Translations under genes and position numbers: made by a program
Assembly: GCA_031416075.1 (NCBI GenBank)
Contig: JANOSY010000014.1
Span: 63,157 to 127,156 of the forward strand
From: Candidatus Tenderia sp.
GTDB taxonomy: Bacteria; Pseudomonadota; Gammaproteobacteria; Tenderiales; Tenderiaceae
Direction: 5' to 3'
Length of the DNA stretch: 64,000 bases
Part shown: piece by piece, positions 1 to 64,000 of the stretch
Position numbering within the stretch: position 1 is the stretch's first letter
Layout: each line of letters begins with the position of its first letter
Notes under the pieces: generated by a model
The model's input: only the letters and a program-made list of their open reading frames with translations
Database searches by the model: none
What the model was told of the DNA's origin: nothing

Positions 1-1
1 G

Positions 2-754
2 TCCCAAGCTGGATTGAACGAGGCCGAGGCGCGTTACAAAGAGGCCGAGGCGGAGCACAGCCGTATTAAAGAGATCTATGCCCAGCGGTTGGTGGCGAAG
101 TCTGATCTGGACCGCGCCGAGGCTGCCTTCAATGCCGCCAAGGCGCGGCTGGAGCAGGCCAAGGCGCGAGTAAGAGAGACTCAGGAGCAGCAGGGTTACA
201 CTGTGATTCGCGCCCCCTACAGTGGTGTGCTCACCAAACGTTTTGTTGAGTTGGGTGAGAGTGTTACCGCCGGTCAACCGTTGGTGGCGGGAATGTCACT
301 GGAGCAGCTGCGTGCCGCCGTGAGTGTGCCGCAATCCTTCGTCAAGGCGATGCGCGCCCACGGCAAGGCGACCGTTGAGCTGCCCGGCGGCGAGCGTGTC
401 AACGCCACCTCCATGCGTATCTTCCCCTACGCCGATGAGAACAGCCATGCAGTGAATGTCCGCGTCAATCTGCCTGTCGGCGATTTCGGCATTTATCCCG
501 GTATGTTTGTGAAGGTTGGCTTTGTCACTGGCGAGCAAGAGGGGCTGCTCATTCCGGCGGTGGTGGTGGTCCACCGCAGCGAGCTGACGGCGGTCTATGT
601 CGTCAACAAGGATGGCCGCGTCAGCTTCAGACAGCTGCGCCTGGGCGAGGTCAGCGGCGACCAGGTCGAGGTGCTGGCCGGTCTGGAGAGTGGCGAAAAG
701 GTGGCGCGCGATCCGATCGCTGCCGGGATTGCACTGAAGCAGCAGGCCCGCTGA
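2..754 (+). CDS. RND efflux periplasmic adaptor (membrane fusion protein), 5'-truncated by the window edge
   Basis: Helical hairpin followed by IRAPYSG...V..GE.V..GQPL lipoyl-like motif and C-terminal VEVLAGLESGEKV. The frame is open to the window start. Ends 1 nt before the RND permease. Confidence 0.9.
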   Translation, partial: SQAGLNEAEARYKEAEAEHSRIKEIYAQRLVAKSDLDRAEAAFNAAKARLEQAKARVRETQEQQGYTVIRAPYSGVLTKRFVELGESVTAGQPLVAGMSLEQLRAAVSVPQSFVKAMRAHGKATVELPGGERVNATSMRIFPYADENSHAVNVRVNLPVGDFGIYPGMFVKVGFVTGEQEGLLIPAVVVVHRSELTAVYVVNKDGRVSFRQLRLGEVSGDQVEVLAGLESGEKVARDPIAAGIALKQQAR

Positions 755-755
755 G

Positions 756-3700
756 ATGAGTGACGCACGGTTGGGCATCTCTGGCACCATCGCTAAGAAG
801 TTTTTGCGTAGCGAGATCACGCCGCTGCTGGCTCTGGTCGGCATCCTGATGGGTATCTTTGCGGTGTTGGTCACCCCGCGCGAGGAGGAGCCGCAGATCG
901 ATGTCACCTTCGCCAACATCTTCATCCCTTACCCCGGCGCCACGGCGGTGGAGGTGGAGAACCTTGTTAGCACCCCGGCCGAACAGGTGCTCTCCGAGAT
1001 CAAGGGGGTGGAGCATGTCTACTCGGTGTCGCGCCCCGGCATGTCGATCCTCACCGTGCAGTTTTTGGTGGGCGAGCAGCGCACCCCGAGCATCGTCAAC
1101 CTCTACAACCAGATCTACTCCAACCAGGATTGGCTGCCACAGAATCTCGGTGTCGGTCAGCCGATCATCAAACCCAAAGGGATCGACGATGTGCCCATCG
1201 TCAGCCTGACGCTCTGGAGTGAGGATCAGCAGAAAGGTAGTCTTGAGTTGCAACAGGTGGCCCATGCCCTTGAAGCCGAGTTGAAACGGGTCAAGGGTAC
1301 CCGCGACATCTACACCATCGGCGGCCCCGACCAGGTGGTCCATCTGCTGCTCGACCCGCAGCGCATGGCCGGTTATAACATCAGCTTTGATGAGCTACGT
1401 GCTTCGCTGATGGCGGCCAACTCGACCCGTGAGGCGGGCAAACTAGTCGCCAATAACAGTGAGATCGAGGTTCAGGCCGGCACTTTTCTCACCAGCCCGG
1501 AGCAGGTGGCGCAGCTGATTGTTGGCATGCACAACGGCAGACCAGTCTATCTGCAGGATGTCGCCAAGGTGACACGTGGTGCCGATCAGCCGGAGCAGTT
1601 TGTCTGGTTTGGCACCGGTCCTGCCACCACTCAAACAGTGAAGGGAGAGTTCCCAGCGGTGACCATCGCTATCGCCAAACAGCCGGGCACCAACGCTGCC
1701 ACTATTGCTGATCAGGTGATCGAACGTATCGAACAGCTGCGTGGCACCTTTATCCCCGATGGCGTCAACGTCACGGTAACCCGCAACTACGGCCAGACCG
1801 CTACCGACAAGGCGATGACGTTGATCAAAAAGCTGATCTTTGCCACCTCTGCTGTTGTCTTGCTGGTCTTCTTTGCCTTGGGCAAACGCGAGGCATTTAT
1901 CGTCGGTTCAGCAGTGGTGATTACACTCACCATCACACTCTTCGCCTCGTGGGCGTGGGGCTTTACGTTGAATCGTGTTTCGCTGTTTGCGCTGATCTTC
2001 TCCATCGGCATCCTGGTGGATGACGCCATCGTGGTGGTGGAGAACATCCACCGTCACATGCAGATGGGCAAGACCAATCTGCTCGAAGCGATTCCGGTGG
2101 CAGTGGATGAGGTCGGTGGTCCGACCATTCTCGCCACCTTCACCGTCATCGCCGCACTGTTGCCGATGGCCTTTGTCAGTGGTCTGATGGGACCGTACAT
2201 GAGTCCCATCCCGATCAATGCCAGCATGGGCATGCTCATCTCGCTGGCGGTGGCGTTTGTTGTCACGCCGTGGCTCACTTATGCCGTCTTCAAGAAGCAC
2301 GATCACTCCCCCCTTTCTCAAAGGGGGGCGGGGGGGGATTTAGTGGGTGGCACTGACTCGCAAATCCCCCCCAACCCCCCTTTTTCAAAGGGGGGGGCTG
2401 AGGGAGAGGGGGGGCTTCATCGTTTCTTCCATCGCATCATGGACCCGCTGCTGCAAGGCGATGGTGGCCGCAAGCCACGCTGGCTGCTGTTTGGCGGCAT
2501 CATGGTACTGATCCTGCTGGCGGTGAGCCTCGCCGGTTTCAAACTGGTGGTCATGAAGATGCTCCCCTTCGACAATAAATCTGAATTCCAGATTGTGGTC
2601 GACATGCCAGAGGGGGCGAGCATCGAACAGACCAATCGCGTGTTGCAGGCGCTGGCGGTGCACATCGCCACTGTGCCCGAAGTAACCGACTACCAGATCT
2701 ACGCCGGTACCGCCGCGCCGATCAATTTCAATGGTCTGGTGCGTCAGTACTATCTGCGCAGCGGTGCCAATGTCGGTGATATCCAGGTTAATCTGGTCGA
2801 CAAACATGCGCGTGATCGCAAGAGCCACGAAATCGCCAGCTCGGTGCGCGCCAGGTTGCAGGAGATTGGTCGTCCGTTTGGTGCCAACGTCAAAGTGGTT
2901 GAAGTACCGCCCGGTCCGCCGGTGCAGTCACCACTGGTGGCGGAGATCTATGGTCTCGATTATGTCGGGCAGATTGCCGTTGCCAAACAGGTGCGTAACC
3001 TCTTCGAAAAGACTGCTGAGGTGGTGGATGTGGATGACAGTGTCGAACACCCTGCCCAGCGCCTGATCATGCAGGTCGATCGCCAGCGTGCTGCCCTGCT
3101 CGGCGTGGCGCAGGAGACGGTGGTGGCGACCCTGGCCGCAGCGCTGGGGGGTGAGGATATCGGCTATCTGCACGGCACTACCGTGAAGTATCCGTTGCCA
3201 TTACGCATTGAACTGCCGGTGGCCAACAAGGCCGACGTGCAGCAGCTGCTTGATCTTAAGGTGCGGGGCCATAAGGGGCTGGTGCGGCTCTCTGAGATTG
3301 TCACCATCGAGCAGAGTCGCATTGAGTACAGCATCTATCATAAGGATCTGTTGCCGGTCGTTTTTGTCACCGCCGACGTGGCGGGTCATACCGACAGCCC
3401 GCTCTACGGCATGTTTGATATCTTCAGCCAGTTGAAAGAGACACCGATCAATGGCGAGCGGGTGCAGCAGACCTTGATCAGCCAGCCGGAAAACCCCTAT
3501 CTCTACAGCCTTAAGTGGGATGGTGAGTGGCAGGTCACCTACGAGACCTTCCGCGACATGGGCATCGCCTATGGCGTCGGTATGATCCTGATCTACCTGC
3601 TGGTGGTGGCGCAGTTCCGTTCTTATCTGGTGCCGATCATCATCATGGCGCCGATACCGCTGACGATTATTGGCGTTATGCCCGGCCATGCGCTGCTGGG

Positions 3701-4031
3701 CGCCAACTTTACCGCCACCTCGATGATCGGCATGATCGCGCTGGCGGGCATCATCGTTCGTAATTCGATCCTGCTGGTGGACTTCATTAATCAGCAGCTC
3801 AGGGAAGGAATGGCGTTTGAAGAGGCGGTGATCCGCGCGGCGGCAGTGCGCGCCAAGCCCATCATCCTCACCGGGCTGGCAGCGATGATCGGAGCCTTCT
3901 TTATCCTTGATGACCCAATCTTTAACGGCCTGGCGATCTCAATGATCTTTGGCATCCTGGTCTCCACCCTGCTGACGCTGGTGGTGATTCCGGTGATGTT
4001 TTACGCTTTTATGCGTAAACGCATGACTTAG
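756..4031 (+). CDS. RND efflux permease (AcrB/AcrD/AcrF family)
   Basis: 1091 aa with PREEEPQI, GILVDDAIVVVEN, GIIVRNSILLVDF and RAKPIILT motifs. Confidence 0.95.
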   Translation: MSDARLGISGTIAKKFLRSEITPLLALVGILMGIFAVLVTPREEEPQIDVTFANIFIPYPGATAVEVENLVSTPAEQVLSEIKGVEHVYSVSRPGMSILTVQFLVGEQRTPSIVNLYNQIYSNQDWLPQNLGVGQPIIKPKGIDDVPIVSLTLWSEDQQKGSLELQQVAHALEAELKRVKGTRDIYTIGGPDQVVHLLLDPQRMAGYNISFDELRASLMAANSTREAGKLVANNSEIEVQAGTFLTSPEQVAQLIVGMHNGRPVYLQDVAKVTRGADQPEQFVWFGTGPATTQTVKGEFPAVTIAIAKQPGTNAATIADQVIERIEQLRGTFIPDGVNVTVTRNYGQTATDKAMTLIKKLIFATSAVVLLVFFALGKREAFIVGSAVVITLTITLFASWAWGFTLNRVSLFALIFSIGILVDDAIVVVENIHRHMQMGKTNLLEAIPVAVDEVGGPTILATFTVIAALLPMAFVSGLMGPYMSPIPINASMGMLISLAVAFVVTPWLTYAVFKKHDHSPLSQRGAGGDLVGGTDSQIPPNPPFSKGGAEGEGGLHRFFHRIMDPLLQGDGGRKPRWLLFGGIMVLILLAVSLAGFKLVVMKMLPFDNKSEFQIVVDMPEGASIEQTNRVLQALAVHIATVPEVTDYQIYAGTAAPINFNGLVRQYYLRSGANVGDIQVNLVDKHARDRKSHEIASSVRARLQEIGRPFGANVKVVEVPPGPPVQSPLVAEIYGLDYVGQIAVAKQVRNLFEKTAEVVDVDDSVEHPAQRLIMQVDRQRAALLGVAQETVVATLAAALGGEDIGYLHGTTVKYPLPLRIELPVANKADVQQLLDLKVRGHKGLVRLSEIVTIEQSRIEYSIYHKDLLPVVFVTADVAGHTDSPLYGMFDIFSQLKETPINGERVQQTLISQPENPYLYSLKWDGEWQVTYETFRDMGIAYGVGMILIYLLVVAQFRSYLVPIIIMAPIPLTIIGVMPGHALLGANFTATSMIGMIALAGIIVRNSILLVDFINQQLREGMAFEEAVIRAAAVRAKPIILTGLAAMIGAFFILDDPIFNGLAISMIFGILVSTLLTLVVIPVMFYAFMRKRMT
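2308..2396. repeat. Composite palindromic repeat inserted in frame in the RND permease
   Basis: Two inverted ~34-nt units (2308-2341 and 2362-2396), each containing CCCCCCTTT-N3-AAAGGGGGG, separated by a 20-nt spacer. Confidence 0.85.
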
Positions 4032-4047
4032 AAAAGCTGATCGACGC

Positions 4048-4084
4048 CTCCGTTCGTGGTGAGCCTGTCGAACCATGAACGGAG
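4048..4084. repeat. REP-like hairpin between convergent genes
   Basis: CTCCGTTCGTGGT-gagcctgtcga-ACCATGAACGGAG, a 13-bp stem with one G-U pair and no U tract. Confidence 0.7.
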
Positions 4085-4104
4085 TAGTCAATCAGTGGAT
4101 GCCT

Positions 4105-4866
4105 TTAGCGCCGTTTTCTGGCGCGGCCTTTAAGGCTGCGCCAGAGGCCGGTGAGTGCCAGCAGCACCATGGCTACGGCCGCACCATCCATCACATAGGG
4201 GCCCCATTGGCCAAAGAGTCGGCCGCTGTGCAGGTCGAGCAGTACCCGTTCGTAATCGAGTGTCTGTTGGCGATAGTTTGAGAGCAGGCTTTCGCTGTAG
4301 GTGGCATCCACCTGGCTGGCTTGTGACCACTGGATGTTCAGGTGCGGGTCTGCCGCCTGCCAGCGGAGCAACTCCTGGTCGGCCACCACAATCTGTGCTC
4401 CCTGACGGATCGCGACGTTGCCGTCAGCATCGCTGCCAATGGCGTCGATCTTATCCATGCCTTGTGGCAGGGTGTCGAGCCGTTCCACCAGTTCACCTTC
4501 GTGGGAAAGCAGCAGCAGAGTGTTGCTGAGGGCAACTATCGTCAGCTGCTCATTACTGGTGATGCCGATCAGCGGCTGTTTACTGCTTAACAGCGGCTGG
4601 CTGTTGAAGTAGAGCTGTTCGCCAAGCTGACTGACGCGGTGGCTGCCACTCTCGAAGTGGCTGATCTGGTCGGGCATGTCGATGCCATACCACTGCAACA
4701 GCAGGCTGGAATCGACCTGGCGTTGGTCCAGTTTCAGGGTATCGGTATGGTTGAGCAGCAGACCGCTTACCGCCAGTACCATAATAAAGAGCGCTGCCCC
4801 GATGCCAACGCGGCGGTGCAGTGAGGCGGGGCGCAGCTGCGCCCGGAAAGGGGGGCGGCGTCTCAT
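4105..4866 (-). CDS. PepSY-associated TM helix domain protein
   Basis: LHRRVG...LAVSGLLLNH at the N-terminus and LDLHSGRLFG...LALTGLW at the C-terminus (conserved His motifs of PepSY_TM). Confidence 0.85.
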   Translation of the reverse strand: MRRRPPFRAQLRPASLHRRVGIGAALFIMVLAVSGLLLNHTDTLKLDQRQVDSSLLLQWYGIDMPDQISHFESGSHRVSQLGEQLYFNSQPLLSSKQPLIGITSNEQLTIVALSNTLLLLSHEGELVERLDTLPQGMDKIDAIGSDADGNVAIRQGAQIVVADQELLRWQAADPHLNIQWSQASQVDATYSESLLSNYRQQTLDYERVLLDLHSGRLFGQWGPYVMDGAAVAMVLLALTGLWRSLKGRARKRR

Positions 4867-5405
4867 GGCCGGTTGATCACCTGTTGATGGAACAGCAGCG
4901 CCAGACGCGCTAGACGGGTGGCGGCCCGGACGGAGAGTGTGGCGCCGGAGATGCCATCAACCGTGCTACTCAGTTGGCCGTCTCTATCCAACGTAAGCTT
5001 GTCGAACTGGCGGGTGAAAAAGGGGTGGTGGATTTCGCTGCCACGGCTCTCCCGAAAGATCAGCACTTCCAGTGCCTCGATGGCGTCCGCGTTGACTACG
5101 ATGCCGAGTGTGATCGGCTGTTCCTTGCCGATCTCCTCCAGTACCCAGACGCTACGCTGCTGCTGACGCCAATAACGTAGCCGTAGTGCTGGATAGTCAT
5201 GGCCGAGAATGGCGTTTACCGATTTTTGCAGCTCTTTATCCAGCCATAGCAGTTTTGGTGCGGGTGGCTGGTTGGCAAAGCTCTGTTGAATGAAGTCGGC
5301 GGGTGGCAGATAGGTGCCGCGTGCCGTCGCTGGCGTGGCGGCAAGCAGCCACGCCAGGGCGAGCAACAGCATCGCCAGTGATGATTTTGGTGACACTGTC
5401 GGCAT
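4863..5405 (-). CDS. Exported FMN-binding domain protein
   Basis: Signal peptide, IFRESRG.E motif and DGISGATLS flavinylation motif. Confidence 0.85.
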   Translation of the reverse strand: MPTVSPKSSLAMLLLALAWLLAATPATARGTYLPPADFIQQSFANQPPAPKLLWLDKELQKSVNAILGHDYPALRLRYWRQQQRSVWVLEEIGKEQPITLGIVVNADAIEALEVLIFRESRGSEIHHPFFTRQFDKLTLDRDGQLSSTVDGISGATLSVRAATRLARLALLFHQQVINRP

Positions 5406-6532
5406 CAGAACTGGTAGCCAAGGCCCAGGTTAAAACCATCATTGCCTATGGTGCCGTGCTGGTTTTGAAGATCGGCCTTGACCACCACGCTGGGGTGGGG
5501 CCAGTAATTAATGCCGATGTCGGTCTGTTTCTGGACGCTCTCACTGCTATCGCCGGCCTCGTTATCCCAAGCGTTGTAGCGGGCAAATACCCCCCACTGT
5601 TCCGAGAGTTTGTAGGAGGGTTCGACATACCAGCCGCTCTGTTTATTGCGGCCAATTGCCTTGGCGGCACTGCTGTCGATATCCCAGGCAGCGTAGAGGG
5701 CACGCAGACCAAAGGGTCCCTGCTGGATGACTGCATGGGCCTCCAGTAGGGTGGCGCTGGCTTTTGTTGTGGTGCCCTGGGTGATGTCGTCCTGCTGCTG
5801 CGCCGTCACTCCAATCTGTGTGCCAGCCTGTGGTTGCCATTGCAGGCGGGCGGTAACGGCCAGCGCTTCAGCGGGCGCTGATGCCACCTTCTGACGGCCA
5901 TCGCGAATCTTGTAGGCCTTGCTGCCGCTGGTCGGCACACTCAGGCCGGAGGTGACAGAGACGTCATAACTCCAGGCTGGGGCGGGTTTGCCCGAAATCA
6001 TCGCGCCGCCTTCCCACCAAGTGGTAGGGATGATGTTCTTCTCAACCGGGTTGCGCTCAACACCATAGAAAGTGGCGGGTTCGTGGGTCTCGTTGATAAT
6101 GCCAACAGGCAGCAGGAAGAGACCGCCAGTGACAGCCAGATTGTTATTGATGTCAAACTGGATGGCGGCCTGTTCCAGTTCTACCTCGCCGGGTTTGCCT
6201 TCGCCGCTCAGTGAGTGTTCCAGCTCCAGCTCTGAGAAGAAGCGCAGGCGGTCAGAAAACTCATGGTTGAAAAACAGCACAAAGCGGTGGAAGTCGATCT
6301 CTTTGCTACTGTCGAGGTTGTTGTAGTGCAGCTCACCGTAACCGCCGATGGAGGTGGCACTCTGGCCCGAACCCTTTTGCATCAGGCCATCCACACTGCT
6401 GCTGGTCTGTTCGAGTTGTAATTGCAGGGTTTTGAGCTGTTGTTGCAGTGACTCGATATCAGTATTGGCCAACGCCGGGGTGCTGAGCAGGGCGGTAATC
6501 ATGCTGATGACTAAGGGTTTTTTCTTGAACAC
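5405..6532 (-). CDS. Outer-membrane porin (OprO/OprP-like), probably iron regulated
   Basis: Signal peptide, short coiled coil, GGYGELHYN, HEP..FYGVER and C-terminal GLGYQF beta signal. The GTG start at 6532 follows an AGGAG RBS. Confidence 0.85.
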   Translation of the reverse strand: MFKKKPLVISMITALLSTPALANTDIESLQQQLKTLQLQLEQTSSSVDGLMQKGSGQSATSIGGYGELHYNNLDSSKEIDFHRFVLFFNHEFSDRLRFFSELELEHSLSGEGKPGEVELEQAAIQFDINNNLAVTGGLFLLPVGIINETHEPATFYGVERNPVEKNIIPTTWWEGGAMISGKPAPAWSYDVSVTSGLSVPTSGSKAYKIRDGRQKVASAPAEALAVTARLQWQPQAGTQIGVTAQQQDDITQGTTTKASATLLEAHAVIQQGPFGLRALYAAWDIDSSAAKAIGRNKQSGWYVEPSYKLSEQWGVFARYNAWDNEAGDSSESVQKQTDIGINYWPHPSVVVKADLQNQHGTIGNDGFNLGLGYQF

Positions 6533-6550
6533 GGGAAAGCTCCTATCTTT

Positions 6551-6569
6551 GTTAATGAGAATCATTATT
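6551..6569. promoter_or_regulatory. Fur box
   Basis: GTTAATGAGAATCATTATT matches GATAATGATAATCATTATC at 16/19 positions, just upstream of the porin RBS. A weaker copy lies near 6608-6626. Confidence 0.85.
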
Positions 6570-6667
6570 GATTGATGCTTATGTTACAAGGCGAGACATT
6601 AGGATACAAGTGATAATTATTGTTATTTGCATTTAGATTTAATAGATGACAAATATTTAATATGAAT

Positions 6668-6727
6668 ATTCTTGACCTCAAGTTTTTATGAAACTATCTT
6701 TTCAAAAAGTATCTTCATATAAAGATA
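6668..6727. promoter_or_regulatory. Tandem MarR/PecS-type operators
   Basis: TATCTT-N6-AAGATA (6710-6727) plus related CTT-N6-AAG sites at 6695-6712 and 6668-6685, upstream of the EamA gene. Confidence 0.7.
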
Positions 6728-6850
6728 ATTTTTCTCTGCAAATTAGGCTGATTTATAACGTTTTGACGATGATGTTTTTTTACAAGGATGGGTGGCTATG
6801 GATGGTTTTGTTCTAAGTAACGATGGCTCTATAGTTGTTGGGCCTCTGTT

Positions 6851-7753
6851 ATGAAGACTCATGGAACGGTGGAGGATCTTTTATTGACGGCCCTTGCCCC
6901 TATTGTTTGGGGCAGCACTTACGTGGTGACAACGGAGCTATTGCCGCCTGATAGCCCGTTGTGGGCGGCGGTCATCAGGGCATTGCCTGCGGGCATCATT
7001 CTGCTCCTGTTTCACCCTAAATTGCCGCAAGGGGGCTGGTGGTTTAAGGGCGTGCTGTTGGGGGGGCTGAATATTGGGGCATTTTTCTATTTTCTGTTTG
7101 TTGCGGCGTATCTGCTCCCCGGCGGTGTTGCCGCCCTTGTGATGTCGTGTCAGCCCTTGGTGGTTCTACTGCTTGGGTTGTTGCTGTTGCGTCAGCAGAT
7201 CAAGGTGTCTCAAGTCGTGGCGTGTGTGCTGGCAATGGTGGGTATTGCACTGCTGGTATTACAGCTCTCTGTTAAGTTGAATATGTTAGGCATTTTGGCG
7301 GGACTGGCGGGGGCAATTAGCATGGCAGCCGGGATTGTCTTAACCAAACGCTGGGGGCGTTCTGAAGGGGTGTCGATAGTGACATTTACGGGTTGGCAGC
7401 TCACTGCCGGGGGTCTTATGCTCGTTCCTGTAGCGTTAATGACGGAACCCTTTCCTGCCCCGTTCACCGTGGCCAACTGGATTGGTTTTGGTTACTTGAG
7501 CTTGGTGGGCACGCTGTTGGCGTATATGATCTGGTTCAGGGGGATTGGTCGATTGCCTGCGGTCACCGTTTCGTTTTTGGCGCTGTTTAGCCCTTTGGCT
7601 GCGGCGGTGTTGGGGTTTGCTATTTTGGGTGAAGGTTTTACCTATCTGCAGATGTTGGGCGGGGTCGTGATTGTGATATCCATTGTATTGGCCCAGTGGA
7701 TAAAAACAGAGGTGGCGGTTGCAAGATCTGATGGTACGGATGTCAGACGTTAA
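6851..7753 (+). CDS. pecM: EamA/DMT transporter, PecM-like
   Basis: TALAPIVWGSTYVVTTELLPP and RALPAG N-terminus typical of PecM; about 10 TM segments. Confidence 0.8.
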   Translation: MKTHGTVEDLLLTALAPIVWGSTYVVTTELLPPDSPLWAAVIRALPAGIILLLFHPKLPQGGWWFKGVLLGGLNIGAFFYFLFVAAYLLPGGVAALVMSCQPLVVLLLGLLLLRQQIKVSQVVACVLAMVGIALLVLQLSVKLNMLGILAGLAGAISMAAGIVLTKRWGRSEGVSIVTFTGWQLTAGGLMLVPVALMTEPFPAPFTVANWIGFGYLSLVGTLLAYMIWFRGIGRLPAVTVSFLALFSPLAAAVLGFAILGEGFTYLQMLGGVVIVISIVLAQWIKTEVAVARSDGTDVRR

Positions 7754-8244
7754 TTTTGTGAGTGTTGAAGCAACAGTTTTTTCAGTAGTCCGGCGATGGT
7801 CTCTTGTTCGTCTTTGGATAGCCCGCTTAATAGCTCACTGCCCTTGTTGACGTGATGTGAAATCATAATATTGATTAAATCCAGCCCCTCGGGTGTCAAC
7901 GACACAATAATGCTGCGGCGGTCGGTTGAATCTGGTGTGCGTTGCACCAGGTTTTTTGACTCGAGCCGGTCAATTCGGTTGGTCATGGCCCCTGAAGAGA
8001 GCATTAGGCTTTTGAACAGGTTGTTGGGCATTAGCGCATACGGTTTGCCGGAACGTAACAGGGTGGCGAGTACATCAAACTCACCCATGTTGAGTTCATA
8101 TTGTGAGAAAACCTGCTGTAGCTCGTTGCTGATGATGGCATTTAGGCGTACCAGTCGCCCGATAACGGCCATCGGTGAAGGATCGATATCCGGTCGTTCG
8201 TCATGCCACTGCTCTATTACTAAATCTACGTGATCTTTTGTCAT
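7750..8244 (-). CDS. pecS: MarR family regulator, PecS/UrtR-like
   Basis: DHVD....QW..ERPD.D N-terminal helix, FDVLATL.RSG.PY, TNRIDRLE and DRRS motifs. Confidence 0.8.
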   Translation of the reverse strand: MTKDHVDLVIEQWHDERPDIDPSPMAVIGRLVRLNAIISNELQQVFSQYELNMGEFDVLATLLRSGKPYALMPNNLFKSLMLSSGAMTNRIDRLESKNLVQRTPDSTDRRSIIVSLTPEGLDLINIMISHHVNKGSELLSGLSKDEQETIAGLLKKLLLQHSQN

Positions 8245-8472
8245 GGGTGGATGCTAGCACTTACACAATTTTTGGTAAATATTGGGACATGGGTGGTAAA
8301 AGTGTTGTTGTCTGTTTTTAGGTGTAGGGAGAGTTGGAACGCTTTTGATCAAACCGTAACAAAACATTGGTGATAGACGACGGGCAGGGTGAGTGCTGTC
8401 TGATTCAGGATTGTTTAAGAGTTGTCGACTACAGTAGCAAGTAATGGTGTGCGATAGGGTCTGGATCAGGGC

Positions 8473-9660
8473 ATGGTAGACAAGAATCAAAAAAGTGGTC
8501 GATCTGTGCTGGTATGGGATCTGCCGGTGCGACTCTTCCACTGGCTGTTGGTGACGGCGTTTGTGATGGCGTGGTTGAGTTACGAAGATAATCGTTATCT
8601 GGATGTACATATATTTGCCGGTTATACCTTTTTGGGATTGTTAGTTTTCCGATTGGTATGGGGTATTTTTGGCACACATTACGCACGCTTTCGTGAGTTT
8701 AGCTACGGGCCTGGTGACGCGATCGCTTATATCAAAGGACTCTTTGGCGACGATATGCGTCGTTACGTGGGTCACAACCCCGCCGGGGCGTGGGCGATTT
8801 TTGCCCTGATTGCCATGGGGTTGGTATTAACTGTATCCGGGCTTTTTGTCTTGGGCGGGGAGGAGCGCCACGGACCCTTGGCGGGAATTGTGGGTTTTCG
8901 TCAGAGTGTGCCGTTCCGCGAGACACATGAGTTTGTCGCTTACACGTTGCTGCTGCTGGTATTTGTACATGTGTGCGGTGTGTTGGTTGAGAGTTTTTTT
9001 CATCGTGAAAATCTGGTTGGTTCCATGTTTAGAGGAACTAAGTCGGTTGCCACTGCAATACCGGGTGTTCGCCCTCACCGTCTGGTCGGTGCCGCCATTA
9101 TTGCGGTGGTGGCCGCTTATGTGGTTGCTACCTTTGGTGGTTATCTGACGGCGACTAAAGAGCAGCCCTATCTGCCGTTTCAGGGGCCGCATCTGGTGAT
9201 GAATAATCCCTGGACTGAGGCGTGTAGTGAGTGCCACCTTGCTTTCCATCCTTCGCTATTACCACTGCGTTCATGGCAACAGATATTGAAACAGCAAGCG
9301 GACCATTTTGGCGATGATCTGGCCCTGGATGGGGATACCGTAAATGAGTTGCTGGCATATGCCCAGAAAAATTCTGCTGATTTAGAGCAGACGGAACCCG
9401 CCTGGCGAATGAACAGCAACATTCCCAGCAGTGAGACCCCATTGCGTATTACTGACGTGAGCTACTGGGAACGTAAACATGAAGAGATAGACACTGAGGT
9501 TTGGAAACGTAATGAGATTAAAAACAAGGCCAATTGTGGGGCTTGTCATTTCGATGCCAAACAGGGCACCTTTGAAGATGCTGATATGCGCATTCCAGGA
9601 GAGAATGCTTTTGATAGCATTGAGTGGTTGAAATCCATTTTAGGCGGTAAAGATAAATAA
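8473..9660 (+). CDS. Cytochrome b (Ni-hydrogenase cyt b family) fused to a diheme cytochrome c (DHC) domain
   Basis: VWDLPVRLFHW and GHNPAG in the cyt b part; CSECH..AFHPSLLP.RSW...HFG and CGACH in the C-terminal domain. Confidence 0.9.
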   Translation: MVDKNQKSGRSVLVWDLPVRLFHWLLVTAFVMAWLSYEDNRYLDVHIFAGYTFLGLLVFRLVWGIFGTHYARFREFSYGPGDAIAYIKGLFGDDMRRYVGHNPAGAWAIFALIAMGLVLTVSGLFVLGGEERHGPLAGIVGFRQSVPFRETHEFVAYTLLLLVFVHVCGVLVESFFHRENLVGSMFRGTKSVATAIPGVRPHRLVGAAIIAVVAAYVVATFGGYLTATKEQPYLPFQGPHLVMNNPWTEACSECHLAFHPSLLPLRSWQQILKQQADHFGDDLALDGDTVNELLAYAQKNSADLEQTEPAWRMNSNIPSSETPLRITDVSYWERKHEEIDTEVWKRNEIKNKANCGACHFDAKQGTFEDADMRIPGENAFDSIEWLKSILGGKDK

Positions 9661-9681
9661 TATTGTTCAAGGAGCAGTGTC

Positions 9682-10089
9682 ATGAAGTTGAGACTTTTAG
9701 CGGTGATTTTAATGGGGTGTATGACAACGTTGGCTGGGCTTGCCCAGGCGAGCGTGGTTGAGCCACTCCAGCAGGAGTACAAAACGGCAGGCGCGGGTCC
9801 TTTCAGTGCCGCTAAAGGACAGAAAATGTGGGTTGAAAAACATAAAGATGCTGAGTCCGGCAAAGAGTTCAGCTGCCAGACTTGTCATACAGACGATTTG
9901 AAAAAATCGGGCAAACATGAAAAGACCGGCAAGGTGATTGATCCGTTGGCACCCTCGGTCAATAAAGAGCGACTGACAGACATCAAATTTGTTAATAAAT
10001 GGTTTTTGCGTAACTGTAAACAGGTATTAGGTCGTGAGTGTACACCTCAGGAGAAAGGTGACTTTCTTGAATACTTGAAGGATCAATAG
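9682..10089 (+). CDS. Sphaeroides heme protein (SHP, DUF1924) cytochrome c
   Basis: Signal peptide, CQTCH, I.PLAPSVN.ERLTD and KWFLRNC.QVLGRECT.QEKGD motifs. Confidence 0.88.
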   Translation: MKLRLLAVILMGCMTTLAGLAQASVVEPLQQEYKTAGAGPFSAAKGQKMWVEKHKDAESGKEFSCQTCHTDDLKKSGKHEKTGKVIDPLAPSVNKERLTDIKFVNKWFLRNCKQVLGRECTPQEKGDFLEYLKDQ

Positions 10090-10117
10090 CGTTCCAAATA
10101 TTTTGTCGAGACGGGGA

Positions 10118-10657
10118 ATGGTGATGAAAAATAGAATATGGGCAATGATTGCCGGGATTGCCGGGATTGCATGGTTGTTGGTAAATAGTGGTTATGTATT
10201 GGCAAGTGCACCTAACACCGATTTTGCAGCGGTGACAAATACTAAATATACCAAAGAGTGTGGTGCCTGCCATCTGGCCTATCAGCCGGGGCTGTTGCCG
10301 GAGCGGTCATGGCGCAAAGTGATGGAAAATTTACATGACCATTTTGGTGATAATGCGGAGCTGCCGACGACCGATCAGCAGGCGCTGGTTGAGTATCTGG
10401 TGAACAACTCGGCTGAGCGAGCTAACTATAAACGTTCAGCACAGATGCTCCACTCGATCCGTAAAGTGGATACCCCGGTGCGAATTTCCCAAGTGCCCTA
10501 TTTTATTCGTGAACATCGTGAGGTGGCCAACAGAGTAAGAGGTAATGAAAAGATAAAGAGTCTCGGCCAGTGTGAGTTGTGTCATCAGAAAGCAAATGAA
10601 GGCTCTTATGCCGAGAACGAAATTAGAGTATTGGGAGCGGAGAGCTGGAATGATTGA
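10118..10657 (+). CDS. Diheme cytochrome c (DHC)
   Basis: CGACHLAYQPGLLPERSW, HFGDNA and CELCH motifs; signal peptide. The start could instead be 10124. Confidence 0.9.
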   Translation: MVMKNRIWAMIAGIAGIAWLLVNSGYVLASAPNTDFAAVTNTKYTKECGACHLAYQPGLLPERSWRKVMENLHDHFGDNAELPTTDQQALVEYLVNNSAERANYKRSAQMLHSIRKVDTPVRISQVPYFIREHREVANRVRGNEKIKSLGQCELCHQKANEGSYAENEIRVLGAESWND

Positions 10658-10820
10658 TCATGTGCCACCATAAATTATGATAAATAGGGCCGTATTGTGT
10701 AGGGTTGTATAGGCGGTTGAATTGTAAAAAATCGTCTAATTTCAGATTCATCAGCCATCGTGGGTTGTCAGCCCGCTGTGTTAGTCAGTAGTATGGTCCC
10801 CTGTTATTCACAGGAGACGC

Positions 10821-11546
10821 ATGATGAAACAAAATAAAAATATGGCAAAAGCAGTCGCACTTGTAATCGGTGGGCTGTTGGCAGGGACGGCAATGGCGGC
10901 AGACAAAAACGGTTGGACGGGTGAAGCTGCCCTGGGTTTTGTGATGACGTCCGGTAATACCGAAACGCAGTCGATTAATGCCAAGGCAAAAGCGGTGAAT
11001 GAGCGTGATATGTGGCGTCATTCGGCGGCTATTGAGGCGCTTAATACTGAAACCAGCGATATCACGACGGGTGAACGTTATCTGTTGTCAGGACAGACCA
11101 ACTATAAATTTAAGCCACGTCACTATGTTTTTGGTCTGGCTGCCTATGAGGATGATCGTTTCAGTGGTTATGATTGGCGTGCCAGTGAAGTATTGGGTTA
11201 CGGTTATCGTGCGATAGAAGAGTCGGATTTGACACTGGATCTGGAAGCGGGTCCTGGTGCGCGTCAAAGCCGTTTGAATAATGGCACCAGAGATAATGAA
11301 GGCATGTTCCGCGTTGCGGGTAATCTTGACTGGAAGGTGAGCGATACCTCAAGTTTTTCTCAGGTGCTGACCTCTGAAATTGGCAGTGATACCACCATCT
11401 CTAAATCTGTGACGGGCCTGAAAACACAGATCAACGGCAGTTTGTCGATGAAGATTGCACACGCTATCAAACATACTTCAGATGTGCCGGTAGGTATAGA
11501 AAAGGTTGATCGTGAAACGGGCGTGATGCTGGTTTACGGCTTCTAA
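10821..11546 (+). CDS. DUF481/YdiY-family outer-membrane beta-barrel
   Basis: Signal peptide, W.GEA.LG...TSGNTET, YE.DRFSGY and C-terminal LVYGF. Confidence 0.85.
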   Translation: MMKQNKNMAKAVALVIGGLLAGTAMAADKNGWTGEAALGFVMTSGNTETQSINAKAKAVNERDMWRHSAAIEALNTETSDITTGERYLLSGQTNYKFKPRHYVFGLAAYEDDRFSGYDWRASEVLGYGYRAIEESDLTLDLEAGPGARQSRLNNGTRDNEGMFRVAGNLDWKVSDTSSFSQVLTSEIGSDTTISKSVTGLKTQINGSLSMKIAHAIKHTSDVPVGIEKVDRETGVMLVYGF

Positions 11547-11571
11547 CTTAGCGAAGATAGACCTATCTCCG

Positions 11572-11596
11572 GGCCGCTCAATGAGCGGCCTTTTTT
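11572..11596 (+). terminator. Rho-independent terminator
   Basis: GGCCGCTCA-A-TGAGCGGCC followed by T6. Confidence 0.8.
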
Positions 11597-11680
11597 ATAG
11601 GAGCCGTGCCGAGACTAGGCGCACAGCACTGGGTGGGCGATGTTTTTGATCCGATGAGCATCAGAGAGACACGGCCCCCG

Positions 11681-14545
11681 TTACGAGGCCCGTTGTGCAT
11701 TGCGTAGTGCGGTCCTCTCCAGCAGTGGTTTGAGGAAGCGTCCGGTGTGTGAGTCGGGGTTCTCGGCCACCGCTTCCGGGGTGCCAATGGCGACGATGGC
11801 ACCACCTTTGTCACCACCCTCAGGACCGACATCGATGAGCCAGTCGGCGGTTTTGATGACATCGAGATTGTGTTCGATGATGACGATGGTATTGCCGTGG
11901 TCACGCAGTTGATGCAGCACCCGCAGCAGCTGTTCGATGTCGTGAAAGTGCAGGCCGGTGGTGGGTTCGTCAAGGATATAGAGTGTTTTGCCGGTGTCGC
12001 GTTTGCTCAGCTCGCGTGATAGTTTGACCCGTTGTGCCTCACCGCCCGAGAGGGTTGTGGCGTTCTGGCCGAGGGTGATGTAACTCAGGCCAACATCCAT
12101 CAAGGTTTGCAGTTTGCGTTTGAGCGCGGGCACGGCGCTGAAAAACTCCAACGCATCTTCCACCGTCATGGCCAGGATTTCAAAGATGTTTTTGCCTTTA
12201 TATTTGATGTCGAGGGTTTCGCGGTTATAACGTTTACCCTTGCAGACATCACATGGCACATAGATGTCAGGCAGAAAGTGCATTTCAACCTTGATGACCC
12301 CATCCCCCTGACACGCTTCACAGCGCCCACCCTTGACATTAAAACTGAATCGGCCCGGTCCATAACCGCGGGTGCGGGCCTCTTGTGTGCCGCAAAACAG
12401 ATCACGAATCGGAGTAAACAGTCCGGTATAGGTGGCAGGATTGGAGCGGGGTGTGCGGCCAATCGGGCTCTGGTCGATATCCACCACCTTGTCGAACTGG
12501 TCGAGACCAATCAGTTCGGTGCAGGGGGCGGGATCTTCACCGGCACCGTTGATGATGATGGCGGCGTTGCGGTACAGGGTGTCGTTGATCAGGGTGGATT
12601 TGCCGGAACCAGAGACCCCGGTGACACAGGTCATCAGGCCGATGGGGATGTTGACATCTACCTTTTTGAGATTGTTGCCACTGGCACCACAGATGCGGAG
12701 CTGCCGCTCTGGATCGTTGGCGGTACGTTGTGCCGGGATCTCAATCGCCCGTGTGCCGTTGAGGTATTGGCCGGTGATAGAGGCGGGGTTGTTGATCACC
12801 TGCTCGGGGGTGCCGGCGGCGACGACGTTGCCGCCATGTACGCCAGCACCGGGGCCGATGTCGAGCACATAGTCGGCCATCCGAATGGCATCTTCATCGT
12901 GCTCCACCACAATCACGGTGTTGCCGAGATCACGCAGGTAGGTGAGGGTTTCGAGCAGCCGTTCGTTGTCGCGCTGGTGCAGGCCGATGGAGGGTTCGTC
13001 AAGCACGTACATGACGCCAACCAGTCCGGCACCGATCTGGCTGGCAAGGCGGATGCGTTGTGCCTCGCCCCCCGAGAGTGTATCGGCACTGCGGTTAAGA
13101 CTCAGGTAATCGAGCCCGACATTGACCAGAAATTTAAGTCGTGCCTGAACCTCTTTAACGATCTTGTCGGCAATCTGCCCACGTTTGCCGGGCAGTTTCA
13201 ACTCCCCAAAAAAGTCGTGGGCACGGCCGACGGCCATGGAGGTGATCTGGGGCAGTGTATGGTCGGCGATAAAAACATTGCGCGCCTCGATACGCAGCCG
13301 GTTACCGTTGCAGCTTGGGCACGATTGGGTGCTGAGGTATTTGGCCAGCTCTTCACGCACAACGTTGGATTCGGTCTCGCGGTAGCGCCGCTCCATGTTG
13401 GGGATGATCCCTTCAAAGGGGGTGGTTTTGGTCTTGGGTACGCCGCGATCATTAAAAAAGCTGATCTCAAGCGTTTCATCACCGCTGCCATACAGAAGTG
13501 TTGTTTGCAGTTTTTCCGAGAGCTCGTTGAAGGGGGTGTCGAGATCAAATTTGAAATGGGTGGCGAGGGATTGCAGGAGCTGAAAATAGTAGGCGTTGCG
13601 GCGATCCCAACCGCGAATGGCCCCGCTGGCCAGACTGAGGTCGCTATTGTGTACCACCCTTGCCGGATCAAAAAACTGTTTGACGCCCAGTCCATCGCAG
13701 CTGGGGCAGGCACCAAACGGATTGTTGAAGGAGAAGAGGCGTGGTTCCAGCTCAGCAATACTGTAGCCGCAGTGGGGGCAGGCAAATTTGGCGGAGAAGA
13801 CCATGTCGTTGTTGTTTGTGTTTGTCTCATCGTCCATCCAGGCGACGCGGACAACACCGTCGGCCAGATTGAGGGCGGTTTCAAAGGACTCTGCCAGTCG
13901 CTGCGCCATGTCGGTGCGTACCTTGAAACGGTCGACCACTGCTTCGATGGTATGTTTCTTCTTTTTATCCAGCTCCGGTACCTGATCCAGCTCAATAATC
14001 TGGCCGTTGATACGGGCCCGCACAAACCCCTGGCTGCGTAGTTCGGCCAGTGTCTGCAGATGTTCGCCTTTGCGGCCATCAATCACCGGTGCCAACAACA
14101 TCAGCTTGCTGCCTTCGGGCAGGGCCAGCACATGGTCAACCATCTGGCTGACGGTCTGTGCCTCCAGCACCACATCGTGCTCTGGACAGCGTGGTTCGCC
14201 AGCCCGGGCAAAGAGTAGCCGCAGGTAGTCGTATATCTCGGTGACGGTACCGACGGTGGAGCGGGGGTTGTGGGAGGTTGATTTCTGCTCGATGGAGATG
14301 GCGGGTGATAGCCCCTCAATGTGGTCAACATCGGGTTTCTCCATAATGGCGAGGAACTGCCGTGCATAGCTGGAGAGTGATTCAACGTAGCGGCGTTGCC
14401 CCTCGGCGTAGATGGTATCGAAGGCAAGTGATGATTTGCCTGAGCCTGAGAGGCCGGTGATGACAATCAGCTTGTCACGGGGCAGGTCAAGATCGATGTT
14501 TTTGAGGTTGTGGGTGCGGGCACCGCGGATCTGGATGGTATCCAT
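11681..14545 (-). CDS. uvrA: Excinuclease ABC subunit A
   Basis: GARTHNLKN, two Walker A motifs ([16 protein letters not shown]), zinc fingers and two LSGGEAQR motifs. Confidence 0.99.
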
Positions 14546-14625
14546 AATTCTTTACTTTTTATGTCTGTTATCGAACCTGCTACTATACGGCGTTTTTACC
14601 ACTCCAAGCAAAAGCGATTTAAGCG

Positions 14626-16026
14626 ATGAAACAATCTGCAGACCGTCCTGGCTTTGGTCAGGGCATGACCGCTACTGAAAAACGTGCCGCCTTCTCACTG
14701 GCGGGGATTTTCAGTACCCGGATGCTCGGGCTGTTTATGATATTGCCGGTGTTTGCCCTCTATGCGGAGCATCTGCCGGGGGCGACGCCGATGCTGATTG
14801 GCCTGGCCATTGGCATCTACGGTTTGACGCAGGCGATTTTGCAGATTCCTCTGGGTATGCTCTCAGACCGCATCGGTCGCAAGCCGGTGATCTATGGTGG
14901 TTTGGTGATGTTTGCCTTCGGTAGTGCGGTGGCAGCGATGTCTGACAGCATCACCGGGATTATTATCGGTCGTGCCTTGCAGGGGGCCGGGGCAATTGCT
15001 GCGGTAGTGATGGCGTTGGCAGCGGATTTGACCCGTGAAGAGCACCGCCTGAAGGCGATGGCGATTATGGGGATGAGCATGGGGGTGTCGTTCACCCTGT
15101 CGCTGATTATTGGTCCGGTATTTAATAGTTGGGTTGGTATTCACGGTATCTTCTGGATCACTGCGGGCATGGCACTGCTAGCGATGGTATTGCTGGCGGT
15201 GGCTGTGCCCACGCCGGTGGTCAGTCGGCACCACCGCGATACCCAGCCTGTCCCTGCACAGTTCAAACAGGTGCTGGCGGACGGTGAACTGCTGCGGTTG
15301 AATTTTGGCGTCTTTGCCCTGCATCTTATCCTGACGGCCAGCTTTGTTGCGGTGCCGCTGGTATTGGTGCAGAAGATTGGCCTGCCGGCGGTGGACCACT
15401 GGATGGTCTACCTGGGGGTGATGGTGCTGGCCTTTATCGTGATGATCCCGTTTATCATCATCGCTGAGAAAAAGCGCCGCATGAAACAGATCTTTAGTGG
15501 CGCTATTGTGGTGCTGATGCTGGCGCTGTGGGAGATGGCCTACATGGAGAGTACGCTGACTGGCATGGTGATTGGCCTCTTCTTCTTTTTTCTGGCCTTT
15601 AATCTGCTGGAAGCGTCGTTGCCATCTTTGGTCTCCAAGATTGCGCCGCCTGATAAAAAAGGGACTGCCATGGGGGTCTATAGCAGCTCCCAGTTTATGG
15701 GGGCCTTTGTTGGCGGTGTGAGTGGCGGTTGGCTCTATCAACATGTGGGCAGCGAGAGTGTCTTTCTGTTTGGCTCTATCGCGGCGGCCATCTGGGTGCT
15801 GCTGGCAGTGACGATGAAAAATCCACGTTATCTGAGCAGCCACATGCTGAATGTAGGGGATATGACAGAGGCTGAGGCCCGCCATCTGGTGACACAGCTG
15901 ACCCAGATCAAAGGGGTGGCCGAGGCGGTGGTGATCCCCGAAGATGGCGTTGCCTATCTGAAGGTGGATAAACATGCCACAGACTTTGAGGCGTTGAACC
16001 GCTTCTCTGTCTCAGAACAGTCGTGA
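14626..16026 (+). CDS. yajR: MFS transporter, YajR-like
   Basis: [21 protein letters not shown] and a C-terminal YAM domain (GVAEAVV...AYLKVD); divergent from uvrA. The start may be 14665. Confidence 0.85.
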
Positions 16027-16045
16027 CCCAATATATATAGTATGG

Positions 16046-16067
16046 GCCCGCCATGTGCGGGCTTTTT
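16046..16067 (+). terminator. Rho-independent terminator
   Basis: GCCCGC-catgt-GCGGGC-T5. Confidence 0.7.
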
Positions 16068-16115
16068 ATGGCATTCCGCCCCTATGTTTTTAACCCTTAC
16101 GATGTCACACCCATC

Positions 16116-17705
16116 ATGACCCAGATCTGGGATCGTCTCACGTATCTACTTTTTATCCTGGTTGCGGCATTGATTGCCCTGACTTTTCGTGATTACGGCC
16201 TGAGCTGGGATGAGCCGTTTCATATCGAATATGGTGAGCGGCTATTGCGTTACTACACCAGTGGCGGGGCGGATAGCTCGGCCTTCAGTTATATCAACCT
16301 CTATCTCTACGGCGGTCTGTTTGATGCCCCGGTGGCGCTGCTGGCACAGTGGTTGCCGTTTGAGCTGGCGGAGAGTCGCCATCTGCTGATTGCGACCACC
16401 GGCCTGCTGGGGCTGGTGGGCACGTGGCGGTTGGCGCGGCTGCTGGCGGGACCACGTGCCGGTTTTTTTGCGGCGTTGTTATTGATCACTATGCCGGGCT
16501 GGTATGGCCACCTGTTTATCAACCCAAAAGATATCCCTTTTGCCACAACGATGGTCTGGGCCAGCTATGCGTTGGCGCGGCTGGCGCGCCGTCTGCCTGA
16601 TTCCAGTTGGCGTGAATGGCTCTTTTTTGGGGTGTGTGGCGGCATGGCAATGGGGATGCGTATTGGTGGTGTGTTGATTGTTGGTTACCTGGGACTGACA
16701 TTGATGCTCTGGTTTTTGGCGACATTCTGCCGACCCACAGCGCGCCACTCACTGCTGCATGAGAGCGTGGCGTTGTTGCCAAAACTGCTGCTGGCCGGTG
16801 TTGTGGCGTATGGTGTGATGGTGGCGGTCTGGCCATGGGCACTTAGCTCGCCGCTGCGCCACCCCTATGAGGCGATGACAACCTTCTCCCATTTTCCGGT
16901 GATTATTCCAACCCAGATAGATGGGGTGTGGATCAACTCTGACGCCCTGCCGATTTTTTATCTGCCGTTGATGATGGCGATTAAATTACCCCTGTTACAG
17001 CTGCTGTTGCTGGCGGTGTTACCACTCTTTGCCGGGCGTATTGTGCATGGGGCACGGCAGCCTGAGTCTGCCGGTGATACACCCTGGTTGTCGTGGGCGG
17101 TGGTGGTGATTGCGCTCTTTTTGCCACTGCTCTACGCGATAGTCAGTTCTCCAGGCATGTATAACGAGATGCGTCATTTTCTGTTTCTGTTGCCACCGCT
17201 GGCGATATTGGCAGGGGTGGGGGGCGATCTTGTGTGGGGGTACCTGCAACGTCGTGCTCCCATACAGCGCGTAGCGGTTTTGTTGATGGTGGTGATCTAT
17301 CTCGGTCTCCATGTGGCTACCCTGATTCGGCTTCACCCCTATGAGTACATCTATTACAACCCACTGGTTGGTGGGGTTAAGGGGGCGGACAAACGGTTTG
17401 AACTGGACTATTGGAGCACCTCCCAGCGTGAACTTTACATCGCCCTTAAACAGTACTTACGTGATAGCGGAGGGGAGGCGGCACTGCACCAGCCGTGGCG
17501 TATCCGTTTGTGCGGCGCGCCGGAGGCGGCACTCTATTACCATGAGCCGGAGTGGACAACCCGCTGGATCGGTGAAAAGGGAGACGCTGACTTTGAAGTG
17601 GGCATTCCCGGTAATATCTGCCCGCCGCCCCGGCTGCCAGCCACCCTTGAGGTACGACGCGACGGGGCGTTGTTGGGGTATGTGAATGATTTACGTGTGC
17701 CGTGA
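16116..17705 (+). CDS. GT-C fold membrane glycosyltransferase (family 39/ArnT/PMT-like)
   Basis: DYGLSWDE acidic motif after TM1, NPKDIP, many TM helices and the C-terminal HPYEY.YYN.L.GG...DYW motif. Confidence 0.8.
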   Translation: MTQIWDRLTYLLFILVAALIALTFRDYGLSWDEPFHIEYGERLLRYYTSGGADSSAFSYINLYLYGGLFDAPVALLAQWLPFELAESRHLLIATTGLLGLVGTWRLARLLAGPRAGFFAALLLITMPGWYGHLFINPKDIPFATTMVWASYALARLARRLPDSSWREWLFFGVCGGMAMGMRIGGVLIVGYLGLTLMLWFLATFCRPTARHSLLHESVALLPKLLLAGVVAYGVMVAVWPWALSSPLRHPYEAMTTFSHFPVIIPTQIDGVWINSDALPIFYLPLMMAIKLPLLQLLLLAVLPLFAGRIVHGARQPESAGDTPWLSWAVVVIALFLPLLYAIVSSPGMYNEMRHFLFLLPPLAILAGVGGDLVWGYLQRRAPIQRVAVLLMVVIYLGLHVATLIRLHPYEYIYYNPLVGGVKGADKRFELDYWSTSQRELYIALKQYLRDSGGEAALHQPWRIRLCGAPEAALYYHEPEWTTRWIGEKGDADFEVGIPGNICPPPRLPATLEVRRDGALLGYVNDLRVP

Positions 17706-17748
17706 GCTGTGGTGTTTGGGATGTGGTTAGTGAGTGGGGTAACGGTTT

Positions 17749-18345
17749 TTATGGCGTGTGGATTCGGACAATTTCCTGCGCCAACGCCTGCCCCAGCTGG
17801 GTAACGCAACCACTCATCGCGGCCACCCGTGCATCATAATCGCTTTTATTGGCATGCTGGGTATAGGTGTACTGTTTGGGGGGGACTACGCTGTTTTTAT
17901 TGGCGTCGATTAACTCCCAGCGTACGGTCAGGCTGGCTTGGTTTTGGTTGTCGCTGTCGAAGCTGAGCACCTCTAATACAATTTGGGTCTCGATCTTTTT
18001 ACCGCTGCGCCAGGGGTAGATGGTGATGCTGGCGTTGGGCAGGGCGCTGTTTAACTCTTGTGCCAGTACTCGGGTGAAGTTGGTGTCGAGCGGTTCTGCC
18101 CAGCGGTGGTACTCAGCGGCTTTGAAGCTGTTGTTACTGGTGCGAACCAATATTTTATTGCGCTCCAGGTAGGTGGGGAATTTAATCGGGCCAAGGCCCA
18201 CGCCCAGTGTGAGTGAGGGGCCGCTACTCTGAACGGCGTTGTTACTGGCGTTGAGCAGGTAGAATTTTGAGGGTTGGCTGGTACCGCAACCGCTGATGGT
18301 TAACAGTAGTGTCAGGAGCAGTGGCCAGGGGTAGCGGAGTTGCAT
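17749..18345 (-). CDS. PqiC-family ABC auxiliary lipoprotein
   Basis: Lipobox ISGC, FYLL, P.YL.R..I and WAEPL motifs. Confidence 0.88.
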   Translation of the reverse strand: MQLRYPWPLLLTLLLTISGCGTSQPSKFYLLNASNNAVQSSGPSLTLGVGLGPIKFPTYLERNKILVRTSNNSFKAAEYHRWAEPLDTNFTRVLAQELNSALPNASITIYPWRSGKKIETQIVLEVLSFDSDNQNQASLTVRWELIDANKNSVVPPKQYTYTQHANKSDYDARVAAMSGCVTQLGQALAQEIVRIHTP

Positions 18346-19391
18346 CAGTGGTCCCTCTCTTGTGGTTTGCCTTTGAGCAGTGATTCCGGATTCTCTTCCA
18401 GGGTGTTGGCGAGGATGCGCAGGGCGCGGGCGCTGCTGGCCATCTCTTGCAAGGTTTTGTTGAGCTGGTGCTGGAAGGGTGAGTCTTCGGCCATGAGCTG
18501 GTTGGCGCTGTGGCTGGTGGTTTTTATGGCGTTGAGTGTTTCGGTAGTGGTTGTGGTGATCTGATCGGCGTTGGCACGCAGCTGCTGTATCAGCTCGTTG
18601 GAGTTGCCCACCAGTTGGGTACCGCTGTTGACCAACCGCTGTGTTGACTGGAGTGTGGTATTCAGCGTGGTGAGGGTGGTATTGAGATCCTGGGTGATCT
18701 GTTGGCTGCGCTGGTCGAATTTGTCGGCCAGGCCGTTGTACTGGTGACTGAGTCTGGAATAGTCCTGCAGGGTCTGGTCAAACTGTTTGATTGCTTGCAG
18801 CAGTTCGGGTCCGTTAAACAGTTTGTCGACCCCGGCAGCAGCGCTGGCCAGGTCATACAGCAGCAGGTCGATGGGGAACTCCTCCAGTTTGCGTGTGAAC
18901 TCCTGGATGGGGGTGGGGATGGTGGGGATTTCCGTAATGTGTTTGCCCCCGCCGATCAGTGTGGCCGGTTTGTCCGGGTACATGTCGAGCTGCACGGCGA
19001 GCTGGCCGGTCAACAGGCTCTGCATCTGTAACTGGGCACGTAGTCCGTTCTGCACCATGTCGCTCATGGTCCTCATCTTGAGTGCATTCATCTCCTCGCC
19101 ACTGATAAGCGAGATGCTGTCGGGTTCAAGTTCAACATAGACGGGAATCTGTACCCGTTGGGTATCGGGATCAAGCAGCAGGCGAATGTCGGTGACACTG
19201 CCTATTTTAACCCCCCGAAAGTTGACCGGGGCACCCACGGCAAGCCCTTTCACCGAGCCACTAAAAAACATGACAAAGCGTGACTTTTCGCGCAGCATGC
19301 CGCTGCCAAACAGCAGTGCAGCCCCCACGGCGAGTGCGACGGCACCGACGATGAAGAGGCCAATCAGGGTGGTATTGGAGCGGCGTGCCAT
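18345..19391 (-). CDS. MlaD/MCE family protein
   Basis: SVKGL.VGAPV.FRGVKIG, GLRAQLQ.QSLLTGQL, coiled coil and P.SLL.G C-terminus. Confidence 0.9.
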   Translation of the reverse strand: MARRSNTTLIGLFIVGAVALAVGAALLFGSGMLREKSRFVMFFSGSVKGLAVGAPVNFRGVKIGSVTDIRLLLDPDTQRVQIPVYVELEPDSISLISGEEMNALKMRTMSDMVQNGLRAQLQMQSLLTGQLAVQLDMYPDKPATLIGGGKHITEIPTIPTPIQEFTRKLEEFPIDLLLYDLASAAAGVDKLFNGPELLQAIKQFDQTLQDYSRLSHQYNGLADKFDQRSQQITQDLNTTLTTLNTTLQSTQRLVNSGTQLVGNSNELIQQLRANADQITTTTTETLNAIKTTSHSANQLMAEDSPFQHQLNKTLQEMASSARALRILANTLEENPESLLKGKPQERDH

Positions 19392-19394
19392 CGT

Positions 19395-20159
19395 TTAATC
19401 CTCCCCCCGGTTAAGAAAGGCACGTACCCGTTTGTCGCTAGAGTGCTGTTTGAGATGAGCCGGGCCGCCGCTGGCGATCATGGTTTTGCTTTCGGCATCG
19501 AGAAATATGCCGTTGTTGCCAATGGCAAGGATGCTGGCCAGTTCGTGGGAGACGATTACAATGGTGGTGCCGAGGTTCTCTCTCAGCTCCAGTATCAGCT
19601 CATCCAGTCGGCGTGAGTTGAGCGGGTCCAGCCCGGCGCTCGGTTCATCAAAAAAGAGTATCTCTGGATCAAGGGCCATGGCGCGGGCGAGTCCGGCCCG
19701 CTTTTGCATACCACCACTGATCTCGGCGGGGTATAGCTCCTCACAGCCGGCCAGCCCGACCAAGGCCAGTTTGTAGGCAATCAGATCTGACATCTCACCA
19801 TCACTCAGCGTTGTATGCTCTTTTAACGGCAGGGCGATGTTCTCTGCCAGTGTCATGGAGCTGAAGAGCGCTCCACTCTGGAATAACACCCCCATAGTGC
19901 GTTTGATCTGGCGCTGCTGTTCTGCGGCAGCGTCTGTGAAGTTGATGTTATTAATCACTACTTCCCCCTGAAGGGGGGGCTTGAGTCCGATAAGATGGCG
20001 TAACAGTGTGGTTTTGCCACAGCCACTCCCACCCATGATGATAAAAATATCACCACGCTGAACGGTAAAGTTAAGGTCTTGCTGAACAATATGCTCACCG
20101 TAAGATGCGCTGAGGTGACGTACCTGGATGTGTGGCGGTTGCTCCACATATGTGTCCAT
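19395..20159 (-). CDS. ABC transporter ATP-binding protein (MlaF-like)
   Basis: GGSGCGKT, SGGMQKRAGLARA and DEPSAGLDP motifs. Confidence 0.92.
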   Translation of the reverse strand: MDTYVEQPPHIQVRHLSASYGEHIVQQDLNFTVQRGDIFIIMGGSGCGKTTLLRHLIGLKPPLQGEVVINNINFTDAAAEQQRQIKRTMGVLFQSGALFSSMTLAENIALPLKEHTTLSDGEMSDLIAYKLALVGLAGCEELYPAEISGGMQKRAGLARAMALDPEILFFDEPSAGLDPLNSRRLDELILELRENLGTTIVIVSHELASILAIGNNGIFLDAESKTMIASGGPAHLKQHSSDKRVRAFLNRGED

Positions 20160-20160
20160 C

Positions 20161-21300
20161 TCAGATCCCCAGCTTTTGGTAGAGGATGGTCATCACAGAG
20201 GCGCTCACCACAACATAGATGATACTGGTCACCACGGCGGAGGTGGTGGCTTGGCCAACGGCGGCGGCGCTTCGTCCGCACTGAATGCCACGCAGGCAAC
20301 CGGCAATGGCGATGCAGATGCCGTAGACCAGTGCCTTGCTTAGCCCCACCAGTATGTGGTTGATATCCATAATGTGCAGTGTTTGTACGTAATACTCAAA
20401 GATACTGATATTAAACGCGGTGACGGCAACCATCATGCCGGCCAGAATGCCTACCAGATCGGCATATAGCGTCAGCAGTGGCACCATGATGATGAGTGTG
20501 ATCAGCCGGGGTAATACCAGATATTCAATGGGTGATATTCCAAGTGTACGCAGGGCGTCTATCTCCTCATTCACCTGCATGGTGCCGATCTCTGCGGCGT
20601 ATGAGGCACCGGTACGTCCGGCGATGATGATCGCCGTCATCAGCGCCCCCACCTCACGCACCATGCCGATGCCGACCAGATCGGCGATATAGATCTCCGC
20701 CCCAAACAGCGCCAGCTGGCTCGCCCCCATATAGGCGAGGATCATGCCGACCAAAAAGCTGATCAAAGAGACAATGGGTAGCGCCCGAGGGCCAGCATCC
20801 TGCAGCAGCAGGCCAATGTCTTCACGGCGAAAATGGGCACGGCCACGCACTGTATTCGCCAGGGCAACTGCGCTACCACCAATGAAGCGTAGCGTCTGTG
20901 GTGCGTCATACCATAAATTTAAAGTGCTTTCGCCCACCTGATTGAGCAGTGACCCCGGTGCAGTGTTGAGATTCGGGTCATCACGTTGGTGGGTCGTCAT
21001 CGCCAGTGACAGTAGTCGCTGTACACCTGATGGCAACCCCTGGTAGTTCACACTCACCCCATTTGCCAGACAGTATCTCTGGAGTTGTAATAAAAAAGCA
21101 GTCAGTGATGAGTCCCAAGAGCCCATGGATTGGGTATTGAAATGGAGCGAGCGGTAATCGCTGAGCTGTTCTAAAAGTGGCTGGATACTGGGTATCCCCC
21201 GCTGTAAAAGCCACTCTCCCATTAGCTGTAATACAACCCCTCCAGACGTTAGTGGCTGCAGTTGATAGTGCGTGGCCTCTGTGGCGGGGGGGAGGGACAT
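20161..21300 (-). CDS. MlaE-family permease with N-terminal STAS-like domain
   Basis: REVGALMTA...GRTGASYAAEIGTMQVNEEIDAL and VGQATT.AVV motifs. Start uncertain; the ORF extends to 21369. Confidence 0.9.
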   Translation of the reverse strand: MSLPPATEATHYQLQPLTSGGVVLQLMGEWLLQRGIPSIQPLLEQLSDYRSLHFNTQSMGSWDSSLTAFLLQLQRYCLANGVSVNYQGLPSGVQRLLSLAMTTHQRDDPNLNTAPGSLLNQVGESTLNLWYDAPQTLRFIGGSAVALANTVRGRAHFRREDIGLLLQDAGPRALPIVSLISFLVGMILAYMGASQLALFGAEIYIADLVGIGMVREVGALMTAIIIAGRTGASYAAEIGTMQVNEEIDALRTLGISPIEYLVLPRLITLIIMVPLLTLYADLVGILAGMMVAVTAFNISIFEYYVQTLHIMDINHILVGLSKALVYGICIAIAGCLRGIQCGRSAAAVGQATTSAVVTSIIYVVVSASVMTILYQKLGI

Positions 21301-21634
21301 TGCCTTGATAAGTCTCCAGTAATTAACCGCCATAGACGTCTGTTGCAGCATTGTAAAATCCTGGTCCACAGTGGTTTATTTCAAAGTCATCAGGAATCTA
21401 TTCAATATCTTACCGATAGTATGACGGCACTTTGTTTGATAACTGATGGCCTCCTGGTTAATCGTATGGTGTGAGCTTAATGGTTATATGCAGGTTCTCT
21501 CCCTTCTCTAAAGAGTTTTAAATTAGTGCCGTTGTCTAGGGGGAGCAGTGGTGCAGCACCAATAGAATTTTAGTTGCAAGGGTATTGGTGAAAGCTAAGT
21601 TTTCATCTGTTTTGTGGTTGAAGAGGAAGCAAGG

Positions 21635-23266
21635 ATGGTTAAGTCGTTTGAGAAGTTACTGGGGATGTATAGCTGGAGGGCCAAAATATTAGGCTTAGCC
21701 AGTATTTTTGCTCTTGGCACACTGGCAGTGGGTGCCATGGGTGCCTACTCCATTCTCAAACTGAGTCAGGATGTTAAAGAACAGAACGCCAAATCGACAG
21801 CGCGGACGCAAATCATCGAAGAGGCGCAGTTTGCGCTGCTGAGAATGGGGACAGCGCAGGCTGAGGTGATTGCACATGTCGATGTGGCCGAGATTAAAAA
21901 AGCCTCAGTCACCGCCATCAAAGCGGCCGCTGACCTGGAAGAAAAGCTGCATAACCTGCATGAAGCATTGCCAGATGATACCAATGTGAAGGAGTTACAG
22001 AAGCTGGTGCAAGACCTTAAACCACGGCGTATGCAGGTGATTATCCTGGCACGGCGTGACCGTGACGATGAAGCGCTGGGAGCCCTTGAGGTGATGGTGC
22101 CTGTATTTAAACGTGTTGATGAGTTGGCCACCACCATTGTTGATGAGCAGCGGCTGGTGACAAAACAGTATCTGGTGGATATTGAAGAGCAGGGCAAACA
22201 GACGGTTTATGTATTAATGATTTTTGTGGGTGTCGGCCTGTTTGTTAGCATTATTCTGAGTCTGATCTTGGCAAGATTTGCGGTGAAACCGATGTTTGTA
22301 TTGGAACGGGCGATGGCTGCACTGGCAACCGGTGATCTACAGGTAAAACTGGGTGATGCCGGTCGCGATGAAGTGGGGCGTATGGTCAAGGCTATGAATA
22401 GTACGGTCGAAGATCTGCATGCCATCGTGACAAAAATACAGGGTGGTACCAATACGTTGAGCAGTGAGGCGGGTCGTGTGGCCAGTGCTGCCGATAAAAT
22501 CCACAGCGTCTCTAATAATTTACATAAAGGTGTAAAAGGCATTAAAAACGATGCCGACATGGTGATGTCAACCACCAATAACGCGGCGCATGAGTTGGAG
22601 CAGGCGGCTGAGCGTGCTCAACAGACAGCAGACAGTTCTGAATCAACCGTTGGTACACTCAGCAAAACAACGGCAGGTTTTGAGCGTTTCCAAAATCAGA
22701 TGGAAAGCACGGCGGAAGTGACCCGCGACCTTGCACGAAAAGCGGAAAATATTACCGCCATCACCAAAACTATTCGTGACATCTCATCACAAACCAATTT
22801 ATTAGCACTGAACGCAGCGATTGAGGCGGCCCGTGCCGGTGAACAAGGGCGTGGTTTTGCCGTGGTGGCGGATGAGGTCAGGCAGCTGGCTACCCGCACT
22901 GAATCAGCCACTTCAGAAATATCGACACTGGTCGAAACCATCTCGTCCAGTGTGAACAATGCTGTGGAGTTGCTAGACCGTTCAGTGGCCGAATCCAGTG
23001 AAAATATTTCGGGGTTAAAACAGGTGGTGCAGGAGACCGTACATAATCGTGATCAGGCAGTTTATCTGCGTGATGTAATGCACCAGGTTGTAAGGATGAT
23101 GGGTGAGCAGGAGCAGGCAGTGGGTGGAATTAATAAATCGGTAAACGGGCTGTTTGATTTGAGTGCTGAAACCAGCAAACAGACGGAGATATTGCACTCT
23201 TTATCCGCCAGTCTTAATGAGGCCGCAGCCGATTTGGGTCAGATCGTGGATAAGTTCAAGCTGTGA
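21635..23266 (+). CDS. Methyl-accepting chemotaxis protein (2 TM, helical periplasmic sensor, HAMP)
   Basis: HAMP (GDL...RDEVG) and the signature [31 protein letters not shown]. Confidence 0.95.
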
Positions 23267-23319
23267 TACCAACTATTAACAGTTAAACAATATTTTGTAA
23301 TGTACAGGAGACTTTGATA

Positions 23320-24366
23320 ATGAAAATGGGACCTTTTGCTGTAAAAAGATTAACAACACAGATTGCCGTAGCGGTGATGGGTGCTTCGATGGCGTTTGGT
23401 GTCATTGCTGCCGGGACTATCAAACCCTCTGAGGAAGATATTACAAAATATCTACGCCCCGCGGCCGTGCCACAACCCGCTGACAACATGATGACACCGG
23501 AACGAATAGAGTTGGGAAAATTTCTGTTTTTTGATCCACGCCTGTCGGGTTCTAATTTTATCAGTTGCGCCACCTGTCATAACCCTGCCATGGGATGGTC
23601 TGACGGCCAGCCGACGGCGATTGGTCACGGTATGGGACAGTTAGCGCGTTCGTCGCCAACGATACTGAATACCGCCTATCAATCCCTGATGATGTGGGAT
23701 GGCCGTTTCCGTTCTCTGGAGGAGCAGGCCCTCGGCCCCATCCAGGATGGCGGCGAAATGGCACAACCGATGATTGAACTGATCCCGGAGATCAAGTCCA
23801 TTTCCAAGTATGCGGTGATGTTTGAAGCCGCCTATCCCGGTGAAGGGGTGACCAAGGAGGGGATCGGCAAGGCGATCGCGAGCTTCGAGCGTTCTATTGT
23901 CTCAACCGATTCCGGCTTCGACCGTTGGTTGAAGGGGGTCGATACGGCGATGAGTGACTCTGCCAAACGCGGCTTTACCCTTTTCAAGGGTAAGGCCAAT
24001 TGCGCGGCTTGCCACAGCGGCTTCAATTTCAGCGACAACGGCTTTCACAACATCGGTCTACCCGATAGTAAGGATGATGGGCGCTACCGGGTTAAAAAGG
24101 TTGAGGTGCTGAAGGGTGCCTTCAAGACCCCAACCCTGCGTGACGTCGCCCTTACTGCCCCCTATATGCACAACGGCCAGTACAGCACCTTGGCAGATGT
24201 GGTAGCCCACTACAATCGTGGTGGTGACAAAAATCCTGGTCATCTTAGCCCCAATATGAAACCGCTGAATCTCAGCAAGGCAGAGCAGCAGGATCTGGTT
24301 GAGTTTTTGAAGGCGCTGACCGGGGATCCATTGGCACTTACATTCCCACAGCTGCCGGTTAACTAA
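23320..24366 (+). CDS. Diheme cytochrome c peroxidase, MauG-like
   Basis: LFFDPRLS, CATCH, MWDGR, CAACH, FKTPTLR and PYMHNG motifs; signal peptide; AGGAG RBS. Confidence 0.92.
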   Translation: MKMGPFAVKRLTTQIAVAVMGASMAFGVIAAGTIKPSEEDITKYLRPAAVPQPADNMMTPERIELGKFLFFDPRLSGSNFISCATCHNPAMGWSDGQPTAIGHGMGQLARSSPTILNTAYQSLMMWDGRFRSLEEQALGPIQDGGEMAQPMIELIPEIKSISKYAVMFEAAYPGEGVTKEGIGKAIASFERSIVSTDSGFDRWLKGVDTAMSDSAKRGFTLFKGKANCAACHSGFNFSDNGFHNIGLPDSKDDGRYRVKKVEVLKGAFKTPTLRDVALTAPYMHNGQYSTLADVVAHYNRGGDKNPGHLSPNMKPLNLSKAEQQDLVEFLKALTGDPLALTFPQLPVN

Positions 24367-24391
24367 GATTGGATAGGAAAAGGAGATCATT

Positions 24392-24727
24392 ATGTTGAAT
24401 ACAAAGACGGTTGTGGCTGGTCTGGTTGTTGTCATGTTTTCGGTGGCGGCAGGTGCTGCGGAAGTGATTGTGGCGCAGAATAGTAAAAGCTTTAAAAAAG
24501 ATGGTGCAAAAATTGAGAAAATAAGCGTTAAAGCTGGCGACTCAATTTCATTCAAAAATGAAGATCCATTTTTTCATAATATTTTTTCGCTCTCTGACCT
24601 GAAAACATTTGATTTGGGCTCATACCCAGCAGGTGAGTCAAAGTCAGTCAAGTTTGACAAGCCGGGCGTGGCGGAAATTGAGTGCGCCATTCACCCAGAC
24701 ATGCTGCTGGAGGTTACGGTTAATTAA
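24392..24727 (+). CDS. Small exported cupredoxin (type-1 copper)
   Basis: Signal peptide, then F.N.D...HN and C-x2-H-x2-M (CAIHPDM) ligand set. Confidence 0.88.
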   Translation: MLNTKTVVAGLVVVMFSVAAGAAEVIVAQNSKSFKKDGAKIEKISVKAGDSISFKNEDPFFHNIFSLSDLKTFDLGSYPAGESKSVKFDKPGVAEIECAIHPDMLLEVTVN

Positions 24728-25383
24728 TGTTGCACTGGTGCTGTTCCTGGTTCGGAATAGCATTTCTGTTGGCGATGTTTGGTTTTGTCAATGTGGCAGA
24801 GGCTGCCAGGGAACGGCGCTAGGATGTGGACGAGATAAGGACGCAGCCGTTAATCCGAGGTGCTGTTGTTTTTAAATCATACTGCGTGATGTGTCATGGT
24901 GAAGCGGGCGATGGAGTGGCCCGTGCGACCAAGCTTTATGGACAGATGAACCTGGTTATCATGGAGCGATCGGATGAGTTTTATGAAAAGATCATTCGAG
25001 TGGGTGGGCTGGGTGTTGGGTTGTCGAAGTTTATGCCAGCTTGGAAGGATGAGCTTACGGATGAGCAGATAAAAGATGTGGCGGTCTATTTAAGTGCTGT
25101 TGGCTCACCGGAAAAACGTGGTGAGGCGGTTTTTAAGACTAACTGCATTCTTTGTCATGGAATTAAAGGCAATGGAAAGGGGCGGGCCGCCGTGCTTTAT
25201 GACCCGCCACCCGCCGATTTGACACGCAGTGATAAAAATGATGATTACAAGCGGTCGATCATTACGATGGGTGGTAAAGCAATGGGACGTTCTGAGGTGA
25301 TGCCCGTATGGGGCAAACAATTAACAGTGCAGGAGATAGATGATGTGGTTGTTTATCTTCGCACTATCGTCATGGACCTTTAG
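24727..25383 (+). pseudogene. Diheme cytochrome c with an in-frame TAG (24820-24822) after the signal peptide
   Basis: The ATG overlaps the upstream TAA and gives MLHWCCSWFGIAFLLAMFGFVNVAEA-ARERR, then TAG, then the same frame continues into CVMCH and CILCH heme domains. Confidence 0.7.
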
Positions 25384-25450
25384 TTCTTCTGGTGCAACAG
25401 GGCGCTGCTCTGCATGGCATGTGGCAGAATAAAAGACAGGGATAACACAG

Positions 25451-26131
25451 ATGAAAAAACTGAAAAATTTGGTGTTGGTGCTGGCAGTGTTCAGCTACCT
25501 TATGGGTTCTGCTTATGCAAGTGAGGAGCGTGAAAGTCGCAATGAGGTGCGCGACACCATGAAACAGGCAAAGGCCAAAACCCGCCAGGCGACACGTGGT
25601 GGTTTGGTTTATAAAACCTACTGTGTGTTGTGTCACGGTTTACATGGTGATGGTTCTGCCAGGATTGCCAAACTCCATAGTGGATTAAACCTGGTGATTG
25701 GGAAACAGGACGATACCTACTATGAAAAGATTATTCGTCAAGGCGGTGAAGGTGTGGGACGCTCCGGTTTTATGCCCACCTGGGATGATGAACTCTCCGA
25801 CGAGCAGATCACTGATGTAGTGATCTACCTGTCGTTGGTCACCGATCCGGTGCGTCGTGGTGAGGTGGTCTTTAAAACTAACTGTATCCTTTGTCATGGG
25901 GTGAATGGTGATGGTAAGGGGCGTGCCTCAGAGCTGTATGATCCACCCCCAGCCAACCTGACACGCAGTAACAAAAACGATGATTATAAACGTTCGATCA
26001 TCACGCTGGGTGGTGCAGCAATGGGCCGTTCAGAGGTGATGCCGGTCTGGGGCGAACAGCTGGGCGCTGATGAGATTAATGATGTGGTGGCCTATCTTCG
26101 GACCATTTTGGTGGTACCCCCTACAGAATAG
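25451..26131 (+). CDS. Diheme class I cytochrome c (two c6/c553-like domains)
   Basis: Signal peptide; CVLCH and CILCH, each followed by an MP.W distal Met motif. Paralog of the upstream gene. Confidence 0.9.
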   Translation: MKKLKNLVLVLAVFSYLMGSAYASEERESRNEVRDTMKQAKAKTRQATRGGLVYKTYCVLCHGLHGDGSARIAKLHSGLNLVIGKQDDTYYEKIIRQGGEGVGRSGFMPTWDDELSDEQITDVVIYLSLVTDPVRRGEVVFKTNCILCHGVNGDGKGRASELYDPPPANLTRSNKNDDYKRSIITLGGAAMGRSEVMPVWGEQLGADEINDVVAYLRTILVVPPTE

Positions 26132-26151
26132 AACGGACGTTTGTTTGCCCT

Positions 26152-26191
26152 AAGAGAGGGCGCGGAGATTGTCTCCGTGCCCTCTCTTTTT
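26152..26191 (+). terminator. Rho-independent terminator closing the MCP-peroxidase operon
   Basis: AAGAGAGGGCGCGGAGA-ttg-TCTCCGTGCCCTCTCTT followed by a T run. Confidence 0.85.
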
Positions 26192-26258
26192 ACTGCTTCT
26201 GCCGCTGGCATGGTTATAATGCAGCACTTTGAGTTGATAGCGAGCAGTAGGAATCCCC

Positions 26259-28514
26259 ATGAGCGATACACAACCGCGCCCTGATGATGGCATCGAGCGC
26301 CTGCCTCTCAAGAGTTTTTCTGAGAAGGCCTACCTTGAATACTCCATGTACGTCATTCTCGACCGGGCATTGCCACACATTGGCGATGGCATGAAGCCGG
26401 TACAGCGCCGTATTGTCTACGCGATGTCGGAGCTGGGACTCTCGGCGACGGCCAAGTTCAAGAAGTCGGCCCGTACCATCGGTGACGTGCTGGGTAAGTT
26501 CCATCCCCACGGCGACAGCGCCTGTTATGAGGCGATGGTGCACATGGCCCAGCCCTTTTCGTTCCGTTATCCGCTGGTGGACGGACAGGGCAACTGGGGT
26601 TCGACTGATGATCCCAAATCCTTCGCCGCGATGCGGTATACCGAATCGCGTCTGACCGCCTATGCGGAACTGCTGCTAAGCGAGGTCGCACACGGCACGG
26701 TGGAGTGGGTTCCCAATTTTGACGGTACGCTGGAAGAGCCAGCGGTACTGCCGGCACGTGTCCCCAATGTCTTGTTAAACGGTGTGACAGGCATTGCGGT
26801 CGGCATGGCCACCGACATCCCGCCGCACAACATGCGCGAGGTGGTAAGTGCCTGCATCCGCCTGCTGGAAGAGCCAAACGCCTCTGTCAGCGCCTTATGT
26901 GAACATATTCTTGGCCCTGATTATCCTACCGAGGCCGAGATCATTACCGCCAAGGCCGACCTGATCAAGATGTATGAAAGTGGCAACGGCAGTGTCCGTA
27001 TGCGCGCCACCTACGAGCGTGAGGATGCCGATATCATCATCACCGCGCTGCCTTATCAGGTCTCCGGTGCCAAGATCCTGGAGCAGATCGCTGCTCAGAT
27101 GAACGCCAAAAAGCTGCCGATGGTGGAGGATCTGCGTGACGAGTCGGACCATGAAAACCCCACACGTCTGGTGATCACGCCACGTTCCAGCCGGGTTGAT
27201 ATTGAGGCGCTGATGTTGCACCTCTTTGCCACCACCGATCTGGAGCGTAGCTACCGCGTCAATTTTAACGTCATCGGCATCGATGGCCGACCGCAGGTGA
27301 AAAATCTGCGTCATATGCTCACCGAGTGGCTGGAGTTCCGCACCGAGACGGTCCGTAAGCGGCTGGAATATCGCCTTGGCAAGGTCAATCGCCGTCTGCA
27401 TCTGTTGGAAGGTTTGCTGATTGCCTTCCTCAATCTTGACGAGGTGATCCAGATCATCCGCACCGAGGAGGAGCCCAAGGCGGTGCTGATGCAGCGCTTT
27501 GAGCTGACCGAAGAGCAGACCGACTACATCCTTGATACCAAACTGCGGCAGTTGGCGCGGCTGGAAGAGATGAAAATTCGCGGCGAGCAGGACGAGCTGG
27601 CCAAGGAGCGCGATCAGCTGGAGAAGATCCTCGGCTCCAAACAGCGGTTGAAGTCCTTGATCCGTAACGAGCTGCTGGCCGATGCCGAGCAGTATGGCGA
27701 TGAGCGCCGTTCACCCATTGTCAGCCGTGGCGCCGCCAGCGCCCTGGATGAGACGGCGCTGACACCGGCAGAGCCGATCACCGTCATACTCTCTGATAAA
27801 GGTTGGGTGCGTGCCGCCAAGGGCCATGACATCGATCCACTGGCGCTGAGTTACAAGGCGGGGGATGGCTACCGTGCCCTGGCCCATGGCCGCAGCAATC
27901 AACTGGCGGTATTCCTTGACTCCACAGGTCGTTGCTACGCCGTGCCGGCCCACACGCTGCCTTCGGCCCGCGGCCAAGGCGAGCCGCTGACGGGCCGCCT
28001 GACACCCCCATCAGGGGCGGAGTTTGTGGCGGTGATCATGGGCAACGAAGAGGATCGTTACCTGCTCGCCAGCGACGCCGGTTACGGCTTTGTCGCCAAA
28101 CTCGGTGACCTGATGGCGCGCAACAAAAACGGCAAGACCCTGCTGACCCTGCCCGCTGGGGCCAAGGTGTTGCCGCCTGCCGCCATCGCCAATGTTGCCA
28201 CTGGCAGCGTAGTGGCAGTGACAACGGAAGGGCGGATGCTGGTCTGTATGCTCTCCGACCTGCCGGAGCTGAGCAAGGGCAAGGGCAATAAGATCATCTC
28301 GATCCCTTCAGCGCGGGTTGCCAGCCGTGAAGAGTATGTGGTGACGCTCAGTTCTGTTGCCCAGGGTGAGAGCCTGACACTCCACTGCGGCCAGCGCCAC
28401 ACCACCTTCAAGGCCACCGACCTTGACCACTACCGTGGTGAGCGTGGTGTTCGCGGCAACAAACTGCCACGCGGGTTTCAGCGGGTTGACCGGGCAGTGC
28501 CTGGGGATAAGTAG
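26259..28514 (+). CDS. parC: DNA topoisomerase IV subunit A
   Basis: [25 protein letters not shown] and AAMRYTE (catalytic Tyr); 751 aa. Confidence 0.97.
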
Positions 28515-28614
28515 TTGATGTGAGCCTCTGGTAGGTTGGCTCACAGGGGTTCTCTGTGGGTTGTGGTGGGGGTGTGGAGTTGGTTTTAAGCGGTGTGTAG
28601 GGTTTTTCTTTTGC

Positions 28615-28645
28615 CCCCCTTGAACTCTTAATAATGACCCCACAT
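28615..28645 (+). promoter_or_regulatory. Sigma-32 (RpoH) promoter of htpX
   Basis: CCCCCTTGAA-N13-CCCCACAT fits the CTTGAA-N13/14-CCCCATNT consensus. Confidence 0.75.
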
Positions 28646-28699
28646 CTAATGTGCCGAGGCCCCTGCCTCAAGATGGTTACCTGTGATTTTGGAGGATAA

Positions 28700-29581
28700 A
28701 TGAAACGTGTACTGCTATTCCTGGCCACCAATCTGGCCATTATTGTTGTCCTGAGCATCACCTTGAGGCTGCTGGGGGTGGATAGTATCCTTGATGAGCA
28801 GGGTGGCAACCTCAATATGAACTCACTGATGGTCTTTGCCGCCGTGTTTGGCATGGGGGGTTCATTTATCTCCCTGTTGATCTCCAAATGGGTTGCCAAA
28901 CGTTCAACGGGCGCCCGTGTGATCGAGCAGCCCAGCAACGCCACCGAGAAGTGGCTGGTGGATACCGTGCGCCGTCAGGCGGAAAAGGCCGGTATCGGCA
29001 TGCCCGAAGTGGCGATCTTTGATTCACCTTCCCCCAACGCCTTTGCTACCGGTGCCCGTCGTGACGCCTCGCTGGTGGCGGTGAGCACCGGTCTGTTGAG
29101 TGCCATGGACAAGGATGAGGTTGAGGCGGTGCTGGCCCACGAGATCAGCCATGTGGCCAATGGCGACATGATCACCCTGGCGCTGATCCAGGGGGTGGTG
29201 AACACCTTTGTCATCTTCTTCGCCCGCGTCATCGGTCACTTTGTCGACCGTGTCATCCTTAAAAATGAGCGTGGCCACGGCATCGGCTTCATGATTACCA
29301 CTGTTGTAGCGGAGCTGGTCTTGGGGATTTTGGCCTCCACCATTGTGATGTGGTTTAGTCGCCAGCGTGAATTCCGTGCTGATGCCGGCGGTGCCAGCTT
29401 GGCAGGTCGTCAGAAAATGATCTCGGCCCTGGAGCGCCTTAAACAGGGTGTGACGGAGCCGCTGCCCGATCGGTTGGCGGCCTTTGGTATCGCGGGTGGT
29501 ATGGGTGGTGGCCTGAAAAAACTGTTTATGAGCCATCCGCCACTGGATGAGCGCATTGAGGCGCTGCGTCGTAACGCCTGA
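28700..29581 (+). CDS. htpX: Protease HtpX
   Basis: [23 protein letters not shown] zinc motif, SRQREFRAD and SHPPL. Confidence 0.97.
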
Positions 29582-29651
29582 GTTCTTCCCCCTATCTCTG
29601 GCGACCGTGCTGGTCGCCAGTCTCCCTTGATAGCCTAAAAACCACTTTATT

Positions 29652-29668
29652 ATTCAGCTTTCATTCAG
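29652..29668 (+). promoter_or_regulatory. PhoP/OmpR-type direct repeat box
   Basis: ATTCAG-N5-ATTCAG (11-bp period) upstream of the cytochrome c that precedes the response regulator. Confidence 0.55.
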
Positions 29669-29791
29669 TTTCACTGGCGTAACGTTAACTCCGTGGGAAA
29701 GATTTTTTATTCGAACCTGTTGGTGCGAGTGAAAATAGAGAGGGGTCAACCAGCGATGGTTGATCAGGAAATTGAAAGAGGAGAACTCAAT

Positions 29792-30112
29792 ATGAAACGT
29801 ATTATTGCTGCTGCTGTTATGGCTTCTGCCTTTGTTGCTGCCCCTGCTATGGCCGACCTGGATCTGGCCAAGAAGAGCGGCTGCTTGGCTTGCCACAGTG
29901 TTGATGCCAAGGTTGTTGGTCCAGCATGGAAAGATGTTGCTGCCAAGTACAAAGGCAAGGCTGATGCCAAGGCCACTCTGGTGAACTCTATTGCTAAGGG
30001 TAGCAAGGGTAGCTGGACTGCGGTGACTGGTGGTGTGCCAATGCCTCCGTACTCACCACGTGTTGCTGATGCCGATATCGGCAAGCTGGCTGACTTCATT
30101 CTTGGCCTGTAA
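29792..30112 (+). CDS. Class I cytochrome c551/c552
   Basis: Signal peptide, CLACH...KVVGPAWKDVA.KY and PMPP; GAGGAG RBS. Confidence 0.93.
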   Translation: MKRIIAAAVMASAFVAAPAMADLDLAKKSGCLACHSVDAKVVGPAWKDVAAKYKGKADAKATLVNSIAKGSKGSWTAVTGGVPMPPYSPRVADADIGKLADFILGL

Positions 30113-30142
30113 GCATCACCTGTTGTAGTTAGGTACTTATGT

Positions 30143-30186
30143 AGCCTGGGGTGTGTCGAGGTTCACTCGACCCCCCGGGCTTTTTT
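30143..30186 (+). terminator. Rho-independent terminator
   Basis: AGCCTGGGG...GTCGAG/CTCGAC...CCCCGGGCT followed by a T run. Confidence 0.75.
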
Positions 30187-30275
30187 ACGTCCAGGATTTG
30201 TAGTTTGTATCCCTTCATCTGATATTTCCGGTTATGCTGTTCGGCCATATATTTCCAATATTGGCCGGTGTGGTG

Positions 30276-30959
30276 ATGCGTTTATTGATTGTTGAGGATG
30301 AGGATGAGTTGCGGCAGCAGTTGCGCGAGCGGTTTACCCAGGAAGGATACGCAGTAGATGCCGTTGCTGATGGCAAAGAGGGACTCTATTTTGCGACTGA
30401 ATACCCCATTGATATCGCGGTGGTGGATGTGGGGCTGCCCAAACTGTCAGGGATAGATCTGTTGCAGCAGTTGCGGGCGACAGGTAAAACCTTTCCCGTG
30501 CTGATATTGACGGCTCGGGGTCGCTGGCAGGATAAGGTATCGGGGCTGGATGCTGGCGCGGATGACTATCTGGTGAAACCTTTTCATATTGAAGAGCTGG
30601 TGGCCCGTATTAAGGCGCTGGTGCGCCGTGCGGCGGGGGTGGCGCAACCGATATTGTGTTCTGGGCCGATCTGCCTGAATACGGTGACACAAGAGGTCTC
30701 CGTGGCGGGGGCGCTGCTGGAGTTGACGGCGTATGAGTATAAGGTGTTGGAGTACTTGATACTGAATGCCGGGCAGGTGATCTCCAAGAGTGTCTTGACG
30801 GATCATATTTATGCTCAGGACTTTGACCGGGACAGCAATGTGATCGAGGTGTTTGTGGGGCGTCTGCGGCGCAAGCTTGATCCTGATAATGTTTTACAAC
30901 CGATAGAGACGCTGCGTGGACGAGGTTACCGCTTTATATTGCAGCGGAGTGAAATGTGA
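30276..30959 (+). CDS. OmpR/PhoP-family response regulator
   Basis: MRLLIVED, LTARGRWQDKV.GL.AGADDY.VKPF, DRDSNVIEVFVGRLR and ETLRGRGY. Confidence 0.93.
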   Translation: MRLLIVEDEDELRQQLRERFTQEGYAVDAVADGKEGLYFATEYPIDIAVVDVGLPKLSGIDLLQQLRATGKTFPVLILTARGRWQDKVSGLDAGADDYLVKPFHIEELVARIKALVRRAAGVAQPILCSGPICLNTVTQEVSVAGALLELTAYEYKVLEYLILNAGQVISKSVLTDHIYAQDFDRDSNVIEVFVGRLRRKLDPDNVLQPIETLRGRGYRFILQRSEM

Positions 30960-32317
30960 TCTCCATTAACAGCCGTATGTTGATTGTTGCGGGCATTGTT
31001 CTGGCGGGGTTTTTAGGTATTACCGGGATGACGCTGGAGCGCTCCTTTGTTGCCAGTGCCGAAGATGCCTTAAAAGAGCGGCTGCGGGTCCATTTGACGG
31101 CGGTGATTGCTTCTGCCGATATTCGTGAAGATGGCTCGCTGCAGCTGGTTTACGCCTTGCCAGAGTCACGCTTCTTTATTGAAGGTTCTGGGCTCTATGC
31201 CAAAATTCTGGGCAACAATGGCAATATTCTTTGGGTCTCCCCCTCTATGGGGAAGCTGACCATCCCGGTGTATGCCGGGTTGGGACGTGGTGAGTCGCTG
31301 TATGAGGATCTTAAAACTTCCGAGGGTGCCCCAGTACTTGCCTATAGCCTGGGGGTGACGTGGGGTGATAGCGATAAGATTAAAGGTGGTTATACCTTTG
31401 TTGTGGCGGAGAGCCAGGACCGGTTGAATCAACAGGTTTTACAGTTTCGCCAAAATCTGTGGGGTTGGCTGGCGGGGGTGACCGTTGTGCTGCTGGTGAT
31501 GCTGACCATTATTTTGCGTTGGGGACTGGCACCACTGTGGCGGGTGGCGGAGGATCTGCGAGAGATTGAGGCCGGGCGTCACTCGGAGCTGCTTGGTCGT
31601 TATCCTAAAGAGTTGCGCGGACTGACGGACAACCTGAATGCCTTGATTCGCAGTAATCGTGAACATGAAGAGCGTTATCAGGCAAGCCTGGGTGATCTGG
31701 CGCATAGCCTGAAGACGCCGTTGGCGGTGTTGCGGGGGGTGATTGAGGTGTCGGGGCAGTCACTGCCAAGTCTGTGTGCCACGGTGGAAGAGCAGGTTCA
31801 GCGTATGGACCAGATTGTCCAGTACCAGTTACAACGTGCCGCGACTTCGGGGCGTACCGCGCTACTGGCCCCTGTGGATGTGGCGGCGATCACCGCAAAA
31901 GTGGTGAAGGCGCTGCATAAGGTGTATGCCGAAAAAGGGGTGCGGAGCCGGGTGGAGGTGGCCCCAGCACTGGATTTTCATTACAACGAAGGGGATCTGA
32001 TGGAGCTGCTGGGCAACGTGATCGATAACGCCTTTAAGTGGTCAGTGGGGCAGGTGGTGGTGCGTATCGACAAAGTGATCACTGTCCTGCCTGGTGCCGC
32101 GCTGTTGATTGAGGTGCAGGATGATGGCCCAGGCATTGAGCCGGAGAAGATTGCCACCGTATTGGCGCGTGGCGGGCGGCTGGATACGCAGGTGAGTGGC
32201 CACGGTTTGGGGCTGGCCCTGGTTCGTGACATCGTTGAGCTTTACCATGGGCGTCTGGAGATTCGTCGTGCCGAGATTGGCGGTGCGTCAGTGCGCATAG
32301 CGTTACCGTGGAGTTGA
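30956..32317 (+). CDS. PhoQ/CarS-like sensor histidine kinase
   Basis: 2 TM, LAHSLKTPL H-box, GNVIDNA.KW, DDGPG and GHGLGL. Confidence 0.92.
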   Translation: MISINSRMLIVAGIVLAGFLGITGMTLERSFVASAEDALKERLRVHLTAVIASADIREDGSLQLVYALPESRFFIEGSGLYAKILGNNGNILWVSPSMGKLTIPVYAGLGRGESLYEDLKTSEGAPVLAYSLGVTWGDSDKIKGGYTFVVAESQDRLNQQVLQFRQNLWGWLAGVTVVLLVMLTIILRWGLAPLWRVAEDLREIEAGRHSELLGRYPKELRGLTDNLNALIRSNREHEERYQASLGDLAHSLKTPLAVLRGVIEVSGQSLPSLCATVEEQVQRMDQIVQYQLQRAATSGRTALLAPVDVAAITAKVVKALHKVYAEKGVRSRVEVAPALDFHYNEGDLMELLGNVIDNAFKWSVGQVVVRIDKVITVLPGAALLIEVQDDGPGIEPEKIATVLARGGRLDTQVSGHGLGLALVRDIVELYHGRLEIRRAEIGGASVRIALPWS

Positions 32318-32323
32318 TAATAC

Positions 32324-32351
32324 TAAATGTATTAGCGCCCTTTGCCGATAC
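32324..32351 (+). promoter_or_regulatory. Possible sigma-28 promoter
   Basis: TAAA-N16-GCCGATAC (consensus spacing is N15). A similar TAAG-N16-GACGATAG lies at 32386-32413. Confidence 0.4.
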
Positions 32352-32424
32352 CCCAATGTACGTGTAGTTTTTACCTACGGGACAATAAGGAGTGTTGGGC
32401 CCCTCGACGATAGGAGTGTGTCCA

Positions 32425-32637
32425 ATGGATATCAGTGGCATTAGTAGTACAGCAGTGACTCAGGCCAGTAGCGCCAAAACGGGGGAGGAGGTGAGTATCG
32501 CGATCCTGAATAAGGCCCTCGATATTGAGTCCAAAACCGCTAAAGAGTTGATCAACAGCGTTGCCAGCCCTACACAAGAGGTTCCGCGTGAGAAGTTGGC
32601 CCCCCATCTTGGCAGTAACGTGGATGTTCAGGCATAG
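32425..32637 (+). CDS. YjfB-family small protein (putative motility protein)
   Basis: MDI...V.I.IL.KALD......LI..V...HLG.NVDV.A pattern; AGGAG RBS. Confidence 0.8.
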   Translation: MDISGISSTAVTQASSAKTGEEVSIAILNKALDIESKTAKELINSVASPTQEVPREKLAPHLGSNVDVQA

Positions 32638-33432
32638 TTAAAAAAACAGCTCCCCCCCCGCCAATGGATTGGTTCGAAACAGGTTCTCTACCAGCGCCTC
32701 AAAACTCAGCCCAAACTTTGGGCTGAGTTCTGCTGCCCGTTGCATCAGCCCGGCCCGGTCAAGCGTGCTGGGTGGTTGGCAAAAGGCAACCACAATCACA
32801 TTTTTATATCCGGTTACCGTCAGGCAGAGTGTCAGTTGCTGAAATTGCTGACGAATCTTTCTTAAAAGGGTGTGCAACTCCTGGCTATGGTTAATTAGCA
32901 GGTTGATCACCATGACCCCTTCCCGTGTGAGCACCCGATAACAGTGGCGGTAGAAGTCATCCTCCAGGAGTAACGTCGGCATACCGTTGTGGCTGTAAAT
33001 ATCCACTAGCAGCGTATCGACGGGGCGTTTGCTGGCGGCGATAAAGTGGCCAGCGTCGTCTACGATCAACTGGATGTTATTGGCCTCTGGCAGGGCAAAA
33101 TAGTGTTTACTGATATCCACCATCCCCGCGTCCAGCTCCACTGCTGTGATGTTGCAGCTGGGTAGCTGGTGATGGAGGTAGCGGACCAGATCCCCGCCCC
33201 CCAGCCCCAGCAGCAGGCAGCGCCGTGGTGCCGGTTGAAAGAGCAGGTTGGCCATCATCACTGGCATGTAAGGCAACAGCAGTGTGTACGGGGCTGCCAG
33301 ATCAACGGCGCTCTGTGTGGCGTGGGCGTCAGTTCGTAGTAGCCGCAGGGTGCCACTTTGATATACATCGATTGTTTGAAGAGCTGTCTGCTGCGTATGG
33401 ATTAGCTCACCGTATGGAAGGTCGATAGTTAT
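32638..33432 (-). CDS. Spermidine synthase-like SAM-dependent methyltransferase
   Basis: LLLGLGGG, VELD and D.LLVD.Y motifs. The frame stays open with family-like sequence up to an ATA at 33432. Start uncertain. Confidence 0.8.
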   Translation of the reverse strand: MTIDLPYGELIHTQQTALQTIDVYQSGTLRLLRTDAHATQSAVDLAAPYTLLLPYMPVMMANLLFQPAPRRCLLLGLGGGDLVRYLHHQLPSCNITAVELDAGMVDISKHYFALPEANNIQLIVDDAGHFIAASKRPVDTLLVDIYSHNGMPTLLLEDDFYRHCYRVLTREGVMVINLLINHSQELHTLLRKIRQQFQQLTLCLTVTGYKNVIVVAFCQPPSTLDRAGLMQRAAELSPKFGLSFEALVENLFRTNPLAGGELFF

Positions 33433-33519
33433 TTAACCTCTTTGCCAATGTTTGATCTGATGGAGCCATACAGCGCCCCGTTGTGTAGGGGCTGGAGGCC
33501 GACTCTTATGGGGTAGAGC

Positions 33520-33608
33520 ATAAAGGGAAGACGGGCGCGACTCAATCCTTGTGTCGGCCCGTCTTCAGGGGGGGGTAAATAGGTGGTTAAATCATTCAAC
33601 CTTCACTG
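33520..33608 (-). ncRNA. Candidate small RNA
   Basis: Intergenic. Minus strand reads hairpin GGTTGAA-tga-TTTAACC, then a C-rich linker, then a GAAGACGGGC/GCCCGTCTTC stem and CCTTTAT tail. Confidence 0.45.
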
Positions 33609-33665
33609 GGTGTAACGGCTGCGTTGGGGCAAACATGAGTCGTATTTCAGAAAAAATGTAAATTT

Positions 33666-34736
33666 TTAATCGGGCTTGCCCAGTTCGCCATGATGGTTGG
33701 CTGTGGCCATCAGGACGGTATTGAGCGGTAACTCATCACCACCACCGCCCAGTACATAGACGCGATTTTTATCGGTGGCCACGGCATAGGCGCTGCGCGG
33801 TTGTGGCAGTGGCGTGGTATAACGCCACGGGGCTAAGGTGCCATCGGTGTTGATGCGTGTGACCTCAACACTGTTGAGTCGGCTGTTGCCAGTGTGTCCA
33901 CCGGCGATATAAAGGTGCTGGTTGATGACAAACGCCTCCGCGACCAGTCGTGGTGTGAGCAGGGGATGGGGGTCTATCTGCCAGGGCGAGAGGGTCTGGT
34001 CAGGCTGGATCTGGCTTGATTCCACGTCACCATAGCTGGCCTGGCCTGGATCACGCATATGGCCGCCGAGCAGGTAGAGTCTGTTTTTGTGGCGGGCGGC
34101 GGCATGGATGTAGCGGTCGATAAGTGATTCGTACTGCTCCTTCTGCCACTCACCAATGGTTCCATCCCCATTCAGCGCAGCACGTTCGCTGGATTTGAGA
34201 AACTGGCCATCGTAACCGCCAGTGGCGTAGAGGATATTTTGGTGCAACACCAGCTTGAGGCCACGGCGTGCGGTGGTCATATGGCTGACCACTTGCCACG
34301 GCCCCAGTGAGCCATCTCTGTTGATGGAGGCACGTTCGATCGAGTCGAGTGGATAGTTCTCATAGCCACGCTCACCACTGCCACCGCCAAGGGTGTAGAG
34401 ATAGCCGTTAGTGGCGACGGCAGCATTGTAGAAACGCCCCTGATTCAGGTCGCTGCTGAGTTGCCACGGGCCAAGCCGACCATTGCCATTGATGTGTGCG
34501 TACTCCACCGTCTGTACATAATGGCCATCGCCATCAATACCGCCAATGAGATAGAGGTGGTTGTTATATACCACCGCTGCAGGTGCACGGCGGGCGTAGT
34601 GAAAGGAGGTTTCGCTGCTCCAGCCACTTTGCCACGCTTGAGTGGTGGGCTGGGTTGAGGAGCCACTGACCAGCCAGATGATGAGGGGGATGAGTAGGCC
34701 AAGGCCGAGAACAGGGACGGCAAACTGTTTAAACAT
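33666..34736 (-). CDS. Membrane-anchored Kelch-repeat beta-propeller protein
   Basis: N-terminal TM and six repeats of R......(hydrophobic)Y..GG; most repeats end in DG.L.PW. Confidence 0.85.
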   Translation of the reverse strand: MFKQFAVPVLGLGLLIPLIIWLVSGSSTQPTTQAWQSGWSSETSFHYARRAPAAVVYNNHLYLIGGIDGDGHYVQTVEYAHINGNGRLGPWQLSSDLNQGRFYNAAVATNGYLYTLGGGSGERGYENYPLDSIERASINRDGSLGPWQVVSHMTTARRGLKLVLHQNILYATGGYDGQFLKSSERAALNGDGTIGEWQKEQYESLIDRYIHAAARHKNRLYLLGGHMRDPGQASYGDVESSQIQPDQTLSPWQIDPHPLLTPRLVAEAFVINQHLYIAGGHTGNSRLNSVEVTRINTDGTLAPWRYTTPLPQPRSAYAVATDKNRVYVLGGGGDELPLNTVLMATANHHGELGKPD

Positions 34737-34757
34737 GGTATTGACTGCAAAGTGGTG

Positions 34758-34791
34758 AACATCAGCAGAGTCTACAGACTCTGCTGATGTT
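34758..34791. repeat. Perfect 16-bp inverted repeat between lon and the Kelch gene
   Basis: AACATCAGCAGAGTCT-ac-AGACTCTGCTGATGTT with no U tract. Confidence 0.8.
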
Positions 34792-34805
34792 ACAACAGGC
34801 GTTGA

Positions 34806-37217
34806 TCAGCCAAAGACAACCGCAGCGACATCTTTGTATTGCTTGGCAAAATGTACAGTCATGCCAGTGCGGATATGGGCCGGCAACTCATCAAAGTCTT
34901 TGCGATTGGCCTCGGGCAGAATCACCTCCATGATGCGGATGCGACGGGCGGCAATCACCTTTTCACGTATGCCGCCCACGGCCAGTACCTGACCGGTGAG
35001 AGTCAGCTCCCCCGTCATCGCCAGCAGTCGGGGTATTTTCTGGTTGCGTGCCAGGGAGAGCAGTGCGGTGGCCATGGTCACTCCGGCACTGGGGCCATCC
35101 TTGGGGGTCGCGCCTTCGGGCACGTGGACGTGGATGAAGGCCTTGTCAAAATGATCGCTGCTGCATTTAAACTCCTTGAGATGTGAGGCGATAAAGCTGT
35201 AAGCAATCTCTGCCGACTCCTTCATCACATCACCAAGGTTGCCGGTGAGCTTGAAGCCCCTGTTGTTACTATGGATCTGGCTCGCCTCCAGGGTGAGTGT
35301 GGCCCCTCCCATGGAGGTCCAGGCCAGGCCGTTGACAATACCAATACCGGAGGGTGGTTTCTCCTGTTTAAAAAAGGGCTGCCCAAGGTAGTTCTGTACA
35401 TCTTTGATGGAGATGCTCTTTTGGCGTTTTGTTTTGGGTTTGGTGACAAACTCAACCACCGCCTTGCGTACCATTCGGCCCAGCTTTTTCTCCAGATTGC
35501 GTACCCCGGCCTCGCGGGCATATCCCTCGATCACATAGCTGAGGGCGGCATCAGATATTTTTAGCTGATTTTTTTTCAGCCCGGCGTTCTCCAGCTGTCG
35601 TGGCCAGAGGTGATGTTTGGCGATCTGCACCTTCTCGTCAGTGATGTAACCGGCAAGACGAATAATCTCCATGCGGTCAAGCAACGGACCGGGAATGGTG
35701 TCGAGGGTATTGGCTGTGCAGATAAACAGGACCTTGGAGAGATCGAGACGCACGTCCAGATAGTGGTCAAGGAACTCGGCATTCTGTTCCGGATCGAGCA
35801 TCTCAAGCATGGCAGAGGCGGGATCGCCCCGATATGAGCTGCCAACCTTGTCTATTTCGTCCAGCATAATGATGGGGTTGGCGGTGCCTACATCCTTAAG
35901 TGCCTGTACCATCTTGCCTGGCATAGCACCAATATAGGTGCGGCGATGTCCTTTGATCTCCGCCTCATCGCGCATACCGCCTAAGGAGAAACGGTAGAAC
36001 TTGCGCCCCAAGGTGCGGGCAATGCTGCGACCGATCGAGGTTTTACCAACGCCGGGCGGGCCCACCAGCAGGATAATAGAGCCGGAAACCTCACCTTTCA
36101 GGCTACCCACCGCCAAGAACTCGATAATGCGCTCTTTAACGTCCGCCAGCCCGTCATGGTCTTCATCGAGAATGGCGTGGGCCTCTTTTAGATTGAATTT
36201 GTCTTTGGAGTAGACCCCCCAAGGGATGGTGGTTATCCAGTCCAGATAGTTGCGGGTGACCGCGTATTCGGGCGAACTTGAGTCAAGAATCCGTAATTTG
36301 TCCAGCTCGTCATCAATGACCTTGCGTGCTTTAACGGGTATTCTCAGCGTGCTGAGTCGCTCACCGAATTTGTCGATGTCGGCCTGACGATCATCCTTGG
36401 AGATCCCCAGCTCCTGCTGGATCACCTTGAGTTGTTCACGCAAGAAAAATTTGCGCTGATGGTCGCTGATCTTGCGCTCCACTGATTGCCGGATCTGCGC
36501 CTGTAGTTTGGCGACATCCAGCTCCTTTTTAATCAGAATCAGGACTTTCTGCATACGGCGGCGGATATCCACAGTATCAAGAATGTCCTGTAGCTCCTCC
36601 TTCTCCGCCGTGGTGAGTGCTGCAGCAAAGTCGGTCAGTGGTGAGGGTTCATTAGGGCCAAAGCGGTCAAGGAAATAACGTAACTCCTCACTATACAGCG
36701 GGTTGAGAGGTACCAGCTCCTTGAGGGTATTGATGATGGCCATCGCATAGGCCTTGGTTTGGCCACTGGCAGGTCTTTTGTCTTCAGGATATTCAACACG
36801 TGCCAGATAGGGGGGGGTCATTGAGAGCCACTCCACCACCTGAAAACGTTGCAACCCTTCGGCAATAAACTGGATTTTGCCATCGGAGCGCATCGGGTGG
36901 TGTAGACGTACCACGCTGCCAATGGGGTAAAAATCATCAGCCTTGGCACCTTCCTCTTCGTTAGGGCGCACCAATAACAGCCCCCCCACCTGAGCGGGAG
37001 TCTCTCCGATCTTTTTAACCGTATCTAACCAGGGATCTTCGGCCATCAGAACAGGCAGTGTTTGTGCTGGGAAAAAAGGGCGTTCCGCCAGCGGTAAAAC
37101 GTAGAGTGTCTGGGGCAGCGCCTGGTTTGTCAGAGCAAGGTCTGATGAAAATATATCCTCCTCGTTATGCAGAAGTTCTGGTTCGAGCAGATCATCAAGG
37201 TCTTTACGCATAGTCAT
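34806..37217 (-). CDS. lon: Endopeptidase La (Lon protease, second-copy type)
   Basis: GPPGVGKTS, GHRRTYIGAMPG, PKDGPSAG and GGIREK catalytic motifs. Confidence 0.96.
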   Translation of the reverse strand: MTMRKDLDDLLEPELLHNEEDIFSSDLALTNQALPQTLYVLPLAERPFFPAQTLPVLMAEDPWLDTVKKIGETPAQVGGLLLVRPNEEEGAKADDFYPIGSVVRLHHPMRSDGKIQFIAEGLQRFQVVEWLSMTPPYLARVEYPEDKRPASGQTKAYAMAIINTLKELVPLNPLYSEELRYFLDRFGPNEPSPLTDFAAALTTAEKEELQDILDTVDIRRRMQKVLILIKKELDVAKLQAQIRQSVERKISDHQRKFFLREQLKVIQQELGISKDDRQADIDKFGERLSTLRIPVKARKVIDDELDKLRILDSSSPEYAVTRNYLDWITTIPWGVYSKDKFNLKEAHAILDEDHDGLADVKERIIEFLAVGSLKGEVSGSIILLVGPPGVGKTSIGRSIARTLGRKFYRFSLGGMRDEAEIKGHRRTYIGAMPGKMVQALKDVGTANPIIMLDEIDKVGSSYRGDPASAMLEMLDPEQNAEFLDHYLDVRLDLSKVLFICTANTLDTIPGPLLDRMEIIRLAGYITDEKVQIAKHHLWPRQLENAGLKKNQLKISDAALSYVIEGYAREAGVRNLEKKLGRMVRKAVVEFVTKPKTKRQKSISIKDVQNYLGQPFFKQEKPPSGIGIVNGLAWTSMGGATLTLEASQIHSNNRGFKLTGNLGDVMKESAEIAYSFIASHLKEFKCSSDHFDKAFIHVHVPEGATPKDGPSAGVTMATALLSLARNQKIPRLLAMTGELTLTGQVLAVGGIREKVIAARRIRIMEVILPEANRKDFDELPAHIRTGMTVHFAKQYKDVAAVVFG

Positions 37218-37384
37218 TCCCTGGCTGTTTTTCTTCAATGGAGTGCAGTGTGACCATATTGGTCAAATAGTGTTTATATTGAATGAGTTCCTGACTCACT
37301 GCATCGGCTGACAAAGGCAATACTTTTGTTTTTTCTGCCGATGAGCTGGCAGTATAGTCAGCAAATTGAATGGCCACCAAACTA

Positions 37385-37996
37385 ATGGATAAAATAATGA
37401 ATTATGGTGAAGTTGAAATAGAGAGCCGCACAATCTGCTTTCAAGGGTTTTTTCGCCTGGAAAAATTCCGCTTGCGCCACACCCTGTTTGCCGGCGGCAT
37501 GAGCCAAACCATGAGTCGTGAGCTTTTTGAGCGCGGCCATGCTGTGGCAGTACTGCCCTATGACCCCGTGTTGGACAGAGTGGTGCTGATAGAACAGTTT
37601 CGCATCGGCGCACTGAATGACTCACAAGGCCCTTGGTTAACCGAGATCGTCGCAGGCATGGTGGCTGCTGATGAAACAGCAGAAGGGGTGGCTCAACGTG
37701 AGGCACAGGAAGAGGCAGGTTGCCACATTGGTGAGTTGTTACCCATTTACCGGTTCTACCCAAGCCCCGGCGGGAGCAGTGAATCCATTATGCTGTTTTG
37801 TGGCCGCGTAGATGCCAGCACCATTGGTGGTACTTATGGTCTAGCTGAAGAGAATGAAGATATCCGGGTTTTTACGGTTGGACTATCAGAAGCGCTGGAG
37901 TGGGTTGAGAGTGGGCGTATAAATTCTGCTGCACCGATTATGGCATTACAGTGGTTGGCATTAAATAAAAAGAGAGTTTTAGGTATTTGGCCCTGA
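37385..37996 (+). CDS. nudF: ADP-ribose pyrophosphatase (Nudix)
   Basis: RELFERGHA..VLPYDP, EQFRIG, Nudix box AG...ET...A.REA.EEAG, SPGG and E.EDI. Start 37370-37397. Confidence 0.9.
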   Translation: MDKIMNYGEVEIESRTICFQGFFRLEKFRLRHTLFAGGMSQTMSRELFERGHAVAVLPYDPVLDRVVLIEQFRIGALNDSQGPWLTEIVAGMVAADETAEGVAQREAQEEAGCHIGELLPIYRFYPSPGGSSESIMLFCGRVDASTIGGTYGLAEENEDIRVFTVGLSEALEWVESGRINSAAPIMALQWLALNKKRVLGIWP

Positions 37997-38020
37997 TAGG
38001 CACGAGATAAAACACCACAA

Positions 38021-38047
38021 AACAAAAGAGGGGCACAAGGCCCCTCT
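38021..38047 (-). terminator. Rho-independent terminator of the secreted-protein gene
   Basis: AGAGGGGC/GCCCCTCT stem followed by TTTTGTTT on the minus strand. Confidence 0.7.
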
Positions 38048-38069
38048 CAGTTACAGTACAAACCGATTA

Positions 38070-39053
38070 CTAAGGCAGGAATATATCTGTGATCGGGCCT
38101 TTGGTGACGGTGCTACCCCATATTGCATCAGACCAACCCACAGAAGCTGACTTGACTAAGTCAAATATAGCTATTTTGTTGACCGGATTAACAGTCATGT
38201 TAGCGTAGGTGCTAAACCCAAATCCAAGTCCGGCGGTTGCAGAGTCTTGTCCTATGTAAATGGCTTGTATGTTTGCACCACGTGTACCGGTGTTAACACC
38301 TAGAGCGCTATCTCCTACCCAAGTGAGGGTGCCGCCAGTCGGCCCAGTTAAGACGATGGTGTTTGGTGTTGCCGGCTGCACTACGTAATCACCCTGTTTA
38401 TCAACAAGAACGAAGTTTTGTCCATCGCTAGGCACTGAGCCAATAGGAGAGAAGGATGTGATTTTCATCCCTTTTCCAGTAGGTACTCTGCTGGTGGTTG
38501 GGTCGTTGTAGCCGACCTGTTTGTAAAGGAAATGGGTTTCAAAGCCATCACCAGCTGTAACTGTAGGAGCAGTAATGGCCTGCTTTAATTCGACAAAGTC
38601 CTTTGCCCAACCGGTTCCAATGGTAGAGGCATTGGTGAAATTAACTGTATGGGCGATACCTGTCCCTACAGGTGGTACAACTTGCGCCTGAAAAATGCGC
38701 TGTTTGTCGAGAATACCGTTGCTACCACTGAAACTAACAAAGTTTTCATTAGCAAAGGCGAGGTTTTCTAAAGCCGCTGGATTTGCCGCATTGGCATCAG
38801 GCATGGTGACGATGGTCTGGAAAAACTGTTTGCCAGTGGCTTGATCAACAACTAAGCGGCTGAAAAACCCTTTTTCGCTTATAGCTGTACCGCAAGAGGT
38901 AAAGTTTCCAGCCCCCGTGGCGCAGCCTGCGCTGATAGTACCACCGGTTACGGTCCAGTTATCAAAATGGGCCTTTGATGGTTCTGCTTGCGCCGCTCCA
39001 GCCAGCAGCAATGCTACTGTTCCTACTGAGCTTGCAATTCTATATGATTTCAT
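38070..39053 (-). CDS. Hypothetical secreted protein (Thr/Gly/Ala-rich)
   Basis: ATG after a GGAG RBS; Sec signal peptide ending AQA; one Cys pair; no recognised family. Confidence 0.75.
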   Translation of the reverse strand: MKSYRIASSVGTVALLLAGAAQAEPSKAHFDNWTVTGGTISAGCATGAGNFTSCGTAISEKGFFSRLVVDQATGKQFFQTIVTMPDANAANPAALENLAFANENFVSFSGSNGILDKQRIFQAQVVPPVGTGIAHTVNFTNASTIGTGWAKDFVELKQAITAPTVTAGDGFETHFLYKQVGYNDPTTSRVPTGKGMKITSFSPIGSVPSDGQNFVLVDKQGDYVVQPATPNTIVLTGPTGGTLTWVGDSALGVNTGTRGANIQAIYIGQDSATAGLGFGFSTYANMTVNPVNKIAIFDLVKSASVGWSDAIWGSTVTKGPITDIFLP

Positions 39054-39229
39054 TGTTAAGTCTCCCTGGTCTTTTTGAACTGTTGCACCATGACCGCTTA
39101 CCCTAAATACCACAATTACCCCAGTTGATATTTAATGCTGCCAAATCTTAGCTACACTTTCTCACCCGCTATTTATACCAAAGAAATTTAATTAATGAAA
39201 GTACGATTTGTGCCGGGGGCGTGAATTTA

Positions 39230-40531
39230 TCATGATTTTTCGCATATGGCCTGTTTGCCGCGCTGTTGGTTGACGGTTATCAACATTAATAATCCGGTAA
39301 TGAAGAAGAACAGGGTGGAAAGTAAGGCGATGCGGTGGTTGCCGTGTGTGTAGTAGGTAATGCCGCCGTAGCTGAGGGGGCCTATTATCGCGGCGAGCCG
39401 GATGGCCATGCCCCATAGGCCAAAAAACTCCCCGCTCCGTTCTGGTGGCGTGAGTTGCCCGATCATGGCGCGCCCGGCAGATTGGCTGGCTCCGAGGGCT
39501 AGGCCAATGAGGTTGGCGGATAGCCAGAACTGGGGTGGCTCTGTGGCGCTGTAGGCGAGTGAGATGGCGATTATCCATATGACTAGTGTGAGTGCCAAGC
39601 CCTGTTTGGAGCCGATGCGGTCTTGCAGATGGCCAAAGATGAGTGCGCCGATGGCTGCGGTGGCGTTGACGACGAGTATCAGGATGAGTGTCTGCTCTAT
39701 TTTGAATGCCATGACCTCTTGGGCATAGATGGCGGCCAGTACGACGACGGTATTGATGCCGGAGTGGTAGACGATGAGGGTGAGCAGAAACCTGAATAGA
39801 TCCGGGTGCTGGTGTGCATGTTTTAGGGTGTGGCGTAGGCGTTGATAGCCAGCGTGTATGTAACCACGGGGTGTTAGTTTTTTTTTGGCGCGGGTCCTCT
39901 CTTGTAGCCAGAGCAGGGTGGGGGTTGCGGCTAGGGCAAAGACTGCTGCGACAATCAGGCAGGTGATGGGCACGTAGTGGCTGGCATCGTACCCTCTTGC
40001 CTTTGCCCATGCTATATATAGTAGGCATAAGCCTAGTGTAAGCAGTCCACCCAGATAGCCTATGCCCCAGCCGTACCCTGAGAGTCTGCCCATCTTTTCT
40101 GGTGGGACGAGCTCTGGCAAGAAGGCGGCGATCAGATTTTCGCTGGTGGCGTACATGATAGTTGCTAAAATGACGAGGATCATCGCCAGGACGGTGTCGC
40201 CGGGGCCAACGAGGCTGAGGGTGGCGGTGAAGAGTACACAGCCTAGGGTGCTGATCAGGAGAAACCGTTTTTTTGCCGCTGAATAGTCGGCTATGGCCCC
40301 GAGGATGGGGGCGCAGAGCAAAACGATGGCGTTGGCGATTGCCATGGTGATGGTCCAGAGCAGGGTGGAGTGCCCCGGTTCGGTATTGCTGGCGGCAATT
40401 ACGCCCACAAAGTAGCTATTGAATATGGCGGTTAGGATAACAGTGGTGTAGCCGGAGTTGGCAAAGTCGTACATACACCATGCGGTGCGTTCCTGTCGAC
40501 TGGAGTTTGGGGGTGGGGTGGGCGGTTGCAT
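39230..40531 (-). CDS. MFS transporter, UMF1/ATG22 family
   Basis: AWCMYDFANSGYTT, GRLSG.GWG.GY.GG and EFFGLW. Start uncertain. Confidence 0.9.
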   Translation of the reverse strand: MQPPTPPPNSSRQERTAWCMYDFANSGYTTVILTAIFNSYFVGVIAASNTEPGHSTLLWTITMAIANAIVLLCAPILGAIADYSAAKKRFLLISTLGCVLFTATLSLVGPGDTVLAMILVILATIMYATSENLIAAFLPELVPPEKMGRLSGYGWGIGYLGGLLTLGLCLLYIAWAKARGYDASHYVPITCLIVAAVFALAATPTLLWLQERTRAKKKLTPRGYIHAGYQRLRHTLKHAHQHPDLFRFLLTLIVYHSGINTVVVLAAIYAQEVMAFKIEQTLILILVVNATAAIGALIFGHLQDRIGSKQGLALTLVIWIIAISLAYSATEPPQFWLSANLIGLALGASQSAGRAMIGQLTPPERSGEFFGLWGMAIRLAAIIGPLSYGGITYYTHGNHRIALLSTLFFFITGLLMLITVNQQRGKQAICEKS

Positions 40532-40649
40532 TGGCGGGACCGGAGGGTTGTTTGTGGTGTGCAAGGGTAAACCAGGTGGGTATTGGCGTCGATACTATTA
40601 TTAACCGTTTTGAGTGTACTGGTTTACTGGATGGGTATAGTGTGATTGG

Positions 40650-41051
40650 ATGAGCTGGATTTACGAATATAATTTTCACTGTTTGACGGAGTTGCTGCCG
40701 GAGTTGCAGCGGCCACAGCGTCGGTTATTGTCGTATGTTGGCACCGCTGGGGGGTTGACGGTGGATCTGGTGGAATCCCATAAGTACACAACGATTGTGC
40801 GGTTGAGCCAGACGTTGCCGGTACCGCTGACGCTGGCGGCCAGTCCGGTGATGGTGGTCCGGGTGTATCACGATGCCCGTGTGGCCGAGGTGCTCTCTTA
40901 CCAAAATCACTACCGTTTCCAGCCCCGTTACGATTATCCAAACCCTGAGATGTGTCAGCGGCGTGAGAAGCAGCGTGTGAACGAGTTTTTAGGTGAGTGG
41001 TTGAGTTTCTGTATTGCTAATGAGTGGTCTCTTCAGGTTAAGGCTGTTTAG
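40650..41051 (+). CDS. yqiB: DUF1249 (YqiB) protein
   Basis: YE.N...L..LLP, KYTT, RVYHDAR.AEV, YDYPN..M.Q..EK..VN.FL.EWL..C. Confidence 0.88.
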   Translation: MSWIYEYNFHCLTELLPELQRPQRRLLSYVGTAGGLTVDLVESHKYTTIVRLSQTLPVPLTLAASPVMVVRVYHDARVAEVLSYQNHYRFQPRYDYPNPEMCQRREKQRVNEFLGEWLSFCIANEWSLQVKAV

Positions 41052-41379
41052 GAGGCGTTTTACCCTTCAAGGCGACTTCCAGGGTGCCGGAGCGCACATG
41101 AAGATCGCGTTGTGGGAAGGGGATTCCGATACCGGCATCGCGCAGTTCGTCTTCGAGTACCCACATGAACAGTGCGTGAGTGCTGCCGGGTTTGGCGACT
41201 AGTTCTGGTCCTGCCCAGAGCACCAGTTCAAAGTCCAGGCTGCTGTCACCAAATTTAACCAGCCATACGTCCGGTTCATGGCCTGCTTCATTCAGCACGC
41301 CGGGCACACGGGTGGCGGCGCGCGGTCCAGCGGCCTTTACCTTGTCTTTGTCGGTGCCATTAAGTGCCTGGCTGGCCAT
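41038..41379 (-). pseudogene. C-terminal fragment of an MscS-family mechanosensitive channel
   Basis: P.V....FGDSSLDFEL and GI.IPFPQRDLH motifs only; no TM or middle domain, and no room for them upstream. Confidence 0.75.
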
Positions 41380-41425
41380 TATGACGTAGCCGGAGGGGGG
41401 GTTGATAATTTTTTACGCAGTCTGG

Positions 41426-43213
41426 TTACTCCAGCGTTCGCTCTTGCTGCTGTAGTGTCCACATTTGTGCATATAGTTTGCCCTGTTCCAGCAGTTGGCG
41501 ATGGCTGCCACGTTCGACGATGCGACCCTGTTCCATGACGAGTATCTGGTCGGCATCGATGATGGTGGAGAGACGGTGGGCGATAACCAGGGTGGTACGG
41601 TTGTGTGCCACTTCCCGTAGCTCTTTCAGGATGGCCTGCTCGGATTTGGAGTCGAGGGCGGAGGTGGCTTCATCGAAGATCAGGATTTTTGGATCTTTTA
41701 ATACGGTGCGAGCGATGGCGATGCGCTGTTTTTCGCCGCCGGAGAGTTTCAGGCCACGTTCACCAACGGTTGTCTGGTAGCCCTCGGGTAACGAGGTGAT
41801 GAATTCATGGATGTGAGCGGTTTGGGCGGCGCGGATGATCTGCGCTTCCGTAGCCTCGGGATTGCCGTAGGCGATGTTGTAGTGGATGGTGTCATTAAAA
41901 AGCACAGTGTCTTGCGGCACGATTCCGATGGCGGCGCGCAGGCTCTTTTGGGTGACGTCACGAATATCCTGTCCATCGATGAAAATGGCCCCGCCATTGA
42001 CCTCATAGAAGCGGAATAACAGCCGTGACAGCGTTGATTTTCCCGCGCCGCTGTGGCCCACCACAGCCACTTTTTTACCGGTGGGTATCTCAAAATCGAC
42101 GTCGTGGAGGATGGGGCGGCTGGCGTTGTAGCTGAAGTTAACGTGGTCAAAGCGGACACTGCTGTTGGTGACGGTTAGTGCGGCTGCGTTGGGTTTGTCT
42201 GTGACGTCGGCGTCGTTGGCAAGCAGGCTGAACATCTTCTCCATGTCGGCCAGTGAGTGTTTGATCTCGCGGTAGACAAAACCGAGGAAGTTGAGTGGCA
42301 TGAAGAGCTGGAACAGATAGGCGTTGATCAGCACCAGATCGCCGATGGTCATGGTCCCTTTGGTGACACCGTCACTGGCAAGGATCAGCAGCGCCGTCAT
42401 GCCGGCGGCGATGATGGCCCCTTGGCCAACGTTGAGCAGACTGAGGGAGGTCTGATTTTTAACCGCGGCGTCCTCCCACTTTTTCATATTGCTGTTGTAA
42501 CGGTTGGCCTCATACTCTTCGTTACAGAAGTATTTGACCGTTTCGTAGTTCAGCAGGGAGTCGATGGCGCGGCTGTTGGCCTTGGAGTCGAGGTCATTCA
42601 TGGTGCGGCGGAAGTTCATGCGCCATTCGGTGACAATCAGCGAGAAGGCGATGTAGCTAGCGACGCTGATGAGGGTGATGATGGCAAACCAGGCGTCGTA
42701 GTTGATAAACAGGATGATGACCACCAGCCCGATCTCAAAAAGGGTGGGCAGGATATTGAAGAGCATGAAGTTGAGCAGGAAGCTGATGCCGCGACTGCCA
42801 CGTTCGATATCCCGTGACATGCCACCGGTCTGGCGCTCCAGGTGAAAACGCAATGACAGGGCGTGCAGGTGGCGGAATACCCGCATGGCGACACGGCGGA
42901 TCGAGCTTTGTGTGACCTTGGCAAAGATGGCGTCGCGCAGCTCATTAAACAGTGTGCTGGTCAAACGCAGTGCCCCGTAACCCAATAAAAATGCCAGGGG
43001 GAGTGTCAGCAGCACATCTTTTACGGAGAGGTGATCAACAATCTCCTTAAGAAACCAAGGGGTTGCCACCATGGCCCCTTTGGCCAGCATCAGGCAGATC
43101 AGCGCGGCGATTACCCGTGGTTTGTGCTCCCACAGGAAGGGAATTAAGGTGCGCAGGGTCTTCCAGTCGTTGCGCGGAGCAGTAGAGGCGGGGGATTCGC
43201 TATGGTGATGCAT
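41426..43213 (-). CDS. ABCB/ATM1-type ABC exporter (fused permease-ATPase)
   Basis: LSLRFHLERQTGG, DSLLNYETVKYF, GHSGAGKS and LSGGEKQR. Confidence 0.93.
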   Translation of the reverse strand: MHHHSESPASTAPRNDWKTLRTLIPFLWEHKPRVIAALICLMLAKGAMVATPWFLKEIVDHLSVKDVLLTLPLAFLLGYGALRLTSTLFNELRDAIFAKVTQSSIRRVAMRVFRHLHALSLRFHLERQTGGMSRDIERGSRGISFLLNFMLFNILPTLFEIGLVVIILFINYDAWFAIITLISVASYIAFSLIVTEWRMNFRRTMNDLDSKANSRAIDSLLNYETVKYFCNEEYEANRYNSNMKKWEDAAVKNQTSLSLLNVGQGAIIAAGMTALLILASDGVTKGTMTIGDLVLINAYLFQLFMPLNFLGFVYREIKHSLADMEKMFSLLANDADVTDKPNAAALTVTNSSVRFDHVNFSYNASRPILHDVDFEIPTGKKVAVVGHSGAGKSTLSRLLFRFYEVNGGAIFIDGQDIRDVTQKSLRAAIGIVPQDTVLFNDTIHYNIAYGNPEATEAQIIRAAQTAHIHEFITSLPEGYQTTVGERGLKLSGGEKQRIAIARTVLKDPKILIFDEATSALDSKSEQAILKELREVAHNRTTLVIAHRLSTIIDADQILVMEQGRIVERGSHRQLLEQGKLYAQMWTLQQQERTLE

Positions 43214-43380
43214 TCTGGCTCCGGGGCGGCAAAGGGGATCAAGCTAACAGAGGCGCGGTGCAAAGCGCAATTTTCACCGCGATTCACTGCCATGGTACAA
43301 TCGCGGCCTCTGATTTTTGGGGAGTTTCCCGGTGCCTGTGGGTGCTGGGTGGTTTTCCGGGTATAGCCATGCGGGGCTGA

Positions 43381-43422
43381 CGATGGGCGGGCGATGGGCG
43401 GGCGATGGGCGGGCGATGGGCG
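43381..43422. repeat. Tandem repeat (CGATGGGCGGG) x ~3.8
   Basis: Direct 11-nt units starting at 43381, 43392, 43403 and 43414, in the aspS leader. Confidence 0.9.
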
Positions 43423-43508
43423 AGCTGAGTCGCTGCCAGGGTGTGGCGATCGCAATATTAAATGAATGTACTAAACCAAATTTAAAGCACAAGGATACAA
43501 AACAGAAA

Positions 43509-45296
43509 ATGCGTAGCCATTATTGCGGCCAAGTCACAGAAGCTCTGGAAGGTCAGGAGGTTGAGGTTAGCGGCTGGGTACATCGCCGCCGTGACCATGG
43601 TGGAGTTATCTTTATTGATCTGCGCGATCGTGAAGGGATTGTGCAGGTAGTCTTCGATCCCGACAGCGCCGAGACATTTATGAGCGCTGAGCGTGTCCGC
43701 AACGAGTACGTGTTGCGTGCCAAGGGCAAGGTTCGTATTCGCCCGGCAGGTACTGAAAACAGCAACATGGTGACTGGCAAGATCGAAATCATCGGCCACG
43801 AGCTGGAGATCCTCAACCGTTCCGAACCGCCACCCTTCCAGATCGATGATGAGTGTGACGCCAGCGAAGAGGTCCGCCTGCGTTACCGCTATCTTGATCT
43901 GCGCCGTCCGGAGATGCGTAACCGGCTTAAGCTACGCGCACGGGTGACCCGTCACCTGCGTAACTTCCTGGATGATCACGGTTTTCTGGAGATCGAAACC
44001 CCTTTTCTGACCAAGGCGACTCCGGAAGGGGCGCGTGACTATGTGGTGCCGAGCCGTACCCATCAGGGTAAATTTTTTGCACTGCCGCAGTCGCCACAGC
44101 TCTTCAAACAGCTGCTGATGATGAGTGGTATGGACCGTTATTACCAGGTGGCGCGCTGTTTCCGTGATGAAGATCTGCGTGCTGACCGTCAGCCAGAGTT
44201 TACCCAGCTCGATATCGAGGCCTCCTTCATTAACGAAGAGCAGATCATGGGGCTGATGGAAGAGATGTTTCGTGATGTATTTGCCCATATCCTGGAAGTG
44301 GCTCTGCCAAAAAGTTTCCCGCGTATGACGTTTGCTGAGGCGCAGTACCGTTTTGGTTCGGATAAACCGGATCTGCGTATCCCCCTGGAGCTGATCGATC
44401 TGACTGACCTGATGAAGGCAGTGGACTTTAAGGTCTTCTCCGGTCCGGCCAACGATTCCAACGGACGCATTGCCGCGATTCGTCTCCCCAAGGGTGGCGA
44501 ACTAAGCCGCAAAGAGATTGATGACTATACTGCCTTTGTCGCCATCTACGGTGCCAAAGGGTTGGCCTACATCAAGGTGAATGATGTGGCGCAGGGGCGT
44601 GATGGACTGCAGTCGCCGATCCTGAAGTTCCTGCCGGATGAGGTGGTGGCGGGTATTATGAGCCGCACTGGTGCCGAGAATGGTGATCTGGTCTTCTTTG
44701 GTGCAGATAAAACCAAGATTGTGAATGAGTCACTGGGCGCACTGCGTATCAAGCTGGGTCATGACCGGGGCCTGGTACAGCACGGCTGGCAGCCGCTGTG
44801 GGTGGTTGACTTCCCGATGTTTGAGTTTGATGAGAAGGATAAACGTTGGGCCGCTATTCACCACCCCTTTACCGCCCCGGTGGGGACGCTGGATGAAGTG
44901 GCTGCTGATCCTGGCAACGCACTTTCCCGCGCCTATGATTTGGTGCTCAACGGCACAGAGGTGGGCGGCGGTTCAATTCGTATCCACAATCCCGAGATGC
45001 AGCAGCAGGTATTGGCACTGCTGGGCATTGGTGCCGATGAGGCGCGGGAGAAGTTTGGCTTCCTGCTGGATGCCTTGAGTTACGGTTGTCCCCCGCACGG
45101 TGGTCTCGCCTTTGGCCTTGATCGTCTGATCATGTTGATGACCGGCGCGCAGTCGATCCGTGATGTGATGGCGTTCCCCAAAACCCAAAGTGCCGCCTGC
45201 CCATTAACGTCCGCCCCGTCTGATATCGGTTTGGCGCACATGCGTGAGTTAGGATTGCGTCCGCGTCAGGTAGCAACGCCTGCTGCAGCGGAGTAG
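43509..45296 (+). CDS. aspS: Aspartate-tRNA ligase, probably non-discriminating
   Basis: [39 protein letters not shown] and GLDRL. Confidence 0.98.
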
Positions 45297-45384
45297 CCTT
45301 TACCGGACTGAGGGTAGATTTCTCCACCCTCAGCCCCCATTTCGATGTACATTGTGTTTGTAGCAATTAGCACGGTGGGAGCCT

Positions 45385-46485
45385 ATGAATCAAAGCAATC
45401 TGGCCATTCAACAGTTTTCACAATTAAGCGATGACGAGTGTCAGGTGCGCATCGAAGCGGCGAAGGCGCAACTGGGTGAGCGGTTACTGATCCTCGGGCA
45501 TCACTACCAGCGGGAAGAGGTGTTTCGTCACGCCGACATGGCGGGTGATTCCCTCAAGCTTTCGCGGGCAGCGGCGGCATCAAAAGCGGAATACATCGTC
45601 TTTTGTGGCGTGCACTTTATGGCTGAGGTGGCGGATATCCTGACTCGTCCGGATCAAATCGCCATCCTGCCTGATCTGGCCGCCGGTTGTGCTATGGCGG
45701 ACATGGCCAATCTTGCCAAGGTTGAGCGTGCCTGGCGTGAGCTGAGCGCGGTGATCAATCCGGACGAGTCAGTGACGCCGGTCACGTATATTAACTCTGC
45801 CGCTGATCTGAAGTCGTTTTGTGGCGAGCACGGCGGCATTGTCTGTACCTCCACCAACGCCCGCCATGTGCTGGAGTGGGCGTTTGAGCGACGTGAGAAG
45901 ATCCTCTTTTTCCCTGACCAGCATCTGGGGCGTAATACCGGTTTTAAGATGGGCATCCCACTGGAGCAGATGGTGGTGTGGGACTTTGATCAGCCGCAGG
46001 GCGGCTTGACGGTTGAGCAGATTAAAAATGCCCGGATGATTCTCTGGAAAGGGTTCTGTTCAGTGCATCAGATGTTCAAGCCTGATCATATCGATGCCTT
46101 TCGTGCCAAATACCCCGATGGTAAGGTGATCTCTCACCCGGAAGCGTCGTTTGAGGTGTGTCAGAAATCTGATTTTGTCGGCTCAACGGAGTACATCATC
46201 CGTACGATTAATGAGTCGGCAGACGGTACCCGCTGGCTGGTAGGGACCGAGCTGAATCTGGTGAAGCGGCTTGCTGAACAGAATCGCACCAGGGGCACCC
46301 ATGTACACTTTATGTCGCCAACCATATGTATGTGTTCAACTATGTTCAGGGTCGATCCTCAGCACCTGTTGTGGGTACTGGAGAGTCTGGTTGAGGGTAA
46401 GGTGGTGAATCAGGTCAAGGTGGCGCAGCAGGTGGCGCAGCAGGCGCGGTTGGCGTTGCAGCGAATGTTGGATCTGAATATCTGA
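45385..46485 (+). CDS. nadA: Quinolinate synthase
   Basis: LGHHYQ, GDSL, FCGVHFMAE, AGCAMAD, YINS, CTSTNA and C.TM Fe-S cysteines. Confidence 0.95.
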   Translation: MNQSNLAIQQFSQLSDDECQVRIEAAKAQLGERLLILGHHYQREEVFRHADMAGDSLKLSRAAAASKAEYIVFCGVHFMAEVADILTRPDQIAILPDLAAGCAMADMANLAKVERAWRELSAVINPDESVTPVTYINSAADLKSFCGEHGGIVCTSTNARHVLEWAFERREKILFFPDQHLGRNTGFKMGIPLEQMVVWDFDQPQGGLTVEQIKNARMILWKGFCSVHQMFKPDHIDAFRAKYPDGKVISHPEASFEVCQKSDFVGSTEYIIRTINESADGTRWLVGTELNLVKRLAEQNRTRGTHVHFMSPTICMCSTMFRVDPQHLLWVLESLVEGKVVNQVKVAQQVAQQARLALQRMLDLNI

Positions 46486-46501
46486 TATCGGGATGACAGA
46501 T

Positions 46502-46530
46502 AAAAAATGGCACCGTCGGTGCCGTTTTTT
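46502..46530. terminator. Bidirectional Rho-independent terminator
   Basis: A6-TGGCACC-gtc-GGTGCCG-T6. Confidence 0.8.
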
Positions 46531-46700
46531 ACTGCTTGGCTTGCATCCTGTTTGCAGGCAAAAATCAAGCGGGATATGCAAAAATATTTCACTGGCATTT
46601 TGGTCGAGACGTCGCATAAGATGCGCGCGCCTGACGCCGCTTTTTTGCAGCACAGGCGTGGCTTTTGTCTATCTTAATCTATTCCACAAGGAGTTTTCCC

Positions 46701-46997
46701 ATGAAAAGAATCATTGCCCCAGTGATTGCTGGCGTTCTGGTTTTGGGTCTGTTAACCGGCTGTGACTCAAAAGAGCGTGATGCCCTAAAAGGACAAGTGA
46801 CTTCATTGCAGCAGGAGTTGGTGACAGCCAATAATGCATTGGCTGCCAAGGAGAGCGAGTTGACATCGTTGCGGAGTGAGCTGCAAAGTGTGAAAGAGTC
46901 AGAAGCTCGGGCGACTGCACAGGTTGCTGTTATAACAACTGAGCTTGAAACGGCCAAGCTGGAGCTGGAAGCAGCACTGGCGAAAAAGAAGAAGTAA
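46701..46997 (+). CDS. Small coiled-coil lipoprotein
   Basis: AAGGAG RBS, lipobox LLTGC, heptad repeats; ends KKKK. Confidence 0.8.
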   Translation: MKRIIAPVIAGVLVLGLLTGCDSKERDALKGQVTSLQQELVTANNALAAKESELTSLRSELQSVKESEARATAQVAVITTELETAKLELEAALAKKKK

Positions 46998-47200
46998 CCA
47001 ATCTTTGCAGGGTGGGGCAGGCGTCTCTGCCTCACTCTGTCTGTCCATGTCCCGTTATCAATGGCGGGGTGTATGGGTGTTAATACCGTCCTGTCTCGTT
47101 TTTGTTATAGCCATGAATTTGTAGTGCCATTGCCATTTCCGCCTGCTCCACCATGATGGTAAACTTTCGCCTACTTGTGAACCATCGTAACGAGGGATGT

Positions 47201-47950
47201 ATGGCAGGACATAGTAAATGGGCCAATATTCGTCACCGTAAGGGGCGTGCGGATGCCAAACGGGGCAAAATTTTTACCCGTCTGATTCGTGAAACCACCG
47301 TGGCTGCCCGTCTGGGTGGTGCTGATCCGGATGCCAATCCCCGTTTGCGTGCAGCGATAGATAACGCCCTTGGCAATAACATGTCCAAAGAGACCATCGA
47401 GCGGGCGGTCAAGCGCGGCGCTGGTGGCCTGGAGGGTGGGGATTATGAAGAGATTCTTTATGAAGGGTACGGCCCCGCTGGTGTGGCGCTAATGGTTGAG
47501 TGTATGAGTGATAACCGTAACCGCACCGTGAGCGATGTGCGCCACGCCTTTTCCAAACGTGGTGGCAACTTGGGGACAGATGGCTCGGTTGCATACCTCT
47601 TTACCAAGCAGGGCATACTCAGTTATGCATCAGGCAGCGATGAGGAGCGCATTATGGAGGTGGCGCTGGAGGCCGGTGCTGAGGATATCTCCAGCCATGA
47701 TGATGGCTCAATTGATGTCATCACTTCACCAGAGTCTTTTATTGATGTGAAAGCGGCAATGGCCGCTGCCGGACTGGTGCCGGAACATGCGGATGTCACC
47801 ATGAACCCCAGTTTAACGGTGTCACTGGAGTTAGAGGATGCACAAAAAGTGATGGCGTTGATTGATATGCTGGAAGAGCTGGATGATGTGCAGAATGTGT
47901 ATAGCAACGCTGATTTTTCAGATGAAGTGATGGCGCAGCTCGATAACTGA
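47201..47950 (+). CDS. yebC: YebC/PmpR family protein
   Basis: [22 protein letters not shown] and LDDVQNVY.N. Confidence 0.96.
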
Positions 47951-48450
47951 TGACACTTCGTATCCTTGGCATTGATCCTGGCTCCAGGATTACCGGTTTT
48001 GGTGTGATTGAGGTCAATCATGGCAAGTTTTCTTATATCACCAGTGGCTGTATTCGTGTTGAAGGTAAAAGTTTGCCGCAGAAGCTGAAATCGATTTTCG
48101 AAAGTGTGACTGAGATCATCACCGAGTTTTCACCTACGGAGATGGCCGTTGAGCAGGTGTTTATGCGCAATAATGTCTCCTCAGCGCTTAAACTGGGCCA
48201 AGCCAGAGGGGCGGCTATTTGCGCGGGAGTGATGCAGACACTGGATGTCTTTGAATATACCGCCACCCAGGTCAAGCTAGCGGTGGTGGGCAAGGGCCAC
48301 GCAGATAAAACCCAAGTACAGTTTATGATGCGAGCGTTACTTAGCCTGCCGGGGCTGCCGCAAGAGGATGCGGCGGACGCGCTGGCCTGTGCCCTCTGCC
48401 ATAGCAATACCCGTGACTCAGTGCTGCAAATGCGGGCGGCCCAGCAATGA
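47950..48450 (+). CDS. ruvC: Holliday junction resolvase
   Basis: [24 protein letters not shown] and DAADALA.A.CH. Confidence 0.97.
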
Positions 48451-49091
48451 TTGGGCGTCTACGTGGCACCTTGGTGTATAAACGGGCACCGCTACTGATG
48501 GTGGATGTGGCGGGTGTGGGGTATGAGGTTGAGATGCCCACGAGCACCTTTTACGCCTTGCCTGATATTGGCAAGGAGATTGTGGTGCAGATCCATATGG
48601 TGGTGCGTGAAGATGCCCATCTGCTATTTGGCTTTGCGACAGAGGCTGAACGTAGTTTTTTTCGTGAGCTGATCAAGGTTAATGGTGTGGGGGCAAAAAT
48701 GGGGTTGGCCATCCTCTCCGGTATGTCGGTTGATGCGTTTGCAGCGGCAATCCGCAACAACGATGTCGCTGTACTGGTACGGCTGCCCGGTGTGGGTAAA
48801 AAGACCGCAGAACGACTGATCGTTGAGATGCGCGACAAAATGGATGCTCATGTGTCGGGATTGGCAGCGATATCGACGGTGGTCAGTGCGGAACGGAGCA
48901 GTGGCAGCAACGAAAATAGTTCGCTCGGTGATGCAATCAGCGCGCTGGAGGCCCTGGGTTACAAACCGCCTGAGGCGAGCCGGATGGCACGCAACGCCCA
49001 AAGTGTGCTGCGTGGGGCAGGCCTTGTCACCGAGGGTGACTTGCCGAGTGAGCAGATTATCCGTCAGGCATTGAAGGCGGCAGCGGGTTAA
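48447..49091 (+). CDS. ruvA: Holliday junction DNA-binding protein
   Basis: MIGRLRG, GVGYE, VREDA..LFGF and [10 protein letters not shown]. Confidence 0.97.
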
Positions 49092-49106
49092 TGTTGAGAA
49101 GAGACT

Positions 49107-50183
49107 TTGATTGAGACTGATCGTCTAACCCGGGTTGCGGTGCCCGCCTCCCGTGAAGAAGAGGCGATTGACCGCGCCATCCGGCCAAAAAAACTGGACG
49201 ATTATGTTGGTCAGCCGGCAGTGCGGGAGCAGATGGCTGTGTTTATTGCAGCGGCCAAAAAACGTGGCGAGGCGCTTGACCACACACTCATATTTGGTCC
49301 GCCAGGCTTGGGTAAAACCACGCTGGCACACATTATAGCCAACGAGATGGGGGTGGGCATGAAACAGACGTCAGGCCCAGTGCTCGAGCGCCCGGGTGAT
49401 TTGGCAGCGCTACTGACCAACCTTGAGCCACACGATGTGCTGTTTGTGGATGAGATTCATCGACTGAGTCCGGTGGTGGAGGAGGTGCTCTATCCCGCCA
49501 TGGAAGATTATCAACTCGATATTATGATTGGTGAGGGGCCAGCGGCACGTTCAATCAAGCTCGATTTGCCGCCCTTTACCCTGGTGGGCGCAACCACGCG
49601 CGCCGGGTTATTGACGTCTCCATTGCGTGACCGTTTTGGTATCGTTCAGCGTCTGGAGTTCTATAATATCGTTGATCTCACCTCCATCGTTAAACGTTCA
49701 GCACACATCCTTAATGTAACGCTCGATCATGAAGGTGCGGTTGAGATTGCACGCCGTTCGCGTGGAACACCGCGTATTACCAATCGACTGTTGCGCCGGG
49801 TGCGTGATTTTGCCGAAGTGAAGGCCGATGGCAGGATTACGGCGACAGTGGCGGCGGGTGCGCTCGACCTGCTCGATGTAGATGTACATGGTTTTGACAT
49901 GATGGATCGCAAATTACTGCTGGCGATCTTGCAGAAATTTGATGGTGGCCCGGTGGGGGTGGACAGTTTGGCTGCCGCCATCGGTGAGGAGCGCGGCACT
50001 ATAGAGGATGTGCTGGAACCCTATCTGATACAACAGGGGTTTATGATGCGCACCTCTCGTGGTCGTGTGGCGACCCGCACCGCGTATCAGCACTTTGGTT
50101 TAACACCACCTGCGCCTCCGGGGGATCAGTTGCAGGCTGGTGAGTCATATCAAGAGGCGCTGGATGAATTTGACAGGGGCTGA
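49107..50183 (+). CDS. ruvB: Holliday junction branch-migration helicase
   Basis: [24 protein letters not shown] and EPYLIQ.G. Confidence 0.98.
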
Positions 50184-50282
50184 TACTACTTTGTAAAGGC
50201 TAAAAGTTTTTTCAGGTACAATGTGGCACTTCCTGTGTTGAAGTCTGTCTCTGTAGGCGGTTGTGCTACTAAATTGGATTTA

Positions 50283-50699
50283 ATGAACACTTTTTGCTGG
50301 CCAGTCCGAGTCTATTACGAAGATACCGATAGTGGTGGTGTGGTTTATTATGCCAACTACTTGCGCTTTATGGAGCGGGCACGTAGTGAGTGGTTGCGTA
50401 GCTTGGGCATTGGGCAAAACCAATTAATAGAACGAGATGGGTTGATTTTTGTTGTGCGCCATGTTGAGTTGAACTACCTCAAACCAGCACGTTTTGACGA
50501 CACCCTGCAGGTGACTGTGGCTGTACAGGAACGGGGGCGTGCCAGCCTCACGTTTGATCAGCGGGTGTTGCTTGACGCTGAAGGTGAGCCAGTGGTGTTG
50601 TGTTCTGGGCAGGTAAAAATCGCTTGTATTGATGCTGCAACTATGCGGCCCCGAGCCATCCCTAATTATATTCAAGTGGAGATTGATGGTGTCATCTGA
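50283..50699 (+). CDS. ybgC: Tol-pal-associated acyl-CoA thioesterase
   Basis: RVYYEDTD.GGVVYYANYL.FMERAR. Confidence 0.95.
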   Translation: MNTFCWPVRVYYEDTDSGGVVYYANYLRFMERARSEWLRSLGIGQNQLIERDGLIFVVRHVELNYLKPARFDDTLQVTVAVQERGRASLTFDQRVLLDAEGEPVVLCSGQVKIACIDAATMRPRAIPNYIQVEIDGVI

Positions 50700-51378
50700 T
50701 TTATCGATCATGACTTTGCTAACGGAAGCCAGCCTGCTGGTGCAGTTGGTAATGCTGTTACTGTTGTTGATATCGGTTCTTTCCTGGACCGTTATCTTCA
50801 ATAAATGGAAAAGCCTGTCTCGTGCACGGCGTACAACGGCGTCGTTTGAAGACCGGTTTTGGTCGGGTGGTGACCTGAATCGGCTCTATGAGCAGGTGAG
50901 CTCCAACGGTGAAAGCAGTGGCATGGAGCGTATCTTTGTTGCGGGCTTTAAAGAGTTTGTGCGGTTGCGTAAGCAGGCGGATGCGGAGCCGATGGCTGTG
51001 ATCGAAGGCGCACAGCGCATGATGCGGGTCAAGCTTAACCGTGAGGCGGATGCGATGGAGGATAACCTGCAATTCCTGGCCACGGTCGGCTCCACCAGTC
51101 CTTATGTGGGCCTGTTTGGTACTGTCTGGGGGATTATGAATTCGTTTCATGCGTTGGGTAATGTGCAGCAAGCGACGTTGGCGATGGTGGCCCCCGGGAT
51201 TGCTGAGGCACTTATTGCAACGGCGATGGGGTTGTTTGCGGCGATTCCTGCGGTGGTTGCCTACAATCGCTTCCGCACCGATACCGAGCGCCTGGTGAGT
51301 AATTACGATAATTTTGTTGATGAATTCACCTCGATCCTGCAGCGGCAAGTGCATGGCGATAAAGGTGGGGCACACTAG
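50686..51378 (+). CDS. tolQ: TolQ
   Basis: FE.RFWSG and LATVGSTSPYVGLFGTVWGIM...PGIAEALIATA. Confidence 0.96.
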   Translation: MVSSDLSIMTLLTEASLLVQLVMLLLLLISVLSWTVIFNKWKSLSRARRTTASFEDRFWSGGDLNRLYEQVSSNGESSGMERIFVAGFKEFVRLRKQADAEPMAVIEGAQRMMRVKLNREADAMEDNLQFLATVGSTSPYVGLFGTVWGIMNSFHALGNVQQATLAMVAPGIAEALIATAMGLFAAIPAVVAYNRFRTDTERLVSNYDNFVDEFTSILQRQVHGDKGGAH

Positions 51379-51380
51379 TC

Positions 51381-51824
51381 GTGGCTCAGCAGCGGCAGCG
51401 TCAACGTCGTGCACCCATGGCAGAGATCAATGTTGTCCCTTACATTGATGTTATGTTGGTGTTATTGGTTATTTTTATGATTACAGCGCCACTGCTATCC
51501 CAAGGGGTTGATGTGGAACTGCCCAAGGCAAATGCAAAGCCGATGGAGACAAAAACAGAAGAGCCGCTGGTTGTATCGGTGGATGTGAAGGGGAGCTACT
51601 ACCTGAATGTCGGTGCCAAAGATGAGTCCATTGTAGACAACGATGAGTTGAGTCGCCGGGTTGAGAGTGTCTTGCGTCGGCAGCCAGAGACTCAGGTAAT
51701 GGTCCGTGGAGATACAGCAGTTGATTATGGCCGGGTTGTTGAGTTAATGGTGTTGTTGCAAAAGGCAGGTGCCCCGAGCGTAGGGATTATGACGGCACCG
51801 CCGGAAAATCTGCCCAAGCGCTAG
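51381..51824 (+). CDS. tolR: TolR
   Basis: EINVVPYIDVMLVLLVIFM.TAP. Confidence 0.96.
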   Translation: MAQQRQRQRRAPMAEINVVPYIDVMLVLLVIFMITAPLLSQGVDVELPKANAKPMETKTEEPLVVSVDVKGSYYLNVGAKDESIVDNDELSRRVESVLRRQPETQVMVRGDTAVDYGRVVELMVLLQKAGAPSVGIMTAPPENLPKR

Positions 51825-51842
51825 TGGGTAAACAACATCAGC

Positions 51843-52838
51843 ATGTTTAAGTTTATTCGCCAAAACCCCACGGCTTTTACTGTTGCTGTAATGCTGCATG
51901 GGTTGATGTTTGGGGTGTTATTTTTCAATTTTGACTGGAATCAGTCAATGCCGATTACTCCGCCTCATGTGGATGTGGTAAAGGCGGTGATGGTCGATGA
52001 TGCTCAGCTCAAGGTAGAACAAACGCAAAAACGAAAAACAGAGGAACAGCAGCAGCGTAAGCAGGAAGAGCGTATTCAGCGTGAGGCTGAAGCAGAACAG
52101 AAAAAGGTTCTGGAGGCGCAGAAGCAGAAGCAAGAGAATGAGCGTCGTCGCGCCGACAAGGAGACAAAGCAGCTAACACAAGAGCGTCAGCAACGTGAGA
52201 TTGATAATAAACGTGAGTCTGAAGTGCGCCAGAAACGTGAGGCTGATGCAAAAAAAGTAGCTGATGCGGCTGAAGGTAAACGTAAATCCGCCGAAGCGGA
52301 ACAACAACGGAAGGCTGAGGAGGATCGTCAGCGCCAGGCCAGTGAGGCTGACACCGCTAAAAAACGGCAGCAGGAGCAGGAGCGCAAGGCCTCTGAAGAG
52401 CGTAAACGGGATCTGGAGCGCAAGATTGTCGAAGAACGTAAGCGCCAAGAGACTGAAGAACGCCGCTTGATAGAGGAGCAGCGCCGTAATGAGGAGTTTG
52501 CAGCAGAGCAGGCGCAACGCCAATCGGTGCGGCAGGGGCAGCTCAATAGTGAAAAGAACAACATTATGTATCAGATACAGCAAAAGGTGCAGAATGCGTG
52601 GCGTAAACCGACGGGTTGGCCGAGTGGTACTCGTTGTAAAGCGCGAGTACGATTAGTGCCAGGCACCGGGATGGCGCAGGTGATTGATGTGCATGTGGTG
52701 ACAAGTTGTGGTCAGGTGCTGTTTGACCAGTCAGTGGAGAGTGCTGTGTATAGTGCTTCGCCACTGCCATTTCCAACGTCACCGGAGCTGGTCAGAGAGT
52801 TTCGAGAATTTATTTTAGACTTTAACCCTAAGGATTAA
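51843..52838 (+). CDS. tolA: TolA
   Basis: N-terminal TM with His, long E/K/R/Q/A coiled coil, TonB-C-like C-terminus; operon position. Confidence 0.9.
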
Positions 52839-52842
52839 TCTG

Positions 52843-54150
52843 TTGAATGCGTTGCGTACGTGGGTATTAACTCTTTTTATACTCTTGCTATGGAGCGGTG
52901 TTGCTCGGGCTGAGTTGACGATTGAAATTACCAAAGGTCAGCAGGGCGGCTTACCTATAGCCATTGTGCCTTTTGGCTGGCAGGGTGCCGGGATGACGCC
53001 GCCGCAGGATATAGCTAAAATTGTGACTGCTGATCTTGAGCGCAGTGGGCGTTTTGATCCGGTGGCCGCACGTGATCTATTGGCGCGCCCGACAGATGGG
53101 TCCCAGGTTAATTTTCGTGACTGGCGTTTGGTGGGAGCTCCCCATCTGGTGGTGGGCAAGGTTAGTGCGGTTGGTGATAACTATACGGTGCAGTTCCAGC
53201 TTTTTGATGTCTATAAAGAGTCGCAAAAGACCGGTTATACCTTTCAGGTAAAGGAGGGTGAGCTGCGTGCCATAGCGCATCGTATCAGCGACATTATTTA
53301 TGAGGCGCTTACAGGTGAAAAAGGGGCGTTTGGTACCCGTATAGCGTATGTGACATCAACTGTATGGCAGGCCAATAATGTGCGCTATTACGCGCTTTAT
53401 GTTGCCGATATCGATGGTTATAACCCGCAGCTCATCATCCGTTCGAAGGAGCCGCTGATGTCGCCTGCGTGGTCACCAGATGGCCGCAAGCTTGCGTATG
53501 TCTCTTTTGAGAGCCGGCGGCCAGTGATAATGGTTCAGGATGTTTTTACCGCTCAACGAGAAAAAGTAGCTGCGTTTAGCGGAATAAATGGTGCGCCTGC
53601 ATGGTCCCCCGATGGTACGCGGCTGGCGATGTCGCTTTCCAAAGATGGGAATTCGGAAATTTACGTGATGCATGTTGCTGGCGGACGTTTGCAACGGCTG
53701 ACTGAGCACTTGGCTATTGATACGGAACCGGCATGGTCTCCTGATGGACGTAAGCTGGTGTTTACATCGGACCGTGGTGGTAGACCGCAGATTTACAGGA
53801 TTGCTGCCGATGGTGGCAAGCCTGAGCGGGTAACGTTTGATGGTCGTTATAACGCACGAGCCTCGTTCTCCCCCGATGGTAAGCGTATTACGTTTATCAA
53901 TGGCGATGGCAACGTATTTAAGGTTGCGGTGATGGAGCTGGCGACGGGAAATATGCAGATATTGACAAATAGTCGCCTGGATGAGTCGCCTAGTTTTTCG
54001 CCAAATGGTAGTATGATCATCTACGCAACCGAACATGCTAACAGGGGTGTTTTAGCAGCAGTATCGTTGGATGGGCGTGTACAGCAGCGTATCCAGTTGC
54101 AGGAGGCTGGTGATGCCAGAGAGCCTGTGTGGGGACCGTTTACTAAGTAG
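52843..54150 (+). CDS. tolB: TolB
   Basis: L.IEI..G, PIAIVPF, AH.ISD.IYE.LTG and repeated P.WSPDG. Confidence 0.96.
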
Positions 54151-54261
54151 AAATAATGTCGAGTGATGAGTGCAAACCGGGGATTCGGTTTGAGCAGGAA
54201 AATTGTTTTCTGGGTTTTGTTTATGGTTGCTTTAAATTAATGTGTTTTTAGGAGATATATA

Positions 54262-54798
54262 ATGAACGTTTTTGCAAAAGGTACGGTTGTGCTGCTGTCG
54301 TCAATGATGTTGTGGGGTTGCTCTAGCACACCTAAAACAACAACTGCCCCGGTGGCAGGTACTCAGACCACTGCACCGGTATCAACACCGACCACCTCCA
54401 CAATGAATGATACTGACATGAATGCCGGTGCACGTATGGCAACGGATGAGCTGTCTGATCCTAATAGTCCGCTGGCTAAGCGCATTGTATATTTTGATTT
54501 TGATAAGAGTGACATCAAACCAGAAGCTCGTCAGGTTATTGAGCATCACTCCAAGTATCTTTCTGCTAACGCCAATACACGTATTGTGTTGCAAGGCCAT
54601 GGTGATGAGCGTGGTACTCGTGAGTACAACTTGAGTCTGGGCGAGCGTCGCGCGCGCGCGGTACAGCAGGTGATGACGCTGATGGGTGTATCTTCTAGCC
54701 AGCTGGAATTGGTGAGCTATGGTGAAGAGCGTCCTGCTGCTATGGGCCATGATGAAGGCGCTTGGGCGTTGAATCGCCGCGTTGAATTGGTTTACTAA
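54262..54798 (+). CDS. pal: Peptidoglycan-associated lipoprotein
   Basis: Lipobox, [25 protein letters not shown] and NRRVE. Confidence 0.96.
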
Positions 54799-54807
54799 GG
54801 TAAGCTA

Positions 54808-55704
54808 ATGGTCATTCTCTCCAGACAAAGCTGGATAGGGGGTGTGGCTGCTGTTGTGCTGGCCACACTCCCTTTTGTTGCCTCGGCGCAGGAGTATCTG
54901 CCCCCTGTTGTTGATCGTTCAACGGGTTCTGCAGGTCGTGTGATTGTTAAAGGCCCTGTTGGTACAGCCGTAGCTCCGGCACCTTCACTAGAGGAGCGTC
55001 TTGGCCGTATCGAGCGGCTGGTTGATAATCAGGCGCTGGTTGATATGTTAGTGCGTCTTAACTCTTTGCAATCTGATAGCCAAGTGTTGCGAGGTGAGAT
55101 GGATGCATTGGCACACGAATTAAATAATATGAAGCAGCGCCAACGTGATCTATATCTCGATATTGATCGCCGTTTGGGCAAGCTTGAAGATGCAGGTAGT
55201 CGGTCGCCAGTTGCTGCGACATCTTCTGCAGTTATGCCAGCAGAAACCATGAATACTAATGCGGCTGTCGCGCCTGGTGTTGGTGGGGTTATATCGGCGC
55301 AAGGTAGTGGCGATCCGGCACGTGAGCGAGATGCGTATCAGAAGGCATTTAATACCATGAAAGATGGTCAGTACGAGCAGGCCATCACCGAATTTAAAAG
55401 CTTTATTACTCAATATCCAGCGGGTGAGTTAAGTGACAATGCCCTTTACTGGTTGGGAGAGGCTAATTATGCTACCCGTCATTACAAAGTGGCTGTTCAG
55501 GAGTTTCGTAAGTTGCTTGAGCTACGTCCGAATAGTACTAAGGCGGCCGATGCGATGTTGAAACTTGGGTACGCCTATTATGAATTGGCTGAGTGGGACT
55601 CTGCACGTAAAGTATTGACTGACGTTGTTAGTCGATATGCAAACACAACGGCGGCCCGGTTATCTGAAAGCCGTTTGCAAAAAATGCGTCTGGAAGGGCG
55701 TTAA
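54808..55704 (+). CDS. cpoB: Tol-pal protein CpoB/YbgF
   Basis: Coiled coil QQRDLY.D.D.R-like motif and TPR domain (NA.YWLGE, DA.LKLG). Confidence 0.93.
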   Translation: MVILSRQSWIGGVAAVVLATLPFVASAQEYLPPVVDRSTGSAGRVIVKGPVGTAVAPAPSLEERLGRIERLVDNQALVDMLVRLNSLQSDSQVLRGEMDALAHELNNMKQRQRDLYLDIDRRLGKLEDAGSRSPVAATSSAVMPAETMNTNAAVAPGVGGVISAQGSGDPARERDAYQKAFNTMKDGQYEQAITEFKSFITQYPAGELSDNALYWLGEANYATRHYKVAVQEFRKLLELRPNSTKAADAMLKLGYAYYELAEWDSARKVLTDVVSRYANTTAARLSESRLQKMRLEGR

Positions 55705-55730
55705 CCCACCTCTTTTGATGCAGGCCCACC

Positions 55731-56399
55731 GTGACAGATAAAACCTCTGAAGTATCGTTGCCACGTCTGCGAATCAGTGAAATCTTCTTTTCCTTGCAAG
55801 GAGAGGCACGGACTGTGGGTATGCCCACCGTTTTTGTTCGCCTGACGGGGTGTCCATTACGCTGTAGCTATTGTGATACCACTTACGCCTTTCAAGGTGG
55901 TGAGTGGGTCTCTTTTGATGAGATCATTGATAGCATTGCACAGTATGAAACGCCTTATGTGACAGTTACTGGAGGTGAGCCGCTTGCTCAGCCTGATTGT
56001 GTTGCCCTGCTGAAGTTACTCTGTGATAAGGGGTACCAAGTCTCGCTTGAGACCAGCGGCGCACTGGATATTAGTGCGGTTGATATACGTGTCTCGCGCG
56101 TTATGGATCTTAAAACCCCTGGCTCGGGTGAGCAGCCGCGTAATCTGCTAGAGAATATTGAGCAGATTACCCCCAACGATCAGATTAAATTTGTTGTTTG
56201 TGATCGTAATGATTATCTCTGGAGTAGGGAGATGATTATTCGTTACGAGTTGGCTGGCCGGTGTGAAGTTCTGGTATCGCCAAGTTATGGTGAGATCAGT
56301 GCCCGTGAGTTGGCTGATTGGGTGCTTGAGGATCGCCTGCCTGTGCGCTTTCAGGTGCAGTTGCATAAATTATTGTGGGATGATGAACCTGGCCGTTGA
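55731..56399 (+). CDS. queE: 7-carboxy-7-deazaguanine synthase
   Basis: EIF.SLQGE, CPLRC.YCDT radical SAM motif and QLHK.LW. Confidence 0.95.
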
Positions 56400-57090
56400 T
56401 ACAGGCGCTCGTCGGAAAGCGGTATTGCTGCTTTCAGGAGGGTTGGACTCTGCTACTTGTCTTGCGATAGCGCGGGATGAGGGGTACGACTGTTATGCGC
56501 TGAGCTTCGATTATGGACAGCGGCATCACGCTGAGTTGGCGGCAGCACAACGTGTTAGTCAGGCGTTGGGTGTGCTGGAGCATAAAGTAATCCAACTTGA
56601 TTTGCGTGATATTGGTGGCTCAGCGCTTACTGATTCGACGATTGATGTACCTACCGAACAGGCTGATGGTATACCGGTAACCTATGTACCAGCGCGCAAT
56701 ACGGTATTTCTAGCGCTGGCACTGGGCTGGGCAGAGGTATTAGGGGCGCAGGATATCTTTATTGGTGTCAATGCGGTGGACTACTCCGGCTATCCCGATT
56801 GTCGCCCAGGGTTTATTGCGGCCTTTGAACAGATGGCTAATCTGGCGACCAAAGCTGGTGTGGAGGGGTACCCTTTTCAGATTCACACTCCGCTTATTCA
56901 TTTTACCAAGGCTGAAATTATTCAGCGCGGCATTGCACTGGGCGTTGACTATAGCTCTACGGTCTCTTGTTATAATGCGGATATTGCTGGATTGGCTTGT
57001 GGGTGTTGTGACTCTTGTCGTTTGCGTTTGCAGGGATTTTGTATGGCAGGTGTGAATGATCCAACCAAATATAGAAAAAAGCGAAATTAG
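56380..57090 (+). CDS. queC: 7-cyano-7-deazaguanine synthase
   Basis: SGGLDS, TYVPARN, GYPDCR and SCY...CG.CDSC. Confidence 0.96.
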
Positions 57091-57136
57091 GGCTGGTCTG
57101 ATTGTGGTTTTTGGACTAAAATAGCGCCTCTTTTAT

Positions 57137-57212
57137 GGGTCGTTAGCTCAGTCGGTAGAGCAGCGGACTTTTAATCCGTTGGTCCCGCGTTCGAATCGCG
57201 GACGACCCACCA
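57137..57212 (+). tRNA. tRNA-Lys (UUU)
   Basis: 76 nt. GGGTCGT/ACGACCC acceptor stem, anticodon loop CTTTTAA, TTCGAAT T-loop, encoded CCA. TAAAAT plus a GC discriminator upstream. Confidence 0.97.
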
Positions 57213-57222
57213 TATAAAAGTG

Positions 57223-57260
57223 AAGCCGGAGTGATTAATCAAATCACTCCGGCTTTTTTT
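57223..57260 (+). terminator. Rho-independent terminator
   Basis: AAGCCGGAGTGATT/AATCACTCCGGCTT followed by a T run. Confidence 0.85.
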
Positions 57261-57276
57261 GTCCGCAGAGTAGCTG

Positions 57277-57753
57277 TTAATGATGCTGGTGAGAATTGGC
57301 GTCTGTTGTTGCCTCATCATTTTGCTTGACGATTAAATGGATTGATTTTGTGATGTTTTCGAAGTGCAACGTCAGCGGGATGGAGTCGCCAGTTTTGATG
57401 GCCTGCTTGGGATTGCTTAGCATTAGATGGTAACTGCCAGGTTCAAGCGTTGCGGAGCCTCCTGCGTTGATGGGGAGGGTCTTTACTGTCTCCATGTGCA
57501 TCATTCCGTTGTGTAGTGTGGTGCGATGTAGTTGTACGGTGCTGAATGAAGGGCTGCTGGCGGCGGTGAATACTATGTTGTTGCCGGAGCGGTTGTGAAT
57601 GGTCATGTAGCCTGCCAGTACAGTGGCTGTCGGTGGGGCGCTACGTATCCAGGGGTTTTCGATATTGATCTGTTCTGCCCCCCATGCAGTGGTTGCCATG
57701 ATCATTATGCTGCTGGTGATGGCGATAAGGTTGTTTTTGTAGTGCTTCAACAT
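57277..57753 (-). CDS. Copper chaperone PCu(A)C
   Basis: PW.R, AGYM.I.N and H-x7-MM.M...L.PG.YHLML; His-rich tail. Confidence 0.9.
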   Translation of the reverse strand: MLKHYKNNLIAITSSIMIMATTAWGAEQINIENPWIRSAPPTATVLAGYMTIHNRSGNNIVFTAASSPSFSTVQLHRTTLHNGMMHMETVKTLPINAGGSATLEPGSYHLMLSNPKQAIKTGDSIPLTLHFENITKSIHLIVKQNDEATTDANSHQHH

Positions 57754-57757
57754 TGAG

Positions 57758-58390
57758 TTACTCTCCGTAATAGTCACGAATTTTTGTAATGACGTTGACC
57801 ATTTTGCTAGCAGGGTGTGGGGGTAAGATATGGGCGCGTAGACGGCCTTGGGGGTCAACTACGAGAATGGCGGAGTAGTGATTAACCTCATAACTGTTGC
57901 TGTCGTTGTTGCTGAACTCATAAATCACACCTACAGCTTCGGCAAGCTGGTCTATATTCTTTTTGTCTCCAGTGAGCGCAATGAAATCTGTATTAAAGTA
58001 ATGTACGTATTCTTTGAGCTTTTCTGGGGTGTCGCGCTGTGGGTCTAAAGTGACAAAAACGTATTTTATATCTTCATTTCCAGCCATTTTTGCGACTTGA
58101 TTCATGTTTGTCAGCGTTGTTGGGCAAATGTCAGGGCAATGGGTGTAGCCAAAAAAGAGCAGGCTCCAGTGCCCTTTAAGGCTTTTTAGATGAAAGGGGG
58201 AACCCTCCTGGTCTATCAGATTGGTATCGGGTAGTGTGATGGGAGGGGATATGATTGACACTCCCATTTGTGCCTGAAACTCCAGCGGGGCAGGTTCGTT
58301 TTCTACAAACAGGGCAACGCCAGCGCCTGTGAGTAACAGGGCGAGTAATCCAAATAGAATGAGTCGGTTTTTTTTCAGAATGGGATTCAT
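57758..58390 (-). CDS. SCO1/SenC family protein
   Basis: FGYTHCPDICP, DPQRDT and Y.V.H motifs; N-terminal TM. Confidence 0.93.
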   Translation of the reverse strand: MNPILKKNRLILFGLLALLLTGAGVALFVENEPAPLEFQAQMGVSIISPPITLPDTNLIDQEGSPFHLKSLKGHWSLLFFGYTHCPDICPTTLTNMNQVAKMAGNEDIKYVFVTLDPQRDTPEKLKEYVHYFNTDFIALTGDKKNIDQLAEAVGVIYEFSNNDSNSYEVNHYSAILVVDPQGRLRAHILPPHPASKMVNVITKIRDYYGE

Positions 58391-58647
58391 ATATTTGAGC
58401 CTGGAGTAGTTATGGTTCCGGTTTGTTGTGTGGAATGGATCATGTTTATCGATGATACCCATTTTTTTCGTATAAAAGAGGTTTTTATGCTGTAAAAGTA
58501 GTGATTTTTTCTTTAATGGATGGTACAAGATCAAGGGAGAGGGAAAATCTGTTTTGTCGTTGTTGGCAACAAGGTAAACTCTTGTCATCACATACATTCA
58601 TTTTGAAAAACAACTCTTGTTTATCAACCACAGGGGCGAGTATAGCA

Positions 58648-59073
58648 ATGAAAAAAACTGTAAAGAAGGCTGTAACCAAGAAGGCAGCTGTACCTAAGAA
58701 AGCTGTTGTGAAAAAAGCAGCAGTGAAAAAGGTGGCTGTTAAGCCAGCAGCCAAGCCTAAGAGTGTTAGCAAGGCGTTTACCAAATCTGAGCTGTTGAAT
58801 ACTATTGCCGAGAGCAGTAGTGTGGCAAAAAAAGATGTTAGTGCCGTGCTAGATGCCTTGGCTAACGTCATTGAGTCGCACATTAAAAAGGGTGCTGTTG
58901 GCCAGTTCACCCTGCCTGGACTGTTAAAAATCAAAACAATCCGCAAGCCTGCTACAAAGGCTCGTAAGGGTACTAATCCGTTTACAGGTGAAGAGACGAT
59001 GTTTAAGGCTAAACCAGCCCGGACAGCAGTTAAAATTCTGCCGTTAAAGAAAGTGAAGGAGATGGTGGCTTAA
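58648..59073 (+). CDS. HU-family DNA-binding protein with Lys/Ala-rich N-terminal tail
   Basis: KKA(V/A) repeats, then TKSE, F.LPGL.K, KPA..AR.G.NPFTGE...FKAKPA and LKK.K. Confidence 0.88.
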   Translation: MKKTVKKAVTKKAAVPKKAVVKKAAVKKVAVKPAAKPKSVSKAFTKSELLNTIAESSSVAKKDVSAVLDALANVIESHIKKGAVGQFTLPGLLKIKTIRKPATKARKGTNPFTGEETMFKAKPARTAVKILPLKKVKEMVA

Positions 59074-59104
59074 ACACCACCTAACTGTTTCTGTTTGGCA
59101 GATT

Positions 59105-59141
59105 GAAAAAGAGGCCTGGTTCGTGAGAACCAGGCTTTTTT
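59105..59141. terminator. Bidirectional terminator
   Basis: A-run, GCCTGGTTC-gtga-GAACCAGGC stem, T-run, between convergent genes. Confidence 0.75.
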
Positions 59142-59167
59142 ATCTCTTAATATCGGGGAGTCAGTGG

Positions 59168-61168
59168 TTATTTTGTTGCTGCTGGCTTCAGTTCAATTGG
59201 GGGCATCCGCATTTTAAATGGAGTGGCTGTGCGGTTCAGTCGATCGTCGTAGATGGTGGCAAAGGCCAGCACCTGTTTGACATAGTTCCGGGTCTCCTTG
59301 TAAGGGATGTTCTCAATCCAGATATCGGTGGCGATCTTTTCATTGGGGAGCCAGCTTTTTACCCGGTGGCTCCCCGCATTGTATGCGGCACTGGCGAGTG
59401 CTGTATTTTGATCAAACCTATTTAATACTTTGCTCAGGTAGCTGATGCCAAAGCGAATGTTGGTATCGGTATCAAGCAGTTGATTGCTGTTATTTAGGCG
59501 CACGGAGAGCTCTTCGGCGATCATTTTGCCGGTGTCGGGCATAATCTGCATTAATCCCATGGCCCCTTTAGGTGAGAGCGCATCGCTGGCAAAGGCGCTC
59601 TCCTGACGGATGATGGCATATGCCCATGCGGGGTCTATTTTCTGAAGGGTGGCATTTTTCATGACCTGCTCACGATAGGTGACTGGAAAACGAATCTCCA
59701 CTTCATCCATGTAGTTGGCACGAATGAGAGCAGATATAGCGCGATCGTGCCAACCCCATTCGTGAGCTATTTTGGCTGCCTTGAGCAGTGTGCTGGCATC
59801 GCTGTATTGTGTTAAATGGTACCATTCGCGTCGAGCATTACTGATGTCACCCATGGCATAAAACTCCCGCGTACGTTGAATGGCGGGGAGTTTACGTGCG
59901 GCTGCCAACTCATCTTCTGAAAACTGAAGTGCCCGGTGTTCAAATGCGTAGCCCACGCCGATTCTGTCAGCGGCCATGAATCCGTAGTAGTCGCGGTTTT
60001 TGGCGGCGGCAATAAATGCCTGGCGCGCCTGTTCGGTATTGCCAGTGGCTTCGTAGGCACGGCCACGCCAATATTGCCAGCGTTCGTTCTCCTGCTCTGT
60101 GGTGGTGAGTTGATTGATCCAGGAGAGGGCGCTTTTCCAGTCGCCCGAGTTAATGGCGGTGAGAACGCGCCATTCACGCACTGCAGCGTTATCGCTGCTC
60201 TTGAGGTTGTTGAGCCACTGCATTGCGTCAGGGGCCTTTGCTCGGGCTAGTGTTAATGCAATATCGGTTTCAACACGATCAGAATCGTTTTTATCGAAGG
60301 TGTAAGTGGTTGTCAGTGTGCGCCAGGTGTCCGCTGCCATTTTTGGGTTGAGCCGGGTTAAGCGCTGCATACTGTAGGCGATAATAGTCCTGTTGATAGG
60401 GCTATTATCTTTGAGCTGTGGGTTGGTGAGAATTGTTTCCGGGCGCAGGTGTGTGTCGTGCCAGAGTGCTGCCCAGTTTTGCTGCTCTTTGCTGAGGTAT
60501 GGTTCCAGGGCACGTGCTTCGTACGTCTCCCCGCTCTGCATGAGCAGCACAAGCCGACTCCATGTCAGTGCCTGATCCACAAAACCAGCGCTACGCCATG
60601 CTGTGATGAGTGGTTCACAGTCACTAGGCAAAGGGCTGGAGGTGAGCCAGAGTCTATCCAGCTCCTTAAACGCAGCCTCTCTGTCACCAGTTTTATAGAG
60701 TGCATAGCGGTAGTTGCATTGCAGCCCGATATTGTCGCTGGGTGTATAAAAGGCGATGAAGGGTGACCACATTCCCTGGCTGGCGAGGTGGTCCAGCCAT
60801 CTGTTGTTGAGGCGGTTGGCCAGTGGCGTGTCACTGTATTTTTTTATAAAGCGGGTGATGGTTGCGCTGTCGTTTTTACTGAAGTCCTGGGTCATCTGCC
60901 AGTACTCCAGATAGGGGTAGAGCGGGTACTCCTGTAGCTGCGGTGATAATTTGTTGTATTGCTCTATGCGGCCATTTTTTAATGCATCATTTGCGGCCTG
61001 AAACAGGGTGCGTTGCTGGCTTGTGCTGGCTTCATCAGTGGCGGCGCTCGTCTGCTGTGATGGCAGAAGCAATAATGCCATCGACATTACAACTGCTTTC
61101 AAAGTGGGTGCGTGAAATGAGCAGTGGGGCTGTTGACCGGCATGGCGGCTGAAAAGTGAGTATGGCAC
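59168..61168 (-). CDS. slt: Soluble lytic murein transglycosylase (Slt70-like)
   Basis: YPLYPYL, YWRGR, R.YYGF.A, RQES, GLMQ, AYNAG and ETRNYV. Start uncertain. Confidence 0.93.
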   Translation of the reverse strand: MPYSLFSRHAGQQPHCSFHAPTLKAVVMSMALLLLPSQQTSAATDEASTSQQRTLFQAANDALKNGRIEQYNKLSPQLQEYPLYPYLEYWQMTQDFSKNDSATITRFIKKYSDTPLANRLNNRWLDHLASQGMWSPFIAFYTPSDNIGLQCNYRYALYKTGDREAAFKELDRLWLTSSPLPSDCEPLITAWRSAGFVDQALTWSRLVLLMQSGETYEARALEPYLSKEQQNWAALWHDTHLRPETILTNPQLKDNSPINRTIIAYSMQRLTRLNPKMAADTWRTLTTTYTFDKNDSDRVETDIALTLARAKAPDAMQWLNNLKSSDNAAVREWRVLTAINSGDWKSALSWINQLTTTEQENERWQYWRGRAYEATGNTEQARQAFIAAAKNRDYYGFMAADRIGVGYAFEHRALQFSEDELAAARKLPAIQRTREFYAMGDISNARREWYHLTQYSDASTLLKAAKIAHEWGWHDRAISALIRANYMDEVEIRFPVTYREQVMKNATLQKIDPAWAYAIIRQESAFASDALSPKGAMGLMQIMPDTGKMIAEELSVRLNNSNQLLDTDTNIRFGISYLSKVLNRFDQNTALASAAYNAGSHRVKSWLPNEKIATDIWIENIPYKETRNYVKQVLAFATIYDDRLNRTATPFKMRMPPIELKPAATK

Positions 61169-61303
61169 GAGGCTGTTTGGCTTCTATATTGTGGGTTTAA
61201 TATGAAGTATGTCATCCGAGTGTTATGAATGCCAGACTGTTTTTGTGAAGGAATGAGGTTGGGTTTGAGAGATAGAGTGTTGCTAAAAATAGGGGTCTTT
61301 GCC

Positions 61304-62834
61304 GAATGGCACTTACTTAAGCTTCTGAGGATGTCCATTTTTCTTCACCTCAGCTCTGGCTTGATCACGTGGTTTCGTAAGCAAAGGGTAAGGCTTCGGT
61401 CGTCGTTTAATGGCACGTGGCTCAATACGCCCTGGACGATTTCCAACCCGTTGTTGCGCAATCAATGCAAACAGTTCGGAAAGCACGTCATCCTCATAAC
61501 CCATGCCTCGTTGATTCCATGCCACCCAAAGTTGAAGGGTATGTTTGAAGCTGAGTTCACGGGGTAGCTTGTCTGCCAATAAGGCGGATTGAGCCATGAT
61601 TAGCCGGATCAGGTTATCAGCCAGCAGATATACCCAGATCTCCTTGACGACCATCTCTGGCGTCTTGCAGCTCAACACCTCCATGCCCAAGGTGGTTTTG
61701 ATGTTGCGCAGATCCAGTTCAACATGCCAGCGGTTACGATAAAACTCTTTAAGTGCAGCCTTGGGCATCTGTTTTGGACACAGTAACGTTGTCACCAGAA
61801 TTTTGTTGCCCGTTTTCAACTCCCTTACCGTCAATGTCTCTGGGGCGCTCTCATAATGCTCCTGGGACATCCAGTCAGGTTTAATCTTTGGCTTGCACAA
61901 TACAATCAGAGGGTCGTGCTGCCCCAATCGCTGGCCACGGCGAAAGTCGGTGCTGCGTTTCCGTGCCCCTTGCTGTTCAAAGACTGCATTCACGTTTCGA
62001 CGTTGCAGCTCACACAGCAAAAAATAGCTGGCGTAATAGGCGTCACCCAACAGAATGTCACCTGAGTTGAGTGTGTCGAGCATCGTGCGCAACAAAGATT
62101 GCTCATCACTGCCCTCGCCTAGAGGCGCCTACTTTTGGTGCCCTGGCAACTACCGATGGCGGCATTGAGCACGGCTCCACTCCCCAGACATATCAGCGCC
62201 ACAAGGCGGGATAAGGGAAAACCCAATCCGGGTTTTTGACTATTCGGCTGTGGGAAGCGTTCTTGATTAGCGAGAGTATCGGGCAACGATACCGTCGTGC
62301 CATCGACCCGTCGTACGGGGTGATTTTGATAATGCCAAGCGTTGGGCGCCTGCTTTGTGATCAATTGTCCTGTGCGATGGACCAGTGCACTCACCATCTC
62401 CGTCGGCAGCCTTTTCCTCGCCTGACAATAAGCGCCTGTATGAGTACTGCAACCTGCCAAGCCACCGGCCAAGCGTTTGATGGCGGCTTCATTCACAGCT
62501 TTCTGGCATGCACGGTCTGCGCTTAGGGCCTGCGCCAAAAACATCGATAATGTCTCTGTGGGTGGGAACAGTCTTTCACGATGATCGGGCAGTAATGATT
62601 CAATGTCATTTAGCAATTGCGAGCTGGTCAGTAGATTGAAAAAGTCATAAGAATCGGTGTTCGCAGCTCGAGTGTGGACGCGCCGCTGTTGATACTCACG
62701 TGGACTGTGGTTAGGATGCATTCTGGCTGGTTCCTTGGTGATGGGTGTTGGTTTCGCAGCTCATACCTTATCACCTTGGATCAGCCTTTTTAATCCTTTT
62801 AAATCATGTGGTTGTGGTTAAGTAAGTGCCATTC
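61304..62834 (-). mobile_element. IS4-family insertion sequence (1531 bp)
   Basis: Perfect 17-bp terminal inverted repeats GAATGGCACTTACTTAA / TTAAGTAAGTGCCATTC around a DDE transposase; no flanking direct repeat. Confidence 0.9.
61313..62721 (-). pseudogene. IS4-family transposase split by a 23-nt insertion
   Basis: VDGT in the N-half; GDAYY and the YREK motif (YRNRWHVELDLRNIK) in the C-half. The frames join as CQG-EGSDEQ if 62117-62139 is removed. Confidence 0.85.
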
Positions 62835-62988
62835 GTGTCTGACCCCATTACTTCTTCTGACCCCATTACTTCTTCTTGTCATAAATAATCGTGTCTGACC
62901 CCATTTATTACCCCATTTATTAGTGTCTGACCCCATTTATTACCATTTATTATGTCTGACCCCATTTATTCGTGACCCCATTTATTCG
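62835..62988. repeat. Cluster of variable-length direct repeats built on GTGTCTGACCCCATT
   Basis: Eight units of 10-22 nt, e.g. 62891-62910 = 62923-62942, with truncated copies at 62911-62922 and 62943-62952. Confidence 0.9.
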
Positions 62989-63209
62989 CAATTTTAACTA
63001 AATGGTGATTGAGTACAGTCATCCATCCCAATGGCAAAACCAACTTTAATGATCAAATACCGGCACGGTTCAAATCAGGGTGCCACTCAGATACCGTAAT
63101 AGCCCGCTGCCTACCACTCAACGCCTTCAATTAATTGCCGTTTTCCGGTTGGCATAGGCTCGTCTACTGGTACCCAAAACACACCGTTTTTGAACCGTGC
63201 CCAAATCCG

Positions 63210-63998
63210 CTACGGGCAGATTTGAGTGGATGTGCTCGCCCTCGCCCTTCCGCGGAGCGTCACGTCACGATCCTGAACGAGCGTCTGGCCTGCGGAGTTG
63301 CTGACCGACAAACGGAACGTTGCCACGGCCGGCTCGCCCGGTTCACACTGTGTGCCGCCAAACACGAACGGCGCGCTAAACGTGGCGGTTTGGCCGCCGG
63401 ACACCGTAACCGTCGGGTCGCCGCTGAGCCAGACCCAACTAAAACCGAACGGAGCAACGCCGCCTGACACACTTACGGTGGCGGTGCCGCTGATTGCTCC
63501 GCTGCCGGCACGGGACCACGTAAGGACCAGCGGCGTTGTGGTGACGATCATCGGCGATGGAAGGGGTGGCGGCGGTGGCGGCGGCGCGATGACCGGTGGG
63601 GACCACGGTATCAACCTCCCGACGCAAGTCGTGTCAGCCTCGTCGTTCGGAAACGGATGGATCTTGCAGGGCCGATACAAATACCCTGGCGGCAGGATAT
63701 CCGGCATACCAATCTCAAAGGGTCCTTCCACGCCGGGACTGATCGGCCCTACGAACAACGCGCGGAACAACGCATCACGGACCGCGGGTCGCCACGGCAC
63801 AAAGCCGGCGACAGAACGATAGCCCGAGGGAGACGCATAGCCCATGTCACGGCCATCGAAGCGACGCGGAGGGAAACCGAATGCGGTGGGTCTTGCCGGT
63901 GCAACGTCAAGCCATTGATGATTGCCATCCAGGCTCACGAAGGCATCGGCAACGATGTTCTCCGTGCCTGCGAAAGTGGGTGAACCATTTGCGTCGAC
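63210..63998 (-). CDS. C-terminal part of a hypothetical protein with a poly-Pro linker and Ig-like/SprB-like domain (5' end outside the window)
   Basis: The frame is open to the window end. PPPPPPP linker, then ATVSVSGGVAPFGFSW...F.L.VS.S.G; visibly GC-richer than the flanking genes. Confidence 0.6.
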   Translation of the reverse strand, partial: VDANGSPTFAGTENIVADAFVSLDGNHQWLDVAPARPTAFGFPPRRFDGRDMGYASPSGYRSVAGFVPWRPAVRDALFRALFVGPISPGVEGPFEIGMPDILPPGYLYRPCKIHPFPNDEADTTCVGRLIPWSPPVIAPPPPPPPLPSPMIVTTTPLVLTWSRAGSGAISGTATVSVSGGVAPFGFSWVWLSGDPTVTVSGGQTATFSAPFVFGGTQCEPGEPAVATFRLSVSNSAGQTLVQDRDVTLRGRARASTSTQICP

Positions 63999-64000
63999 GG

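Follow-up and report, generated by a model that had tools for sequence, protein, structure and literature searches.

Canonical bacterial di-haem cytochrome c peroxidases (bCCPs) are served by small periplasmic electron donors: the Paracoccus enzyme by pseudoazurin or cytochrome c550, the Pseudomonas enzyme by azurin or c551. For sensors that work through partner proteins (Tar, TorS, QseE), the partner is a solute-binding protein or a lipoprotein rather than a redox enzyme or carrier. A peroxidase gene may also lie next to a receptor gene, as the first-pass annotation of the DNA studied here had noted; in Campylobacter jejuni, a review indeed places docA, whose product is a putative cytochrome c peroxidase, directly upstream of docB, the gene for the methyl-accepting chemotaxis protein (MCP) Tlp10. 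The chemoreceptors TlpD, McpA, Aer, Aer2 and HemAT, according to one preprint, bear a cofactor or zinc-Cys site of their own, and the same source describes H2O2 as able both to attract and to serve as electron acceptor via Ccp (bioRxiv 10.64898/2026.07.03.735341).

The locus considered here occupies positions 21635–26191 of a 64,000-nucleotide stretch of Candidatus Tenderia sp. DNA, which we call the window. Five co-oriented + strand ORFs encode an MCP, a di-haem peroxidase, a cupredoxin and di-haem cytochromes c #1 and #2. The MCP and peroxidase genes are 53 nt apart, the peroxidase and cupredoxin genes 25 nt and the two cytochrome genes 67 nt, and the cupredoxin and cytochrome #1 genes share 1 nt in a TAATG overlap. 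ORF coordinates and Pfam matches thus agree with the five co-oriented genes, gaps under 70 nt and single overlap described at first pass. The strong terminator described at the cluster end is likewise present (26152..26191, + strand; 17-bp stem, 3-nt loop, T run), folding at −35 kcal/mol (z = −6.46), a stability that none of 200 shuffles reaches. With gaps of at most 67 nt that fold no better than shuffles and hold no internal hairpin, and with a single terminator, the layout is operon-like. The 265-nt intergenic leader or promoter region between a divergent mlaE-like gene and the MCP gene (21370..21634, + strand) folds ordinarily (z = −0.75), matches no Rfam family and gave no sigma-70-like site in a consensus scan of its + strand. 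G+C content is 0.485–0.50 in the cluster, below that of the flanks (0.567 and 0.585). Among window ORFs of 150 aa or more there are no mau, mbn, che or dehydrogenase genes, as had been stated.

The 348-aa periplasmic di-haem peroxidase (23320..24366, + strand) matches Pfam CCP_MauG (188 bits) and Cytochrom_C. Its top PDB sequence matches are canonical bCCPs (4aal, 218 bits; 2c1u, 208 bits), whereas MauG is a distant match (78 bits). The N-terminal half is nearest true peroxidases; for the C-terminal region MbnH is the top match (6e1c, E 7e-8) and BthA a further one, Tyr included. Y298 aligns with residue 294 of the MauG chain and, in MbnH and BthA, with the corresponding Tyr. This position holds a Tyr in 72 of 80 peroxidase relatives, and an alignment of 38 relatives has H297, Y298 and W126 invariant, together with the haem motifs and E146-M147. 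Judged from its sequence, the enzyme is bCCP-like overall, with, at the second haem, a Tyr of the MauG/MbnH/BthA type replacing the Met haem ligand. The label "MauG-type" given at first pass therefore holds for the diagnostic Tyr but not for family membership, the TIGR03791 score being 330.6 against a cut-off of 443.85 and mau genes being absent. The TIGR04039 score, too, is below its cut-off (228 against 362.85).

The cupredoxin (24392..24727, + strand) is an amicyanin-like type-1 copper protein of 111 aa with a signal peptide (Pfam Copper-bind, 27 bits; cut-off 21.2). All 68 aligned sequences keep the copper ligands H62, C98, H101 and M104. The family profile finds amicyanins at E 9e-8 to 4e-7, and the C-x2-H-x2-M loop is common to both. 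The mature window protein contains no Trp, and no Trp or Tyr is invariant or near-invariant in the 68-sequence alignment. Cytochrome #2 (25451..26131, + strand; 226 aa) is intact, with a signal peptide and two Pfam Cytochrome_CBB3 domains, and its nearest solved relatives are CcoP di-haem domains (E 8e-10). Its paralogue, the 60% identical cytochrome #1 (24727..25383, + strand), has two CxxCH motifs and two Cytochrome_CBB3/Cytochrom_C domains. An in-frame TAG at 24820–24822 divides its signal peptide (ATG 24727) from the mature domain, and the sole ORF over the haem domains begins at GTG 24826, without a signal peptide; the earlier statement that all four redox proteins have signal peptides thus needs correcting. 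Because a 97% identical protein of 218 aa (P0241) is intact and has Gln at the stop-codon position, the interruption reflects either a recent nonsense mutation that made the gene a pseudogene or an error in sequencing.

The 543-aa MCP (21635..23266, + strand) consists of TM1, a periplasmic four-helix-bundle (4HB) sensor, TM2, HAMP and the signalling domain (Pfam MCPsignal 118 bits, HAMP 43 bits, 4HB_MCP_1 30.2 bits with a cut-off of 27), and its start at ATG 21635 agrees with orthologue N-termini. The sensor domain (residues 38–187; 21746..22195, + strand) forms a distinct 4HB subfamily with 184 representatives at E ≤ 1e-3 among 1.84 billion proteins. Its AF2 model has four helices (mean pLDDT 95.3), and the best Foldseek matches are chemoreceptor ligand-binding domains (TM 0.87), the QseE–QseG complex ranking 39th among the structural neighbours. 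The model superposes best on small-ligand domains (TM 0.76–0.88), and the nearest structures all bind small molecules: Vc1313 (D-Arg), MCP2201 (malate/citrate) and Tsr (Ser). Across 53 sequences R88, I95, E103, N142, D144 and A147 are near-invariant, R88, N142 and D144 being placed in apex loops of the model. The same 53 sequences have no conserved Cys, His, Met, Trp or Tyr in this domain, and CxxCH is absent from all 22 linked transducers described below. With neither a conserved reactive residue nor a haem-binding motif, the sensor appears to have no chemistry of its own. In one locus (L007; gene order kinase–peroxidase–cupredoxin–cytochrome), the same periplasmic domain is carried by a hybrid histidine kinase with HisKA, HATPase and two receivers. 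The kinase is 29% identical to the window sensor over residues 7–215 (E 2e-20), reaches an hhalign probability of 99.8 and scores 126 bits against a sensor profile built without it. The sensor domain, then, appears to track the redox genes rather than the output type.

Linkage was assessed in 80 loci encoding peroxidase relatives (1,030,812 nt of fetched DNA). A cupredoxin is encoded in 22 of them, and 19 of these 22 have an adjacent transducer (18 MCPs, one hybrid histidine kinase), whereas among the 58 loci that lack a cupredoxin just 3 do; L039, L069 and L073 combine a peroxidase with an MCP only. Each of the 22 transducer matches is at most 1.4 kb away from the peroxidase gene. The remainder of the fetched DNA has none, the background MCP density in the flanks being zero, and nor do the 616 kb of sister-clade loci. 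In the peroxidase tree every cupredoxin- or transducer-linked locus falls inside one 30-row clade (SH-aLRT 100) that covers Pseudomonadota (alpha, beta, gamma), Acidobacteriota and Bdellovibrionota; no such locus falls in its sister group of 50 rows. The neighbourhood search proposed at first pass has therefore found peroxidase/cupredoxin clusters recurrently linked to transducers, in three phyla, an outcome that favours the first-pass reading. Flanking genes vary between linked loci, the cluster genes stand in a different order in L011, L026 and L047, and the MCP–peroxidase gap is 6 nt in L008, 2 nt in L074 and −4 nt in L045. MsrP and MsrQ directly follow on the same strand in L011, L027, L047 and L074, confined to one 7-row subclade, and the MCP next to the L046 peroxidase is a fusion with a cytochrome b561 domain. 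Of the 22 linked transducers, 13 have sensors of another type (generic 4HB, CHASE3, b561 or unrecognised). No partner is seen for 4 of the 30 clade members: the peroxidase stands alone in L005 and L009, L035 offers just an unknown ORF, and L071 is a 1.9-kb contig; L005 is itself from a Tenderia sp. Phylogenetically independent contrasts of cupredoxin and transducer yielded 5 pairs (median p 0.25), not enough to establish that the two are gained or lost together, and the linkage could trace to a few events. Selected linkage of the sensor with the peroxidase/cupredoxin set is well supported.

Putting together the observed gene content, cofactor ligands, operon-like layout, cross-phylum linkage and reappearance of the sensor domain on a protein with a different output, we tentatively propose, with somewhat less than even confidence, that the cluster is one copy of a conserved, transferable periplasmic sensor and redox module whose receptor reports periplasmic oxidant load. 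The sensor, which is an MCP here but at one or more other loci a hybrid histidine kinase, would be linked genetically to redox proteins that react with peroxide and transfer electrons, namely a Tyr-ligated di-haem peroxidase resembling MauG and MbnH, a blue copper protein of amicyanin type and a di-haem cytochrome c similar to CcoP. In the mechanism we consider likeliest, electrons from the respiratory chain would pass through the cytochrome and cupredoxin to the peroxidase, which would use them to reduce periplasmic H2O2 or a related oxidant. With turnover, the cupredoxin or peroxidase would change in redox state or conformation, and the altered protein would dock on the conserved membrane-distal apex of the four-helix bundle, so that the receptor reports oxidant load. 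The output would be taxis in peroxide or oxygen gradients here and a phosphorelay in relatives. The electron flow, the H2O2 stimulus, the contact of protein with sensor and the direction of taxis are what we infer. The redox parts look competent, given invariant copper ligands, haem motifs, W126 and E146-M147, and an oxidant theme is suggested by MsrPQ in four loci and the b561–MCP fusion. On the other hand, the mixed sensor types fit a single conserved docking interface poorly, a sensor beside ligand-processing enzymes is also the ordinary small-ligand pattern, and one of the two window cytochromes is interrupted. It also counts against the relay that docA-type peroxidases of Campylobacter, in the review's account, reportedly contribute nothing to H2O2 resistance. 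We found no published description of a sensor tied to these redox proteins; their recurrent pairing in many unrelated bacteria hints at undescribed extracytoplasmic oxidant sensing.

A doubtful but serious competitor is that the two halves are co-located but independent. The redox genes would form a unit for periplasmic peroxide reduction or respiration with its own donors, the MCP or kinase would bind an ordinary small molecule (perhaps the actual substrate of the enzyme, some organic hydroperoxide, a metal or a signal typical of oxic–anoxic interfaces), and linkage would serve joint expression of sensing and enzyme only. Chemoreceptor genes do sit in catabolic operons for their ligand, nahY being an example, and the L007 kinase, with the same sensor beside the operon, looks as a substrate-responsive regulator should. 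The sensor model is nearest small-ligand domains, the conserved polar R88, E103, N142 and D144 could line a ligand pocket, and the linked transducers are heterogeneous in sensor type. Yet at least four sensor architectures on one peroxidase clade are hard to explain by a single common small ligand, and the b561–MCP fusion beside the same genes points to electron exchange. Moreover, we know of no H2O2 sensor that works by simple binding and the domain lacks a conserved reactive residue; therefore H2O2 itself could not be the ligand.

It is unlikely that the cupredoxin and di-haem cytochromes are a lithotrophic chain that feeds oxidases with electrons drawn from Fe(II), a cathode or reduced sulfur, in the manner of rusticyanin/Cyc1-type chains, with the peroxidase clearing by-product H2O2 and the MCP giving energy taxis. 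Candidatus Tenderia (P0019, P0288), Gallionellaceae (L011) and Ectothiorhodospiraceae/Thiotrichaceae MAGs do have close relatives, but the cluster is also found in heterotroph lineages (Catenovulum, Oleispira, Ramlibacter, Piscinibacter, Caulobacter, Bdellovibrio-like bacteria and Acidobacteriota). Furthermore, no outer-membrane cytochrome, oxidase or dehydrogenase is linked, and L005, a Tenderia sp. locus, contains only the peroxidase.

Rather improbable, too, is a protein-modifying role, in which the Tyr-ligated enzyme would use H2O2 to oxidise a residue of the cupredoxin or sensor, maturing or switching it, much as MauG acts on pre-MADH, the methylamine dehydrogenase precursor, and MbnH on MbnP; MsrP could undo a methionine oxidation. 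The Tyr shared with MauG, MbnH and BthA and the adjoining MsrPQ of four loci would suit this role, as would the co-encoded protein partners that the BthA paper describes for Tyr-type di-haem enzymes. However, the mature cupredoxin lacks Trp, has no near-invariant Trp or Tyr among 68 sequences and keeps four intact copper ligands, and in the sensor none of Trp, Tyr, Met and Cys is conserved. A methylamine dehydrogenase (MADH), MbnP or phosphatase-type partner is absent, and the N-terminal half of the enzyme resembles true peroxidases. That the adjacency is merely inherited and functionally meaningless is highly improbable: all linked loci do share one peroxidase clade and the contrast test lacks power, but linkage is kept across three phyla despite differing flanks, order, strands and transducer families, against a zero background of MCPs in the flanks.

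The locus may be compared with several described systems. With the canonical bCCPs of Paracoccus, Pseudomonas and Geobacter (MacA/CcpA) it shares two CxxCH motifs, the inter-haem Trp, the EM motif and, in the case of the window enzyme, the distal His, as well as periplasmic location and a cupredoxin and c-type cytochrome as plausible donors. It differs in that Tyr replaces the Met of the high-potential haem, the donors are co-encoded and a chemoreceptor lies in the same operon-like cluster. The mau cluster (MauG, amicyanin MauC, cytochrome c-551i) likewise joins a Tyr-ligated di-haem enzyme to a c-type cytochrome and has a cupredoxin with the same C-x2-H-x2-M loop, but the window has an MCP instead of methylamine dehydrogenase subunits and other mau genes. 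Like MbnH–MbnP and BthA, as far as their descriptions go, the window enzyme stands outside a mau operon with a co-encoded partner; its partners are a classical electron carrier and a sensor rather than MbnP or a phosphatase. The likeness to docA/docB, shared by clade loci L039, L069 and L073, is one of gene adjacency, no cupredoxin or cytochrome being reported for that pair in the review. Tar with maltose-binding protein, TorS/TorT and QseE/QseG offer the parallel of a four-helix-bundle periplasmic domain, which in the window sensor has a conserved apex, whereas here the candidate partners are a redox enzyme and carriers and the contact is proposed from genes and a model. Finally, the proposed output, oxidant taxis, is that of the CZB receptors TlpD and McpA and of Aer, Aer2 and HemAT; unlike these, as the preprint portrays them, the window receptor has no conserved reactive residue and would rely on separate periplasmic proteins.

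In the window, five plus-strand ORFs at 21635-26131, each examined with Pfam, encode a chemoreceptor (MCP; 543 aa; 4HB_MCP_1, HAMP and MCPsignal domains), a di-haem peroxidase of the CCP_MauG family (348 aa), a cupredoxin (111 aa) and, as the last two genes, two di-haem cytochromes c (#1 and #2). Spacing between successive genes is 53 nt, 25 nt, a TAATG overlap and 67 nt, and a terminator made of a 17-bp hairpin and a T run closes the cluster (26152-26191; -35 kcal/mol, z = -6.5). ORF calls and folding thus agree with the co-oriented genes, gaps under 70 nt, single TAATG overlap and strong end terminator described in the first-pass annotation. None of the internal gaps folds beyond shuffled sequence, and neither a promoter nor a terminator was found between the MCP and peroxidase genes. 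With its short gaps, its single terminator and the lack of internal hairpins, the layout is compatible with a single five-gene operon. Upstream of the MCP gene, a promoter scan of the plus strand found no sigma-70-like site, and inspection of 21370-21634 by eye gave no convincing match to FNR or sigma-28 boxes; an Rfam search returned sub-threshold miRNA noise only. The cluster has a G+C content of 0.485-0.50, versus 0.567 and 0.585 in its flanks, and is bordered by a divergent mla/pqi-like lipid-transport operon on one side and parC on the other. Genes of the che, mau, mbn and msr groups and for dehydrogenases are all missing from the window ORFs of at least 150 aa, which bears out the earlier remark that the first three and dehydrogenases are absent nearby.

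The association between such redox proteins and signal transducers turned out to be far from unique to this genome. Starting from an alignment of 38 peroxidase relatives, we scanned one genome per species, kept the best 80 of 587 confirmed relatives and used the five window proteins as queries against the ORFs called in each of these 80 loci. Among these best 80 of 587, a cupredoxin gene adjoins the peroxidase gene in 22 loci, a transducer gene (MCP or hybrid histidine kinase) in 22 and both in 19, while only three of the 58 loci without a cupredoxin have a transducer. The first-pass annotation had allowed that homologous clusters might lack recurrent linkage to transducers; the linkage does recur, in 19 of the 22 cupredoxin loci. 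According to Pfam, 21 of the 22 transducers carry MCPsignal and one is a hybrid histidine kinase. All 22 are encoded at most 1.4 kb from the peroxidase gene, 17 of them co-directionally with short gaps, four divergently and one convergently. In a quick maximum-likelihood tree under LG+G4, whose 80 rows are the window and 79 of the loci (L079 was left off because no peroxidase ORF was found at its contig end), every locus linked to a cupredoxin and/or transducer falls within one 30-row clade (SH-aLRT 100) and none in the 50-row sister group. In the 1,030,812 nt around the best 80 of 587, including 616,062 nt outside the clade, there are no further MCP-like ORFs. Alpha-, beta- and gammaproteobacteria, Acidobacteriota and Bdellovibrionota are all represented in the clade, which consists of 20 rows with both cupredoxin and transducer (window included), three with a transducer only, three with a cupredoxin only and four with neither.

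Several of the incomplete rows have features of their own. One 'cupredoxin only' locus (L010) stops just past the cytochrome gene and has a CHASE3 hybrid kinase gene divergent upstream. Another (L019) encodes a large Ser/Thr kinase (1339 aa; 9367-13386) that includes an AAA_16 domain, convergent on the peroxidase-cupredoxin pair, which may be another kind of signalling partner, and a second cupredoxin upstream (7072-7608). As for the rows with neither, L005 and L009 are stand-alone peroxidases, the contig of L071 measures 1.9 kb, and in L035 the sole neighbour is an unknown ORF of 149 aa. Flanking genes vary between linked loci, and gene order is permuted in L011, L026 and L047. On the tree, the transducer label requires seven changes and the cupredoxin label five; phylogenetically independent contrasts between the two yield only five pairs, too few for power (median p 0.25). 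These results show that the association is persistent and selected within one clade; they do not demonstrate many independent origins. We are confident that the genetic coupling of the sensor to the redox set is under selection.

The peroxidase itself fits neither MauG nor the canonical bacterial cytochrome c peroxidases (bCCP) in full. It matches PF03150 with 188 bits and has two CxxCH motifs, corresponding to two c-type haems in a CCP_MauG fold. Over its whole length, it is much closer to canonical bacterial peroxidases in the PDB (MacA 218 bits, Paracoccus CCP 208 bits) than to MauG (78 bits); the ranking changes for the C-terminal 77 residues taken by themselves, where MbnH leads (E 7e-8), with BthA and MauG next. 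The Met of the 'VKIM' motif in MacA and Paracoccus CCP, the ligand of the high-potential haem (His/Met ligation) in bCCP, aligns with Y298 of the window protein, which has H297-Y298 here; judged from the sequence, canonical His/Met ligation would be absent. Y298 is instead aligned with chain residue 294 of 3l4m ('LFYN' versus 'AHYN') and with the equivalent Tyr in MbnH and BthA. In MauG, Tyr294 is the axial ligand of the six-coordinate haem. In BthA, a Tyr ligates the six-coordinate haem according to its description (PMC6405878). H297, Y298, W126 and E146-M147 are invariant in the 38 relatives. Among the best 80 of 587, the MauG-type Tyr is present in 72 rows, W126 in all 80, and H103, the distal His of canonical peroxidases, in 11. 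H103 of the window peroxidase aligns with the His mutated in the MacA entry 4aao, and the bCCP distal His loop, the inter-haem Trp and the catalytic Glu of the peroxidatic haem are all present. In eight Nitrospira-type loci (L016, L017, L020-L023, L025 and L030) Leu replaces the Tyr, and the second haem of these proteins may be differently ligated.

We rejected a pure bCCP, given the Tyr in place of Met. A pure MauG orthologue was likewise rejected, because the TIGR03791 score (330.6 bits) is below the equivalog cut-off of 443.85 and neither mau nor methylamine dehydrogenase genes are found, be it among the window ORFs of at least 150 aa or among the neighbours in 25 related loci. The score against the MbnH model TIGR04039 (228 bits) is also below its cut-off (362.85), and no MbnP-like gene is found among the peroxidase's neighbours. 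The earlier label 'MauG-type' is therefore apt as regards the diagnostic Tyr, and has to be given up as regards TIGR03791 membership and mau context. Together, the sub-cut-off scores and the Tyr place the protein among the Tyr-type members of the CCP_MauG superfamily, distinct from MauG orthologues and canonical peroxidases alike.

The MCP has the expected organization of a 4HB_MCP receptor, with two transmembrane segments flanking a four-helix periplasmic bundle, followed by HAMP and signalling domains (Pfam and AF2 model). The sensor (residues 38-187) is modelled by AF2 as four helices with pLDDT of 95.3. Searched exhaustively with phmmer, 1.84 billion representatives yielded just 184 sensor relatives at E<=1e-3, of which 23 pass E<=1e-10; the majority are about 540 aa long. 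Near-invariant positions in 53 aligned receptors are R88, I95, E103, L108, L121, N142, D144 and A147, of which R88, N142 and D144 are located at two membrane-distal loops of the AF2 model; no Cys, His, Met or Trp is conserved across the 53 sequences. A CxxCH motif is found in none of the 22 linked transducers (best 80 of 587). A cofactor-bearing sensor was accordingly dropped, with the exception of one receptor fused to cytochrome b561. That receptor, from a Caulobacter sp. MAG (L046, 9241-11574), is a 777-aa MCP encoded directly after peroxidase and cupredoxin, in which the four TM segments of an N-terminal cytochrome b561 domain are followed by another TM pair, a helical stretch in the periplasm and the signalling domain. 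By its predicted domains, the fusion is a case of a membrane haem domain inside the receptor, beside peroxidase and cupredoxin.

The sensor profile matches nine of the 22 linked transducers, eight of which were in its training set. The independent ninth is the hybrid kinase of an Acidobacteriota MAG (L007; 126 bits), whose gene order is kinase-peroxidase-cupredoxin-cytochrome; it shares 29% identity with the window MCP over residues 7-215 (BLASTP, E 2e-20; hhalign probability 99.8). A non-random sample of 25 representative sensor-family matches, chosen for their odd lengths, includes 12 with MCP output, seven with kinase, one with GGDEF and five with no recognised output; the weaker profile matches may reflect mere generic helical-bundle similarity. 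The remaining 13 linked transducers (best 80 of 587) carry different sensors: a generic 4HB domain in L006, L018, L040 and L073, CHASE3 in L045 and L060, the b561 fusion in L046 and unrecognised domains in the others. In the Kiloniellaceae locus L018 (9345-11702), the linked MCP has a PilZ domain at its C-terminus, which suggests c-di-GMP input to the same receptor.

Tentatively, we favour the idea that the redox proteins supply the input of the sensor. The peroxidase is the sole peroxide-reactive part of the set, the sensor itself lacks a reactive residue, its domain retains the genomic partners despite a change of output, and one relative has a haem domain wired into the receptor; each of these points speaks for such an input. 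Joint complex prediction for peroxidase 32-348, cupredoxin 23-111 and sensor 38-187, with the sensor set as the partner, gave a median score of 0.34, and the control with the peroxidase replaced gave 0.55; these values speak neither for nor against binding. Under the main rival, possible if somewhat doubtful, the ligand of the sensor would be an ordinary small molecule and its link to the redox enzymes one of co-expression only. In its favour are the diversity of sensor types among the linked transducers and the structural neighbours of the sensor, which in Foldseek are chemoreceptor ligand-binding domains, with Vc1313-LBD first (TM 0.87), then MCP2201, Tsr and the HK9 sensor, at E-values of only about 1e-2.

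The two cytochromes are paralogues with 60% identity, distantly similar to the di-haem domain of CcoP (E 8e-10). The downstream one (#2) is intact, with two CxxCH domains, a Sec signal peptide and the features of di-haem class I (CcoP/c4-like) cytochromes. The ORF of #1, which opens at the TAATG overlap and codes for a signal peptide, is interrupted by an in-frame TAG (24820-24822) between the signal peptide and both haem domains. The latter are present in an ORF that begins at GTG; since this ORF lacks a signal peptide, its product would have no route to the periplasm for haem attachment. The claim that all four redox proteins have signal peptides thus stands for cytochrome #2 and fails for #1, in which the TAG cuts the peptide off. 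A 218-aa relative, 97% identical to #1 (P0241), is unbroken and has Gln at the TAG codon, relatives at 80% identity are likewise 218 aa, and the frame after the TAG is otherwise clean, all of which points to a recent nonsense change or a sequencing error. The more distant relatives L001-L003 have one such cytochrome only. In the Gallionellaceae locus L011 (6941-7957), the aligned cytochrome is 338 aa long and has an additional C-terminal haem-domain repeat. Carriers of this kind could also belong to a lithotrophic electron chain, but this is improbable, as heterotrophic carriers of the cluster do not fit such a role.

The cupredoxin family counts 435 relatives in a 90%-clustered database. The copper ligands H62, C98, H101 and M104 show no variation across all 68 aligned sequences and, within a cupredoxin fold, make up a predicted type-1, amicyanin-like copper site (His, Cys, His, Met; C-x2-H-x2-M). 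The family profile matches amicyanins with E-values of 9e-8 to 4e-7 and has the short C-x2-H-x2-M loop in common with them, 'CaiHpeM' aligning with amicyanin 'CTPHPFM' (E 4e-7); its top match overall is a cupredoxin domain fused to copper nitrite reductase. A MauG-like enzyme might be expected to modify a partner protein covalently. We consider this highly unlikely here, because a conserved target residue is absent: the mature window cupredoxin contains no Trp at all, and no Trp or Tyr is invariant or near-invariant across the 68-sequence alignment. Going by sequence, the cupredoxin and cytochromes look like working electron carriers rather than modification substrates. Finally, adjacency by chance is at odds with the data and hardly credible.

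In four loci (L011, L027, L047 and L074), MsrP and MsrQ are encoded directly downstream of the cluster on the same strand; all four MsrP proteins and one of the four MsrQ proteins pass the NCBIfam equivalog cut-off. MsrPQ is a periplasmic methionine-sulfoxide repair system. Since the four loci fall into one 7-row peroxidase subclade, its attachment perhaps represents a single event.

Elsewhere in the window, a plus-strand gene (8473-9660) encodes a fusion of cytochrome b561 with a 'dihaem cytochrome c' (DHC) domain, and another (10103-10657, plus strand) a stand-alone DHC protein. The pair is situated in a separate low-G+C stretch (0.48-0.49 across 6-12 kb) and may give this genome a second periplasmic module for electron entry. 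Overlapping minus-strand genes for a PCuAC copper chaperone and SCO1/SenC (57277-58597) could serve copper delivery to cupredoxins or oxidases. The minus strand also encodes a 356-aa Kelch-repeat beta-propeller protein without an NCBIfam match (33666-34736) and, close to the window end, a DDE transposase (61313-62095) whose adjacent ORFs have no family match.

Bacterial sensing of H2O2 and redox state outside the cytoplasm is poorly understood. In Salmonella, McpA mediates oxidant taxis via a cytoplasmic zinc-Cys domain, as shown in a 2026 preprint (bioRxiv 10.64898/2026.07.03.735341) that also cites H2O2 respiration by Ccp; the oxidant-sensing chemoreceptors discussed there bear a cofactor or zinc-Cys site themselves. 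The receptor described here lacks a reactive residue and is carried across three phyla together with a peroxide-reactive haem enzyme and electron carriers, and the same sensor domain is found on another output too, which offers a specific candidate case in which to test partner-mediated oxidant sensing. The docA gene of Campylobacter jejuni is immediately upstream of docB; this adjacency, cited as a precedent in the first-pass annotation, is confirmed by a review (PMC3156733), according to which docA-type peroxidases make no contribution to H2O2 resistance. The superfamily network in the BthA paper includes Tyr-type enzymes outside mau operons, and the main text, as far as available, mentions neither chemotaxis nor cupredoxins (PMC6405878). 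In literature searches, with thin coverage of subscription journals, we found no description of a peroxidase-cupredoxin-MCP cluster and nothing joining MauG-like enzymes with methyl-accepting chemotaxis or Tenderia electrophaga with MauG. Our results suggest a physiological role for a large group of function-unknown 'MauG-like' enzymes and a reason for the pairing of docA with docB in colonisation, so far unexplained. Some carriers among the best 80 of 587 are in culture (Catenovulum sp. SX2, Ramlibacter montanisoli B156 and Piscinibacter sp. MQ-18), which makes both genetics and biochemistry feasible.

More speculatively, the redox proteins might define a new class of extracytoplasmic input, in which a MauG-type peroxidase and an amicyanin-like cupredoxin, along with a cytochrome, would act as a periplasmic receptor for H2O2 or other oxidants, read by membrane sensors for chemotaxis and phosphorelay (perhaps also c-di-GMP) in at least three phyla. 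Such a peroxidase/cupredoxin input would be a haem/copper analogue of peroxidase-based redox relays.
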